DNA of 64,000 bases, taken from positions 64,001 through 128,000 of the forward strand of contig JAYZAY010000011.1 in assembly GCA_036339465.1 (NCBI GenBank), written 5' to 3'. The notes beneath the pieces were generated by a model. The model saw only the letters and a program-made list of their open reading frames with translations. It was not told the origin of the DNA and made no database searches. This DNA comes from Myxococcota bacterium. GTDB lineage: Bacteria; Myxococcota; XYA12-FULL-58-9; JABJBS01. Both the position numbers and the translations under genes were made by a program. Of this stretch, positions 1 through 64,000 are shown piece by piece (the first letter of the stretch is position 1; each line of letters starts with the position of its first letter).

Positions 1-2469
1 ACTTGCAGCGCTTTAGGAACCGAAGATAAGGTGATGGTAACCAAATCCATTCGGGCGGCGGTGGAAATGGTAGACCAGTTCTTCGCCATTAAAAATAGCC
101 TTGGCTCAGCCCAGGCCGAGCTCGGCCTGGCGATTGCCGATGCACAAACTGCAATCAAGCTCTACGTCGCTACGGGCGCTTTCTTTGCGGACAATGTGTC
201 CGCTTCCAGCACCTCTACTTGGGAAAAAACGGGCTGTATGGACAACGGTTTGTCGCAGACAGAGCAGATTGCCAAAGTGGGTGTATTTGCCAAGGCTTTA
301 ATGGCCGAAGATCATGCCCAATTTGGGTTCGAAGCCGATGAAATCAATGTTCTTTTTGGGGAAGGAGGAATGTGGGAACCCGTGCTTGGGCAAGCCACAA
401 GTTCGGACGCCGTGGTCGAGGTGGGTGTCAGTACTCGTATGCTAAAAGCACAGGAAATCGTTGTTGAGAAAGTAAACGCCGTTATGAAAGTCATCGCCAA
501 GATAGCCGGTGATGATGTGGATCAAGATGGCGTAATCACCACCGCTGAAGGAGGTGTTTTGGCAAATACTGCCGCTGCCGTGCAAGTCGTCACAGCCCTC
601 GTCCAGAAATTGTACACCACGGACGCGGAAGGTAACAAAAGCGGTTACGCCCTTACCATGAAGGGGGCCGTGGATTACACCGTGGGTGTCGTTGCCGATC
701 TTTGTGAAGGGATAGATTCAAACGAAAGTTGTAAGAATCCACATCTCTCTTCTGAGATCCAGGCGGAATTAGGCGCTATCTACAAAAGCGTCGCTGCGCA
801 ACAAGCCCTGGTTGACGGCAAGCTTGCTGCGCTGGCGGGGTTTTCGGCGTTGGTGAACGCAGGTAACACGTTTTTGACTGGTCTCGATTTGCCTAATAAG
901 GCTTTTGCTTGGCATCAGTCGACCCACTATACTGAAGCCAAGGCCGCTTGGGAAAAAAACTTTAGCTCGGGATTGTACAACATACCTGAGAGCACCAATG
1001 CCCTGTCACTGGCGAGTTTTGTGGACGGTGGCTGCTTGGAAAGTAATGCAGGAGCGCTTGGGGCCCATCTTTTTCGGGTGGCTGAACAAGACTTTAACAA
1101 AGCAGGCTCATTTGCTTCTGTGGTAGGCGCGGCTACGGTTGGAAATGGCAGCGATTCTGCGTCATATGATGGTCCAGTCGCAGGGCTAAGCAAGATGGCG
1201 GCTGTCTTAATCAATGCCGATGCCCTGACTGCCCCAGGCGGCGCTTTAGGGCTACTGGAAAACATCAACTACCCAGGCGGCAGCTGTGAGAGTCTATCAG
1301 ACACTTCGCCCTGGTATTGCGCAGAGGCGGCGGATCCAATGGGGCTCACCCAAGCTACGGTTGCAGCCTACGATGCAGATCTGACTGTTGCCGCTATTCG
1401 CGCTCAAGCGGGTGAGCAGCTAGACAACATGACCTTGGGTGGGGCGATGTTTGGTAGCATCGTAGTGGGTGTTGGGGATATTTCGAAGGCGCTTCTCCCG
1501 TCCTGTTTAGGAGTTGGCGCAGGTAGTCCCTGCTTAGAGGAAGGCGTGAAATTCACCGACCTAGACACTTTTCCAGGGGTAGCGTACGCTGGTGGCAATG
1601 TTGTTGCCCTCTTAGGCGCTGCGCAAGGGGCGGGTCTATTTCGCCGGTTGGCGTTTCAGTGGGAGGGTGAGCCCCTCTTCGACCCAAACCACGTCACGAT
1701 GGTGGGTTTGGGTATGGGCGCCACGGTTGTTTCCATCGCGGCGAGTATGGACGATTGGCGCCGCACTTGGGATCCCGGTGCCGATGACCGTATCAAAGCC
1801 GTTACGGCCATCGCACCTTTCACAGGCTTTGCCTACCAGTTTGAGGGTTCAGGCTTAGGTGGCTCGGTTAAAACCCTGCTCAAAACGCAAACCAGCACAG
1901 CCAAGGACGAGGCTGGTATGTGTCACAAGTCTTCATCGCCCATCACCTCTGATAAGGAGCGGGGTGGCGTCATGAGTTATGAGCAGTTTTGGGCTGTGTT
2001 TCAGGCGGCGATGGATCCTGCCGATCCCATCAATTATGTCTCCCACCTCACAGACACGAAGTTCCTTATGGTGGATGTTGAGAACGACCCCACCGCCCCA
2101 ACCAACGTCGCCCGGCGCGATTATGGTGCCACCGACCCCACCCAGCCTGATCGAGTGTTGGCCGGTTCAGAGGCGTTGGCCAAGCAATTGGGGCTCTCCA
2201 GATATGATGCTGCGGTATCAAGTTTGGGCGCATTCCACGCCATTCGGCTAAGCAACAGTTCCGGGGAGGTTGACCATGCGGCCTTTCTCCTGCCGGATCG
2301 CGGTTGTCCCGATAAGGCAGACGATGCTGCGGCCTATTATGCATGTGCCTCGCGTGTAGGCACGAAGATGAACACGCTCAGAGAGGCCGTCGTGAAATTC
2401 CTGGCGGATGGAAACGGCAACTTAACGGTTGCGGATCCAAGTATCCTCAAGGATGTTTTCCTGGATTAA
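1..2469 (+). CDS. Large Pla-1/cef-like extracellular lipase-family (alpha/beta hydrolase) protein, 5'-truncated by the window edge; catalytic Ser apparently absent
   Basis: Frame is open from base 1. C-terminal motifs QAAMDPADPINY, VENDPTAPTNV, LAGSEALAKQLGL and DHAAFLLP resemble Pla-1/cef lipases. The nucleophile elbow reads GLGMG. There is a DxDxDG loop (DVDQDG). Confidence 0.6.
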   Translation, partial: TCSALGTEDKVMVTKSIRAAVEMVDQFFAIKNSLGSAQAELGLAIADAQTAIKLYVATGAFFADNVSASSTSTWEKTGCMDNGLSQTEQIAKVGVFAKALMAEDHAQFGFEADEINVLFGEGGMWEPVLGQATSSDAVVEVGVSTRMLKAQEIVVEKVNAVMKVIAKIAGDDVDQDGVITTAEGGVLANTAAAVQVVTALVQKLYTTDAEGNKSGYALTMKGAVDYTVGVVADLCEGIDSNESCKNPHLSSEIQAELGAIYKSVAAQQALVDGKLAALAGFSALVNAGNTFLTGLDLPNKAFAWHQSTHYTEAKAAWEKNFSSGLYNIPESTNALSLASFVDGGCLESNAGALGAHLFRVAEQDFNKAGSFASVVGAATVGNGSDSASYDGPVAGLSKMAAVLINADALTAPGGALGLLENINYPGGSCESLSDTSPWYCAEAADPMGLTQATVAAYDADLTVAAIRAQAGEQLDNMTLGGAMFGSIVVGVGDISKALLPSCLGVGAGSPCLEEGVKFTDLDTFPGVAYAGGNVVALLGAAQGAGLFRRLAFQWEGEPLFDPNHVTMVGLGMGATVVSIAASMDDWRRTWDPGADDRIKAVTAIAPFTGFAYQFEGSGLGGSVKTLLKTQTSTAKDEAGMCHKSSSPITSDKERGGVMSYEQFWAVFQAAMDPADPINYVSHLTDTKFLMVDVENDPTAPTNVARRDYGATDPTQPDRVLAGSEALAKQLGLSRYDAAVSSLGAFHAIRLSNSSGEVDHAAFLLPDRGCPDKADDAAAYYACASRVGTKMNTLREAVVKFLADGNGNLTVADPSILKDVFLD

Positions 2470-2492
2470 CTCGGCCGTGGAGGCGGCAGGGG

Positions 2493-4247
2493 TTATTCGG
2501 CAGCCGCCGTTCCCACCCCCCTCGGGTCCGCTGCCGCAGTGATGAGTCCTGTTTCTGGATCCACCAAGATGAGGGTCGCATTGCTCCACGGTGACCGAAT
2601 TTTCAGGGCGTAGCCCCTGGCCTGCAGCGCTTCAAAGGTGGTTTCATCCAGGGCGCGGGGTTCCACAAAAACCATGTCCGGAAGATGCTGATGGTGAATT
2701 CTCCCCTCGGAAATGGCCTCCAATGCACCGGCTCTATGATCAACAGCATTGATGATTGCTTGGGCCACTGTGGTGGGGATCCGTGAACCACCGGGAGATC
2801 CCAAAACCATTTTGAGGGCGCCGTCGGGTGTCCCACCTTGAAACACCAGGGTGGGGGACATGGATGAAAGTGGAACTTTACCCGGGGCCACGGCATTCGC
2901 CTCCGAGCCCACGATTCCATAGGTATTGGGAATCCCTGGCGCAATCGCAAAGTCGTCCATTTGGTCGTTCCAAATGATGCCGGTCCCCTTGGCGACGATA
3001 CCGGCACCGAAACTGTAGTTGACGGTGGTGGTCAAAGAAACAGCATTTCCTTCCACATCGATCACGGAAAGATGGGACGTACTCGGGCTTTCGCGGTGGG
3101 TTCCTATTTTCCAATCCGGCACGTTGAAGTACTTGGGCGCCCCTTGTGCGGGGGGAATCTCCAGAGACGGTATCACGCCACCCTTGGTGAGTTTATAGAG
3201 TAGTTTGCCACGATCTTTGGCGATCAATCCGGGAATAAGATCCTTGAGGTAAGGTAGAAATTTGGGGTCCCCTAGGAGGGCTCGATCCGCGAATGCCCGT
3301 TTGCTGGCTTCCAGATAGGTTTGGATTTCTTCGATACTTCTCCAAGCGCGATTTTGGGGCAGATTTTCCATCACATTCAGGATGGTCAAGAGAATTTGTC
3401 CCCCCGATGAGGGCGGCGGCGAAGAGACCACCGCATGGCCGCGATAAGAGCCCACCAGTGGCTCCTGATACCGAATCCGGTAATTTCTTAGGTCCGAGGC
3501 GGTAATGAGTCCTTTTCTAGCAACCATGTCCGCCACAAGCTTTTTGGCAATGGGCCCCTCGTAAAATGCCTTCGCGCCCAAAGCCGCCATCAACTCTAGA
3601 CTCTGTGCCAAATCCTCCTGGACGATGCGCTCACCCACCTTGGGCACGCTGTAGGCGCCCCTTGGATTGACCCTCAGAAAAATCTTGGCTGCTTCTGGGT
3701 CTTTACTTAAAACTTGATGGCGGTGATTGGCTGCCCTCACAAATTTTGCCGTGGCCGCAAAGCCCTCTCTCGCAAAACGAATGGCCGGGGCCAGCACCAC
3801 AGTCCGCTCCAGTCTCCCATCTTCGGCCTGGAGCGCTAGATAACCTGCCGCGGCGCCAGGTACCCCCGCCGCCAGCGCTCCATCGGTGGAAAGTCGCCCT
3901 TGCGCGATTCCATCCACGACGAACATATCCCGGCTGGCCCCCTTGGGCGCAACCTCTCGGAAATCGATGAATTGTATCTTACCGCGAAATTTGGTGAGCG
4001 CGAAGCCGCCCCCTCCAAGGCCAGAGGAATAAGGCTCCACGACTGCCAAGACGAAACCAGCGGCCACCGCGGCATCGGCTGCCGAGCCTCCGAGCCGAAG
4101 CATTTCTATCCCCGCCTGGGTTGCTGCGTCGTGGGCGGTCACGACCGTGCCTTTGTAACCCGACGATTCCCGGCCTTGGGCACTTAAGCAATAAAAACTA
4201 AGTGAGAGAATCAGCGTCCAAGGTAATAAGCGACTTAGGAATTTCAT
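2493..4247 (-). CDS. ggt: Gamma-glutamyltransferase with signal peptide
   Basis: GGSAADAAVA, EPYSSGLGGGGF, IDFREVAP, autoprocessing STSHLS, PLSSMSP, GSPGGSRI and terminal ADPR. Start MKFLSRL follows a GGAGA SD. Confidence 0.95.
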   Translation of the reverse strand: MKFLSRLLPWTLILSLSFYCLSAQGRESSGYKGTVVTAHDAATQAGIEMLRLGGSAADAAVAAGFVLAVVEPYSSGLGGGGFALTKFRGKIQFIDFREVAPKGASRDMFVVDGIAQGRLSTDGALAAGVPGAAAGYLALQAEDGRLERTVVLAPAIRFAREGFAATAKFVRAANHRHQVLSKDPEAAKIFLRVNPRGAYSVPKVGERIVQEDLAQSLELMAALGAKAFYEGPIAKKLVADMVARKGLITASDLRNYRIRYQEPLVGSYRGHAVVSSPPPSSGGQILLTILNVMENLPQNRAWRSIEEIQTYLEASKRAFADRALLGDPKFLPYLKDLIPGLIAKDRGKLLYKLTKGGVIPSLEIPPAQGAPKYFNVPDWKIGTHRESPSTSHLSVIDVEGNAVSLTTTVNYSFGAGIVAKGTGIIWNDQMDDFAIAPGIPNTYGIVGSEANAVAPGKVPLSSMSPTLVFQGGTPDGALKMVLGSPGGSRIPTTVAQAIINAVDHRAGALEAISEGRIHHQHLPDMVFVEPRALDETTFEALQARGYALKIRSPWSNATLILVDPETGLITAAADPRGVGTAAAE

Positions 4248-4413
4248 GGCATCTCCAAAATATTTGGTGGAGCAGCTTTTCCACGGCCTTGAGGAGCATG
4301 CAAGCAACCAAGCATTTTCGACGTCACTGCGCCAGAGCGATCTTTTAAGTGAGTCGACCCCCCAGACCGGTAAATTTTAAGATTTCGGACTTTCCCCTTG
4401 ATCGGCAAATTCA

Positions 4414-4450
4414 TTGACAGTAAATTTCCCCCCTGCTATTGGGCGCGTCC
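4414..4450 (+). promoter_or_regulatory. Putative sigma70 promoter for the tRNA-Gln/prs operon with GC-rich discriminator
   Basis: TTGACA (4414-4419), 17-bp spacer, TGn-TATTGG, then GCGCGTCC. Confidence 0.35.
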
Positions 4451-4539
4451 AGAGGGTATGATGCTGTATTCCAAGGAAAATAGCATTCAGACCACGGAGG
4501 ATGAAGCGGCTCCCATTGCAGGGCCGAGTCATCACACGA

Positions 4540-4615
4540 TGGGGTATAGCCAAGTTGGTAAGGCACCGGTTTTTGGTATCGGCATTCCTAGGTTCGAGTC
4601 CTAGTACCCCAACCA
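4540..4615 (+). tRNA. tRNA-Gln (TTG)
   Basis: TGGGGTA...TACCCCA acceptor stem, D loop AGTTGGTA, anticodon loop TTTTGGT, T loop GGTTCGAGTCC, encoded CCA. Sits in the usual position before prs. Confidence 0.97.
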
Positions 4616-4651
4616 CTCTTTTTAACCTGTTTGTTCCGGGATGCGTAGGCA

Positions 4652-5602
4652 ATGCCGTCAGAAAGCGACATCAAACTTTTTTCGGGAACATCGAATCCGC
4701 TATTGGCAAGTAAAATCGCGGAGTTACTCGATGTTCCGGTGGGAAAAATGGAATTGAAGCGATTCTCCGATGGCGAATTGTATGTCGAAGTAGCGGAAAA
4801 TGTACGGGGCTCCGATTGCTTTATTGTGCAATCTACCTGCACACCTACCAACGAAAATCTCATGGAACTTCTGGTGATTATCGACAGTTTGAAAAGGGCA
4901 TCAGCCAGGAACATCTGTGCGGTGATTCCCTATTACGGCTATGCCAGGCAAGACCGAAAAGTGGCGCCTCGAACCCCCATCACCGCCAAGTTGGTGGCTG
5001 ACTTATTGAGTACCGCGGGTTCGACCCGTGTTCTCTCCGTTGATCTCCATGCGGGTCAAATTCAGGGTTTCTTCGATGTTCCCTTCGACCACCTCTATGC
5101 AAAACCGGTTCTTTTGGGACACATGACCGAGCATTGCGATTTAGAAAATACGGTTTTGGTTTCTCCCGATGCGGGTGGGGTGGAGCGCGCTCGGTCCTAT
5201 GCAAAGCGCCTAGGCACAAATCTCGCGATTATCGACAAACGTCGCCCGAAGGCGAACGTTGCAAAAATAATGAATATTGTTGGGGAAGTTAAAGGCATGG
5301 AAGCCGTCTTGCTCGATGATATGATCGACACCGCTGGTACCTTAACCGAAGCCGCGAAAGCACTTTTGGATAAGGGAGCCAAGAAGGTTGTGGCGTATGC
5401 CACGCACCCTGTCTTGTCTGGGCCCGCTGTGGAGAGATTGACTGGTTCGTGTATGGAGCGAATTGTGGTAACCGATACGATTCCACTGGTTCCCCATGCC
5501 AAAGATTGTCCCAAAATAGAAGTTTTACCCATTGCCCCCCTTTTGGCCAAGGCGTTGCGCCGGATCCATTTGGGTGAATCGGTAAGTTCTCTATTTGTTT
5601 GA
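4652..5602 (+). CDS. prs: Ribose-phosphate pyrophosphokinase
   Basis: [43 protein letters not shown]. Confidence 0.98.
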
Positions 5603-5622
5603 GTATGACGTAGGAGCTGATT

Positions 5623-6219
5623 ATGTCTGAGCTTAGTGATGTCCTAGAAGTTAATAACCGCGTGCCTGGTGGAAAATCCCAAGCTCGAAAATTGCGCGCC
5701 GAGAGCGAGTGCCCAGCGGTCGTGTATGGCGATGGTAGTGAACCGGTTCATTTTTCCCTTGATTCCAAAGCATTTGTTAATGCGCGACGTAAATTTGGTC
5801 GAACCCACCTGTATCAACTGAAGATGGAAAACGGTGAAACCGTTCCCGCGCTGATCAAAGATATCCAGGTGGATAGTTTCCGAAATCGTCTCCTGCACGT
5901 GGATTTTTGGAAGGTTTCTCTCGATCAAAATGTGACTTTGCCCGTTGGCTTGGAGTTTACTGGCCGTTGCCGGGGTGTGGTAAAGGGGGGGAAATTTCAA
6001 TCCCTTCGGAGAACGATCCCAGTTGTCGGTCGCCCAGGTACCCATCCCGAGAGCGTGACTATGGATATTAGGAATCTCGACATCGGCGCCAGCATTAGGG
6101 TGAGTGAACTGCCATTGCCCGAAGGGGCAAAGCCCGCAGGCGAAGACGACTACGCCATTGCGACGGTCATCGCTCCGAAACGTGGCCAGATGGCAAAAGA
6201 AGAAGACAAGAAAAAGTAA
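5623..6219 (+). CDS. rplY: 50S ribosomal protein bL25/Ctc
   Basis: ARKLR...PAVVYG, LHVDF, GVVKGG; lies between prs and pth. Confidence 0.93.
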   Translation: MSELSDVLEVNNRVPGGKSQARKLRAESECPAVVYGDGSEPVHFSLDSKAFVNARRKFGRTHLYQLKMENGETVPALIKDIQVDSFRNRLLHVDFWKVSLDQNVTLPVGLEFTGRCRGVVKGGKFQSLRRTIPVVGRPGTHPESVTMDIRNLDIGASIRVSELPLPEGAKPAGEDDYAIATVIAPKRGQMAKEEDKKK

Positions 6220-6277
6220 GCTTCAGTCGGGGTCTTCATTCTAGGCTCGACTCCATCACTCCTACGGGGTTGATCTC

Positions 6278-6844
6278 ATGCTCGTTGTGGTCGGGTTAGG
6301 AAATCCTGGTCGTGAATACGAGAAGACCCGTCACAATATTGGGTTCGAAGCCATCGAGCGCACTGCTATAGCGCACGGTTTTCCAATCTTTAAGAATTGG
6401 AAAAAGTCCTTGGTAAGCAAGGGTGCCATTGACGGTTATGCTGCCCTCTTGGTGATGCCCCAGACCTACATGAATTTGAGTGGAGATTCTGTGGGCCGCA
6501 TTCTGAAGTTTTACAAGCTTACCACCACCAACCTCATTGTTATCCACGATGAACTCGATTTCGAGCCCGGCATGATGAAACTAAAATCCGGAGGTGGTAC
6601 GGGCGGACACAATGGTCTGAGCTCGATTTCCGCTCATGTTGGCCCAGATTTCGCTCGGATTCGATTGGGGATCGGTAAACCCCAGGGAAAACAAAGCGGT
6701 GCGGACTTTGTGCTCAGTAAATTTGATCCATCCTCGAGGCACGAGATGGACGAAGCTGTCGAAAAATCGGTCAAGGCATTGACATTAATTGCAAAAATGG
6801 GAATTGCGCATGCGATGAACGAACTGAATCGTCGCAATCGATAA
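6278..6844 (+). CDS. pth: Peptidyl-tRNA hydrolase
   Basis: [34 protein letters not shown]. Confidence 0.97.
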
Positions 6845-6860
6845 ACCGAACGGAGAGTCC

Positions 6861-8954
6861 ATGTCAGCGTCCTATATGTTCTTCCAATTTACCCCGGCAA
6901 TCGGTGCCCTTGCACTTCTATTTGCCTACACCAAATCATCTTGGGTCAATAAACAGGAAGTCGGAACCGACCGCATGCGCGAGATTTCTGGGCATATTCG
7001 CGAAGGTGCGATGGCATTCCTCAATCGTGAATACAGAGTTCTCGCTGTCTTTGCTCTTTTCGTTGCTGTTTTACTTGCGGCGGCAAATTGGAATAGCGAA
7101 GCCTCCCACCCCTTGGTGGCGCTCGCTTTCCTTATGGGGGCTCTATTTTCTGGCGCAGCTGGATATTTCGGAATGCGGATTGCGACGGCAGCCAATGTTA
7201 GAACGACCAACGCCGCACGTACGGGACTTCGAGAAGCGTTGAGTATCGCATTTTCTGGCGGCAGCGTCATGGGGATGTCGGTTGTGGGGCTAGGAATCGT
7301 GGGTGTAGGTGGCCTAACCCTTATTTTTTATGAAAGCGGGATTATTACCGGCAATTGGCAACGAATTGTGGCCGTGGTGAGTGGCTTTTCAATGGGGGCC
7401 TCTTCGATTGCCCTCTTCGCCCGTGTGGGTGGTGGAATTTTCACCAAGGCAGCCGATGTAGGCGCTGACCTTGTGGGTAAAGTCGAAGCGGGTATTCCTG
7501 AAGATGATCCACGAAACCCTGCTGTTATCGCGGATAATGTGGGTGATAACGTGGGCGACGTGGCCGGTATGGGCGCGGACCTTTTCGAGTCCTACGTGGG
7601 GTCTATTGTTGCAGCCATGGCCTTGGCAGCTGCGGCGCTTACCCAAATTCCTGAAGATGCCGCTCTATTTGCATCTCAAAAGGCCACTATCTTCTTTCCG
7701 GTGGTGATTGCTGGCTTTGGAATCATCGCCTCAATTTGCGGCACGTTTGTGGTTAAAACCAAAGAAGGTGGCAATCCCCAGCATGCCCTCGACCGAGGTA
7801 TGTATGTCGCGGGTGCACTTATGATCGGCGCCGCCGCTCTTAGTGTTCATTATATCATCCCCAATGGTGTGGTTGAATTCGAAGCAGGGAAGCAAGTTAT
7901 TTATAGCAATTGGGGTGTATTTGCCGCGATTGTAGGTGGCCTCGTGGCAGGAATGCTCATCGGAAAAGTCACTGAATACTACACCTCAGATGCAGCTGCC
8001 CCAGCTCAAGGAATCGCTAGAGATTCTCAAACCGGTGCCGCCACAAACATCATATCTGGTCTTGCGTTGGGTATGAAGTCCACCGTTTGGCCAATTGTTT
8101 TCATTGTGGCTGCTATCATGGTGGCTTTCCAATTCGCAGGTCTTTATGGAATCGCTATGGCGGCCTTGGGGATGCTCTCTACCACAGGTATTCAGCTCGC
8201 TGTTGATGCCTACGGACCGATCGCTGATAACGCGGGTGGTATTGCTGAGATGAGTGGCCTTGAACCAGGTGTCCGTGAACGAACCGATAAATTGGATGCG
8301 GTTGGAAATACCACAGCGGCCATCGGCAAAGGTTTTGCCATCGGCTCAGCCGCACTCACAGCTCTTGCTCTTTTCAGCGCCTACACCACCCAAGCAGGGA
8401 TTACGACCATCGACGTGAAGGAGCCCATGGTTCTTTGTGGAATCCTTTTTGGAGCCATGTTGCCATACCTTTTCTCTGCTCTGGCAATGACTGCAGTCGG
8501 CGAAGCGGCCTTCGACATGATCAACGAAGTTCGTCGTCAGTTCAAAGAAATTCCTGGATTGATGGAAGGAAAGGCGGAAGCTGACCACAAGAAGTGTGTG
8601 GATATTGCCACGAGCGCGGCCATCAAACGAATGATTCTCCCGGGTATCATCGCGGTCGGTGTACCTGTTGTGGTTGGTTTCTATGACAAGCAAGCTCTAG
8701 CCGGGCTTCTAGTCGGTGTAACCATTTCCGGTGTTCTTCTCGCCATTTTCCAATCCAATGCGGGTGGAGCGTGGGATAATGCCAAGAAATATGTGGAATC
8801 CGGGCAATACGGTGGTAAGGGTTCCGATAGCCACAAGGCGGCGGTTGTGGGTGATACGGTAGGAGATCCCTTCAAAGATACATCCGGACCGGCGCTCAAT
8901 ATTCTTGTGAAATTGATGAGTGTCGTAGCTTTGGTTCTCGCTCCACTACTTTAA
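6861..8954 (+). CDS. hppA: Membrane-bound pyrophosphatase, K+-dependent, probably Na+-translocating
   Basis: [37 protein letters not shown] (Ala is the K+-dependent signature), [16 protein letters not shown]. Confidence 0.95.
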
Positions 8955-9010
8955 TAAACATGTCGGCTGTCCCTGCTGCGGGCGGCCCAACGACCAAGAC
9001 AAGGAGTAGC

Positions 9011-9505
9011 ATGATGCTAATGAATGAATATGAAACCACGGTTATTCTTAACCCCGACTTGAACCTGGATGCACTTGAAGGTGCGCTCGACAGGGCGCGT
9101 GATTCTATCAAGAAATCTGGCGGCAAAATACTTGCTGTCGAGCACTGGGGACGTCGTCGGCTTGCTTATGAAATCAAAAAGTATGGCAAAGGCTTTTACG
9201 TTCATTTCCAATACTTAGGTGCCAATGATTTGGTTTCTGAGTTAGAGCGGAATTTACGAATCACACCCTCGGTTCTTCGTTTCCTTACCCTTAAGACTGC
9301 TGGGCGTGTAGACCCCACTTCGCGGGAAGAAAAGGAATATGCACGGCCCGATCTAGCTGAGGAGGCAGCTCCTGGCGCTGGCCAGGCCAGCGCTGAGACC
9401 CCAAGAACTGAAACCGGTTCGGAGGCGGCTCCCGCTCAACAAGCAGCTCCTGCTCAAGCGGCATCTCCCGCTGAAGAAGCGACCACCGAAGCAAGTGCTG
9501 AATAA
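9011..9505 (+). CDS. rpsF: 30S ribosomal protein S6 with long acidic Ala/Pro-rich tail
   Basis: YETTVILNPD, WGRRRLAYEI, ELERNLRI..VLRFL; AAGGAG SD before the ATG at 9011. Confidence 0.93.
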   Translation: MMLMNEYETTVILNPDLNLDALEGALDRARDSIKKSGGKILAVEHWGRRRLAYEIKKYGKGFYVHFQYLGANDLVSELERNLRITPSVLRFLTLKTAGRVDPTSREEKEYARPDLAEEAAPGAGQASAETPRTETGSEAAPAQQAAPAQAASPAEEATTEASAE

Positions 9506-9519
9506 GGAGTAGGAACATC

Positions 9520-9966
9520 ATGCAAGTCATCTTAATGGAAGATATGCCCAAGCTGGGTGCAATCGGTGATCTCGTTAACGTCAAAGATGGTTACGCGCGC
9601 AACTTTCTTTTCCCGAATCGTAAGGCCGTTCCCGCCTCTATTCGGAATGTTAAGAAGTTTGAGCATGAGAAAAGAGTTGCGAACTACAAATTGTCGCAGG
9701 CTCGTTCTGGTGCTGAAGGCCTAGCGAAGAAAATTGCTGCGCTTGATATCAAGTTAACACGTAAGGTTGGGGAGCACGATAAGCTCTTTGGTTCTGTTAC
9801 GTCCATTGACCTTGAGAGGGCCTTGGAAGAGCAAGAAATTACCATTGACCGCCGTCGAATTCTCTTGGGAGATCCGATCAAGCAATTGGGAGATTTTGAG
9901 ATCGCTGTCCAGCTTCATAAGGAAGTTCAGGCAACACTCAAGGTTAGCGTGCTCGCAGAATCCTAG
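9520..9966 (+). CDS. rplI: 50S ribosomal protein L9
   Basis: VKDGYARNFLFP, KLFGSVT, PIKQLG. Confidence 0.97.
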   Translation: MQVILMEDMPKLGAIGDLVNVKDGYARNFLFPNRKAVPASIRNVKKFEHEKRVANYKLSQARSGAEGLAKKIAALDIKLTRKVGEHDKLFGSVTSIDLERALEEQEITIDRRRILLGDPIKQLGDFEIAVQLHKEVQATLKVSVLAES

Positions 9967-9981
9967 CCTTTGCAATCTGCT

Positions 9982-10037
9982 CGCAATAAAAGCGGTAAGA
10001 TGTTCGGATCGCTCTGGGCATCTTGCCGCTTTTTGCG
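9982..10037 (+). terminator. Long hairpin (intrinsic terminator or processing stem) between rplI and dnaB
   Basis: AAAAGCGGTAAGATGTTCGGA-tcgc-TCTGGGCATCTTGCCGCTTTT pairs along its length, with G-U pairs on the + strand and a T run. Confidence 0.7.
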
Positions 10038-10069
10038 TATGCAGTAGAGGGTAACCAGAGGGGACAACT

Positions 10070-11434
10070 ATGAGTGAGGTAGTGGCTCTGCAGCCGGAGC
10101 CTGGTCGAATTCCGCCACAAGATGTTGAAGCAGAGCGGTCAGTTCTGGGCGCCTTGTTACTAGATCCGGAGGCGAGTCAGGAAGTTCTAAGTCATCTCGA
10201 ACCAAGTGATTTTTATCGAAATACCCATACAGGTGTATTCGAGGCCGTCCTTAATCTCTTTGAGAGAAACGAAGCAATCGATGAGATCACGGTAGGCTCG
10301 GAATTGCAGAACATGGGAAAGCTGGATGGCCTCGGAGGTCGTAGCTTCCTAATGACCCTCACCGAGCGTGTTCCCACCGCTGCCAACGCCGTCCATTATG
10401 CAAAGATTGTTAAAAGTAAGTCCATGAGTCGACGGCTCATTCACGCCGCTACCACCATTGCGGGTTCGGGTTATGAGGGCACGAGTGATGTTGAAACCCT
10501 CCTCGATCAGGCAGAAGCCAAAATCTTCGAAATAACCAGTGCTAGGGCAAGCCAGACTTTTGCTCCATTAAGAAATATTGTTCGGGATGCACTTTCGAAA
10601 ATCGAATCTCTCTATGAACGTAAGGAAGCGATTACAGGCGTTCCAAGTGGGTTTAATCGACTTGATGAAATGACGGCGGGGTTTCAAGCAGGTGACCTCA
10701 TTATTGTTGCGGGACGCCCTTCTATGGGAAAGACTGCGTTAGCTCTAAATATGGCCCAGTTCGCTGCCCTCAAGAAAAAAATCCCTACTGCTCTTTTCTC
10801 TTTGGAGATGTCCAAAGAGTCATTGGTTATGCGGATGCTTTGTTCCGAAGGTCGAATTCGAGGGGACAGACTTCGGGGAGGAATGCTAAAGGATTCGGAT
10901 TGGGCCAAATTGGCAAAGGCCTGCGGGCATTTGGCTGAGGCTCCGATGTATATCGATGACAGCGGAGCACTCTCCATCCTGGAAATGCGGGCGAAATGCC
11001 GTCGCCTGAAAGCTGACAAGGGTTTGGGATTGATTGTGGTTGACTATCTCCAGTTAATGCACGGTCGAGGGGGGGGGCGTGAAGGGCGCGAACGCGAGAT
11101 CTCCGAGATTTCACGTGGTTTGAAGGCGCTTGGAAAAGAACTTCAAGTACCGGTTATTGCTTTGAGTCAGTTAAATCGCTCCTTGGAACAACGCCAAGAT
11201 AAACGTCCAATGTTAAGCGATTTACGTGAGTCCGGTGCCATCGAGCAAGATGCAGACCTCATCGCGTTTGTATATCGCGATGAGTATTACAATGAAGATT
11301 CACCCGACAAAGGGATTGCCGAAGTCATCATTGGCAAACAGCGAAATGGCGCCACAGGTACTCTAAAGTTACGTTTCTTCAACGAGTTTGTACGTTTTGA
11401 GAATCTGAGTAATGAGGAACCACCCAAACATTAA
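10070..11434 (+). CDS. dnaB: Replicative DNA helicase
   Basis: PPQDVEAERSVLG, Walker A GRPSMGKT, VDYLQLM, ALSQLNR, SDLRESGAIEQDAD. Confidence 0.98.
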   Translation: MSEVVALQPEPGRIPPQDVEAERSVLGALLLDPEASQEVLSHLEPSDFYRNTHTGVFEAVLNLFERNEAIDEITVGSELQNMGKLDGLGGRSFLMTLTERVPTAANAVHYAKIVKSKSMSRRLIHAATTIAGSGYEGTSDVETLLDQAEAKIFEITSARASQTFAPLRNIVRDALSKIESLYERKEAITGVPSGFNRLDEMTAGFQAGDLIIVAGRPSMGKTALALNMAQFAALKKKIPTALFSLEMSKESLVMRMLCSEGRIRGDRLRGGMLKDSDWAKLAKACGHLAEAPMYIDDSGALSILEMRAKCRRLKADKGLGLIVVDYLQLMHGRGGGREGREREISEISRGLKALGKELQVPVIALSQLNRSLEQRQDKRPMLSDLRESGAIEQDADLIAFVYRDEYYNEDSPDKGIAEVIIGKQRNGATGTLKLRFFNEFVRFENLSNEEPPKH

Positions 11435-11442
11435 TGGTCACT

Positions 11443-12180
11443 CTATCCTCGCGATTCCTGATAATACTTGGCGGCGTCAATGAGTGAGCCGAAGACCGCT
11501 AGGGAATGTTCTTCACCCAAAGCTTCTGGGTGCCACTGGAGACCGACGGTGAATGGTTCTTCAGTCGCCTCGATACCTTCGATAACCCCATCCGGCGCAA
11601 TACCACTGGCCATCAATCCTTGACCAACCCTTTCAACCAGTTGGTGATGGGTGCTGTTAACGCCGATAATGGATTGCCGAAAAACTCTGCGCAGGACCGA
11701 ATCTTCTTTAAGTTTCACACAATGAAAAACTTCGCTTTTCGGTGTAGGCTGCGTATGCTCAGATGTGCCCCGCCTTTCCGAGACGTCCTGATAAAGTGTA
11801 CCTCCAAATTCGATATTAATGAGTTGCATTCCACCGCAGATCCCAAGAACGGGCATTTGAACCTCGCGGGCTAACCGGAGAACAGAAAGTTCAAAATTGC
11901 TTCGTTCGGGCTTTAACTTACCCAGTTTTTGACTCCGGCTTCGTCCAAAAAACTCTGGTGGATGATCAAAATCACCGCCCGAAATGACGAGGCCATGAAT
12001 CATTTTTACGATGTTGCTTGCAAGCTCATCATGCACGTAGGGAAGTATCAGAGGGATGCCACCCCCTATTTCAACCGCCCTACAATAGTCGGAATTTAAT
12101 TGGTACGTTTGTTGATGAGAACCGCGACCATCGATATGCGAATGGTGGTCACTGGTAATGCCGATGATTGGTTGGTGCAT
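11443..12180 (-). CDS. Peptidase C26 / gamma-glutamyl-GABA hydrolase (PuuD-like) class I glutamine amidotransferase
   Basis: PIIGIT, GLVISGG, LGICGGMQ (Cys nucleophile), VNSTHHQ, GLQWHPE. Confidence 0.9.
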   Translation of the reverse strand: MHQPIIGITSDHHSHIDGRGSHQQTYQLNSDYCRAVEIGGGIPLILPYVHDELASNIVKMIHGLVISGGDFDHPPEFFGRSRSQKLGKLKPERSNFELSVLRLAREVQMPVLGICGGMQLINIEFGGTLYQDVSERRGTSEHTQPTPKSEVFHCVKLKEDSVLRRVFRQSIIGVNSTHHQLVERVGQGLMASGIAPDGVIEGIEATEEPFTVGLQWHPEALGEEHSLAVFGSLIDAAKYYQESRG

Positions 12181-12262
12181 GAAGCAGTTCTCCCTCTTGA
12201 CATAGAGTTGGGGCGTCGGTAAGCCCGTTGCCAGATCAATAAGTTCTAAACCCGGGGGCTCC

Positions 12263-12979
12263 ATGGCTCAACCCAAATTCAAACGCATTTTATTGAAACT
12301 TTCAGGCGAAGCTCTACAGGGGGATGAGGGCTATGGAATAAGCCCGCCTATCCTTGAATCTCTCGCGAGTCAGGTTAGGGAAGTTCATGAGCTTGGTGTG
12401 GAGCTTGCAATCGTGATCGGTGGGGGCAATATTATTAGAGGTGTCGCTGCTAGTGCTCAGGGTATGGATAGGGCCTCCGCTGATTACATGGGGATGCTCG
12501 CTACGGTTATCAATTCTATGGCCCTCCAAGATGCACTCGAGGCCCAAGGGCTTGCGACGCGGGTTCTCACGGCGATTGATATGCAGGAAATCGCAGAACC
12601 TTATATTCGGCGGCGAGCCATGCGCCACCTAGAATTATCACGGGTGGTGATCTTTGGCGCTGGTACAGGCAACCCCTATTTCACGACGGATACGGCTGCT
12701 TCTCTAAGGGCGAATGAAATTAACGCTGAAGTAATTTTGAAGGCCACCAAAGTTGACGGTGTCTATGATTCTGACCCCGTCAAGAATCCCGCTGCCACCA
12801 AGTTTGATAAATTGAGCTACCTAGATGTTTTACAGAAAAACCTAAGCGTTATGGATTCCACGGCGATTTCCCTTTGTCGCGACAACCAACTTCCGATAAT
12901 CATTTTCAATATGCAAGAAAGTGGTAACATACGTCGCGTAGTTCTTGGTGAATCCATCGGAACGATTGTTTCCGACTAA
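12263..12979 (+). CDS. pyrH: Uridylate kinase
   Basis: [36 protein letters not shown]. Confidence 0.98.
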
Positions 12980-13045
12980 TCTGAGTCGCTTTATCGTAGA
13001 TTTTTTAATCTTCTGACGAATAAGAATAAGGTGCGGAGCACAAAA

Positions 13046-13609
13046 ATGACCATAGAAGAAGAATGTCTGGATGAATTTAGTCTAAATATTGAGGAAACAA
13101 AGGAATCGCTCGTTACGTCACTCAAGAAACTAAGAACCGGCCGAGCCAACGTGGCTATACTGGATGGCATTCGCCTTGATTATTATGGAAGCTCCACTCA
13201 GCTTAGCCAATGTGCTCAGTTGTCAGCACCAGAACCCAGACTTCTACTGATTAAACCTTGGGAAAAGACCATCTTGGGCGACATCGAAAAGGCAATCATG
13301 ACTTCCGAGCTTGGGTTGAATCCACAAAACGACGGAGAGGTTATTCGGCTACCAATCCCTCAATTGACCGAAGAGCGCAGGAAAGACTTAGTCAAGCAAG
13401 CGAAGGCGAGAGGCGAGGAAGCTAAGATCTCCATTCGTAATCACCGCCGCTCCATCAACGACATGTTGAAAGATGCCGAAAAAGAAAAAGAGATGTCTCA
13501 GGATGACCTGAAACGCTCGATCGACAAAGTGCAGCAGGCAACGAATACTGCCGTCGAATCAATCGACCAGATTCTGAAAAAGAAAGAAGAAGAAATTTTA
13601 GCCATCTAG
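13046..13609 (+). CDS. frr: Ribosome recycling factor
   Basis: LRTGRAN, LGLNPQNDG, PQLTEERRKDL, IRNHRR. Confidence 0.97.
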   Translation: MTIEEECLDEFSLNIEETKESLVTSLKKLRTGRANVAILDGIRLDYYGSSTQLSQCAQLSAPEPRLLLIKPWEKTILGDIEKAIMTSELGLNPQNDGEVIRLPIPQLTEERRKDLVKQAKARGEEAKISIRNHRRSINDMLKDAEKEKEMSQDDLKRSIDKVQQATNTAVESIDQILKKKEEEILAI

Positions 13610-13624
13610 TAGGATTTCTCCCCG

Positions 13625-14407
13625 GTGATTGCAAACGACAACATAAAACCTCCAAAGCATTTGGCCATCATCATGGATGGAAATGGACGATGGGCCCAAG
13701 CCAAGGGGTTACCTCGTCTTGAAGGGCATCGCAGAGGTGCGGGTGTGGTTCGGTTGGTGACCACCGCAGCGAGGGAATGGGGTATCCGGTATCTGACTCT
13801 GTATTCCTTCTCCACCGAGAATTGGAAACGACCCGTCGGTGAAATCCGTGGTTTGATGAAACTCTTACGAGAGTTTTGTGAAAAAGAGCGTGATGAACTC
13901 ATGAAGAACGATATTCGACTTTCCCTCCTCGGGAGTCTTGATCGAGTTCCAAAACCCACGCGAAGGGCGTTTCAAGAATTGGCAGAGGTGACGGCTAATA
14001 ATAAGTCCATGACCCTCACATTGGCCATTGATTACGGAAGTCGGCAGGAGATTGTCGAGGCGACGCGAACAATAGCTAGGGACATCGAAATAGGAAGGCT
14101 GAAGAGCGGCCAGATAACCGAGAAACTTATCGCGACCTACCTCAACACAAATCAATTGCCCGACCCAGACTTATTGATACGCACCAGCGGTGAATATCGT
14201 TTGTCTAATTTTCTTTTATGGCAACTGGCCTACACTGAATTTTATTTCTCCGACGTATTTTGGCCCGATTTTGACCGTGGAGAATTTGCGAGAGCACTCA
14301 ATGTCTTTGGGCATCGTGAGCGACGTTTTGGACAAACGGCCTCTGGACAATCCGATGCTTCTTCTGAGCACACTCTCCAACTTTTACCATCCTTAGTGGT
14401 TCGGTAA
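13625..14407 (+). CDS. uppS: Undecaprenyl diphosphate synthase
   Basis: HLAIIMDGNGRWA, YSFSTENWKRP, RTSGEYRLSNFLLWQ. Confidence 0.97.
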   Translation: MIANDNIKPPKHLAIIMDGNGRWAQAKGLPRLEGHRRGAGVVRLVTTAAREWGIRYLTLYSFSTENWKRPVGEIRGLMKLLREFCEKERDELMKNDIRLSLLGSLDRVPKPTRRAFQELAEVTANNKSMTLTLAIDYGSRQEIVEATRTIARDIEIGRLKSGQITEKLIATYLNTNQLPDPDLLIRTSGEYRLSNFLLWQLAYTEFYFSDVFWPDFDRGEFARALNVFGHRERRFGQTASGQSDASSEHTLQLLPSLVVR

Positions 14408-14408
14408 C

Positions 14409-15218
14409 GTGCTAAAAGAGCGTATTTTATCTGCGGCGGTGTTCGCCCCGGCCTTACTGGGTGTGCTCTGGATAGGAGGGAACGCCCTTAAGATATCAAT
14501 GTTGGTTTTGGCTCTTCTCATGTCTTGGGAGTTTTTTCGTATGTGCGGCGCTCGAATAACCGGTCCACAACGGATCCTGGGTTATTTTCTCACTTTGACA
14601 GTGGCCGGTTTTCTCTTGGGATGGAATTTTGGGGTCGCAATGATTGTACTTTTACCCCTCGCCGTATTGGGAATCATGGTGGTTGCATTATGGGGAGAAC
14701 AAAATTTTTCCGAGCGATGAATCAGTATGGGACTTTTGAGTTTAGGGGTGGGGTATGCGGGGGGGCTAATTGTGTTTCTCGCTCTTCTTAGGGATTGGCC
14801 TGAGCACGGCTTAGCATTCGGTCTTTGCGCGCTCTTTTGTACTTGGGGTGCCGATACGGGGGCCTATTTCTGTGGTCGCGCTTTTGGAAAAACAAAGCTG
14901 GCGCCGATGGTATCACCAAATAAGACCATCGAGGGAGCTATTGGCGGCGTGATAACCGCAGTATTGGTAGCATTGTTTGTCTGGAAAGCTTTTGCGCTTA
15001 CGATTCCACTCATTTGGATGGTGAGCATTGGTGTCGTTGCGGGGGTTTTGGGTGTACTGGGCGATTTGTGCGAGTCGTTACTGAAAAGGGCTACTGATAC
15101 CAAGGATAGCTCACAGCTCATACCTGGTCATGGGGGCGTTCTTGATCGCTTTGATGGTGTCATGTTTGTGGCCCCGTCCGTCTATTGTTTGCTGGTTCTA
15201 GTGGAACCGTGGTTATAG
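14409..15218 (+). CDS. cdsA: Phosphatidate cytidylyltransferase interrupted by an in-frame TGA at 14718-14720
   Basis: ORFs 14409-14720 (MLKERILSA) and 14727-15218 (DTGAYFCG, SPNKTIEG, KDSSQLIPGHGGVLDRFD) are in the same frame; lies after uppS. Confidence 0.9.
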
Positions 15219-15256
15219 AATTAGATTGACTCCTGTGAAACGGCCTTGAGGTTACT

Positions 15257-16936
15257 ATGGAAATTCTTCAGAATAGCATTTACTTTATCGTCTTTATTGG
15301 CAGCTTGGTTTTGTTTCACGAACTAGGCCATTTTCTCGTTGCTAAGGCGTGCAATGTAAAGGTTTTGAGTTTTTCTATCGGTTTTGGCCCTCAAATAATA
15401 TCTTTCAAGCATGGTGAAACCGAGTACCGCATCGGCCTTCTACCCTTAGGAGGTTATGTAAAGATGGTTGGCGAGATGCCGGGGATGGATATTGAACCGG
15501 AGGATGTCGACCGCGCACTGAACTCCAAGCCTCTTTGGCAACGTACTATGGTCGTCGCCGCTGGACCCATTGCCAACTTTCTCTTGGCTTTCGTTGTTTA
15601 TCTTTACATGTTTACGGGGCTTCAGAGCTTCAACGATACAAAACTGGGGATAGTCAATGTGGGGCAGCCCGCTTGGAATGCGGGGCTTCGTCCTGGAGAT
15701 AGACTGCTTGAGATCAATGGCCAAAAAATAGAGAAATGGTCTGAATTGGCAACTTTAATCGGTGATAGGCCCGGTGAGACAATTCGCATTGTTTATGAGA
15801 GAGATGATGAACGGTACGTGGCCGAGATTCGAACCGAAGCTAAAAATGAACTCGATATGTTTAAGGAGTCTCAGTCTAGGGGAAGGATCGGGGTTTCACT
15901 CAACTACGTTTTGCCTTGGGTCGGTGTCGTGGATCCCGATAGTCCGGCAGCCTTGGCAGGAATTCAGACTGGAGATAAGATTGTTCAAATCGGGGCTAAA
16001 AAGGTGGCGGCTTGGCATGAGATTCGACAGGCATTGCGGGCCTATCGAAGCGGCCGAGCCATCACGATTTCCCTAGAGCGTAACGGCAATCCACTTTCAG
16101 TTCAGCTAACGCCCTCTGCGACTTTTCCGGATGGTTTACTGGAATCACTGCTTTTTAGTTCGGCGGATGTCCCTGGTGGGTATACTGGCCTGGTTTCTCA
16201 AGACGTCATCGTCGATAAAGTTGAATCAGGTACGCCTGCGGCAACAGCAGGTCTCGCAGTGGGGGACCGACTTTTGGCTGTGTCTATGGAGACTGAAGGG
16301 ACAGAGCAACGAAGGACGATTGGGGTTTGGGCAATGGATCTGGCCGCCCTCCAAGGAATGGATGCTCGAAATAAATTTAAACTCGAATATCAGAGAGGGC
16401 GGGAAATCATCGAAAAAACCGTTCGGCTAGAAGCAGTAGAACACACCGATGAATTAAAGAATAAAAGCACTCAATATGTATTCGGAGCGACCAATGTTTC
16501 TGGAAGCTTAAAGGCCTATAAATTCGAAGAAGACGTGTCGATCATGGATGCTTCCATGCGTGCCACTCGGCAGGTGCAACTCGATATGACCTTGATTGCA
16601 AAGGGCATTTACAAGTTGATCGAAGGGAAGGTACCTCTGGATTCTGTGGGCGGTCCAATCATGCTTTTTGTGATTGCAGAAAAGAGCGCGAAGCGGGGTA
16701 TGGACACCTTTCTTAGGATGCTTGCGGTGATTAGTGTGAATTTGGGGCTGCTCAATCTTCTGCCCATTCCGGTACTCGATGGTGGTCACTTGTTGATGTA
16801 TGCGGTCGAATTTATTCGGCATGAACCTCCGTCCATGCGATTTCGTGAGATCAGTAACATGATTGGAATTGCAGTTCTTCTTCTTCTCATGGTGGTTGTG
16901 TTCAGCAATGATATTATTCGGTTCATTATCAATTAG
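15257..16936 (+). CDS. rseP: RIP metalloprotease RseP with multiple PDZ domains
   Basis: HELGH, PLGGYVKM, AGPIANF, three PA..AG...GD PDZ-type segments, NLLPIPVLDGGH. Confidence 0.95.
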   Translation: MEILQNSIYFIVFIGSLVLFHELGHFLVAKACNVKVLSFSIGFGPQIISFKHGETEYRIGLLPLGGYVKMVGEMPGMDIEPEDVDRALNSKPLWQRTMVVAAGPIANFLLAFVVYLYMFTGLQSFNDTKLGIVNVGQPAWNAGLRPGDRLLEINGQKIEKWSELATLIGDRPGETIRIVYERDDERYVAEIRTEAKNELDMFKESQSRGRIGVSLNYVLPWVGVVDPDSPAALAGIQTGDKIVQIGAKKVAAWHEIRQALRAYRSGRAITISLERNGNPLSVQLTPSATFPDGLLESLLFSSADVPGGYTGLVSQDVIVDKVESGTPAATAGLAVGDRLLAVSMETEGTEQRRTIGVWAMDLAALQGMDARNKFKLEYQRGREIIEKTVRLEAVEHTDELKNKSTQYVFGATNVSGSLKAYKFEEDVSIMDASMRATRQVQLDMTLIAKGIYKLIEGKVPLDSVGGPIMLFVIAEKSAKRGMDTFLRMLAVISVNLGLLNLLPIPVLDGGHLLMYAVEFIRHEPPSMRFREISNMIGIAVLLLLMVVVFSNDIIRFIIN

Positions 16937-17005
16937 GTGTATCACCAATGAATGCCCTTTCTTTTTGAGTTGCCTTGGGAATCAAGGCATTTTCAGAGGT
17001 TTCCT

Positions 17006-17752
17006 GTGATCAATTTGGACAAAGCACTACTAGAATTATCGAAGGATATTGGCGGACCTATTTTGGGAATCGATACCTCCACTTCTGTGGCGACTGTCTG
17101 TACTGTGGGATGGAAGGAAGATAAAGTTGAGGAGGTTGCTTTGGATTCTAAAGCCCTTCCCTCAGAAGCTCTGGCCCAGACCATTTGTGATCTTAAACGC
17201 GAGAACAATTTTGATTTGGCTGCCCTCAAAGCTCTGGTTGTAGGATTGGGGCCTGGGTCATTTACCGGGATTCGAGTTGGGCTTTCGTTGGCGAAGGGGA
17301 TTGGTTTAGCGACTGGGTGTGGGGTGGTGGGTGTGTCAAGTTTTGCTATTGCAGCTCTTTCAACGATCCAGGATGGTTATGGGTTGGTGGTGCAAAGCTC
17401 AGGAAAGAAGGCGTTTATGGTGGGGGGATATCAAGTATCATCAGGTATGGTGTGTAAAACGGTTCTCCCGGACGTGAGTATTGATTACCATCAATTGGGA
17501 GGGACCATACAGGCTTTTAGTGAAGAGATTGGAGGTGCTTCGATGCAGATTGTTTGTCCCAATCGGCCCGAAATATTGAAAGAAAGTTATGATGATTTTC
17601 AGTTTTGCGAGGCGAAAATTGGTATGCGAGAAGGTATTTATTTCGTTCGAGAGCATATTAGAGCGGCGGATTTCGCAAGTTTAGAGAGTATTGTTCCGTC
17701 TTATTTGCGATTAACCGAGGCAGAGCGCCAACTTGGTGTTGATTCGGTTTAA
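17006..17752 (+). CDS. tsaB: tRNA t6A biosynthesis protein TsaB
   Basis: ILGIDTS, GPGSFTGIRVG, PSYLR. The GTG start is inferred from a GAGGT SD. Confidence 0.88.
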   Translation: MINLDKALLELSKDIGGPILGIDTSTSVATVCTVGWKEDKVEEVALDSKALPSEALAQTICDLKRENNFDLAALKALVVGLGPGSFTGIRVGLSLAKGIGLATGCGVVGVSSFAIAALSTIQDGYGLVVQSSGKKAFMVGGYQVSSGMVCKTVLPDVSIDYHQLGGTIQAFSEEIGGASMQIVCPNRPEILKESYDDFQFCEAKIGMREGIYFVREHIRAADFASLESIVPSYLRLTEAERQLGVDSV

Positions 17753-17781
17753 GGTAACGATTCTGAAAATCTCTGGTTCCA

Positions 17782-20241
17782 CTATGGGATTTCCTCATCA
17801 TTTTCCATGTCTTCAATAAAGATGCTCTGTCGGTTTTCTGCGGGGTCGGCGATAGGTGTATCGGTAAAATACGCACTAGGAACGACATATTTTTCGACCG
17901 ATTCACCGGGGATAGTTTCAGTGGCGCCAGCGGCGGCAACCGTTGTGATCCCCTCTGGAGTTTCAAATGGATGGGCGGGGTAGTTCTTAAGGGTTTTTTC
18001 GAAAAAGTCGACCCAGATTGGCAATGCGGTCGAGCTCCCCGTAGCTCTGCCTAAGTTCATATTGTTGTCAAACCCGATCCAGACACCGGCGACGAGATTA
18101 CTACTATAGCCCACAAACCACGCATCTTTTGGCCCGTTTGTTGTTCCAGTCTTTCCAGCCAATGGGCGATTTAGCTTTTTGGCCTTTTGTGCGGTTCCGT
18201 TTTGAACAACTGATTCCAGCATATTTGTTACCATAAATGCGAGCTCGGGAGGGATTGCTAGTTGGGAGGTCATTTTGTGTTCGTATGTAATATCACCATT
18301 GTATTTGACGATTTTACGGATAAGCACGGGGGATTCATTTAAACCTCCACTCGCAAAGGTTGCATATGCATTCACAATTTCTAGGGGGCTGACTTCACCG
18401 GTTCCCAATGCAAGGGTGAGATTACTCGGTTGGGTTGAACGAATGCCCACTTTTTGAATCATTTCGAGGCTTTTTGACAAACCGACGCGCTCCAAGAGCT
18501 TTATGGCACAGGTATTCTTGGATTTAGCCAGAGCGTCTCGGTAGCTAATATTACCGTCGAATTTGCCGTCCTGATAATTTTGTGGTTTCCAGGTTTTTCC
18601 TGTCCATGGATCCCGAATGACCACGGGTGCATCTTGGCACATCGATCGTGGGCTAATGATTCGTTGGTGCAGGGCGGCTGCGTATATCATGGGTTTTAGG
18701 GCTGAACCGGGTTGTCGTTTTGCGTTGAGCGCCCGATTGAAGTCACCGGCGTGAAAATCGTAACCACCCACCACTGCTCTCACTTCTCTCCTGTGTGGAT
18801 CGATAGCGACCACTGCACCCTGTGCTTTTGGGATGGGGATGAGTTTTGCCCGGAGCGATTTTGTATCGTTGAAAGGTAAGACTTCAATTCGGACGAGATC
18901 CCCGATTTCAAGGATCCTTGAAGGAATGACGACCAAAGGAGTAGGCGTTTCTGGTGAAAATTTTCGTAGCCATGGAATGTCGGTGGTTGAGAGTAATATT
19001 TTGTGATGGCCAATACTTACGGAAAAAGATTTTGCAGCGTCATCGATCCCTATAATTGGACAGGTAATACGAAGTCCCTTCTTAAGAACTCGAATTTTAA
19101 GCGATTGGATACTCCTACTATCGACGTGTTTTGTGGTTCTCGCTATTTTAGCAAAATCAAAAACATAGTTGTCAGCCCGAGGCGAATGTGGTTCTATTTT
19201 TCTTTTTCGGAGAAACGAGTCCAAACTTTTTTGAGCCATCTGAATGACCTCATTGAAGACATCAATTTCGATGCGTCCCATGGGTCCTGGATAGCCATGC
19301 TGTTTGGCCAGTTTCTCCAGCCCGTCATCCAATGCCGTTTGAGCTGCCAGTTGAAGCGGTAGGTCGATGCTGGAGAATACCTTAAACCCATTCTCGAAAA
19401 TATTTTCCCTGTCGTATTTACTGAGTAATTGTTTGAGAATCCAATCGCTATACGTTGGGGCTTTGCCTAAGAACAGTCTCGATGAGAGGGGGGTTGGAGG
19501 AGCCTCCTTTTCTTCCTTATGGAAAAGAGCTTGATCGGCCCAACCATTCTTAACCATCTCCTTGAGAACATAAAGTTGACGGTTTTTGACGGCCTTTACG
19601 TCCTTCAATAGATTGTAGCGGTTGGGGCTTTTTGGGGCTGACGCGATAAATGCAGCTTCAGGTATTGTTAGGTTGCGGGCATGCTTGCCAAAGTAGGTTT
19701 GGGCGGCTTCTTCAATGCCATAGACGCCCGAACCAAAATAAATCTGGTTTAAGTAGATGTGGAGAATCTCATCTTTAGTGAGTCTTTGTTCGAGTTTCAA
19801 TGAGAGAAACGCCTCTTTAAGTTTTCGGGTGTACGATCTTTCATCGCCAACGAGGAGTGTCTTGACCAGCTGTTGGGTGATCGTGCTTGCACCTTGAAGA
19901 CGTGCCCCAGGCCGCAAGTTTTTGACAAATGCCCTCGTGATTCCAACTAAATCGAGGCCGGGGTGGTCATAGAAGCTTGAGTCTTCAGCGGCGAGAAAAG
20001 CGTGAATGACATATTTGGGTAAGGAATCGATTTGAACAACTGTTCGTCGTTGAGTGGCAAAGTGGGCGATCAGTTCACCATTTTTGGCAAAGACCTTCGT
20101 ACCCTGCGTGGGCTCGTAATCGTCAATTGTATCGATTTTGGGAAGTTCGTTAAATAACGAAATGAGGGCAATCAATGTTGCCGAAATGGTAAGGGTGGTG
20201 AGTACCAGGGCAACTTTTATTCTCTTTTTGAATTGGTCCAT
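17782..20241 (-). CDS. mrcA: Class A penicillin-binding protein 1A
   Basis: N-terminal TM. Glycosyltransferase motifs EDSSFYDH, GASTITQQ, RKLKE; transpeptidase motifs SALK, SKN, KTG. Confidence 0.93.
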   Translation of the reverse strand: MDQFKKRIKVALVLTTLTISATLIALISLFNELPKIDTIDDYEPTQGTKVFAKNGELIAHFATQRRTVVQIDSLPKYVIHAFLAAEDSSFYDHPGLDLVGITRAFVKNLRPGARLQGASTITQQLVKTLLVGDERSYTRKLKEAFLSLKLEQRLTKDEILHIYLNQIYFGSGVYGIEEAAQTYFGKHARNLTIPEAAFIASAPKSPNRYNLLKDVKAVKNRQLYVLKEMVKNGWADQALFHKEEKEAPPTPLSSRLFLGKAPTYSDWILKQLLSKYDRENIFENGFKVFSSIDLPLQLAAQTALDDGLEKLAKQHGYPGPMGRIEIDVFNEVIQMAQKSLDSFLRKRKIEPHSPRADNYVFDFAKIARTTKHVDSRSIQSLKIRVLKKGLRITCPIIGIDDAAKSFSVSIGHHKILLSTTDIPWLRKFSPETPTPLVVIPSRILEIGDLVRIEVLPFNDTKSLRAKLIPIPKAQGAVVAIDPHRREVRAVVGGYDFHAGDFNRALNAKRQPGSALKPMIYAAALHQRIISPRSMCQDAPVVIRDPWTGKTWKPQNYQDGKFDGNISYRDALAKSKNTCAIKLLERVGLSKSLEMIQKVGIRSTQPSNLTLALGTGEVSPLEIVNAYATFASGGLNESPVLIRKIVKYNGDITYEHKMTSQLAIPPELAFMVTNMLESVVQNGTAQKAKKLNRPLAGKTGTTNGPKDAWFVGYSSNLVAGVWIGFDNNMNLGRATGSSTALPIWVDFFEKTLKNYPAHPFETPEGITTVAAAGATETIPGESVEKYVVPSAYFTDTPIADPAENRQSIFIEDMENDEEIP

Positions 20242-20481
20242 TGATGCTTTTATCCAACGAAGTGATGAAACGGGCTTGATGTTGCTGGTTGGTTACGCCA
20301 AGTTCTATACCGTTCTCTCTTGGTCGGAGGTGGTTTTGTATGGCCAAATGATGTTGGCAGGTGAAAAGTGAGTTTCATATCGCTCTCTTAGAGATCGTGA
20401 TGTTGAAGAATCATACTCTTCGGCAGTGGTGGCAATATATTGAATCATCGAATACTTGCAAAATTTAATGGTGGGAAAATT

Positions 20482-21612
20482 TTAGCCGTCGGAACCTAGA
20501 TGCTGGGGCGGATGATAGTCGACGAGTTCGACCGCCTCGGGCGCCAAATTCAATTCTATTGAGCGGCGCATGCCCTGGGCATCGCCTGAATGCTGAAAAG
20601 GAAAAGGCTGGTTAAGCTCGATTTTAACGTCTTTTACGAGAAAATCATGGAGTTTCTTTTGGTTGCGATACGCTCCTCGCCAAAGGGTTGGGAGTCTTCC
20701 GAGCGCGTTCAATGGTCCCATGCTTGCAATTCGCAATTGCATGTATCCAGGCATGATATTGGCGAATGGATAGGCTTTAAATCTATAGCCGAAGTAGGGT
20801 TGTGTTGCCGCACCCACCATGTGGGCACGGCCTTCCTAAAGTGTTGTTCCGGCTGGAAGGAGGATAGAGGCATCTCCCCTCCGCGAATCAACAAAGTACG
20901 CGTCCGAATGGGTGCTCACATTTACTTCCAGCCCAGAGTGCCCTGAGAGCATTCGAGGTACGGTCCGTGTGATGGCCGCAAACAGATAACCCAGGACCGA
21001 ATGCATCAGTGATTTCAATAAGGGATGGTTGGTGTTGTTTTTCATCCTATTGTAATCATTGAGAATGATGGAATCGTATCCAAGGCCAGCCAGAAAGCAG
21101 TATTGGCCTCCCACATCGATCATGGGAAGATAGTGGCTCCGACCTGGAACGAGGCTGACCAAGCGCTTGAGGTCTTTTAGGGGATGTCTGGCTCCCACCA
21201 CCGGTGCAATGCCATTGCCGGTTCCAAGCTTCAAGAAAGCAAACCGAGGCATCGGAAGTAATTGTTGGGAATTGCCAAACTTTTCGGATTGCGAAAGTCT
21301 CCAGCGGTTGGCTTCATCGACATATTTTCGGATAAAATTGATGGTACCAGTGAGGGTTCCATCTCCGCCGCCACATGCAACCGTTCCGTACCCTTTTTGG
21401 ACCAATTCTCTGGATATTGCTTCTGCCTCATCTAGGCTGGCGGAATAAAAGACATTGTCTGATCCCACGATGCCCCTGCAGCGGCCCACCAGGTCTTTTG
21501 TGACCAATCGGGCGTTCTGGTTGAGGATCACCGCAACTTTTTCCCGGTTGACCGTTTGATAATGTGGCTGTTCTGGAAAGGATTTATCAGAGGAAATATT
21601 GTGAATATGCAT
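20482..21612 (-). pseudogene. Diacylglycerol-kinase-family lipid kinase with in-frame TAG at 20836-20838
   Basis: ILNQNA, GGGDGT, LKLGTGN, AGLGYDS in the upstream ORF. The downstream ORF is in the same frame (ATQPYFGY...FQHSGDAQG). Start MHIHN follows a GGAG SD. Confidence 0.75.
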
Positions 21613-21686
21613 ACTCCGCCCTCTGCCGTTGGGTGTTTTTATACTGATTGGACAATCCATGAGTTCTTTGGCACAGCCACGCAACA

Positions 21687-21702
21687 TGCAGAAATCATGC
21701 CA
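21687..21702 (-). promoter_or_regulatory. Putative sigma54 (-24/-12) promoter for the DAG-kinase-like gene
   Basis: Minus strand TGGCATGATTTCTGCA (GG-N10-GC), about 75 bp upstream of the ATG. Confidence 0.55.
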
Positions 21703-21850
21703 TAAATAACCAAGAAGATAGGCACGAAACCGCAATAATACCGATGGTATACGTTTCTGCCTGTGTCACTTTTTTAATAGCGCAATCGATCCGCGTAATC
21801 GAATGCGCATTTTTTTTCCTTCACTGGCAGATCATTACGCACTTTAAAGA

Positions 21851-22495
21851 CTATTTGGGGACTTGCTCCCAGTCAGCGAGAAATTTTTCGAGTCCGTGGG
21901 CAGTTAGGGGATGTTCTACGAGCTGCTTGAGGACTTTGAATGGAATAGTTGCGGCATGTGCTCCTGCAAGGGCAACATCCACGACCTGTCTCGGGCTACG
22001 TATACTCGCGGCCAGAACCTGCGTGCTAAAAAGATGGATGTCAAATATGGTTACCAATTCATGAATGAGGGTCATGCCTACGCTCGAAACATCGTCGAGT
22101 CGACCGATGAAGGGTGAGAGATAGGTGGCACCAGCCTTTGCTGCTAAAAGTCCCTGGGCACCAGAGAAGCACAAAGTTACGTTGGTTTGGATGTTCTCCT
22201 GAGATACAACCCTGACTGTTTTTAACCCTTCCGTCGTAAGGGGGATTTTTACCACAATATTTGGATCTATATCGGCCAACGTACGTGCTTCTGGAATCAT
22301 TTTATCTGCATCGACCTCTATACATTCTGCGGAGATCGGCCCATCGACAATACCGCAAATTTCGAGAATGACTTCGTCAAAATTGCGACCAGATTGGGCG
22401 ATTAGAGAAGGGTTGGTCGTAACGCCATCGATGATCCCCCATGAATTTGCTTCGCGGATCTCGTCTAGGTTGGCTGAATCAATGAAAATCTTCAT
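21851..22495 (-). CDS. Transaldolase / fructose-6-phosphate aldolase family (short form)
   Basis: [22 protein letters not shown] (Schiff-base Lys), [22 protein letters not shown]. Confidence 0.93.
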
Positions 22496-22761
22496 ACCGA
22501 TGCCTCCCAAGCAGGTGATTGTATTATCAACAGGTTTTAGGCAATAGCGAGGGGCTAGAGCCGATGTCAACAATGAGTACCACATGACGAATCTCTAGAG
22601 AACCTATTGTCAATGATCTGTTCCTTCCCTATGTAGCTGACTTGCTTTAGCATTCTTGGGTAAACACTCTTGACAATTGAAGCTACTGTCCACTACAAGG
22701 CGCCTCCCGCAAGGGTGTGTTGTCCAATGGCGATTCGCCAATGGCATTGGAGGTATGAGAT

Positions 22762-23070
22762 ATGTTCGCAGTTATTCGAACGGGTGGAAAACAACACCGA
22801 GTCATTTCTGGTGAGCGTTTGAAAATCGAGAAATTAGTGGGTGATGTGGGTGCAGAATTCGCATTTGATGACATCCTGATGGTTGGTGGTGAGGAGCTGA
22901 AGATTGGGCAGCCTCTGGTCGAGGGTGCCAGTGTCAAAGCGAAGATTGTCGCCCATGGCCGAGGTAAGAAGCTCAAGGTCTTCAAGAAGAAGCGTCGTAA
23001 AGGCTTCCATAAAATGATTGGTCACCGTCAGTCTTTCACTGAAGTAGAAATTACAGAGATTTCTGCATAA
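22762..23070 (+). CDS. rplU: 50S ribosomal protein L21
   Basis: MFAVIRTGGKQ, IGHRQ. Confidence 0.98.
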   Translation: MFAVIRTGGKQHRVISGERLKIEKLVGDVGAEFAFDDILMVGGEELKIGQPLVEGASVKAKIVAHGRGKKLKVFKKKRRKGFHKMIGHRQSFTEVEITEISA

Positions 23071-23101
23071 AGGTACTCGAATAGAAAGGTAGGTTACTTC
23101 C

Positions 23102-23371
23102 ATGGCGCATAAAAAAGGTCAGGGTTCAACCCGTAACGGTCGAGATTCTAATCCAAAATACCGTGGCGTGAAGCGTGCTGATGGTATGCTGGTTAAAGGC
23201 GGCAATATTCTAGTTCGCCAATTGGGAACCAAGATTCATCCAGGACAAGAAGTTGGTATGGGTAAAGACTTTACTCTTTTTGCTAAGGTGGATGGTGTGG
23301 TGCATTATAAGCAGAGCAAGGGACGTACGGTTGCGGTTGTCACGCCTGTGGACATGGCAGAACGCGCGTAA
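23102..23371 (+). CDS. rpmA: 50S ribosomal protein L27
   Basis: [25 protein letters not shown]. Confidence 0.98.
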
Positions 23372-23413
23372 GCTTAATTCCTCTTTTTCTTTCCTTTATC
23401 GACTGTTTTCAAG

Positions 23414-24487
23414 ATGGCATATAAATTTGTTGACGAGGTCCGCGTGCATGTTCGCTCGGGCAATGGTGGCGCTGGTTGCGTTTCTTTCCGACGTGAGAAA
23501 CACGTGGAATTCGGTGGTCCCGATGGTGGCAACGGTGGTCGCGGAGGCGATGTCATTGTCACGGTTGACCCTCAACGATCAACCCTTCTAGACTATAAAT
23601 TCAAACCGAAGCATTTTGCAGAGAACGGATGTGCTGGCGAAGGTAACCAATGTAGTGGCCGAGATGGTAAGCCAGTTATTCTCTATGTACCTAAAGGAAC
23701 CGTGGTCTATAACGATGAGACCGACGAGGTTTTAGCGGACCTGTGCGATGCTTCGGATTCGCTTTCCCTACTGACCGGTGGTCGTGGCGGAAAAGGAAAT
23801 GAACATTTCAAATCATCTACTCGACAGGCACCACGCTTTGCTCAACCGGGGGAGGATGGTGCGGAGTTATCGCTTCGCTTGGAGTTAAAATTATTGGCCG
23901 ATGTCGGGCTCATTGGTATGCCAAGTGTAGGTAAATCCTCTCTAATCTCTCGAATTTCAGCTGCGAAACCGAAAATTGCAGATTATCCTTTCACAACGCT
24001 AACCCCGAATTTGGGGGTGGTACAGTTCGGGATTGCGCAGCACTATGTTGTGGCTGATGTGCCTGGATTGATTCCGGGGGCTCATGAAGGGGCGGGGCTG
24101 GGCAGTCGCTTTTTGAGACATGTCGAGAGAGTCAGTATTTTGGTGCATCTCATAACGATCACCGAGGAGGAACCGGGTCGAGATCCCATCGTGGACTTTG
24201 AATGTATTGAGCGAGAGCTTGCTTTACATGAAGAAGAACTCACTAGAGTTACTCGAATCTTGGTGCTTAATCGAATGGATTTGCCCCATGTTGCTCACAA
24301 TGCAAAAACCGTTGCCGATTATGCCTCAGAAAAAGACCTACCATACTTTGCTGTTTCTGCAGCTACAGGGGAGGGGCTCGTAGAATTGGTTAATTATTTG
24401 GGGGAAGTGGTTTCACGTCACAAAGAAAACGAGTCTAGTGAAGGTAAGTTCTCAGCTCATAGGGGAACTTTGAAGCGTGGCGACTAG
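23414..24487 (+). CDS. obgE: GTPase ObgE
   Basis: FVDE, GGPDGGNGGRGG, ELKLLADVG, IADYPFTTL. Confidence 0.98.
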   Translation: MAYKFVDEVRVHVRSGNGGAGCVSFRREKHVEFGGPDGGNGGRGGDVIVTVDPQRSTLLDYKFKPKHFAENGCAGEGNQCSGRDGKPVILYVPKGTVVYNDETDEVLADLCDASDSLSLLTGGRGGKGNEHFKSSTRQAPRFAQPGEDGAELSLRLELKLLADVGLIGMPSVGKSSLISRISAAKPKIADYPFTTLTPNLGVVQFGIAQHYVVADVPGLIPGAHEGAGLGSRFLRHVERVSILVHLITITEEEPGRDPIVDFECIERELALHEEELTRVTRILVLNRMDLPHVAHNAKTVADYASEKDLPYFAVSAATGEGLVELVNYLGEVVSRHKENESSEGKFSAHRGTLKRGD

Positions 24488-24517
24488 AGAATAGCATCAC
24501 GATTTACTTATGACTCA

Positions 24518-25297
24518 CTAGTTTAGAGAAATGGCTCTGGGGAGTTCAGCCAAGAGCTTTTCGCATTCTTGATGCCATAGTTCCATGGATTGTTTGAGGA
24601 AAAAACTCGCTTCCTCATAATCGTCCATTGCTTCTTGCAGAATTTTTGACGCTTCCTGATAGCGACCTTCATCAATCAAGCCCCGCCCGAGAAGGGTCTT
24701 GTGTTTCACCCGTGGAGATTCCTCGACCAGTTTTTCGAGTGTTCTGAGCATTAAATCCCCGTTTTCCAGTTTGTGATACACGGCGGCGAGGTCTAACCAC
24801 GGGTCGTATTCTCGAAATGAGGGATCAATTTCTATCAATTGTGAAAAGCATCTACGGGCACGTTCAAAATCCCCTTTTTGAACGAGGGCTCGTCCAAACC
24901 AATAGATTGCTTCTGAATCAGTTCGGTCGAGGGAAATACACGTCTCGAAGACACCGATACTTTCTTCCAGTCTATTGGCTCCAAGAAGCGCTTTTCCGAG
25001 TTTAATTTGGTTTTGTAGGCTAGGGGTTTCTTTGACCTCCTGGCGGAGCTTGCCAAGGGGTTCGGTATCAGGTTGAGACAGCCCCGAATCGCCGCTTCCC
25101 GAGGCGGCGGGCACAGTGGACTGCATACCCAGGAACTGAGGTAGGACCGCAAATAGAAAGTAAATTAACGCGCCCCAAGGAATAAATATGATGATCAGAT
25201 ACCAAAATAGATCTGCTTTTTGACGATAGGCATGAAACAACATCCAAACATGAAAAATAATAACGAGTGTAACTACGAGTGCATTCACGAGTACCAA
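24518..25297 (-). CDS. Membrane-anchored tetratricopeptide repeat protein
   Basis: Two N-terminal hydrophobic helices (W..II..P.GALIY) followed by TPR-like helical repeats. Confidence 0.7.
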   Translation of the reverse strand: MVLVNALVVTLVIIFHVWMLFHAYRQKADLFWYLIIIFIPWGALIYFLFAVLPQFLGMQSTVPAASGSGDSGLSQPDTEPLGKLRQEVKETPSLQNQIKLGKALLGANRLEESIGVFETCISLDRTDSEAIYWFGRALVQKGDFERARRCFSQLIEIDPSFREYDPWLDLAAVYHKLENGDLMLRTLEKLVEESPRVKHKTLLGRGLIDEGRYQEASKILQEAMDDYEEASFFLKQSMELWHQECEKLLAELPRAISLN

Positions 25298-25402
25298 CCT
25301 ATTGACGATGATAGAGACAGTGTTCAGCGAGCCTTCTCTGCCTAGTCTTAACCATAAATGATTTTACAAAAATTGACCACACTTCATATGAATCTTGGCG
25401 CT

Positions 25403-25819
25403 TCAAGAGAGTTCCGCAACAATCTTCGGTGCCAGTGACTCTCCTTCAGTTGGTGACAAAGAGCCCGAAGGCCACCCAACCCCCAAACCTTGAGTGGAGT
25501 TCGGTTTGGGAATTATATGAAAATGTACGTGCATGACAGCCTGGTGGGCCCCTATTCCGTTGTTTTGTAGGAGGTTGTACTCCCTGATGCCCGTGGCTTT
25601 AGACACGGCTTTACAGAGCCGCGGCAAAACTCGGCCGAGCTCAGCTGCAGCATTTTCAGAGAGATCTTCAAGCTTTTCTACTGCCTCTTTAGGTATGACC
25701 AAAGTATGTCCGGGACTGACGGGATTAATGTCTAAGAAAGCCAAGACATGATCATTTTCAAATAATTTGTGGCACGGTAATTCACCGCGAATGATTTTAC
25801 CAAAAATGGTATCAGCCAT
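25403..25819 (-). CDS. HIT family nucleotide hydrolase
   Basis: TIFGKII, AFLDINP..PGHTLVIPK, HVHFHIIP. Confidence 0.95.
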   Translation of the reverse strand: MADTIFGKIIRGELPCHKLFENDHVLAFLDINPVSPGHTLVIPKEAVEKLEDLSENAAAELGRVLPRLCKAVSKATGIREYNLLQNNGIGAHQAVMHVHFHIIPKPNSTQGLGVGWPSGSLSPTEGESLAPKIVAELS

Positions 25820-25877
25820 TTGGAACCTCTTTTCTCGAAACTTCATGTTCTATATCTATAGGGGGGCTATTTGGGGA

Positions 25878-26585
25878 TTAACTGTGTTGATCCCATAATT
25901 TTTCAGCTATAAAGCCATGACTTAATAGGATGCTTTTCCCCTCTGTTGTGAGTAGGCCCCGTCGCTGAAACTCAGAAAGGACCCTTGAAACAGTTTCCCG
26001 TGAAGTACCAATCATTGACGCGAGATCTTGTTGTGTCGGCCTTTTGGGGATCAAGATGGTGGTGTCTTCCTGTTCTACTCCATCGGTTTTTGCCATTTCT
26101 ATGAGTACTCTAGCAAGGCGACTGTAGACGTCGAGAAGTCCAAGGTTTCCGATTATTTCACTTGAACGGCGGAGACGTGCGCTCATCTCTGTAATAATAT
26201 TCAGGGAAGTCATTGGGTGCTTCTTGAGGTGGGCGATGAAATCGGTTCGGCGAAGCTGCAAGAGAATGGTTTTTTCCATGGTCTCGATGGTTGCGGAACG
26301 AGGTTGCCCGTCGATTAGACTCATTTCCCCAAAAAAATCTCCGAGCTTGAAGATTGTTAGAATCATCTCGCGGTCAGATTCCTCCGTTTGAACGGTAACT
26401 TTGACTCGGCCTTCTGCAACGACGTAGAGAGAGTCGCCCTGGTCATGTTGGCGAAAAACCAATGTATCTTTCTTCAGTCTGAGGGTTTGAACCACAGCAG
26501 TGAGCTCTAGTAACTCCGCATCCTGTAGGTCACGGAAAATGCTCACGTTTTTAAAGAGGTCGGTGGCATTGATTTTAGTCCTCAT
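25878..26585 (-). CDS. Crp/Fnr family transcriptional regulator with cNMP-binding domain
   Basis: FFGEMSLIDGQPRSAT phosphate-binding cassette; HTH QQDLASMIGTSRETVSR. Confidence 0.93.
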   Translation of the reverse strand: MRTKINATDLFKNVSIFRDLQDAELLELTAVVQTLRLKKDTLVFRQHDQGDSLYVVAEGRVKVTVQTEESDREMILTIFKLGDFFGEMSLIDGQPRSATIETMEKTILLQLRRTDFIAHLKKHPMTSLNIITEMSARLRRSSEIIGNLGLLDVYSRLARVLIEMAKTDGVEQEDTTILIPKRPTQQDLASMIGTSRETVSRVLSEFQRRGLLTTEGKSILLSHGFIAEKLWDQHS

Positions 26586-27250
26586 GGCGTTTGTTCACTT
26601 CCTATCGTAATTTTCGAATCAACAGGTTTTGGTGGTGTAGGCGTCTCATCTATAAGATTTTCATGTTGTGTATCTGTTTCAGTGGCTTGATTTTTTGAGG
26701 TACCAATCCGAGCCCGCGGTTCGATGGATTTATCAAGTCGTATGCTGGCTTCTTCGCACCTTTTTCGCACTTGGGCTGAAACATCAGTTTTTGCCAGCTG
26801 TTTAAGCAGTCTTAGATTTGAATAATCTCTATAACCCAAGAGTTCACATGCGGCACCCCGTACGCTGGCTTCCCGGTGTTTCAATAGGTGAATGGTTGCG
26901 CTTGGTACGGCCTGTTTTTCTCTTGCTTCTTGATACCTACTGTATTCTTGCTGGATTAGAGCAGTGAGAAAGACGGCAGCAAAGCCTATTTGTGCAAGGG
27001 CCCGAATCAACGGGAAGCGTCCCATTTTCACGAGTACTAAGCGATCGATGGCATACATGAAGACGAATACCACAAAGGCAATGGGAGCGAGAATCGCCTT
27101 TGTGACCGAGAGATCCCAGGTGCTCACAGCCTCCCAAACTACGTCAGACAGGAAAAAACTACTACCAGCACTGAGTACGAGCATCGCGTAAAGTGCCAAG
27201 TGTAGGTTATGCCGGTCCTTGACTCGATTTTTGAGGATTTTATTCCTCAC
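26582..27250 (-). CDS. Membrane protein with C-terminal HEAT-like repeat, coupled to the crp-like gene
   Basis: Three hydrophobic segments, LLKHREASVRGAACELLG; 4-bp overlap with the crp-like start. Confidence 0.6.
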   Translation of the reverse strand: MRNKILKNRVKDRHNLHLALYAMLVLSAGSSFFLSDVVWEAVSTWDLSVTKAILAPIAFVVFVFMYAIDRLVLVKMGRFPLIRALAQIGFAAVFLTALIQQEYSRYQEAREKQAVPSATIHLLKHREASVRGAACELLGYRDYSNLRLLKQLAKTDVSAQVRKRCEEASIRLDKSIEPRARIGTSKNQATETDTQHENLIDETPTPPKPVDSKITIGSEQTP

Positions 27251-27339
27251 TCTAGTTCTCCCATTCTTCTGGAAAGATTGCGGCAGCTTTTTGGCCTTGA
27301 TGAAGCCCCGCGTTTCGAAAAGGGCATTTCTCAGCCACA

Positions 27340-27760
27340 GTCTTGCAATAATACGTATTTAGTGTCCCTTATACGAATATTCAAGACCAGAAAGCAACGT
27401 TGTTGGATTGATTCCTGGTAACCATAATCAAAGGGAGATTTCTTGTTGTTAGAGGGGAAGCATCACAATCTTGGAGCAGTTGATAGTTTCCTGAATGGTC
27501 TCTATTTTCCTTGCTTCTCTAAGGCTTTAACGAAATTGGCCGAATGGGTGGCAGTACGCTCACACCCACATAGTGACAGACCCAGTTTACAGCTCGGTCT
27601 ATTTGACCTTTTTGATTTCGAGCAAGAGAAAATTAGAATTCATCCGTGTTTGGGGCAGGAATGGATCCCTAGATACTGCGTTCGTTGGGTTGTCTGTCAT
27701 GAAATACGCCATGAAGTGTAGGTTGTGGAGAGAGTGAGGGTACGATTATTGTCTTAGGTA
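27340..27760 (+). pseudogene. Decayed SprT/M48-like metallopeptidase remnant
   Basis: GKHHNL...LNGLYF, LQLG...IRIHPCL..EWIPRY.VRWVVCHEIRH (HExxH), followed at once by a stop; the upstream part is also broken by stops. Confidence 0.55.
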
Positions 27761-27878
27761 AGTGATTTTGGGTTGTTAGAAGAAACCTATCCCGTAGATG
27801 AGTGGAGTGAAGCATGGGAGTCCCAGAATTTTTTCCCGGTGATTGATTGGCAGAGAGTATCGGCGGAGAAGAGTTGTG

Positions 27879-29204
27879 ATGAAGGAAAGACAAAAGATGT
27901 TGGGTACCCAAAACGGAAAATGGATTTTGATTTGCCTTGGAACAGTCGTGGCTTCGGTTCCAACTATGAGTTTGAGTGAATCGCGAAGTTCCCTTGAGCA
28001 ATATCAGATTCAATTACCAGAGGTTCCTATTCGCTATGAGCCCTTAAGAAGAGCGGCTCTGGGTTCAAGAGCGATTTTACCTCTCCGGGCGGTCGAGGTC
28101 AAAGACCGTAAGGCTATGAGAAACTGGCTAGATTTGTTGGCCCAATATCACGGGAAATACGGCGGCTTGAGTCCTATGGATAAGGAGCAATTAAAGTTCT
28201 TTATGAATAAGACGGAGCAGTGGTCCAGCCAATTAATGAAGACGGTTTACTGCGATGGGCGTAGTATTGTTAGAGCGTTAGTCAATGAGCTCAAAGCGGA
28301 CAGGCAATATTATCAGAATACGAATTATAGGATGGAGAACCAGCAACCTGAAAAAGTACTCACCCATCCAGACTATGTATCCGTAGCAGCCGTCTTGTCA
28401 GTCGAGGAAGAGTGCTTACCCATAGGATTACGGAGTATTGCTTCGTATTTGGTAGGAATCTATCTCACAAAATCCAGGCGGTATGATGCAGCCCAAAAGG
28501 CATGGCTCCGGACCATGAACTACGGGGAGTCGGTTGTTGCGACAGAAACGGCTTTTCGATTGGGGCTTTTGGCGCTTCGTTCGGGTCAATTTGATGAAGC
28601 CGCCCGTTGGCTTCGTGTTGTTCAACAGGGACCGTATCGAACGGATGCGCTACTGGGAGTGGCTTGGGTTGATGCCCAGCGGGGGAACTGTGATGGCGTT
28701 TTAAATGCAGCGCAGGAGTTTGAGCAAACAAATACACAGGAAGAGGTGGGTCGTCTTATCGGGCCACAGCTTGTTGAACTGGTGGTGCACTGTGCGGCTT
28801 ATCAAATTTCGACTAAGCGTGTTATGGCAGCTTTACCGAGCTATAGAGGTGCGGTTGAAAAAGGACTACGTGAGTTAGAGGGGCAGCGTGCAAAGAAGCC
28901 TTTGAGGATTCTACTGTCGGATGATCTTCAGAGATGTTATTCACAGGTTGTTTGGAAGCTTGGGGATACTCCAAGTTTACACATTGATGTTCTTCTGAGG
29001 GGTGGTCTTCCCGAATTAGCATTGTCTTCGGAGTCTAAGCACTTGGTTGGTACTGAAGCTCAGAAAGCCGTTTTGGAGCAGATCCAGAGTTGCCTTCTCC
29101 GTAGAATCGATTTTTCTTGGCCCACAGACAGTCGAAATTTTCAGCTTGAAGTCATTCTTCGCCGGCCTCCGGATTTTATGGACCAGCGGCTTAGTGAGCG
29201 TTAG
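27879..29204 (+). CDS. Secreted/periplasmic TPR-containing hypothetical protein
   Basis: N-terminal hydrophobic stretch; TPR-like segments (AFRLGLLALRSGQFDEAARWL, ALLGVAWV). Start uncertain. Confidence 0.55.
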   Translation: MKERQKMLGTQNGKWILICLGTVVASVPTMSLSESRSSLEQYQIQLPEVPIRYEPLRRAALGSRAILPLRAVEVKDRKAMRNWLDLLAQYHGKYGGLSPMDKEQLKFFMNKTEQWSSQLMKTVYCDGRSIVRALVNELKADRQYYQNTNYRMENQQPEKVLTHPDYVSVAAVLSVEEECLPIGLRSIASYLVGIYLTKSRRYDAAQKAWLRTMNYGESVVATETAFRLGLLALRSGQFDEAARWLRVVQQGPYRTDALLGVAWVDAQRGNCDGVLNAAQEFEQTNTQEEVGRLIGPQLVELVVHCAAYQISTKRVMAALPSYRGAVEKGLRELEGQRAKKPLRILLSDDLQRCYSQVVWKLGDTPSLHIDVLLRGGLPELALSSESKHLVGTEAQKAVLEQIQSCLLRRIDFSWPTDSRNFQLEVILRRPPDFMDQRLSER

Positions 29205-30535
29205 AGCGTTAGAGTTAGACCGGACAAAAGCATCCCGGGAAGCTCCATGGAGCTTGTAGAGCGGCGATGGTAGGTACTGGAGTCAAATAGACGCTCTGTG
29301 GATTTTGTCAGATTTACGAGATTTTCTCCGAGCATCCTAAAGAGTGAATCGTCGAACCTCATAACATTCAGAGGGGCGCGTATCCTTCCACCTTCGACCC
29401 AGAAAGTTGCAAAACGCGTCATCCCTGTCATCCGGCAGTTATTCCGATCGGAAAAATTCAAGTACCACAGATTCGAGATGTAGAGGCCCGTATCAAGTTC
29501 GGACAAAATCTCAGATTCTTCTAAGGTGCCGCCATCAATCCTTAATGAATCTGGGTGTTCGTGATTTTCAGCGCCATTTGTATCTACGCCGTACTCTTGT
29601 GCCGAACGTGGGGATGTTAGGGCTGTTCCGAATTGACCTGCATGAATTAAATCAATTTTGTTCTGTTTGAGGAACCCAAAGGAGTTAAATCGCGGAGAAA
29701 CACCGCTCTCACTCTCTTCTCGTATGTTTATCCTAGAGTCGAGATTCTTCTCACCGTTAACCATTTTTAGCAAACTGCTTGTTTTGGTCTCGATGGACTT
29801 TTTGGAAAAGGAGCCCCATTTTAAGAGCCCACATATTTCCGATACTGCTTTGGGAGTGAGAAAAACTCGATACGTTCCTGGTCTGATGGTCTTTTGTGGC
29901 GCCTTGAGGAGGGATAATCGTTCCTGAGTTTTCCGTAGCTTGGATTCTAGGATTTCTTCATTCCACTCGAAGCCTGCATATCCTCCCTTCGCTGCTTTAT
30001 CACTGTGACTGAAAATACTCCAATCAAAATTAAAACTCGGCTGAGAGAACCAGTTTTTTTGGCCCAGTGAGTTTGCAAAGCCGGTGAATATTTCACCATG
30101 AGCGAGGATTCCGACCAAGTCATACTCTTCATTCAGGCACGTTATACGCCCAATTGCTTCGTGAATTGGTGGAAGTGCGGATTTCTTTTCGTAGTAAGTG
30201 GATTTTGCCTGAGTATTGTAATTAAGAAAAGGGTCGTCAGGTAAGAAGGATAGGCGAGTTGTCAGTGCTTGTAGGAGCTTGCTCAACCGTTGAAGGTCTA
30301 AATTGGGATTTCCGCAAAGAGTTATCGTCGCTTCCGCAATTTTTTGACCCGAGATAAGCTTTAGGCTTATCTCAAATTGTTCAACTGTTCCGGATTGTCG
30401 CACCTTACCGTGGTTAAATCTGACGAAGTTAGAGACCTCTCCGTGAATTGATGCCAAAAGTGTTTGTTCGGTCCCAATTGCCTTTTGAAGTGTTTGGAAG
30501 AGTTCAAAAAAATAAGTTTCGGGTCCGTGGGTCAT
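29201..30535 (-). CDS. TldE/PmbA-family protein
   Basis: GEVSNFVRFN, PGTYRVFLTP, GLYISNLWYLN, TGMTR; no HExxH; 4-bp overlap with tldD. Confidence 0.85.
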   Translation of the reverse strand: MTHGPETYFFELFQTLQKAIGTEQTLLASIHGEVSNFVRFNHGKVRQSGTVEQFEISLKLISGQKIAEATITLCGNPNLDLQRLSKLLQALTTRLSFLPDDPFLNYNTQAKSTYYEKKSALPPIHEAIGRITCLNEEYDLVGILAHGEIFTGFANSLGQKNWFSQPSFNFDWSIFSHSDKAAKGGYAGFEWNEEILESKLRKTQERLSLLKAPQKTIRPGTYRVFLTPKAVSEICGLLKWGSFSKKSIETKTSSLLKMVNGEKNLDSRINIREESESGVSPRFNSFGFLKQNKIDLIHAGQFGTALTSPRSAQEYGVDTNGAENHEHPDSLRIDGGTLEESEILSELDTGLYISNLWYLNFSDRNNCRMTGMTRFATFWVEGGRIRAPLNVMRFDDSLFRMLGENLVNLTKSTERLFDSSTYHRRSTSSMELPGMLLSGLTLTL

Positions 30536-31968
30536 GATTCACCTCCGAAACAATCGATGTTGCTAAAGAGACAGCTAGGCGAGGCATGTCCCACTCTGAT
30601 GACTTGATTGGGTTCTCCCTTACCACAGTTTGGGGTCCCAAGGGTCCTTGCTGTAGATGCACTGCCAACGGCCTTAAGGTTACGCCAGAATGTAGCCGAA
30701 ATTCCTCGGTAACCCGGCGTTTTGACGACTTGTCCCAGCTCACCATTATTGATGAGTCGCCCGTATTCACAGCCGAATTGGAATTTATTTCGAGAATCGT
30801 CGATTGACCATGAGCTGTTGGTTTGCATGAGAATGCCCTGTTCAGTTTTTCGAATCATTTCGTCGAAGCTACTGTCACCGGGTTCTAGGTTGAGATTCGC
30901 CATTCGGTCGATAGCAGGTCGGTTCCAGCTGCACGCCCGTGTGGTAGAGGTGCCAGCGATATTGGCTCTTCTCTGAGAGGTTTTCCCGCCCAAAGGAGCC
31001 TTCAATATGCCATTTTCAATAATGAGAATCTTTTCTGCTTTTGTTCCCTCATCGTCGAAAGCGTAGCTGGCCAGTTCTCGGTTCTTGTGTGGGTCAAAGC
31101 TGATATTGAGCAACTCGGAACCGTATTGATACGAGCCAAACATATCAAGGTCGACAAAACTTGTGCCTGCATAATTGCGCTCATCGCCCAAAATGCGGTC
31201 TAGTTCGAGCGGATGTCCGATGGATTCGTGGATTTGTAGCATCATCTGGTCAGGCATAAGTAAAAGGTCGTGTTTTCCCGATGGGCATTGTGGTGCCGCT
31301 AGAAGTTCTAGAGCCTCCTCTGCGAGACCTAAACCGAGCGTCCGGAATTGCATTTTTTCGAGAACGTCGAGCCCGCCTTGTTGGCAGTGATCTACAAAGG
31401 TCCGGCGTTGAGATTTTTGGCCATCATTGGCAACGACACCAAGAGAAGGGAGGATAAAGTTAAAGCTTTGCTCGACTCTACCACCATGGGAAGTCAGAAA
31501 TAGTTGATGGGTTTTGATTTCGGTAATTTTGGCAAACCAGTCTACTATCTTGATGTCGAGGCTTAATTGAGAGGAGGCCTCTTGGAGGTACTCTAATTTG
31601 TTGACGAATGTTAGGTCGCTCCAGGATTTTTCTATGGGGGTTTGGTACTGCCCCATTGGGGCTCGTTGCACGGGTTCGGTGAGTCCCCCTAATGAGTTTT
31701 CAGCGGTAGCGAGAGCCCAGGTTTTCGCTTGGGTGATCGCTTTTTCGATTCCGAATTTACTTAAGTTACTCGTTGCAGCGTACCCCACTCCCCCCTGATG
31801 TTCTACGGTGATCATCAGGCCTTCATTGAGGTGCATGGGCGCCGATTCAAATTTTCCCTCTCGGATGGATAGTGATTCAGTCTCTTCTCGGATGTAGCGG
31901 AGAGAGATAGCATCTGCTTGATTGGTAAGGCTCCTAAATATGTCTTCGATTGTATGACCCATGAACAC
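30532..31968 (-). CDS. tldD: TldD-family metalloprotease
   Basis: HESIGHPLELD (HExxGH), FDDEG, DRMANL, CGKGEP. Confidence 0.9.
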   Translation of the reverse strand: MFMGHTIEDIFRSLTNQADAISLRYIREETESLSIREGKFESAPMHLNEGLMITVEHQGGVGYAATSNLSKFGIEKAITQAKTWALATAENSLGGLTEPVQRAPMGQYQTPIEKSWSDLTFVNKLEYLQEASSQLSLDIKIVDWFAKITEIKTHQLFLTSHGGRVEQSFNFILPSLGVVANDGQKSQRRTFVDHCQQGGLDVLEKMQFRTLGLGLAEEALELLAAPQCPSGKHDLLLMPDQMMLQIHESIGHPLELDRILGDERNYAGTSFVDLDMFGSYQYGSELLNISFDPHKNRELASYAFDDEGTKAEKILIIENGILKAPLGGKTSQRRANIAGTSTTRACSWNRPAIDRMANLNLEPGDSSFDEMIRKTEQGILMQTNSSWSIDDSRNKFQFGCEYGRLINNGELGQVVKTPGYRGISATFWRNLKAVGSASTARTLGTPNCGKGEPNQVIRVGHASPSCLFSNIDCFGGES

Positions 31969-32062
31969 CTTCTACTACAACTGCCGAACCGAACGGTGAT
32001 TGAGAAGAGGGGATCTAGCTCTTATGGAATGAATCAACAAGGGCTTTTCGTTTTACCTTGGT

Positions 32063-33826
32063 TTAGTAATCGACACCTAGAAAAAGTGTGCATCCCAAGG
32101 ATACATCGGAGAGTGAAACTTTCGATTTGAAAGAGACGGCCTGTCGTCCTTCCGGAATCTTGGTGGGGTCATAAGTGCCATAGGCTCCGTAGTGTTCGAA
32201 TTCTGTTTCAACCTTCACAAAGAGTGAAGCCATGTTGAGTTTGATTCCTCCTGCAACGACGTAGGCGAAATGTCCGCTAAGACCTTCCTCCAGAAAGACT
32301 TCGAGTTTTGGATTGGCACCGAAGGCGGCCATGAACTGTCCGTAGGCCGCGATGCTGTCGAAAAAAGGTATGCTAAAATCAAAAGGGTGATTGTATCTAA
32401 GTGAAACAAACGGGAGATTATATTCTATGTTGGGAAAGGCTTGGATGGTTGCACCAAAATTTCCATTCGCAGGGAAAGTGTAATAACGATAGCCTAGTCT
32501 TAGATTCAGATCTGACGCATTTTTCCTATCGAAAAGTACCCACCGAATATTCATTGCTAGGTCTGCGATATAGGGACTCGAATCACTCCTGAGCTCAAAC
32601 AAACCTCTGTTGGAAACGGAAGACCATTTTAGTCCAAAGTGAAATCCGATTAGGTGAGTCCACCAGGGCGTCATACCAAATTGAGCGAAGGGAAATGCGT
32701 CGATAGATAGCCCCACTCCCGGGAAGAAGAGTCCGCCGGAGCTGTATCTTAATTCTCCGTCATCTGATTTACAGCAAAGCGTAGCACTTCGACTTCTACC
32801 AGTTAGAGCGAGGGCTATCGAAAAATTGGGTCGTTTTCTCGCATCGAGATTGTAAACACCTTTTGGAGGAGCACTTTCGTCGGTGTCTATAGCCACGATC
32901 TCTGTGGCCGTTGCAGTCTCTTGAGTCGCAGCGGTAGCATCAGCGTGTTCAATCTCCGCATCCTTAGGGGGGGCAGATGTGGTGGCACTTTCGTCGGTGT
33001 CTATCGGCTGGGTCTCTGCTGCCGTTGCAGAATCTTGAGTCGCAGTGTCAGCGTCAGCGTGTTCAGTCTGCGCATCCTTAGGGGGGGCAGATGTGGTGGC
33101 GGCTTTGTCGGCGAGTGGTGCAATTTCCATGTCCACTGTCGTTTCCGGGTTTCGGGGCTCTGTTTCTCCTTTTGCGACAGGACTACCTGCGTCTGTTGCA
33201 GAAGGAGAGGAGGTCGCTGTTGTTGTTGGACCAGCGAGCGGGATCGCTACAAGAGGGGCTGGTGACCCATTAGGCTTTTCGGATGTTTCGGTTGTCGTAG
33301 AGCTTGCAGCAGGGGAGGCTGCGGCGATTTTCGGGGCTTCTTTGGATTGTTCTGCTTTTGTGAGGACCCCTATTATGCTTTTGACCAATTGATTTCCGAG
33401 TGTGGAATTTAATTTCTTTTTAAAGTCGACCTTTTGAGTGTGGATTGCTGCGGAAGTTGGGAGTTTGTAGACAGAGACAGCTATACTTCTGCTGCCGATC
33501 TCTGTTGTGACGGCATAGCTGAAATTCAGCTTCTCTCCTATTTTGACAAGTTCATCCATACCGTTGAGCGTTGAAAGGGAGATGTTTTGAGACTTGGCCT
33601 CTTTTCGGATGTCCTTGAAGGGAATCACCGAGTAGTTTTTGGCCAGCGGAAATACGATTCGCTGCATCATGATGGGTGTCATTCTAACACTTGAACCTTT
33701 GGCTACAGGAACGATGGCGATGGAAACACTTTCCGCATTTGCGAACGAGGGGGAAAATATCATTCCCAAGAGTAAGCAGGTGATGAGTCGTTGACTTAGG
33801 TGGTACTTTGGAGACGAGATTTGCAT
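32063..33826 (-). CDS. Secreted/outer-membrane protein: N-terminal domain, acidic repeat linker, probable C-terminal beta-barrel
   Basis: Signal peptide (FANA-ES), Thr/Ala/Asp-rich linker, amphipathic beta-strand pattern, aromatic terminal residue (LGVDY). Confidence 0.6.
   Translation of the reverse strand: MQISSPKYHLSQRLITCLLLGMIFSPSFANAESVSIAIVPVAKGSSVRMTPIMMQRIVFPLAKNYSVIPFKDIRKEAKSQNISLSTLNGMDELVKIGEKLNFSYAVTTEIGSRSIAVSVYKLPTSAAIHTQKVDFKKKLNSTLGNQLVKSIIGVLTKAEQSKEAPKIAAASPAASSTTTETSEKPNGSPAPLVAIPLAGPTTTATSSPSATDAGSPVAKGETEPRNPETTVDMEIAPLADKAATTSAPPKDAQTEHADADTATQDSATAAETQPIDTDESATTSAPPKDAEIEHADATAATQETATATEIVAIDTDESAPPKGVYNLDARKRPNFSIALALTGRSRSATLCCKSDDGELRYSSGGLFFPGVGLSIDAFPFAQFGMTPWWTHLIGFHFGLKWSSVSNRGLFELRSDSSPYIADLAMNIRWVLFDRKNASDLNLRLGYRYYTFPANGNFGATIQAFPNIEYNLPFVSLRYNHPFDFSIPFFDSIAAYGQFMAAFGANPKLEVFLEEGLSGHFAYVVAGGIKLNMASLFVKVETEFEHYGAYGTYDPTKIPEGRQAVSFKSKVSLSDVSLGCTLFLGVDY
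32871..33100. repeat. Two diverged tandem copies of a 114-bp (38-aa) coding repeat
   Basis: GCACTTTCGTCGGTGTCTAT at 32871 and 32985; peptide ATTSAPPKDA..EHADA...IDTDES twice. Confidence 0.9.
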
Positions 33827-34006
33827 GATATCACCTTCCGGGAAATCGTTCCCATATCCTATTTATAGCGAGCAACCCCAAGCGTGTGCAAATGCCAAAG
33901 GAGCAATTTTGTGGATTTCAAAGGTCCATCGATTTCGGTTTGTGTTAGAGGTAAAGGGGAGATACAATACCGGGGGGGGGTGGCCCGGGTCTACAGGGGA
34001 GATGTT

Positions 34007-34402
34007 TTGAAAACATTAGTGGTCGAGGATGACTCTACGACAGCCACGGTGATGGCCGAATTGTTGGGGTTTTACGGAGCGGTATCAGTGGTGAAGTCAG
34101 GAGGGGCGGCGCTTGACCTTTTTCGACGTGCTTTCGAAAGTGGTGAGGCCTTCGATTTGGTTTGTTTGGACATCATGTTGCCAGATATGAGTGGCCAGAG
34201 CGTATTGAAGGTTCTGAGGGAGCATGAGGCCTCTATAGGATGTAAGGACAATGAGGTGGTTAGGATTGTGATGACGAGTTCTCGCACAGATCCCCCAGCA
34301 ATTTTAGGGGCTTTTCGGGAGCAATGTGATGACTACCTTGTGAAACCGACCACTCAGGCCAAACTTCATCAGATGATTAAGAAACAGGGCTTGGTTCCAT
34401 GA
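34007..34402 (+). CDS. Single-domain response regulator (receiver only)
   Basis: LVVEDD, DLVCLDIMLP (phospho-Asp), YLVKP. The TTG start is inferred from a GGGGAGA SD. Confidence 0.88.
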   Translation: MKTLVVEDDSTTATVMAELLGFYGAVSVVKSGGAALDLFRRAFESGEAFDLVCLDIMLPDMSGQSVLKVLREHEASIGCKDNEVVRIVMTSSRTDPPAILGAFREQCDDYLVKPTTQAKLHQMIKKQGLVP

Positions 34403-34445
34403 ATATTAGCCGTAAAGCTCTTGTCATCAGTCGGAGTTTTAGGGG

Positions 34446-36743
34446 CTAGAAGTTGATATTATCCATGATTTTACTCGGGATTGTTGCCTGAATGTTCAGG
34501 GATTTACGTTCGTAGAGGGCGCTATAAATCGCGAGATTTTCAAGCACTTTTTTTACGTAATGTCGGGTTTCACGGTAGGGGATTTCTTCGATAAATTCGT
34601 CTGTCTCCATGCCTATTCGGTTGTTTGCCCACTCCTCAACTGCCACAGGCCCGGCGTTATACGCACTGATCGCCAGAGCAATATTTCCCTGAAATTTCTT
34701 GAGAAGCTCAGAGAGGTACCATGCTCCGAAGCGAATATTGACGGTAGGTTGTTGTAAAGTACCGGAATTAAAATCTTTTAATTTGAGTCTCTTAGAAATC
34801 TCTGATCCCGTTCTCGGGATTAATTGCATCAGCCCTTGAGCGCTCGCCCAGGATTGTGCTTGTGGCTTGAAGGCACTTTCTTGTCTCATGATGGAGAGAA
34901 TTAGCCAGGAGTCGATGGAGAATTCCTCAGCCACGTGAGAAACGGTCTTTGCATAGGCCAATGGGTATGAAAGTTGGTAATAGATCTCGTTGTTACTTCG
35001 TATGTCCTGAGACAACTGCTCTTTAAAATATAGAGCGACTAAGCGATGCGCGCGATTGTAAGCGCCCAAAGCTTGGTAGAGCAATAACCTAGACAAGCGA
35101 ACTTGATCACTACTGATATTAGAAATCGGTGGAAGGAGATCAACCATATGGACGGCCTCCTGTGGGTAGTTGAAACGAACGAGTTGTCGAATAGTGGTTC
35201 CGATTTTATCTGTCCAGTTAAAGAGGCTACCACCGTTGGGCTGTAGGCTTTTGAGTGTTTTTGAGTGTCCGTTTTTTTGCAGTCCCACGTGCCCGACGGC
35301 TTCTTTAAATTTGTTCCGAGTTTTACTGGTTGGATTGGAGGTTGTGACATCACTGTCCAGGGCGGCAAGGGTGATCGGCCCGCCAAAGTGGCTGGTGGTG
35401 GTCATGGGAGTGTCGAATTCACTGAGTCGTTGCCGGGCCAGGAAGCCGTAGTAGCGACTAGGTTTTTCTTCGATTACCTTCTGAAATGCGACTTTCGCTT
35501 TGTCTGATTGGCCTAATTTTGTGAAAAGTCGGCCTTGCCAGTAATGAACCCTAGGGAGCAACGAACTTTTTGGAAAACGACGTTCAAAGTCTTCGAGCAA
35601 GGTTTTAGCTTCTTTTAGTTCGCCATTTTTATATGAATTCCAGGCTTGAAACCATCTTGCATCTACGGTGTTGTGGTGTCGACCGAATTTGTTCAAATAC
35701 GAAGTGAAGAGTTGGCTGGCGCGTTCTCCGGCCGAGCTATGACTGGCAAGCCATGCGGCCATATACAGTGCTTGGCGTCCTTGTTTTTGGGCGCCAAATC
35801 GTTCGTGGGCTTTAAGATAGGAATCCACGGCTTTCGATTTGTCACCTAAGCGATACTGAGCACGGGCCTTCCATTGTAGGTATTTGTACCAATCGCCACT
35901 AGATTGGGCACTTTCCGAAAGTTGCATGAAGCCATTTTTTGCTTTTTCGAAACGACCCTGCCGAAAGTCTAGAATGCTGGTTAGGAATACATATTTTTCC
36001 CGATGACTATCGTCTTCTACTAGAGTTAATTTGGCCTTCTCAAGAGTTTCCTTAGCCAGGGTCAAAGATCGTCTTTTTAGCAGTTTTTCTGCCCGTTCAA
36101 GCCATGTTTGGGTTGGAATATCGGCGATTCGTTTTTCTATTGCGAGTTGGTTGAGTCTTGAAAGTGCTTCATTGCTGAGGGGGTGGGTTGGGTTACCGGT
36201 TACAAAAAACTGATAAATTGCCGCGGCCTTCTCAAAGTCTCCCGTTTTTTCGAGGAGTATAGCCAAAGTGATTCGAGCATAATTGGATGCATCGTGATGC
36301 GGGTATCTTTCAAGGGCGATTTCGTAGCCCCGAATGGCATCTTCAGTTCTACCATTTGCGTAATAGCTATCAGCGATGGAAAAATAGGCTCTTCCAACGG
36401 ATTCTTCAGGGGTGTTTCCCTCTATGAGCTCGCGCCATATGCTCGTGGCTTTTTCCCAATCACCTATATTTCTATACCCATATGCACGTAGGCTTAATAT
36501 GTGATGTTTAACTGGGGGCAGTTGTTCTTCCAAACCTTCCAAATACCGAAGCCCACTTTTGTAAAATCCTCTTTCCATGGCGGTTCGGCCGGCGAGGAAC
36601 CTGGCTTCCTGAGCGATAATCTCTTCGCCGCGCGTGGCTATCATCGCATCGTAAGAGATGGCCTGGTATGGCGTAAATGGTGTGGTGGCATTGCCAGTTA
36701 ATGGGAATAAGAAGAAAATAATCAGGGCGATTTGAGGGTACAT
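34446..36743 (-). CDS. Soluble lytic murein transglycosylase (Slt70-like) with TPR repeats
   Basis: IMRQESAF, AQGLMQLIP, AYNAGP, FIEEIPYRETRHYVKKV. Start uncertain. Confidence 0.9.
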   Translation of the reverse strand: MYPQIALIIFFLFPLTGNATTPFTPYQAISYDAMIATRGEEIIAQEARFLAGRTAMERGFYKSGLRYLEGLEEQLPPVKHHILSLRAYGYRNIGDWEKATSIWRELIEGNTPEESVGRAYFSIADSYYANGRTEDAIRGYEIALERYPHHDASNYARITLAILLEKTGDFEKAAAIYQFFVTGNPTHPLSNEALSRLNQLAIEKRIADIPTQTWLERAEKLLKRRSLTLAKETLEKAKLTLVEDDSHREKYVFLTSILDFRQGRFEKAKNGFMQLSESAQSSGDWYKYLQWKARAQYRLGDKSKAVDSYLKAHERFGAQKQGRQALYMAAWLASHSSAGERASQLFTSYLNKFGRHHNTVDARWFQAWNSYKNGELKEAKTLLEDFERRFPKSSLLPRVHYWQGRLFTKLGQSDKAKVAFQKVIEEKPSRYYGFLARQRLSEFDTPMTTTSHFGGPITLAALDSDVTTSNPTSKTRNKFKEAVGHVGLQKNGHSKTLKSLQPNGGSLFNWTDKIGTTIRQLVRFNYPQEAVHMVDLLPPISNISSDQVRLSRLLLYQALGAYNRAHRLVALYFKEQLSQDIRSNNEIYYQLSYPLAYAKTVSHVAEEFSIDSWLILSIMRQESAFKPQAQSWASAQGLMQLIPRTGSEISKRLKLKDFNSGTLQQPTVNIRFGAWYLSELLKKFQGNIALAISAYNAGPVAVEEWANNRIGMETDEFIEEIPYRETRHYVKKVLENLAIYSALYERKSLNIQATIPSKIMDNINF

Positions 36744-36911
36744 TGGTCGCGAAAGTTTTCCCGGTTTTTGTGGATACTTGGTAAAGTCCATGGATTCGAG
36801 TTTAGTGTTGTCCCAGAGCCCTTGCAAAGTTTTATCTCCCTGAAATTAAACAACCAGATCTTCTTAGAGTTGAATAGATGGGGCTTGACTCGTAATGAAC
36901 ACATCAAACGT

Positions 36912-39290
36912 ATGCCCCTGCTCATTCTGAGTATTGTCTATGCCGGAGGGATACTTTATGAGGATTCGCTTGGATTTCATCCAGCTCTCCTAACCATTCT
37001 AATCGTTGGGAGTCCAGTATGTCTAATACGATCTCTCAGGCGATCGACCCGAGAAAGTATTCTAACTCTATTGATCTGGTTTTTTGTCCTGGGGGCGGCC
37101 AATTACCTCTCTCAAACGGAGCATGCCAGTCAAAATCAGGTACGATCAGGTTCTGGTACCTTTCATATCACCATCGAGGAGAACTCGCTCCCGTTGCCTC
37201 AACACGAACATGGTGGACATAGAGTCCGCACCAAAGTGTCTGCTTACGTTATTGAAGAAGATGAATCTTTTTGGGGCAAGCGTGCGTTACCACTATGTCT
37301 CTACCATAGGGGGTTGATGAGTTTGGTTAAGGGCCAGCAATATTTGGGAAATCTAACGATTAAATCTTGGCGTCCCAAGTTGAATCCTTGGGAGATTATG
37401 CCCGAAGAGAGAACACGTCGACAAGGTTGTGTGGCTAACGCCAGAAGTAAAGGATCGCTCGTATTGATGGAAAACGCGGGTTTTGGGGCGCAATGGTGGC
37501 AGGCTAAGCGAAGTAACTTTGCGAGGTTTCTTGATCGGAGAATTGAGTCGAGTGAGGTTGGCGCCTTGGCTAGAGCTCTTTTACTAGGAGACCGAAGTCT
37601 TCTATCAGGAGTGGACAGAAGACCCTGGAATCGTGCGGGTTTGGGGCATCTATTGGCCATAAGCGGACTTCATATTGCGATATTATTTAGTCTCTTTTTT
37701 CTTTCTTTTTTGGCCATACTCAGTGCCATTCCTACTCTCTTTGAGCGCTTAAATTCTACAGTGATTTCTTCACTTTTTGCCCTTTTGGTAAGTTTAATTT
37801 TCGCTGAATGGGTGGGTATGGGCGTTTCGGTTTACCGTGCCGCGGGTATGCTGACGATTGCTGTTCTTGGTCGATTGTGGGGACACGAATATCGAGCATT
37901 GAATTCACTTGGCGGTATTGCTCTTGCGGCAATGGCACTGAATCCTCTTTGGGTTTTTTCGGTAGGCTTTCAACTTTCGTTTATGGCGACAGTCGCTATT
38001 TTATTGATACCGGTTCCGATAACGAAAGGTATGTCAGTTTGGGTTTTACAGAGTGTGCGTCTCACAATGGTTACAACCGTGGTGACATTGCCCATTGTTG
38101 TGAATGCATTTGGCGAGGTACCACTTTTGGGTTTCGTCTTTAATCTGTTTTTTGTGCCCCTGGTCGGATTCGTTATTCTCCCTTCAGGTATCTTATTGTT
38201 GTTTCTTTGGAGTTTGGGAATCGATGCTCCTATCCTGTGGGATCTTTGGAATAATGTTTTTTTTCAATTGCGAATGATTCTCGTTATGTTGGCTGATCAC
38301 TCTCTTTTTGTCCTATTCTGGTCCAATATTTCATGGTTTTTTCTTGTGTCCTATTATGGGGGAGCATGGGGATTGCTTTTGGCGTGGTCAGGCAAATGGA
38401 TGTCTGAACGAACTTATTGGTTGATGATGGGTGCTCTTTTAATGGCTCTTTTTGGCGTTACTGTGGAAATGTCGCGGGAGAGAGAGTTTAATCTCTTTCA
38501 ACCCTATATAGGGCAAGGTTCAGCGACTCTTTTAGGTTTAAGTGGAGGCAAGACGGTTTTGATTGATGCTGGTCCGAGCGGTTTTGATGGTTATGGTGCT
38601 CCCATTTGGCCAGCCCTTAGGTGGTATTTGGGCAAGGAAGCTGCCAGCAAGGTTCATGTTGCACTGCTGACACATGCGGATGCTGATCATATTGGCGGAT
38701 TCTTTGAGCTGATCGACCAGGTAGAAATTAAGCGTTTCTATATCCATGTGCTTCACAAGCGCCGAAAAAATGTTGGTGTTCTTCTACAAAAGCTTCGGGG
38801 AAAGGGAGTTGAGGTCTATTGGTTGGAGGGTACCCAGGGGAAGATAGAGGTTGATGATGAGACCTATATCCGTTTTTTCAGCATCGGTGAGGAAGTGCAC
38901 ACCACTTCGAAAAAGCGAACGAGATACAATGATCATTCTACAGTATTCCTTTTGCACAATCGGAATAAAAGAGTTCTTTTTGCGGGTGATATTCATGCTT
39001 GGGGTGAATCAAAACTACTAAATCAACTTGAGGAAGTGGATATTCTCATGGTCCCTCATCATGGAAGTCGAACCTCTACCACTGCGGCGTTGTTGGCCGT
39101 ATTGAGACCCAAAATCGCGATTATTTCTTGTGGCTACAAGAATCGATTTGGGTTCCCCCATCAACCGGTATTAAATCGGCTCGATTTGATAAAAGCGAAG
39201 ATTCTTAGGACAGACCGACATGGGGCCATCATGCTAACGGATTCTAAGGTGGAATGGGTTGGTGATTTCGTTTTTGGAGCGGCTCGTTAG
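36912..39290 (+). CDS. comEC: DNA uptake channel ComEC/Rec2
   Basis: HLLAISGLHI, SVGFQLSF, metallo-beta-lactamase THADADHIGG, PHHGS, NRFGFPH. Start uncertain. Confidence 0.9.
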   Translation: MPLLILSIVYAGGILYEDSLGFHPALLTILIVGSPVCLIRSLRRSTRESILTLLIWFFVLGAANYLSQTEHASQNQVRSGSGTFHITIEENSLPLPQHEHGGHRVRTKVSAYVIEEDESFWGKRALPLCLYHRGLMSLVKGQQYLGNLTIKSWRPKLNPWEIMPEERTRRQGCVANARSKGSLVLMENAGFGAQWWQAKRSNFARFLDRRIESSEVGALARALLLGDRSLLSGVDRRPWNRAGLGHLLAISGLHIAILFSLFFLSFLAILSAIPTLFERLNSTVISSLFALLVSLIFAEWVGMGVSVYRAAGMLTIAVLGRLWGHEYRALNSLGGIALAAMALNPLWVFSVGFQLSFMATVAILLIPVPITKGMSVWVLQSVRLTMVTTVVTLPIVVNAFGEVPLLGFVFNLFFVPLVGFVILPSGILLLFLWSLGIDAPILWDLWNNVFFQLRMILVMLADHSLFVLFWSNISWFFLVSYYGGAWGLLLAWSGKWMSERTYWLMMGALLMALFGVTVEMSREREFNLFQPYIGQGSATLLGLSGGKTVLIDAGPSGFDGYGAPIWPALRWYLGKEAASKVHVALLTHADADHIGGFFELIDQVEIKRFYIHVLHKRRKNVGVLLQKLRGKGVEVYWLEGTQGKIEVDDETYIRFFSIGEEVHTTSKKRTRYNDHSTVFLLHNRNKRVLFAGDIHAWGESKLLNQLEEVDILMVPHHGSRTSTTAALLAVLRPKIAIISCGYKNRFGFPHQPVLNRLDLIKAKILRTDRHGAIMLTDSKVEWVGDFVFGAAR

Positions 39291-39550
39291 CCTATTTCGT
39301 AACCGTCTTCATTCAAAAGTCCTTGGGCCTGTGCTTCATGAATAATTTCTCTGACTTTCTCAATTTGGTTGTCGCCAACTGCGATTTTGTAGAACTCATC
39401 GGTTCCCATTGGGGTGGGAAAGGGCGAAAGGCTTCGGTCCCGAACGATGGGTCGGACTCCGTTATCTTCCAAGACCCCCACCAGCCAATCGAGTTCGATT
39501 GGATTGTATACGCAGAATACATCGATATAATCTTCTTTGGTATGATCCAT
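39287..39550 (-). CDS. Small DUF2007-like putative signal-transducing protein
   Basis: NPIE...LEDNGV pattern, 87 aa, GGAGG SD. Confidence 0.6.
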   Translation of the reverse strand: MDHTKEDYIDVFCVYNPIELDWLVGVLEDNGVRPIVRDRSLSPFPTPMGTDEFYKIAVGDNQIEKVREIIHEAQAQGLLNEDGYEIG

Positions 39551-39652
39551 AGCTACCTCCCAATCTTTGATTCTGTTATGCCGTGGCCAAATTTGTCAAT
39601 GTAATCAAATTAGGGATGACCGCTTACTTGGGGGCTTGGGTAGGTTTTAGCT

Positions 39653-41431
39653 TCAGAGATCCAGCAATTCGAGTAAGCCATGATCAGCGGCTAAAATAGT
39701 TTTGAGATAATCGCGGATGAGCCTACTTGGATTGGAGATAGAGCTTTCAAGGATATTGCCCGCCAGTTCTTCGCATTTAGAAACGTTTAGTCGGCGAATG
39801 ACATATTTTGCTTTGGGAATTGAACCGGCGTTCATGCTAAATTTGCGAAACCCAAGCCCTATGAGCGCCGGCAAACAGTTTATGTCTCCTGCCATCTCGC
39901 CGCAGATCGTGAGATTGTCGGTATGTGTGGTGGCTTGTTGGTATATTGTCGATAGCATCCGGAGAACAGGTAAAGAGAGTGGATTGTATAGGTAAGCAAC
40001 ACTGTCGTTTATTCGATCGATGGCGCAAAGATATTGGATGAGATCATTGGTTCCGATGGATAAAAAGTCCACTTTTTCTGCGAGTTGGTCTGTGATTAAG
40101 GCAGTTGCAGGGACTTCAATCATCGCCCCTATTTCCGGCGTGTTTTCCTGCTTCAGCCCTTCTTGCTTGAGTCGATTTGTGATTGTTTGAACTTTCTCCT
40201 TGACGATTCTTAGTTCTTCCAGGGTTGTAAGCATCGGGATCAATATCTTGAAATTGCCGAATTCGGATGCGCGGAGTATGCCTTCTAGTTGATCTTCAAG
40301 CAGCTGATTTTCTTTTAAGGCAAACCGGATGCCCCTTAGGCCTAGAGCCGGGTTGGGTTCTTTGGCTGCTTTTTCTAGTGTGCCGAAAGATTTGTCTGCT
40401 TCGAGATCAAATAACCTCAGGGTGACTGGTGTATTGCCTAATTCATTAAAAATCGAGCAATAGGTTCGGATGTGATGCTCGGTGGTGGGTGGGTTTTCGG
40501 GTGAGAGATAGAGAAACTCTGTTCTATACAGCCCAATGCCTTCACCACCGTTTTCAACAACATTCGATGCCTCGAACGGCAATTCGATATTGCCTTCGAG
40601 GGTGATTTGGACGTTATCTGCGGTTATTGATGGCGAAAATTTATCTCTCAGTATCGCATTATGGGAAGACTGGTAGCGGTGGTTTTTCTGGCGGGCGGTT
40701 TGTAATACCTCGGTTTTTGGATGTAGGGAGACCTCACCTGAAAAACCATCTACGATGATAATGTCGCCGTCTCCAGCGAGGGAAAAAACATTCTTACAGC
40801 CAACCACGGCAGGAATACCCAATGAACGAGCAATAATGGCGGTATGAGATGTGCTGCTACCTTTTTCTGTAACGATAGCTGTAATCCGTCGGTGGCTGAG
40901 GATGACAACATCGACCGGACTGAGATCGTGTGCTATTAAAACGCTTCCAACGCCAACGTCCGCAACCCCTTTGAGCTCTGGGCTAATTCCTACTAGGTTA
41001 CGCAGAACTCGTTCCCCAACAAAATCGATATCGCCACGTCTTTCTTTCAGATATGGGTCATTCATATCCTCGAACATGCTTCGAATCTGTTGAATGATCT
41101 TACTAAAGGCCCATTCTGCGTTTATTTTTTCTGCATGAATAAGTTTCGAGGTATCCGAGAGAAGCTCTTCGTCTTTGAGTATAAGCTCATGTGCCTCAAG
41201 TATAAGCTGATGATCCACGCCATCTTCCATGAATCGAGTGCGAATGCTTTCGAGTTGTGTGACCGATTTTTCTAGGGCTGTTTTAATTCGCGAAATCTCG
41301 AAAGCTTCTTGGCCTCGGATAATATGATTCCGTGGGATACGAATGTGTCTGCGTTCTAGGAGAGAGACTCTTCCGATACAAACACCTTCAGATACACCAA
41401 TACCCTGCAAGCTTTCTTTCTCTGTATTCAT
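39653..41431 (-). CDS. ptsI: PTS enzyme I (PEP-protein phosphotransferase), no GAF domain
   Basis: TSHTAIIARSLGIP (phospho-His), GIGLYRTEF, EPNPALGLRGIR, SIGTNDLIQY, ICGEMA. Confidence 0.95.
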   Translation of the reverse strand: MNTEKESLQGIGVSEGVCIGRVSLLERRHIRIPRNHIIRGQEAFEISRIKTALEKSVTQLESIRTRFMEDGVDHQLILEAHELILKDEELLSDTSKLIHAEKINAEWAFSKIIQQIRSMFEDMNDPYLKERRGDIDFVGERVLRNLVGISPELKGVADVGVGSVLIAHDLSPVDVVILSHRRITAIVTEKGSSTSHTAIIARSLGIPAVVGCKNVFSLAGDGDIIIVDGFSGEVSLHPKTEVLQTARQKNHRYQSSHNAILRDKFSPSITADNVQITLEGNIELPFEASNVVENGGEGIGLYRTEFLYLSPENPPTTEHHIRTYCSIFNELGNTPVTLRLFDLEADKSFGTLEKAAKEPNPALGLRGIRFALKENQLLEDQLEGILRASEFGNFKILIPMLTTLEELRIVKEKVQTITNRLKQEGLKQENTPEIGAMIEVPATALITDQLAEKVDFLSIGTNDLIQYLCAIDRINDSVAYLYNPLSLPVLRMLSTIYQQATTHTDNLTICGEMAGDINCLPALIGLGFRKFSMNAGSIPKAKYVIRRLNVSKCEELAGNILESSISNPSRLIRDYLKTILAADHGLLELLDL

Positions 41432-41709
41432 GATTCGAAATGAAACTTATTGACAATGAGATTTCGGAGGGTGTCTAGACAGGCTTTTGCATCTTCGCCT
41501 TCCGTGGTGATTTCTAATATGGAGCCACACGGAGCAGCTAAAGCTAAAATACCCATGATACTTTTACCGTTGGCCACAATGCCATTGTATTCGATTGTAA
41601 CTTTGGCTTTAAAATTTGAGGTGGTTTGCACAATGACACCGGCGGCACGTAAGTGCAGACCGAGATTGTGCAATATTTCTACTGTTATAGTTTGTTTCGT
41701 GGTCATCAT
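41428..41709 (-). CDS. ptsH: Phosphocarrier protein HPr
   Basis: LGLHLRAA (His15), NGKSIMG (Ser46). Confidence 0.93.
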   Translation of the reverse strand: MMTTKQTITVEILHNLGLHLRAAGVIVQTTSNFKAKVTIEYNGIVANGKSIMGILALAAPCGSILEITTEGEDAKACLDTLRNLIVNKFHFES

Positions 41710-41719
41710 TTCTCCAGCT

Positions 41720-42124
41720 TCACGATGAGGTGAGAACCTCACCGGCGATCACGATGGCGCTCTTGGCTGATTGGCTAACTTGGGTTGCAACGTCCGAGAG
41801 GGGTTGGTCACTTGTAGCGAGAGAGAGGGCCTTCGTGAGCATCGGGAGATTAACGCCAGTTATGACTTCAATTTTTTCTTTAGAGTGCTTGGTCATGGCG
41901 ATGTGGGATGGTGTGCCGCCGAAGAGGTCGGTTAGGATGAGAATACCAGAGCAATTTCGGAGCTTTTGGAGGGCACTGTTGAAGCTTTCTTCAAATGTTT
42001 CGACAGGTTTGTTCAGCTCGACTTCTATAGAATATATATGTTCCATGTTTGCGCAGATCAGGCTAGCTGCTTTGATTAGGCCAGTTGCCAATGGGGCATG
42101 GGTCGCAACGATAATTCCTAGCAT
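41720..42124 (-). CDS. PTS EIIA, mannose/fructose family
   Basis: IIVATHA, LTDLFGGTPS, TGVNLPML. Confidence 0.92.
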   Translation of the reverse strand: MLGIIVATHAPLATGLIKAASLICANMEHIYSIEVELNKPVETFEESFNSALQKLRNCSGILILTDLFGGTPSHIAMTKHSKEKIEVITGVNLPMLTKALSLATSDQPLSDVATQVSQSAKSAIVIAGEVLTSS

Positions 42125-42127
42125 TTT

Positions 42128-43018
42128 TTACCTCGGTATTTCCTTATGCCGTAAATGAATGTGTTCATATGTGCGTTCGAGTTCCGCTTTTACTTGTCGA
42201 GCGATACTCACTGATCGGTGCTGGCCTCCCGTACATCCGATAGCAACAGTCATATAGTGTTTTCCTTCTTTCATGAATTGGGGAATCGTATATTTTACCA
42301 TGTCTGTGATTCGTCGGGTTGTTTCATGAGATTCCGAGAAGTTCATGACATAATCGAAAACTTCCTGCTCTAAACCCGTTTTTGCGCGCAATGATTCCTC
42401 AAAGAATGGGTTTGGGAGGTAGCGAACGTCAAACACTAAGTTTGCCATACTTGGAAGACCATATTTATAGCCGAAGCTTACAAGTTCGATTCTCATGGAT
42501 TCCCCAGGAAATGGTTCAGACACGAGGCGGGATACATTGTCCCGAAGCTGGTGGGGCGACAGATCTGAAGTATTGATGCTTTGGTCCGCCAATTCCAGCA
42601 GGGGTGTTAGCAGTTCTCGCTCTGATGCCATGGCGACTCTGAGGCCTGCCCCAGTGTCCAATGGATGGGGTCGCCGGGTTTGGGAGTACCTCCTCAAGAG
42701 AACATCGTCATGGGCATGGAGGTAGACCAGGGTAGAGGGGGTTTGCGATTTTCGAACATGTTTGACGAGTTTTTCTATGCTCTGACTAAACCCAATGGCT
42801 CTGATATCCAAAATCAGCGCTATCCGTGGAATGTTCCAAGCAATGTTGTGGGTAAAGAGTTCCCGGCAGAGGGGCAATGGGAGGTTATCAATCGTGTAGA
42901 ATCCGAGATCTTCGAGGGCTCTTTTGACCGTTGATTTTCCCGAGCCTGAAGGCCCCGTGATGATCACGATTTCGCCTATTTTCACGATTTCGCCTATTTT
43001 ATTGTCGGGGCTATTCAT
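42128..43018 (-). CDS. rapZ: RNase adapter RapZ (YvcJ/YhbJ)
   Basis: ITGPSGSGKS, IDNLP, SFGYKYG, FDVRYLPNP, GCTGGQHRSV. Confidence 0.95.
   Translation of the reverse strand: MNSPDNKIGEIVKIGEIVIITGPSGSGKSTVKRALEDLGFYTIDNLPLPLCRELFTHNIAWNIPRIALILDIRAIGFSQSIEKLVKHVRKSQTPSTLVYLHAHDDVLLRRYSQTRRPHPLDTGAGLRVAMASERELLTPLLELADQSINTSDLSPHQLRDNVSRLVSEPFPGESMRIELVSFGYKYGLPSMANLVFDVRYLPNPFFEESLRAKTGLEQEVFDYVMNFSESHETTRRITDMVKYTIPQFMKEGKHYMTVAIGCTGGQHRSVSIARQVKAELERTYEHIHLRHKEIPR
42965..43000. repeat. Exact 18-bp tandem duplication at the rapZ 5' end
   Basis: CACGATTTCGCCTATTTT twice, giving KIGEIV-KIGEIV. Confidence 0.95.
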
Positions 43019-43029
43019 GTCTCTACCAT

Positions 43030-43968
43030 CTATATTTCACGTAATTGACGTTCAACGTGGGACTGAAACTCTCTGGCTGAGTCATGTCCCTGAGATTTAA
43101 GAATGTAATTTCTGGCAGCGACCTCTACTATGGATGCGACACTACGGCCAGGGCGAATTGGTAGGGTTATTTTGGGTAATTCTGTATCGATCAATTGTAC
43201 GTATTCGTCGGCGAGCCCCGTTCGGTCGTAATCTGCATTGGGATCCCACTCAACCAGATCGACTATTAAGCTAATCTGTTTCATATTGCATATGGAAGCG
43301 GCGCCAAAGAGATCTTTAACATTGATGATCCCCAATCCTCGGACTTCCATGTGATGCTTTGTAAGTGGGGAGCCGTAGGCCACGAGATGATGACTTTGTT
43401 GGGAGATAATAATCATATCATCGGCAACGAGTCTGTGGCCCCTAAGAATCAGATCTAGCCCGCATTCACTTTTTCCGATACCACTGTTTCCCGTTAGAAT
43501 GACGCCTACTCCGAATACATCCATCAAGACCCCATGGAGGTTGACCTCAGGACTTAAGTGCTTATCGAGAAAGCTGTTAATTCGATTAATAAAGGTGGAT
43601 GAGGCGAGGGGCGTGATGAAGAGAGCGACCTTGTGATTTTCTGCAGCGTTCAATAGTTCCTGGGGAATCGTAAGATTTGTCGTCACGAACACACACGCGA
43701 TGTTGGCGCTAAGCACAGCCCCTAAGGATGACTCTTTTTCCGGTTGCGTGAGGGTTTCAAGGTAGCCGATTTCGGTTTTACCAAAAACGAGGACTCGGTT
43801 GGGGCGGACAGCTTCGGGGTATCCCGCAAGTGCGATGCCTGGTTTTTGAACTCGGCGATGGTTGATCAAACGGTTGAGTCCAGTCTCACCCGCGAGCAAA
43901 TTGAGTTCTAGCTTATGTTGCTCATCTTCGAGAATTGTTTTGACCAATATTTGCATTTGGGCTTTCAT
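43030..43968 (-). CDS. hprK: HPr kinase/phosphorylase
   Basis: HGVLMDVFGVG, GNSGIGKSE, LVADD, MEVRGLGII, IRPGR. Confidence 0.96.
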   Translation of the reverse strand: MKAQMQILVKTILEDEQHKLELNLLAGETGLNRLINHRRVQKPGIALAGYPEAVRPNRVLVFGKTEIGYLETLTQPEKESSLGAVLSANIACVFVTTNLTIPQELLNAAENHKVALFITPLASSTFINRINSFLDKHLSPEVNLHGVLMDVFGVGVILTGNSGIGKSECGLDLILRGHRLVADDMIIISQQSHHLVAYGSPLTKHHMEVRGLGIINVKDLFGAASICNMKQISLIVDLVEWDPNADYDRTGLADEYVQLIDTELPKITLPIRPGRSVASIVEVAARNYILKSQGHDSAREFQSHVERQLREI

Positions 43969-43983
43969 ATGACCTTGGTATCC

Positions 43984-44451
43984 TCAAGTGGGAGAAATTC
44001 GTAGGGTACGTTTGGGGGAATAAGATGAAGACAGTCCTTGGTGAATTGAATCATCTTTGAAGAGTCTCGAAACTCTTGCGAAGGCTTTTAGAGGTATCCC
44101 GTGGGAGCCTGCAGGGACCAAAAGCCCGAAAATAAGCAGGATTGGTCTTCTGTCGATGGCATCAAATGGTGCAGCATCAAATGGTGCTGGGGTTTGGCAT
44201 CGGGCAAATAATGCGACCATTTCCTTGAGTTCAGAAAGTCGAGCGTGTGGCATTGTGTCGCCGTTTCCGATTTTGGTTGAACCGAGTATTTCTCTCTCTA
44301 TCCTGGCGTGTAGGGTTCTCGAATTGTTTAATTGTAGCTGGGGCCGAAGGGGCTCAACTTGGGTAGCAGGTTTTGTTAAGAACTCTTGTATAGAGTTCGC
44401 CTCCAAATCATCTTTAGCCGGTTTTTTATCCAGGCAGGGCGCTATTTTCAT
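43984..44451 (-). CDS. ptsN: PTS EIIA(Ntr)-like protein, degenerate, possibly pseudogenising
   Basis: ERE.LGST.IG.G...PHAR and FDAID..P, with many non-conservative changes and a duplicated APFDA; lies between rpoN and hprK. Confidence 0.75.
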   Translation of the reverse strand: MKIAPCLDKKPAKDDLEANSIQEFLTKPATQVEPLRPQLQLNNSRTLHARIEREILGSTKIGNGDTMPHARLSELKEMVALFARCQTPAPFDAAPFDAIDRRPILLIFGLLVPAGSHGIPLKAFARVSRLFKDDSIHQGLSSSYSPKRTLRISPT

Positions 44452-44485
44452 GGATTTATGGATCAACTGCTAGAGTTTGTTTGTT

Positions 44486-46048
44486 TTAGAATACTTTCTT
44501 GCGTTTGGAGGATGGGGCGATTCCCAACATCTCACGGTATTTTGCCACAGTTCTGCGGGCAATTTTAAGATCAAATTCTTGTAGGGCTTTGACAATTGCC
44601 TGGTCAGAAAGTGGTTTTTGTGGATTCTCATTTGTGACGAGATCTTTAATCCTGTTTCGAACTGATTCTGATGCTACCGAACTTCCTCCCTCTTTTTGAA
44701 TGGATGAATTAAAGAAATATTTTAATTCGTAGGTTCCCCTGGGGGTGTGAACGTATTTATTACTGGTAACTCTCGAAATTGTTGATTCATGCATTTCAAT
44801 GTCATCGGCGACATCTTTTAGGATTAAGGGTTTTAGGTGTTCCGGTCCGTTCTCGAAGAAGTTTTCTTGAAATTTCAAGATGCTTTCCATGACTTTATAA
44901 AGGGTACGCTGACGCATTTGTATACTACGAAGAAGCCATGAGGCACTTCGGACTTTGTCTTGCAGGTAGCTCTTGGCATCGCTGCTCAGATTTGCGCCGG
45001 TTTCATGGTAGTAGTTTGAAATTCTAAGTCGAGGAATGCCTTCCTCATTGGGGATGATAACCCAGGTGCCATTGACTTTCTTAATGTAAATATCGGGGCT
45101 GATGTATTGAGTTGTTCGGGGGTTGAAGGCTCGTCCCGGGCGAGGGTCTAGTTGCTTCAGTATTTCTAGAGTTTCACCAAGAGAGGACATCGGGCAGCCG
45201 AGTTCCTTGGCAATTTTCTTGTATTGTCGGTTTTCGAGTTCAGGAAGAAAGCGGTCGACTACTTGTATTGCGAGTGGCTCTGGTTTGGTCAGTTGGTGTA
45301 GTTGTTTCAGAAGACAATCGCGAATGCTGTAACTCGCTACGCCAATGGGATCTAGGGTCTGTATTTCGGCTACGATTAACTCAAGTTCATCTCGCGTAAT
45401 ACCGTGGACCTCAAGATCCGCCAAGAGAGTAGCAATGATGTCTTCTGGCAGGTAACCATCTTCAGTGAGCTCTTCAATGACGAGATATGAGAGTTGTTTT
45501 TCTCGCTCTGAGAGTCGATTGTGTTGAAGCTGTGCCTTAAGATGGTCGGTCAAGGATGAAGGGGCGGCAACGGTTGCCTCTAGAGACGGTGCATCTTCTA
45601 ATGAGCCCGCTCCGGCACCATTGGGTAGGCCCATACTATAAGAGTCAGCATAATTTTCCCAATCGATGTCCTGTCGCACTTCCTGTGCCGACGGCTCAGG
45701 GTTCGATTCCGTTTGGGCGGATTCTAGGGACTGCATATCCCTCAATATTTCTTGGTCTTCCCTGACTTTTCCCGTGTCGGGGCTCTCGGGGTTAAGACCC
45801 ATCATCCCGTCGTTGTCGAGCTGCGGCCGGTCAATTTCTCGGGGAAGTTCGGTGCTGAGAGGAGCATCTTCCCGACTGTCTGAATCTTGCCCTCTTTCCT
45901 CAAGTACCGGATTTTCTTCCAATTCGTGTTGAATTGCATTGGCCATTTCAAGGTGCGAGAGTTGGAGCAATTTTATAGCTTGTTGCAGCTGAGGCGTCAT
46001 GACCAGCTGTTGTGCCAGTTTTTGCTGTAGTCTTAGCTGAAGGGCCAT
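44486..46048 (-). CDS. rpoN: RNA polymerase sigma-54 factor
   Basis: QQLVMTPQLQQAIKLLQ, HESTISRV, RpoN box ARRTVAKYRE. Confidence 0.98.
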   Translation of the reverse strand: MALQLRLQQKLAQQLVMTPQLQQAIKLLQLSHLEMANAIQHELEENPVLEERGQDSDSREDAPLSTELPREIDRPQLDNDGMMGLNPESPDTGKVREDQEILRDMQSLESAQTESNPEPSAQEVRQDIDWENYADSYSMGLPNGAGAGSLEDAPSLEATVAAPSSLTDHLKAQLQHNRLSEREKQLSYLVIEELTEDGYLPEDIIATLLADLEVHGITRDELELIVAEIQTLDPIGVASYSIRDCLLKQLHQLTKPEPLAIQVVDRFLPELENRQYKKIAKELGCPMSSLGETLEILKQLDPRPGRAFNPRTTQYISPDIYIKKVNGTWVIIPNEEGIPRLRISNYYHETGANLSSDAKSYLQDKVRSASWLLRSIQMRQRTLYKVMESILKFQENFFENGPEHLKPLILKDVADDIEMHESTISRVTSNKYVHTPRGTYELKYFFNSSIQKEGGSSVASESVRNRIKDLVTNENPQKPLSDQAIVKALQEFDLKIARRTVAKYREMLGIAPSSKRKKVF

Positions 46049-46106
46049 AGTGGCATTGTATATAAATCTATGCTCAGAACCAATGAGTTGGTACGATTTT
46101 TGCTAA

Positions 46107-46859
46107 TTATCCAATTTTCATGGAAAAATCTGATCCAAGATACATCCTTTTGGCTTCAGGATGATTGATAACCGTTTCGACTTTGCCTTCCACGAGAATG
46201 CTGCCATCGGCGATAATATAGCTTCTTTCACAAATTTCTAATGTTTCTCGGACGTTATGGTCTGTGATTAAAATGCCAATATTTCTTGAGCGCATGTCCA
46301 GGATAAATTTTCGTATTTCGTTGATCGCGATGGGATCCACACCAGCAAATGGTTCGTCCAGCAGCACAATGGAGGGATTGGTCACCATCGTGCGAGCCAT
46401 CTCAAGACGTCGACGTTCTCCCCCAGAAAGTCGGCTCGCTGGGGTATGACTGACGGGTTCAAGCTGAAAGTCCTCAAGAAGCTTATCTGCAATTTTGATT
46501 GCTTCTTTACCGTTTGTTCCTGCTATTTCTGCTGCGGCTTGCAGATTTTTTTTGGTGGATAGCCCCCGAAAAACAGTGCTCTCTTGGGGAAGGTATGCCA
46601 GTCCTAAGCGGGTACGCTGGTGGAGTGGCATGCCATCAAGTTTGTTAGGGCCGAGTAAGATGGACCCTGCTTCGGGTTGCAGTAATCCTAGGACCAATCG
46701 AAAGGATGTTGTTTTTCCGGCTCCGTTGGGACCCAATAATCCGACAATTTCACCGGGGCTGACTTCGAAACTGACGTCTCGAACCACGGGACGTCTCTGA
46801 AAACTTTTGCGAAGGTTTTTGGCATGCAGCCGAGGTGTAGTGATTTGTTGTTGGGACAC
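46107..46859 (-). CDS. lptB: LPS export ABC ATPase
   Basis: GPNGAGKTT, YLPQE, LSGGERRR, DEPFAGVDPI, TDHNVRETL. Confidence 0.95.
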   Translation of the reverse strand: MSQQQITTPRLHAKNLRKSFQRRPVVRDVSFEVSPGEIVGLLGPNGAGKTTSFRLVLGLLQPEAGSILLGPNKLDGMPLHQRTRLGLAYLPQESTVFRGLSTKKNLQAAAEIAGTNGKEAIKIADKLLEDFQLEPVSHTPASRLSGGERRRLEMARTMVTNPSIVLLDEPFAGVDPIAINEIRKFILDMRSRNIGILITDHNVRETLEICERSYIIADGSILVEGKVETVINHPEAKRMYLGSDFSMKIG

Positions 46860-46864
46860 GCGGC

Positions 46865-47389
46865 TTAGCCTCGAGTATTGGGTCTTGAGGGAAGGGGGCA
46901 GAACTCGGGTAGAGGTTTTCGAGAGTCAATAAAATCAATCGGTTGTACTGAGGATGTGTCTTGGCGAATGATGATTCCTTGGGGACGCTTTACTAGGGCG
47001 TTTTCGGAATTGAGTCGCACCACAATTTCGACGCCAGTCAGCCAACTGGCGCCTCTTTTGAGCAGAGGTGCTCCAGTGAGGACGACTTTGGATTGAGCGG
47101 GATTGTGGTTCGCTTTTTCGGCCCAGACAAGTTCGTTTTTACGTTGCGCCCGAACATTTTGCATACAAATGAGTGAGTTCCAGTTCCAGTTCTCATCGGC
47201 AAAGGCTTCAAAACTATCGCAACAGAGCATCATCTTTTGAGTACGCACCACCACGTTATTGATACATTTTGCACGATGGGTTTGATTGAATATTTCCATT
47301 TGGTCACACCGAAACTCAATGGGGGCATTCTTTGGCTGGTGGGCTTGGCCTCCGATGATGCTTAGCAGTGGCAGTAAATAATGTAACAT
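46865..47389 (-). CDS. lptA: LptA/OstA-family LPS transport protein
   Basis: Signal peptide, PIEFRCDQME, beta-jellyroll pattern (VVLTGAP...LTGVEI); directly upstream of lptB. Confidence 0.7.
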   Translation of the reverse strand: MLHYLLPLLSIIGGQAHQPKNAPIEFRCDQMEIFNQTHRAKCINNVVVRTQKMMLCCDSFEAFADENWNWNSLICMQNVRAQRKNELVWAEKANHNPAQSKVVLTGAPLLKRGASWLTGVEIVVRLNSENALVKRPQGIIIRQDTSSVQPIDFIDSRKPLPEFCPLPSRPNTRG

Positions 47390-47449
47390 CCATTGTGCCT
47401 TGTGTTTGGTGCGGGGCCTAAGACAGCTAGGAGGACGCCTTCACCCTTT

Positions 47450-48463
47450 TTATTCTTTTAATCCAAAATCGCATTTCTTACCAGGGGTTGGTCTGCTCTG
47501 CGGTCGTGTTTTCCACCGGGAATGCAGCCAAACCCACTGTTCTGGGAACATGCGAATCGCTTCTTCTAAGCGTTGATTGAGGGCTGTGGTGAGTGAGAGA
47601 ATGGCTTCGTCACTCATTTCTTGGTGTTTGTATTCGAATCGCTCCAAGTGAATTTTGTATTGATTCCCAGTTCGGTGGATCCAACCCACGATGATTGGGG
47701 CTTGGGTCCTCAGTGCGAAAAGCGCTGGGGCGCTTGGGGTCCATGCTTCTTGGTTGAAAAAGGGAGAAAAAACCCCGGGTACTTTAGTGTCTTGGTCAAT
47801 CAGAAGTCCCAGGATTCGCTGCCGTTTGAATGTTCGTAGAATTTCCTTAGGGCTCGAATTGGTGCCTCGCCAAAGAACCTCCATGCCGTGACGTCCCCGC
47901 CATTGGTCCACCCAGTGGGTGAGTCGTGGATCATAGGTTGGTTTCGCAACAGAGGTAATGGGATAGCCTTCCTTAGCCAAGACTTGAGCCAGTAATTCCC
48001 ATGGTCCGATATGTCCGGTGACGGCGATGACCCCTTTCTTTTCTGCCACGGCATCATCGAGGAGTGTTCGTTGTTCTGCTGTGAGTTTAAGGGTGGGGTC
48101 TTGGGTGATGAGTTTGTCACAATGGATGGCTTCAACACTGGCCATGGCCAGGTGGACGAACATTTTTTCCACAAGTCCTCGAGCCTCGACGTTATCGCCA
48201 TTACTATAGTGGGAGCTAACTTGGGCGATGGCACGCCGCTCTTCCTTTTTGGCTATAAGTCTTGCCTGTATTCCCAGGAGTTTTGCTATTTTACGACAGA
48301 TCGGAAAGGGAATTCGTTCCAGGGCCTTAAAGAGTAGACGCAATACGATGAAAATGAGATTATTCTTGATTCGTTGTAGGGGGGGCCACGGGGGTAATTC
48401 AATGGAGGAGAAGTCTTGTGGTGTGGAATTTTGCCGCTCGGCGTCAGGTGATTGTTCAGACAT
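47450..48463 (-). CDS. Lipid A late acyltransferase (LpxL/HtrB family)
   Basis: TGHIGPWE, LIDQD, FFN, PEQWVWLHSRWK. Confidence 0.9.
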   Translation of the reverse strand: MSEQSPDAERQNSTPQDFSSIELPPWPPLQRIKNNLIFIVLRLLFKALERIPFPICRKIAKLLGIQARLIAKKEERRAIAQVSSHYSNGDNVEARGLVEKMFVHLAMASVEAIHCDKLITQDPTLKLTAEQRTLLDDAVAEKKGVIAVTGHIGPWELLAQVLAKEGYPITSVAKPTYDPRLTHWVDQWRGRHGMEVLWRGTNSSPKEILRTFKRQRILGLLIDQDTKVPGVFSPFFNQEAWTPSAPALFALRTQAPIIVGWIHRTGNQYKIHLERFEYKHQEMSDEAILSLTTALNQRLEEAIRMFPEQWVWLHSRWKTRPQSRPTPGKKCDFGLKE

Positions 48464-48469
48464 TCTGGT

Positions 48470-48991
48470 TTAGTAAGGCCATTTTCCTTGGGCACGCAAG
48501 ATTGTTTCACAACATTCTCTGGCCGCACCTTGTCCACCTTGACTTGTTAGGATCCAGTCAGCTTTTTCTTTGAGTTCGATAACAGCATCGTTTACGGCAA
48601 TTCTTAGACCAACGGCTTTAAAGGCGGCAAGGTCGATGATATCGTCTCCAACGAATGCGCTTTTCTCGGGAGAGACGTTTAGATCGCGACAGACTTGTTT
48701 GACCATCTCTTCTTTATCGTGGCATTTGCCGTGAATTGCATGGACACCGAGTTCCGAGAAACGAGCTTGAGCAATATCTATGGGCCGCCCTGAGATAATT
48801 GCGGATTTCAGACTGGCGCGATTCCAGAGGGCCAAGCCGATACCATCTTTAGCGCTAAATTTGAGCCAGCGGTCGCCGGAGTCACTATAAAAAAGTCCGC
48901 CGTCGGTGAGGACACCATCGCAATCGAAGAAGATTGCTTCGATTCTCTCTAGTTTCTCCAGGGGTGGCACTGCCAGGTTTTGTTGGTTCAT
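48470..48991 (-). CDS. kdsC: KDO 8-phosphate phosphatase
   Basis: DCDGVLTDG, KDG.G, GDDIIDL, GGQGAARE. Confidence 0.93.
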   Translation of the reverse strand: MNQQNLAVPPLEKLERIEAIFFDCDGVLTDGGLFYSDSGDRWLKFSAKDGIGLALWNRASLKSAIISGRPIDIAQARFSELGVHAIHGKCHDKEEMVKQVCRDLNVSPEKSAFVGDDIIDLAAFKAVGLRIAVNDAVIELKEKADWILTSQGGQGAARECCETILRAQGKWPY

Positions 48992-49000
48992 GATGGCTCT

Positions 49001-49821
49001 TTATGCTCTATTGGGCCGAAGGAGTTGCTCTATTTTAGATACTTCTTCAATTGTTTGCTTGAGAAGAGGAAAGTCTAAGGAGTTGGGCCCGTCGGATTTT
49101 GCCAAATCTGGCTCCGGGTGCACCTCGCAGAATAGCCCATCGATGCCGGCAGCGGTAGCGGCGCGGGCAAGGATGGGCGCCAAAGTTCTGTCCCCGCCGG
49201 TAGTGTCTTGTTGGCTGGCTGGTTTTTGGACCGAATGGGTGGCGTCAAAGATGACCGGACACTGACACCCTTCACGCATTGTCCGAAAGCCTCGCATATC
49301 GACCACGAGATTGTCGTAGCCAAAGGTGGATCCACGTTCGGTGACTGCAATATGTCTTCCACCGCCTTCTCTGAACTTATTGGTTACATGTGTCATGGCA
49401 TCTGGTGCCAGAAATTGTCCCTTTTTAATGCAAGTTGGCCGTCCTGTTTTAGCTGCGGCGAGAATGAGGTCCGTTTGTCTACACAGAAATGCGGGGATCT
49501 GGAGCACATCGACTACTTCCGCGACCATCTCGGCTTGGGATGGGCAATGAAAGTCTGTAAGCACAGGGACATTGAACTCTGTTTGGATGTGTCGGAGGAT
49601 TTCGAGCCCCTTCTGAATACCGGGACCACGGTAGGAGTTCATGGAGGTTCGGTTCGCTTTATCGAATGATGCTTTAAATATATAGGACAGGCCATACTGC
49701 GTGCATGTTTCTAAGGTAAATTCGGCAACTTTTCGGCAAGTATCTAGGGACTCAGCGACGCAGGGGCCAGCAATCAGGGTCATTTTTCGTTTTTCAAAGA
49801 GGTCCGCAACATTCGGATGCA

Positions 49822-49822
<1 letters not shown>
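49001..49822 (-). CDS. kdsA: KDO 8-phosphate synthase
   Basis: AGPCVAE, KASFDKANRTS, QIPAFLCRQTDL, DATHSVQ. Confidence 0.97.
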
Positions 49823-52192
<2,370 letters not shown>

Positions 52193-52262
52193 GATGGGAT
52201 TGGCCTATAGGAGTCATCACTGACTTTCGTCAAGAGTTAATTAAGGGTTGAGTGCAAAAGAA

Positions 52263-53132
52263 CTACACTCGTTGAATATTCCGAAGGTGTTTTAATGATT
52301 TTTGTAACTTTGAGACGACCCGACTCTCTATTTGCCGAATCCTTTCCCGCGACACGCCAAAATGTGTGCCGATGTCTTGGAGACTCATTGGGTCGTCCGT
52401 CATTAAACGATGTTTGATGATGTATTGTTCTTTTTCGTTGCAGGAGTGCGCCACTTCGGCAATTCCATCTCTGATTGCTTGGGTCTCTTGAGCTTTTCCT
52501 AGCAGACATTCTTGATCGGGAGATTCATGCTCGACCATTTCTAAGTGCGTGGTTTCATCATCGTCTCGAAGCTTAGTATCCAACGAAAAGTCACGTCCGG
52601 CCATGTATACTTCCATGGTCTCGAAATCTTCGAGGCTAACGCCTAGGGTTTCGGCCAGCTCCGCTCGTGAGATAGGCTCGCCAGGCCCAGCCAATTGTTC
52701 GGCCTTACTTTTCTCGGAGCGGATCTTAAAGAAAAGTTTTCGGCGGGCGGAAGTCATGCCTACTTTGACCATAGACCATGATTGTTGGACGAAGGTTTGT
52801 ATTTGAGCTTTGATCCACCAAACAGCATAGGAGATGAGGCGATAACCTCGGTCTGGATCAAATTTCTTGACCGCAACCATGAGGCCAATGTTGCCCTCTT
52901 GAACCAAATCCAGCATTTTCATGCCGTAGTTGCGGTATTGATGTGCTATCTTTACAACGAATCTCAAGTTCGAGATGACGAGTTTGTGAGCAGCATCTAG
53001 GTCTCCGTGGTCACGATAGGCTCTCGCAAGAGCCTGCTCTTCATCGAATGATAGAAGGGGGTATTGATTCACTTCCGCCATGTAGCTGTCGAGATTATTT
53101 TCGTGCGGGACCAATGCCATGGTTCGACTCAT
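52263..53132 (-). CDS. rpoH: RpoH (sigma-32)-family sigma factor
   Basis: SNLRFVVKIA, DLVQEGNIGLM, YAVWWIKA, RpoH box RRKLFFKIR, VSRERIRQIE. Confidence 0.88.
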   Translation of the reverse strand: MSRTMALVPHENNLDSYMAEVNQYPLLSFDEEQALARAYRDHGDLDAAHKLVISNLRFVVKIAHQYRNYGMKMLDLVQEGNIGLMVAVKKFDPDRGYRLISYAVWWIKAQIQTFVQQSWSMVKVGMTSARRKLFFKIRSEKSKAEQLAGPGEPISRAELAETLGVSLEDFETMEVYMAGRDFSLDTKLRDDDETTHLEMVEHESPDQECLLGKAQETQAIRDGIAEVAHSCNEKEQYIIKHRLMTDDPMSLQDIGTHFGVSRERIRQIESRVVSKLQKSLKHLRNIQRV

Positions 53133-53133
53133 A

Positions 53134-53541
53134 TTATTTATCCTCTTTTTTGGGGCTACCAGTGGGGTAAGCTGGTCGATTCTTCGCTAATTCTTCTAAA
53201 GTCATATCTTTTAAGAGACGTTCGATATTGGCTGAGACCCAACTGGCGGGGTGGGTCAGTCCAAGTTTCGCCTGAAACGAGCTTCCTTCTAAGGCGAGTA
53301 CGATTTCAGCAAGGCTTATTTCAAGGGGATTTTTTGCGAGTTGGTATCCACCTTGCGCCCCACGTTGAGAGATTAAAAGTCCATTTTTACTGAGGCTTTT
53401 GAGGATTTTGGCTGTTGTTGTGAGTGGTAGGCCTAATTGTAAGGCCAGGTCTCTTGCACTGAAACTGCAGGATGAGCGTTGGGTTGCTATATGCTCCAAA
53501 AGCAAGAGCCCATGGTTCGTAATTTGGGTTAGTTTTAGCAT
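53134..53541 (-). CDS. Rrf2-family transcriptional regulator lacking the Fe-S-ligand Cys cluster
   Basis: KILKSL..NGLLISQRGAQGGYQLA..P.EISLAEIV.ALEG; C-terminal region shortened and without Cys. Confidence 0.9.
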   Translation of the reverse strand: MLKLTQITNHGLLLLEHIATQRSSCSFSARDLALQLGLPLTTTAKILKSLSKNGLLISQRGAQGGYQLAKNPLEISLAEIVLALEGSSFQAKLGLTHPASWVSANIERLLKDMTLEELAKNRPAYPTGSPKKEDK

Positions 53542-53563
53542 TCCTATTTCTTTTCCTGGATTA

Positions 53564-53619
53564 ATTATGCCTAAAAATATTCCTAATACTAATGTTAAGG
53601 ACAAGCCACACACTGTCAA
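53564..53619 (-). promoter_or_regulatory. Sigma70-type promoter and imperfect palindrome (putative Rrf2 operator) for rrf2-rpoH
   Basis: Minus strand TTGACA-16 bp-TAACAT, followed by ATTAGGAAT-ATTTTT-AGGCATAAT (53564-53587). Confidence 0.5.
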
Positions 53620-53677
53620 TGTTCTAAATGTTAACTTTTAGTTCAGAGATTTAGAGCGCAAAGCCGAAAACGAGGCG

Positions 53678-55168
53678 CTAGTTTTCAGAGTCAAATGATA
53701 TCATATACTTAAGTATGTTTTGAGGGGTTTCTGCGTTGTGGCCGTCGAAACAGAATGATCTGGTTCGGCAATTTAGGCCATGTTTCAGTTCTTCACTTAG
53801 GGTCCAACGGTGGATACTGTCCACCACGCGACCGGTTAGGGTGTTTACCCGCCCGGCTTCGGTCTCGGGGGCGAGAATCAAGAAAATGCCGTCCTTATAG
53901 TAAAAAATTTCGTCGGTGGTCCGTACGGTAGAATTTATAATGTCTGCGGCTTCGGTCAGAGATGATTGAAGGATTTCGGGAGGCGGGTCTGATGAAAATT
54001 TTAGCTGAACCCCTACCAAGGAGAAGGGATGTCCATACCGTCTTGTTCTGTCGAATTCGTGTAGAAATCGTTTTCCGAAATAGGCAAAGGTTCCCGAACT
54101 TATTCTCTCTAGGGAAATGGGTAATGTGATACTGTTATAAACGGCAAATTTGGAAGGTTCATCGAATTCTAGTGGACTTTGTCTTGAGGTTTGAACGGTT
54201 CGGGTGGGAGTAAGACCATAGGCCTGGGTTGCAAAATAACGAATGGTGTCTATTTCGTTTGATTCAATGGCATTGAATCGGATTCCCATACCACTTTCCT
54301 GCTCAGCGATGCCATGTCTCACAACCTGTCCGTGAAGGAGAACCGGGAGACTTCCTCGGTTTGTTGGAACATTTGATACGAGGGATAATGTGGTACCGAT
54401 GGGCTCTGGATTTTCTGTGGTGAGGAAGATCCCCCCTTCACTTATATTCACACTTTGTTCTGTTCGAATCCCACCCGTACTGACAAATTTAACTTGTAGT
54501 TTGAGTGCCTGGCGGGGGGTGCCTCTTAGTTCATTTGATGATGATAAGGCTCTGAGGATTGAGGCAGCGGGAGAATCGATTTCAAGCGGGTCGACGATTT
54601 GCCATGCACTGTATGCGTCGGAATAACCCTTGAGCTCTAAATCGTGGACGGCATTGAGTGTAAATTCCTCGCCTAGGGCTGTGCCGGTATTTGCACAGAC
54701 CAAGGTTGAGCCAGGAGGCGCCCTATCTTGAAGTCTCGATGCGAGATTTACCGTATCTCCAACGGCGGTATAGTCTTGGTGTTGGCCAAGTTCAACGCCG
54801 CCCAACATGACATCTCCGGATGCGATTCCTACTCTAATTTGTAGCTGGATGTTGGTGTTCGATTTGATGAGTTTTTGATTGAGAGAGGTTACAGCGCGGT
54901 GCATGTCGAGTGCCGTTTGAGCAGCCGCTTTTTTTTGACTTTTAGTCGGTTTGGGGGCACCGAAGAAAGCCAAAATTCCGTCGCCGAGAAACTTGTTAAC
55001 GTTTCCCTCGTTTCCTTCGATGATTTCTGCCATTTTCTCAAGGTATTGATTAAGTACGAGCTTGAGTCGTTCTGGCCCTATTTTCTTTGACAAAGCGGTG
55101 TAGCCTTTGATGTCACTGAAAAGGATGGTGGTATAGTGCTTCTTCATTGTTTGGGGGTCAGAATTCAT
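53678..55168 (-). CDS. Soluble class III adenylate cyclase - PilZ - degenerate GGDEF fusion
   Basis: Cyclase: TILFSDIKGYT, NKFLGDGILAFFGAP, DYTAVGDTVNLASRL. PilZ: RGTPR and NISEGG. GGDEF-like: EFDRTRRY..PFSLV...VRTTDEIFYYKDGIFLILAPET. Confidence 0.85.
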   Translation of the reverse strand: MNSDPQTMKKHYTTILFSDIKGYTALSKKIGPERLKLVLNQYLEKMAEIIEGNEGNVNKFLGDGILAFFGAPKPTKSQKKAAAQTALDMHRAVTSLNQKLIKSNTNIQLQIRVGIASGDVMLGGVELGQHQDYTAVGDTVNLASRLQDRAPPGSTLVCANTGTALGEEFTLNAVHDLELKGYSDAYSAWQIVDPLEIDSPAASILRALSSSNELRGTPRQALKLQVKFVSTGGIRTEQSVNISEGGIFLTTENPEPIGTTLSLVSNVPTNRGSLPVLLHGQVVRHGIAEQESGMGIRFNAIESNEIDTIRYFATQAYGLTPTRTVQTSRQSPLEFDEPSKFAVYNSITLPISLERISSGTFAYFGKRFLHEFDRTRRYGHPFSLVGVQLKFSSDPPPEILQSSLTEAADIINSTVRTTDEIFYYKDGIFLILAPETEAGRVNTLTGRVVDSIHRWTLSEELKHGLNCRTRSFCFDGHNAETPQNILKYMISFDSEN

Positions 55169-55180
55169 AATGAAGTCATA

Positions 55181-55379
55181 TCCGATTCGGGATATGGGGG
55201 CCAGGAACTAGTGCGTGATTCTGGGCCATCGACACATCTTTAGCTGGTTGTATGCTTGCCCACTGCGTTTTCTCTTTTCTGCTTCGTGCCTTGTGGGAGC
55301 CAAGCCCTATTTGTACCCCCCACCGTGTTCGTGGCAAAGGATTCACGACGACTCATAACCCAAAGCTCCCTGAATCGGA
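55181..55379. ncRNA. Candidate ~200-nt rod-shaped structured RNA (6S-like or cis-regulatory leader)
   Basis: Five nested complementary blocks span the intergenic region around a central 18/19-nt bubble (detailed under findings). Strand not resolved. Confidence 0.45.
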
Positions 55380-55407
55380 GACCTGTTCGGTGATTTAACT
55401 TCTAAGA

Positions 55408-58400
55408 TCAAAATTGCCCGATGGATATGTGAACTTCGAATTGCCGCTCACCCAATGCACTGATTGGTTTGGGGTTGAAGCCCATGTTGAAAACCAGAGG
55501 TCCAGCGGGTGTCCGGTAGTTGATGCCGATTCCTAAGGACCAACGAAGCAGTTGTTTCGTTGGTGGGATTTTTTCGAACCATAGATTTCCTGCTTCGGCG
55601 AATAGATCGATGCCGAGATTGCCAAAGAGAGGAAGTCGCAATTCTGATTTGATCAAGCCATAGATCAATCCCCCCGGTGGGGGGCCTACGCATTCTTGAG
55701 CTTCCCCTTCACAACCCGTAGGAAATTCGTAGTCGGCCGGATAGATGGCATCATGGGAATAGCCTCGAAGGCTCGTTCTTCCCCCTAAAAAAAATCTTTC
55801 ATCGAGTGGTGGCTCTGAGTCCATTTTATGAATGTATCCCCCCCTTAGAGCAAGAGCGAGGACGGTCGTTCCGAGGGGTAAATAGGCGGAGGTTCTTCCT
55901 TCTACTTTGGTGAATGCGTAGGTGCTTTTTGGGGGGGCAGCAGTCAAATGAGCGGAGGCACTGTTTCGTTCTTCATATTGGCCTGAAGCATATTTAGCGT
56001 CGATACTCACTACAAATCCACGGGTTGGCATGAGGGGGGAATCTCTGAAGTCCAGGGTAAAACGCGGTCCTATCTTAAATCCGAGTCGACTACCGGGATT
56101 AATTCGAAGTCGTACATTCGCGTCTTGAAAAATTTCATCACTACAATCGAGAAGTTTGTCATTTTCGAAGCATTCCAGAAAGGTGGAGTTGAGCTGTGGT
56201 TCAATGGCTAGTTTGAAGCTTGGTACGGGATTGATTTCAAAGCCAAAGATGGCCGCAAAGGTTTCTAGAAAGTATGAGATTCGATTGTCTCTTTCATTGA
56301 CGAAGTCGATAAAGAACGATGGGTTTAGGGTTAGCTGTGAAAAGCTGGGGGATTTTAGTCCAATGCGCACTTGCCGTTCTAGGGCCTGAGATAGCTGGGC
56401 AGACCAACTGGTGTAGCTGTCATATTTTTCAATCATTGCGGTAGCGGCAGAACCATAAAGGTTAAAAAAGACCTGCCGATTGAGCTTAATCGAAGAAGTT
56501 AGCTGAGCTCCTTGCCTCAGGAGGTTTTGATGGCCGTAACTCAATCGCAGTCGGGGGCCATCTTCTGTGGACAGGCCACCACTCAACTGGATTTTATGAC
56601 GCGGGCGTTCAATGACTCGGACAACCAAATCTTTTCGCTCGTCGGGGATATCGGGGTCTAGAAGTCTGATTTGGACCGTAGAAAAAATGCCGGTAGCTGT
56701 AAGTCTATTTTGGTCTTCTAAGGCTTTGTTTAGGCGATAGATGTCCCCTTTTTTGAATGTTAATCGATTCCTTATAAAATTTGGGTCAGTGTGTCGGTTG
56801 CCCTGGATCAATATTTGGGTGATCCTTACGAGAGGGCCCTCCTCAATTAGGAAGGTGACATTGGTCTGTCCTGTTTCCGAGGCTTTCGTGTGGCTCCAAT
56901 TGACTTTCGCGTAGAGATAGCCTCGTTCTCGATAACGACGGACAAGATTAATCCGAGCTTCCTCAAATTTTTTGAGGGAGACAGGGGTGTTGTTTGTGAA
57001 GCTAAGTGGCTCAGTTATCCAGTTTAGAATCGTTGTAGCTGTTAGATCTTTGTTACCTCGAATTGAGATAGAGTTGAGCCGATAGCGGGTTCCCTCAGAA
57101 ACGTGAATTTCAATATCGTGCCTTTTTTTTATTTCCGTTACGTTACCCAACGTCATTTTTATGTCGAGGTACCCTGCTTCACTGTATAGATTCTCGAGGT
57201 GGCTGAGGGATTTTTTCAATTCGATGGGAACCCAGCGCTCGGTAGGGGGCAAAATGCGGGGGCTAGTATTGAGTTGAGAAAGTGGCGGTAATTTTCCCCC
57301 AGAACTGCTAATAACTTGGTCGAAAGGACTTAGTGGGTCGAGTAGTTCCTTGTTGACATGGCTACTTTTGAGTACTGTCTTAATTTCATCGATTATCTTT
57401 TCTGTTGATAAATATCGATTGCCTTGAATGGTAATATTTCCTCTTTTTTGGAGCGGACCTTCATTGATTTCGAAAAGATGGAGGATCACATTTTCTTTAG
57501 TGAGTGCTATTTGGGAGAGTTTTATTTCTGCCTTTCCGTAGCCAAGCCTTTGATAAACATCCTTGAGTATGTTTTTAAATGTTCTATTTGCCCCCGGTGT
57601 GAAGCGTTTTCTCCGGTCCGGCCAAAGTTCTTCGAGAGCCTTGGCTGATAGAATCATGTTGTTTTTGAAAATACGCTGATATCGCGCTCCCAGGTCAATG
57701 GTAAATTCGACATCACAGCGCTCTGGTTGTGGGAAAAAGAGTTTGGGTGCTCTCACTTTGGCGGTCCAATACCCCCTGCGTACGAAGAAATCTACGAGTC
57801 TTTCGCGCTCCGAATCGAGCAATGCTTGATTGAGTCTGGTTCCCTGTTTTGTTGCTATGTTTCGGAGTAAGACTTGCCTTTGTAGATCAGTGGATAGCCC
57901 TAAGAATTTTATGGATTGGATGAGACTGGGCGGCCCCTCTTCCACATTGATAATTAGGTGGCGTCCTCGTAATGACTCTTTTTGGATGACGATGTCCACT
58001 TTGGGTTGCCGAAATCCGTTGGCGTTAAGGAATCTTTCTAGATTGTTTTGGATGCGTGTGGTTGAATTGTTCTCCAAGAAACTGCCTACGCGGAGATTGA
58101 GCCTGGAACGTATGGAGGTTTCATCGAGGATACTTAAACCCTGTATGGAGATATCCTCGAGCACCAACCTGGGTTCTAGTACAAAGGTTAATTCCACGGC
58201 ACCTCCTAGGCGCTTGGCAAAGACCCGAATATTCTGGAATTTTCCTGTGCCATAGATTCGCTTGATCGCTGTTTGAATATCCTGCTCATGCAGTAGAAAG
58301 CCGGGATGAATATCGATGAGTTCTCGTAGTTGTGATGGATAGAGCTCTTCTGGAGCCACCACGTTGACCGAAAGAACCGGTTGGTTCCGGTATGGTGAAA

Positions 58401-58452
58401 GCGGATCTGAACTCATAAGGTTCAGGGATAAAATGAGCGCGAAGTATAACAT
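55408..58452 (-). CDS. Omp85-family (BamA/TamA-like) protein with multiple POTRA domains
   Basis: Repeated POTRA patterns (I.I.GN..., V.EG), barrel DFRDSPLMPTRG, FFLGG.TSLRGY, TPAGPL, terminal F. Confidence 0.88.
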   Translation of the reverse strand: MLYFALILSLNLMSSDPLSPYRNQPVLSVNVVAPEELYPSQLRELIDIHPGFLLHEQDIQTAIKRIYGTGKFQNIRVFAKRLGGAVELTFVLEPRLVLEDISIQGLSILDETSIRSRLNLRVGSFLENNSTTRIQNNLERFLNANGFRQPKVDIVIQKESLRGRHLIINVEEGPPSLIQSIKFLGLSTDLQRQVLLRNIATKQGTRLNQALLDSERERLVDFFVRRGYWTAKVRAPKLFFPQPERCDVEFTIDLGARYQRIFKNNMILSAKALEELWPDRRKRFTPGANRTFKNILKDVYQRLGYGKAEIKLSQIALTKENVILHLFEINEGPLQKRGNITIQGNRYLSTEKIIDEIKTVLKSSHVNKELLDPLSPFDQVISSSGGKLPPLSQLNTSPRILPPTERWVPIELKKSLSHLENLYSEAGYLDIKMTLGNVTEIKKRHDIEIHVSEGTRYRLNSISIRGNKDLTATTILNWITEPLSFTNNTPVSLKKFEEARINLVRRYRERGYLYAKVNWSHTKASETGQTNVTFLIEEGPLVRITQILIQGNRHTDPNFIRNRLTFKKGDIYRLNKALEDQNRLTATGIFSTVQIRLLDPDIPDERKDLVVRVIERPRHKIQLSGGLSTEDGPRLRLSYGHQNLLRQGAQLTSSIKLNRQVFFNLYGSAATAMIEKYDSYTSWSAQLSQALERQVRIGLKSPSFSQLTLNPSFFIDFVNERDNRISYFLETFAAIFGFEINPVPSFKLAIEPQLNSTFLECFENDKLLDCSDEIFQDANVRLRINPGSRLGFKIGPRFTLDFRDSPLMPTRGFVVSIDAKYASGQYEERNSASAHLTAAPPKSTYAFTKVEGRTSAYLPLGTTVLALALRGGYIHKMDSEPPLDERFFLGGRTSLRGYSHDAIYPADYEFPTGCEGEAQECVGPPPGGLIYGLIKSELRLPLFGNLGIDLFAEAGNLWFEKIPPTKQLLRWSLGIGINYRTPAGPLVFNMGFNPKPISALGERQFEVHISIGQF

Positions 58453-58474
58453 GTTGTTGTTTGCTTATTCGACG

Positions 58475-61400
58475 TTAGTCAAATTTCCAATCTAAGCGCA
58501 AATCTAAACCAAGATCTCCAATGGTTACCCGGCTTTCACTAACCCAAGTACCTTCTAGAATGACCCCCGGTTTAATATTGTATTCAAGGCTAAAGACGTG
58601 TTGTTCATCTTGTTCGTAGAGTGGTCCATTGTATTCGAGCTGCCATTTAGCGCCGAGTTCTTTTGACACTTGAATTCGTGGTTCGATACGACGACTTGTT
58701 TTGGAGTATCCACTTGTGAGTGAAAACTGGTCTACGAGGGGAAGATAGTTCTTAATCTGAGAATCCATACCCGTCACTTTCCAGAGAGCATCCATCGCTC
58801 CGGGAAGAACGCCGAGTCCCTCCCCATTTTCCCCACCGAGATTCGCAGTATTCAAGCTATCCAAACGAAGGCCAAATTGTGCACATAAGAGTGCCTCTTG
58901 GGGTTCTACGGGGCCGGAATCATCTTGTCCCGTGGCGGAAATGGTATATCGGTCGGCATCTCCCCTGACCATGACCATAAGTGAAAGTCCACAAGCCTCG
59001 GTGGTGGCGCGGAGGTCATATCGGGGGCGGATCGCATATTCGTCGATGAAGTCGACGGTAGCATGTTGCACTCTGTAGTGATTTCCGCCGAGGGTGATGT
59101 TGGCCCAAATTAGTGATGCCGAACCCAATAGACCGATCCTTTGGGTGGTTCCTGTTAAGTCAAGCTCTGCTTGAAGCTCTGACTCAATGAAATTGTTGAT
59201 GAAAATAATATTGTCATCGGCCTTTAGCTTAATGCGAAGGTTAATGGGGGCTTGTGCTTCGGATTCGATACCCTGGGATTGATTGGCGAGACCGAGAAGA
59301 TGCTTGAGGTCGATATTGGCATCGTATCGAAGTGATTGAAGTTCAATATCTCCTCGAAGCTGTAACTCATTGGATAAACCATTGAGTTGAAGTTGACCGC
59401 TGGCAACAAGATCGAGATTACTCAAGGGTTTCCAATAGACTTCGTTAATATCGAGCAGGAGGTCGAATTCAGGTTTTTGGTTGGCATGGAGAATCATATT
59501 TCCTTGGCCATTCACAATGCCATCTTTAATGTGACCAGAAAAGTTTTCAATATGAACGGTCCTTCCGCTGAATCGAAGTTCACTTTCCAATTCATTGAGT
59601 TCCAAACCAAGGGAATCTACTTTGAGGTGAGCATCGGACATGACGGCTCGTCCGGAGATGCTGGGATTGTTCAACGGTCCATCGATTTGTAGTGCAAAGT
59701 TAATGGGCGCTTTTCCTGAGCTGAGTTCGACGAGTTTAAGCAGTTCCTTAAAATCCCCTGTGCCGGAGGTTGTTAATTGGACTTGGCCATTTTCGTCCAA
59801 TGTACCACGCAAGGTCCCCCTGAGCTGACCGTTTGTGATGACGCTAGGCTCGATCGTGAGTAATTTTTCAGACAGTTGCATTCGAATGGGGCCTTCGTTT
59901 CGAAATTCCTGGTCGTGAATTTTCAGGTGGAGTTGGTTGAGTTCCGAATCGATGCCTATTTTCTCGATTTCTTCGAGAGTTCCTTGGGCGAACACGCTGC
60001 CTGAGGTGATCGCTTTGAGAGCGGGGGGCAAGGGAACAAGCTTGTTTGCGAGAATATTGATGAATGACAATGTGCCCGCGAAGCTGTAGTCGTTTTTTTG
60101 ATTGATGTTAAATTCACCCGTGAGGGTATTTTCTATAGCGGCTACCTTGAGGTTTATCTGGCCGGCGTTTGCTTCAAATGTTGCGCTTATCTTTCCGAAG
60201 TCAGCGTCGTTTAGTTTAGCGTTGTCCACACGGATGATTCCCATTCCGCTCATCATGTGGAAAAAATTTCTCATTTTGGTTTGACCTGACAAAGTGCCTT
60301 GTAATTTGGTCCCATCCAACCAAGGGTTGAAAATGGATGTGGGAACTTCTTGGGCTTTTAGGGCGAGGTCTAATTGGTTGAGTTTAGGTAGAAGTATTTT
60401 GGCTTCCAGGTTTCCGCTTCCAGGGCTGTGGGTGGTCGTCATCGCCATGATATTTCCATTTTGACGAAGCTGAATATTTCCTGTTGTTTCACCTATTTCA
60501 ACATCCCGATATTCGAGGGAGGGACTGTGAAATGATATTTGACCCTCCAGTTTTTCCAAGGGCCCGCGGAGATTGGCTTCTGCATTGACGAGTCCCTTGA
60601 GCCCCACACGCACCTCGGGAAGTAGGTCTAGGGCTTCGAGTAACTCGATACCTTCGGTTTGGTTTGTTTTGACGAAAAGTTCGGTTTGGTCGGGATGGAA
60701 AAAGTGAATGCGCCCTTTTCCTTCAAGATAGCCAAGTTTATAGCGGAGTTTTGCCCGTAGGATGTGAAGGATTTCTTTGTGGTACATTACCGTAGATGTG
60801 GTTTTTCCTAATTGGATTCCTGCAATGGCAAGGTCTTTCATCTCTACCGTACCCGAGAGAGCCAGCGATTTTAAGGGGCCCTCCAAGGTTGCAGCTATAT
60901 TGCCGAATCCCTCGTAGGAGAGGCCGGCGATGGGACCGAATCTTTTCAGGTTTACGCGTGTGCCATGGATTTGTAGTTCAGATAATTGGGGTGCGGCTAT
61001 AGCAATTGAACCGTTTACGGCGAAGGTGGCCCCTGCCATTCTAAGTTTTGTGCCTAGAAAATGAATTGATTCCCGAGACCAGCTGAATGCACCCGAGATA
61101 GCGGTGGGGGGGATGGTGATAATATGTTCGCCGTTTGATGAAATGACTGTGGGGGTGTTTAGGTTGAGTGCCACAGTGGTTCGGTGTCGTTTTTGTCTCG
61201 AGACAGGGTTTGTTTTCAAAGTACCGCTTAAAGTTGTTTCGACAGGGTAGGGAGATTCTATGCCGAAAATCGGGTAGAGTGTGCTTAGTTTTATGGTGCT
61301 TAATTCGAGATTGACCTTGAGGGAATCTAGGGGGGAATTCAGATTTGCTTGGAGGCTGGCAATGAGTTTCTTCTCTTTGTTTTGGGTCCACACGATTTTT

Positions 61401-62371
61401 TCAAGCGAGATCCTTTCAAGGGTACTCTTTCCCTTGATGACAAGATTTCCAGCTCCCAGCCCAGGCGCTTCGACTTCGTTGCCCGCAAAGTGGAAATCAG
61501 CTTCTAACTTGTCGAGAGGTCCTTTAAGATTGGTTTGATAGGATAGAGAACCTTTGAGGTCGATGTCTGTGAAGAAGTTGCAAATAGAGTAAAGATCTAA
61601 TTTTCCGTGAACACTCATGGTGAGATTTGGAGTTTGAAGGTAGGGAAACTCAAAGCTTCCAGCCAATAGAGCTTCCGATTTGTTTGTCTGCAGAACCAGG
61701 GACGGTATTGTAAATGTTGGGTAGCCGAATTCAGGATGACGACCCAGTACGAAATCCCCTTGAATTCCTATTTTTGCAATCTTACCAGTTGCAATATGCT
61801 TGATGATACCTTCTCTAATTTCCAACTCATAACTGTGTTCTGAGCCCAATGTGGAACGTGAGAGCTGGGCTGAGTTGAGTTGAATCATCACGTCTTGCTG
61901 CGTCAAATGGATGGTTACATCGAATAATTCTATATTTGGAAACTGCAGTTTCAAAAGGCCAAGCTCATCCTCATTTGTCGAATCTCTTTGGTACTTAGGT
62001 GGGGGTGGCTCTGAGTTTTCTTCAATATGGCCAAGAATTCCCCAGGCCACGACGCGAAATGGTAATTTATCTGGAGATAGGAGGTGAAAGTAATTTGGTC
62101 GGACTGAAAGAAGTCGGACCTGCCCATGGTGAAGGTCTTGGTTATCTCCAACGGGAATTTCATTAAACCGGAGGTCTCGGACTTGTAGTTCGAGTGGAAG
62201 AAATTTGAATTCAACCGAAGCTAGGGAGACATCCTGCCCGAAATGTTCTTTTAGAAGGTTGGTGGTCCAAGGGGCTAAGGTCTCTGGGGTAAAATAGACC
62301 TTGGCCAGCACGCCCATAAGGATCAGGCTTAGGGAAATTACCAGTAGGATTAATTGACCCAATCTTTTCAT
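58475..62371 (-). CDS. TamB/AsmA-like translocation and assembly protein
   Basis: N-terminal TM anchor, long beta-taco repeats (LKGPLDKL, IDGPLNNPSISG), DUF490-like C-terminus; adjacent to the Omp85 gene. Confidence 0.8.
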   Translation of the reverse strand: MKRLGQLILLVISLSLILMGVLAKVYFTPETLAPWTTNLLKEHFGQDVSLASVEFKFLPLELQVRDLRFNEIPVGDNQDLHHGQVRLLSVRPNYFHLLSPDKLPFRVVAWGILGHIEENSEPPPPKYQRDSTNEDELGLLKLQFPNIELFDVTIHLTQQDVMIQLNSAQLSRSTLGSEHSYELEIREGIIKHIATGKIAKIGIQGDFVLGRHPEFGYPTFTIPSLVLQTNKSEALLAGSFEFPYLQTPNLTMSVHGKLDLYSICNFFTDIDLKGSLSYQTNLKGPLDKLEADFHFAGNEVEAPGLGAGNLVIKGKSTLERISLEKIVWTQNKEKKLIASLQANLNSPLDSLKVNLELSTIKLSTLYPIFGIESPYPVETTLSGTLKTNPVSRQKRHRTTVALNLNTPTVISSNGEHIITIPPTAISGAFSWSRESIHFLGTKLRMAGATFAVNGSIAIAAPQLSELQIHGTRVNLKRFGPIAGLSYEGFGNIAATLEGPLKSLALSGTVEMKDLAIAGIQLGKTTSTVMYHKEILHILRAKLRYKLGYLEGKGRIHFFHPDQTELFVKTNQTEGIELLEALDLLPEVRVGLKGLVNAEANLRGPLEKLEGQISFHSPSLEYRDVEIGETTGNIQLRQNGNIMAMTTTHSPGSGNLEAKILLPKLNQLDLALKAQEVPTSIFNPWLDGTKLQGTLSGQTKMRNFFHMMSGMGIIRVDNAKLNDADFGKISATFEANAGQINLKVAAIENTLTGEFNINQKNDYSFAGTLSFINILANKLVPLPPALKAITSGSVFAQGTLEEIEKIGIDSELNQLHLKIHDQEFRNEGPIRMQLSEKLLTIEPSVITNGQLRGTLRGTLDENGQVQLTTSGTGDFKELLKLVELSSGKAPINFALQIDGPLNNPSISGRAVMSDAHLKVDSLGLELNELESELRFSGRTVHIENFSGHIKDGIVNGQGNMILHANQKPEFDLLLDINEVYWKPLSNLDLVASGQLQLNGLSNELQLRGDIELQSLRYDANIDLKHLLGLANQSQGIESEAQAPINLRIKLKADDNIIFINNFIESELQAELDLTGTTQRIGLLGSASLIWANITLGGNHYRVQHATVDFIDEYAIRPRYDLRATTEACGLSLMVMVRGDADRYTISATGQDDSGPVEPQEALLCAQFGLRLDSLNTANLGGENGEGLGVLPGAMDALWKVTGMDSQIKNYLPLVDQFSLTSGYSKTSRRIEPRIQVSKELGAKWQLEYNGPLYEQDEQHVFSLEYNIKPGVILEGTWVSESRVTIGDLGLDLRLDWKFD

Positions 62372-62428
62372 CGCCAGTTTCTCGTGAGCTAACCCATGGA
62401 TATTGAAGCATTCTCTATGGCTTAGAGG

Positions 62429-63652
62429 CTAGCATGTTGGTGGGAGGGACGTCTCCTTTTTGACGGACGCTTGAATAAAGTCAATAATTTTATGGGCCAC
62501 AGCTATTTTGGGTTGGTCGATCACCATTTGGGTCTCTCCCTCTTTGTTTAAGAGCAAGACCGTATTTGTTGCTGAGCCAAACCCCCCTTCGGGGGCAGTA
62601 ATGTCGTTGGCAACAATCAAATCGAGTCCCTTCTGGGCTAATTTTTCCCGCGCATATTTCTCCAGTTGTTCACTTTCTGCAGCAAAACCGACCATATACT
62701 GCCCCTTTTTCTGTTGAGAGAGGGTTTGGATGATGTCTGGGTTTTTTGTTAGGGCGATGGATTTCAGATTGCTTTTGCCTTTTTTCAGCTTTTGAGCCGA
62801 AGGCTGAGCCGGGCGAAAGTCTGCGGGGGCGGCGGCCATAATCACCGTGTGGACCTTGTTTAAGCGTGTTGCACAGGCTTGGAGCATCTCTTGGGTAGAA
62901 TTGACTTTAACCACTTCCTCCAGGTTGGTTGGTGTTGGCAATAGGGTGGGTCCGTGGACGAGATGCACATGGGCGCCTCGCTCGGTGGCTGCCTGGGCTA
63001 TGGCAAATCCCATTTTTCCTGAGGAGGGGTTTGAGAGAAATCTTGCCGGATCGATGGGTTCACGGGTGGGGCCGGCGGTGACGAGGATGTGTTTTTCGAT
63101 GAGGTCTTGCGGATAAAAAGCGCGACGAAAGAAATCGAGAATCACGTCGGGTTCTGGAAGTCGACCTATACCCTCTCGTCCTGATGCCAATGCTCCATTG
63201 TTGGGGTGTAAGATCTTGAAACCGCGTTTCCGAAGATTTTCCAGATTGTGGATGGTTGGGAGAGCATTCCACATCTCTGTTTCCATAGCCGGAGCGAGGC
63301 AAACGGGGTTTGGGGTACTTAAACAGAGGGCGGTTAGGGGATCTGTGGCTCGTCCCTGGGCCAGACGACTCAACAGATCGGCCGTGGTTGGGGCGATGAG
63401 GCTTGCGGTTACCCGGTGGGCGAGTTCCACGTGAGAAACTTCTCCGGATTCCGAACTGGACCAAAGATTTGTGAGGGGGCGTCGTCCAGCTAAGACGGCG
63501 ACGGAGAGTGGCGTCACGAAACGTTCTGCATTGGGGGTCATGATTGGCCAGACATTGGCCCCTTCTTCTACGAGTTTTCGGATCAAATAAAGGCTTTTGT
63601 AGGCCGCTATTCCGCCCGAAATACCAATGGCGATGTCTTTACCTTGCAGCAT
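62429..63652 (-). CDS. coaBC: Phosphopantothenoylcysteine decarboxylase/ligase
   Basis: GISGGIAAYK, APAMETEMW, TAGPTREPIDPARFLSNPSSGKMG, GFAAE. Confidence 0.96.
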   Translation of the reverse strand: MLQGKDIAIGISGGIAAYKSLYLIRKLVEEGANVWPIMTPNAERFVTPLSVAVLAGRRPLTNLWSSSESGEVSHVELAHRVTASLIAPTTADLLSRLAQGRATDPLTALCLSTPNPVCLAPAMETEMWNALPTIHNLENLRKRGFKILHPNNGALASGREGIGRLPEPDVILDFFRRAFYPQDLIEKHILVTAGPTREPIDPARFLSNPSSGKMGFAIAQAATERGAHVHLVHGPTLLPTPTNLEEVVKVNSTQEMLQACATRLNKVHTVIMAAAPADFRPAQPSAQKLKKGKSNLKSIALTKNPDIIQTLSQQKKGQYMVGFAAESEQLEKYAREKLAQKGLDLIVANDITAPEGGFGSATNTVLLLNKEGETQMVIDQPKIAVAHKIIDFIQASVKKETSLPPTC

Positions 63653-63763
63653 TACCAACCTATAGCGTATTCGTGCTGGGAGCGGTAGGGCTTGTGAGTT
63701 GTAGAATGACCCTTACTCTTGTGTGGATTGAGCACCCGAAAATGTTCTAGGAGGCTAGTGGCT

Positions 63764-64000
63764 ATGGGATTTATGGACCTGTTTAATAGGGGCCCTCTGT
63801 CCGAGAAGAAAATCGAAAAGATTACGAAGTTGGCTTGTAATCCTTTTGCGCAACCTGATGTACGGGTTCGTGAAATGCAGCGTTTGTTGGCAGAGGGGAC
63901 GCCCACCGCGCTTCGAGCCGCGCTCAAGAGGTTTGCGGCAAATGCCCATGGGGGTATTGCTGATGAGGAAGAGAAGGAGTGGCTTACGGAGAAATTGTTG
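63764..64000 (+). CDS. Helical (HEAT-like) hypothetical protein, 3'-truncated by the window edge
   Basis: AGGAGG SD, then an open frame MGFMDLFNRGPLSEKKIEK...DEEEKEWLTEKLL to the end of the window; not in the supplied ORF track. Confidence 0.6.
   Translation, partial: MGFMDLFNRGPLSEKKIEKITKLACNPFAQPDVRVREMQRLLAEGTPTALRAALKRFAANAHGGIADEEEKEWLTEKLL

Follow-up and report, generated by a model that had tools for sequence, protein, structure and literature searches.

The gene at 53678..55168 on the minus strand of the window, the 64-kb stretch of DNA analyzed here, encodes a soluble protein that joins a complete set of adenylate cyclase-type catalytic residues to two conserved modules predicted to bind c-di-GMP, as judged from its sequence and a fold model. 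We consider it rather probable that c-di-GMP directly controls the activity of the cyclase, in one direction or the other. The more specific reading that we favor, in which c-di-GMP bridges two subunits, dimerizes the protein and switches cAMP synthesis on, has in our estimate slightly less than an even chance of being correct.

A soluble protein of three domains

The features of the protein are:

53678..55168, minus strand: whole ORF, 496 aa, cyclase - PilZ - catalytically dead GGDEF
54587..55144, minus strand: class IIIb nucleotidyl cyclase domain, aa 9-194, from PF00211 and a fold match, with D19, D63, K59, T134, N141, R145, R112 and K180
54791..54802, minus strand: beta4-beta5 hairpin (dimerization arm or tongue), aa 123-126, G-G-V-E where G-N-I-G is usual
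54533..54586, minus strand: linker between cyclase and PilZ, aa 195-212, variable and of low model confidence (10% mean identity; pLDDT <50 at 197-219)
54215..54532, minus strand: PilZ domain, aa 213-318, PF07238 above and TIGR02266 below cut-off
54512-54526, minus strand: PilZ RxxxR motif, R215 and R219, 19/19 homologues
54431-54448, minus strand: PilZ [D/N]hSxxG motif, N241-I-S243-E-G-G246, 19/19 homologues
53681..54151, minus strand: GGDEF-fold domain without active site, aa 340-496, from a profile match to DgcR and a fold match
54038..54040, minus strand: secondary I-site Arg, R377, equivalent to DgcR R163, 19/19 homologues
53912..53923, minus strand: primary I-site RxxD, R416-T-T-D419, from alignment to DgcR and its I-site mutant, 19/19 homologues
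53882-53896, minus strand: K425-D-G-I-F429 at the GG[DE]EF position, from the DgcR alignment
53828-53830, minus strand: R447 at the position of DgcR R237 and PleD R390, 19/19 homologues

The true start of the 496-aa ORF is likely Met8 at 55147, which yields a protein of 489 aa; the same start is given in the public collection and the Atlas, and it agrees with the starts of homologues. Pfam places Guanylate_cyc (PF00211) at aa 12-184 (E 3e-23) and PilZ (PF07238) at aa 214-312 (E 4e-9, above the cut-off). Because the highest 19-residue hydropathy window reaches only 1.05, a TM anchor was ruled out, and we found no further input domain, in line with a preliminary description of this DNA that had recorded neither a TM segment nor a sensor domain. 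The residues named in that description (D19, K59, D63, T134, N141 and R145; R215/R219; N241-S243-G246; R416-x-x-D419) are all present and its three parts were confirmed, but it had overlooked the secondary I-site Arg and the absence of a transducer element.

The two linkers are poorly modeled (whole-protein pTM 0.43), vary in length and show 10% and 19% identity in the family alignment. Evidence from RNA amounted to one 247-base contig (depth 2.2, one library) that falls inside the gene, too little to show transcription. Conservation was counted over the 19 full-length rows of a 22-row alignment, from which P0035 (truncated at its N-terminus), P0037 (with a frameshift after PilZ) and P0104 (a fragment) were dropped. 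These 19 rows form 13 groups at 60% identity, with a lowest pairwise identity of 25%. Just past the PilZ domain the frame of P0037 shifts, through a sequencing error or because the gene is broken.

The cyclase domain retains its catalytic residues

A class III cyclase fold is supported by both the PF00211 match and structure comparison of the cyclase domain, which returned CyaB (Z 28.0, rmsd 2.2, 191 residues aligned), CyaC (Z 27.4) and Cya2 (Z 26.2). CyaB from P. aeruginosa (PDB 3r5g), CyaC from S. platensis (1wc1) and Cya2 from Synechocystis (2w01) share the fold at ~30% identity and have the same catalytic Asp, Asn and Arg. The metal-binding D19 and D63 and the transition-state N141 and R145 align with their counterparts in CyaB and CyaC, and the substrate residues are a Lys (K59) with a Thr (T134) replacing Asp, as in those two enzymes. 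An ATP-specifying Lys with Thr in the place of Asp defines class IIIb (PMC2613629). By these residues the protein is a class IIIb adenylate cyclase, and it is predicted from the retained catalytic set to make cAMP. The earlier claim of a class III cyclase with a full set of catalytic residues was borne out for all six of them.

Throughout the family D19, K59, D63, R112, R145 and K180 are invariant (19/19) at a mean domain identity of 44%. The ATP-specifying Thr and the transition-state Asn pointed out in the preliminary description are present here, but neither is invariant: T134 is kept in 14/19 homologues and replaced in five, and N141 is kept in 17/19 and replaced in two. In close pairs the cyclase is the fastest-changing domain, with 87% identity versus 93-96% for the others. 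For the one orthologue pair that allowed dS to be calculated in all three domains, dN/dS was 0.045 in the cyclase, 0.010 in PilZ and 0.020 in GGDEF, ratios that are rough with dS near or at saturation.

That the cyclase domain is instead a scaffold with weak activity or none, or produces a different cyclic nucleotide, with the protein serving mainly as a c-di-GMP receptor, we judge quite improbable. A Gly lost from the hairpin in 18/18 domains, the replacement of T134 and N141 in some members and the long branches of the cyclase tree would fit such a protein, but six catalytic and substrate residues held in 19/19 homologues at 44% mean domain identity, the pairing of K59 with T134 as in the ATP-specifying pair of CyaB and CyaC, and the cyclase dN/dS of 0.045 argue against it.

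The usual input channel is missing

The cyclase domain starts at the N-terminus and leaves no space for a coiled coil or a cyclase transducer element, with 11-23 residues ahead of the first Asp in the family. A transducer-like motif before the cyclase was found in 0/17 family proteins, versus 18/18 of the sensor-bearing cyclase-PilZ relatives that were parsed (19 tried). The protein has no N-terminal sensor, coiled coil or transducer element. Additionally, the G-x-h-G motif of the hairpin, present in Cya2, CyaB and CyaC and in 24/25 other cyclase-PilZ domains, occurs in 0/18 family domains.

The transducer element touches the beta4-beta5 tongue and regulates activity (PMC5995499, in part), and the beta4-beta5 arm is vital for the oligomeric state (PMC4174876, in part). 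Since the transducer contacts the hairpin, it makes sense that the element and the Gly motif of the hairpin are both missing from the family: the protein would be without the usual input channel and the site where this docks, while the catalytic residues remain. CyaB, CyaC and Cya2, unlike this protein, keep the hairpin Gly, and Cya2 places a CHASE2 sensor and a transducer element before its cyclase, whereas the protein has neither and carries its regulatory domains at the C-terminal side. As a counterpoint, the lost Gly could weaken catalysis instead of making it conditional.

The PilZ domain is a predicted c-di-GMP receptor

Following the definition of the PilZ c-di-GMP motifs (10.1101/814665, in part), we found R215, R219, S243 and G246 in 19/19 homologues and either N or D at position 241 in all of them. 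The canonical receptor motif set is present in 19/19, which upholds the earlier statement that both motifs are intact, and the domain is predicted on this basis to be a c-di-GMP receptor. The whole-protein model gives six strands and a helix over aa 225-316 (pLDDT 65-83). Searching structures by sequence with only the PilZ domain gave no PilZ structure, and none appeared in the fold search topped by CyaB. Four further invariant PilZ residues, P268, G272, P275 and T308, are unaccounted for by the contacts known to c-di-GMP and could belong to an interface.

The C-terminal domain is a dead GGDEF domain with a complete I-site

Pfam gave no match of its own for the C-terminal domain, and its weak GGDEF match falls on the cyclase domain. 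The C-terminal third alone yielded weak NCBIfam DGC matches (E 0.009-0.06), and a profile of six family members matched DgcR at E 8.5e-11. Comparison of an AF2 model of aa 340-496 (pLDDT 90.5) with 48,161 chains placed GGDEF domains at all of ranks 1-34 (top Z 17.1, rmsd 2.6, 143 residues aligned); the first non-GGDEF fold appeared at rank 35 (Z 8.3), and a Foldseek list for the domain was GGDEF throughout. On this model the C-terminal domain is a GGDEF domain, the fold on which the preliminary description had staked its proposal.

The GG[DE]EF motif occurs in 0/19 homologues and the substrate loop is unconserved, ruling out an active DGC. The domain does not show the active-DGC pattern (RxGG[DE]EF, the first metal Asp and KxxNDxxGHxxGD), and an invariant Y423 stands in place of the motif Arg. 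The active site had been described as replaced by YKDGI; the replacement is real, but the aligned residues, K425-D-G-I-F429, lie one residue later.

Alignment to DgcR, in which the offset from a 20-residue tag was fixed by the two positions changed in the DgcR I-site mutant, equates R377 with R163, R416 with R206, D419 with D209 and R447 with R237. All four residues are found in 19/19 homologues, including the R416/D419 of the RTTD I-site that had been noted earlier, and the RxxD lies five residues ahead of the GGDEF position. In DgcR, a c-di-GMP dimer cross-links R206xxD209 in one subunit to R163 in its partner, R237 corresponds to PleD R390, and the I-site cross-link inhibits the enzyme in both DgcR and PleD (PMC8041772, in part). 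With 17 of 137 GGDEF columns invariant, invariance of all four pre-named I-site columns has p about 2e-4, a rough value for columns that are not independent. As a baseline, among the nine GG[DE]EF domains of the same genome all four I-site residues occur in 4/9 and RxxD in 8/9. The frequency of I-site residues in ordinary DGCs is a counterpoint to the favored reading; the site is common in this organism, and what is informative is its retention while the active site was lost. With its I-site set complete, including the Arg of the cross-link, the dead GGDEF domain is a predicted c-di-GMP receptor.

Y423, R440 and T443 (within aa 423-447, 53830-53902, minus strand) are likewise invariant, unexplained by the I-site, and may mark an interface; R440 and T443 are variable among the ordinary DGCs of the genome.

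Some deltaproteobacteria make cGAMP by means of Hypr GGDEF enzymes, and the motifs are no proof of specificity. Nevertheless, each motif set is of the canonical c-di-GMP type and ordinary DGC and PDE domains are encoded in the genome, and we regard 3'3'-cGAMP or another nucleotide as a highly improbable ligand in place of c-di-GMP.

The gene was found in one taxonomic family among the related genomes searched

Of 2209 candidates in a search with aa 200-496, nine proteins were returned: the product of the gene itself and eight more, each of these eight with PF00211, PF07238 and PF00990. Ten full-length members stood at the top of the best 150 hits in a profile search of 1.84 billion representatives. 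Within 41 related genomes, the PilZ and dead-GGDEF part was found in 5/5 others of the same taxonomic family (one cut by a contig end), 0/16 others of the order and 0/19 others of the phylum. Similarly, among 401 genomes of the phylum, with five candidates scored per genome, 6/6 genomes of the family matched at E 1e-102 or better and the gene was not found in the 395 others, where the best match reached 1e-27 in PilZ only and there was one weak wider match (G262). The gene resembles a core gene that its family has retained by vertical descent. Source labels of the relatives are mostly Myxococcota or else Deltaproteobacteria, with one Bdellovibrionales; the divergent members P0008, P0009 and P0033-P0038 come without taxon or gene context.

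A single-sequence scan of a collection of genome contigs detected no relative among 120 candidate stretches. An alignment-based scan gave six loci, four of them true relatives; L020 and L021, weak partial matches, were set aside.

Cyclase-PilZ fusions are widespread

We scanned the 38 of the best 150 representatives whose match extended past the cyclase and found PilZ in 35, including 15 with the order CHASE2-cyclase-PilZ and two with GAF-cyclase-PilZ. Family HMMs run on 147 proteins located PilZ in 26 that are not family members, with RxxxR in 26/26 and, by a lenient pattern, [DN]xSxxG in 25/26. Atlas clusters holding both a cyclase and PilZ have 1156, 76 and 73 members, with scores of 0.89 that make them leads only. 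Judged by these domain matches, the two-domain fusion is widespread. The preliminary description had named no characterized example of the architecture; the cyclase-PilZ pair is not unique to this gene, and what sets the protein apart is the third domain and the absent sensor and transducer. Similar to the protein studied here, the uncharacterized fusions (CHASE2-bearing, GAF-bearing and sensor-less) have a cyclase followed by PilZ with intact motifs, whereas those with a sensor retain the hairpin Gly and the transducer element, and most of the fusions have no third domain.

Two of the 26 proteins outside the family, P0039 and P0043, are membrane-sensor forms of about 1000 aa with the order CHASE2-cyclase-PilZ-dead GGDEF. 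P0039 aligns collinearly with the family across 485 columns and retains the RxxD and the Args, and P0043 has lost the RxxD Arg. P0044 is unsupported as a third such form by either the family HMM or hhalign, its 'GG' label in the tree having been given by appearance only.

In an unrooted tree, and also in a quick 85-row tree, the family forms one side of a branch with 100/100 support, nearest the CHASE2 forms. Its grouping with P0039, P0043 and P0044 is neither shown nor rejected in the unrooted tree (p-AU 0.39). Tandem-cyclase proteins were dropped from the first tree and P0140 from the second. It is likely from these trees, which lack a root and whose rows were chosen for their similarity to the family, that the sensor was lost in the family's ancestry.

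Gene neighborhood

The conserved neighbors are:

55408..58452, minus strand: upstream BamA/Omp85-POTRA gene, without sign of a functional link
53134..53541, minus strand: downstream Rrf2-family regulator

Among 11 loci, of which some belong to close kin, the gene follows bamA in 9/9 with upstream DNA and precedes rrf2 in 10/10 with downstream DNA. A sigma70-like promoter match (10/12) for rrf2 at 53592-53619 is one of six such matches versus 3.0 expected. An operon that functionally joins the gene to rrf2 and rpoH is unsupported, as rrf2 has its own promoter match, and rrf2 is probably not part of the cyclase system. The rrf2 ORF (53134-53619, minus strand) has a nominal TTG start at 53619 that coincides with the first hexamer of the promoter match, and homologues start at Met 53541.

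A Cys triad is characteristic of IscR and NsrR; the Rrf2 protein has a single Cys and so lacks it. The rrf2 gene abuts an RpoH-like sigma gene (52263-53132), a pairing that recurs in one further family (L070). None of 23 rpoH-like loci outside the family has the gene beside it; the context in the order differs, making the insertion site untraceable. This region belongs to a housekeeping run at 44486-63658 (minus strand) that is largely kept in L016. Pfam supports tamB, bamA, rrf2, the sigma factor and lptA in the run, and with the remaining names presumed we take it to be coaBC-tamB-bamA-[cyclase gene]-rrf2-rpoH-kdsB-pyrG-kdsA-kdsC-lpxL-lptA-lptB-rpoN.

These neighbors bear on the idea that c-di-GMP positions the enzyme or recruits a partner while its catalytic rate is unaltered. 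A c-di-GMP receptor reportedly acts as a localization module in PopA and SgmT. The invariant surface residues outside the I-site (Y423, R440 and T443; P268, G272, P275 and T308 in PilZ), of which R440 and T443 vary in the ordinary DGCs of the genome, hint at a protein partner, and CdgA of Bdellovibrio, a receptor with a dead GGDEF domain, is found at the cell pole (PMC3271064, in part). However, no partner gene travels with the cyclase gene, the neighbors being housekeeping genes and an rrf2 with its own promoter match, and the presence of the secondary Arg suggests a cross-link that joins two subunits. We regard localization as unlikely.

The c-di-GMP and cAMP networks of the genome

Domain matches in the genome comprise 12 GGDEF, 2 EAL, 4 HD_5, 21 PilZ, 15 cyclase and 24 cNMP, with nine GG[DE]EF domains. 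Two proteins of the same genome, a cNMP-EAL (L044:594-1850, minus strand) and a cNMP-GGDEF (L045:507-1478, plus strand), have intact catalytic motifs; a full-length match to the former was found in 3/5 genomes of the family, and the latter form in 1/5. Bd1971, the cNMP-EAL protein of Bdellovibrio, is a cAMP-activated c-di-GMP phosphodiesterase (PMC6717892, in part). The cNMP-EAL and cNMP-GGDEF proteins could close a feedback loop, possibly but not universally.

At L046:456-2682 (plus strand) the gene for a PP2C-cNMP phosphatase overlaps the beginning of one for an FHA-GGDEF protein, the latter presumably of DgcB-like architecture, and the pair is a possible link from cAMP through phosphothreonine to c-di-GMP. 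A Crp/Fnr-type protein with a cNMP domain, encoded in the window at 25878-26585 (minus strand), is a possible cAMP effector. CRP-box-like sites are not enriched, with 86 found versus 128 expected in the genome and none in the 64-kb window, and therefore we drew no cAMP regulon.

Discussion

Because the protein has no sensor, transducer or other input domain and keeps its receptor motifs, c-di-GMP is its only visible input. The preliminary description had proposed two c-di-GMP inputs and one cAMP output in a single polypeptide, a reading that is partly supported, with strong comparative evidence: both motif sets in 19/19 homologues, GG[DE]EF in 0/19, low dN/dS in all three domains and no other input domain.

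The mechanism that we favor would begin with a cyclase that, as its sequence indicates, keeps its catalytic residues, lacks the sensor, coiled coil and transducer, and has a changed hairpin motif. To this would be joined, as judged by motifs and the fold model, a PilZ and a dead GGDEF domain with full c-di-GMP motif sets, including the Arg of the cross-link. By analogy with DgcR and PleD, dimeric c-di-GMP would bridge R416, D419 and R447 of one subunit to R377 of the other. The bridge would serve as a ligand-dependent tether that allows the cyclase to form its active head-to-tail dimer; a tether is suggested rather than a rigid lever because the linkers are long and variable. The PilZ domain, which adjoins the cyclase, may provide a second and possibly threshold-setting site. 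The cAMP produced would be read by the cNMP proteins of the genome, and through a Bd1971-like cNMP-EAL protein it may exert negative feedback on c-di-GMP.

That the same cross-link inhibits DgcR and PleD counts against activation. In a default-active enzyme, c-di-GMP would bind but inhibit, with the cross-linked GGDEF or the liganded PilZ domains holding the cyclase halves in a non-productive arrangement. Inhibition by domain cross-linking through the same four residues in DgcR and PleD (PMC8041772, in part) is consistent with this, as are the negative effects of c-di-GMP on cAMP described in section 7 of a 2024 review (PMC11139211). Nonetheless, long and variable linkers would transmit a rigid lock poorly, and without a transducer helix and with a changed arm a default dimer would have less holding it together. 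We consider inhibition somewhat unlikely.

Activation by a c-di-GMP bridge can be carried further, although we hold this extension only tentatively and with more doubt than belief. The protein would be a dedicated c-di-GMP-to-cAMP converter that shed its sensor and transducer and turned the feedback site of a DGC into an on-switch, with PilZ setting a second threshold and a cAMP-activated EAL protein closing an allosteric negative-feedback loop able to pulse both messengers. It would then be the minimal and soluble representative of a cyclase-PilZ class that is widespread and unstudied.

The C-terminal domain shares with DgcR (L. biflexa, PDB 6ZXM) and PleD the GGDEF fold, with the RxxD, the third Arg and the secondary Arg at the DgcR positions. 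DgcR and PleD are active DGCs in which the cross-link gives feedback inhibition, whereas in our protein the GGDEF active site has been lost and another enzyme provides the output. PopA and SgmT, which we take to have a degenerate GGDEF motif with RxxD, resemble the C-terminal domain. The same is true of CdgA/Bd3125 (PMC3271064, in part) and PelD (PDB 4dmz; Z 11.3), in which the motif is degenerate and the RxxD is kept. Unlike the protein studied here, no fusion to PilZ or to a cAMP cyclase was seen among CdgA, PelD, PopA and SgmT. Bd1971 likewise links cAMP and c-di-GMP allosterically in one polypeptide, and its architecture recurs in this genome; it runs from cAMP to c-di-GMP breakdown (PMC6717892, in part), whereas our protein would run from c-di-GMP to cAMP synthesis.

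Cross-talk of c-di-GMP with cAMP, as described in section 7 of PMC11139211, is mostly transcriptional. In the literature covered, mostly titles and the starts of abstracts with few subscription papers, we found no c-di-GMP-binding adenylate cyclase and no paper on the uncharacterized cyclase-PilZ fusions. The word 'cyclase' is absent from the main text of a PilZ survey (10.1101/814665), as is 'adenylate' from the parts of PMC3271064 and PMC12943098 examined. The domains are all known and the two-domain fusion appears common; it is for the three-domain form that we found no earlier description.

With 489 aa and neither a membrane anchor nor another input domain, the protein is an easily tested member of the cyclase-PilZ class. 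If the favored reading is true, it would be usable at once as a biosensor for c-di-GMP, read out through cAMP-CRP, and would show an inhibitory I-site put to new use in a different enzyme, and it would add an undescribed direct link from c-di-GMP to cAMP, the reverse of the Bd1971 arrow.
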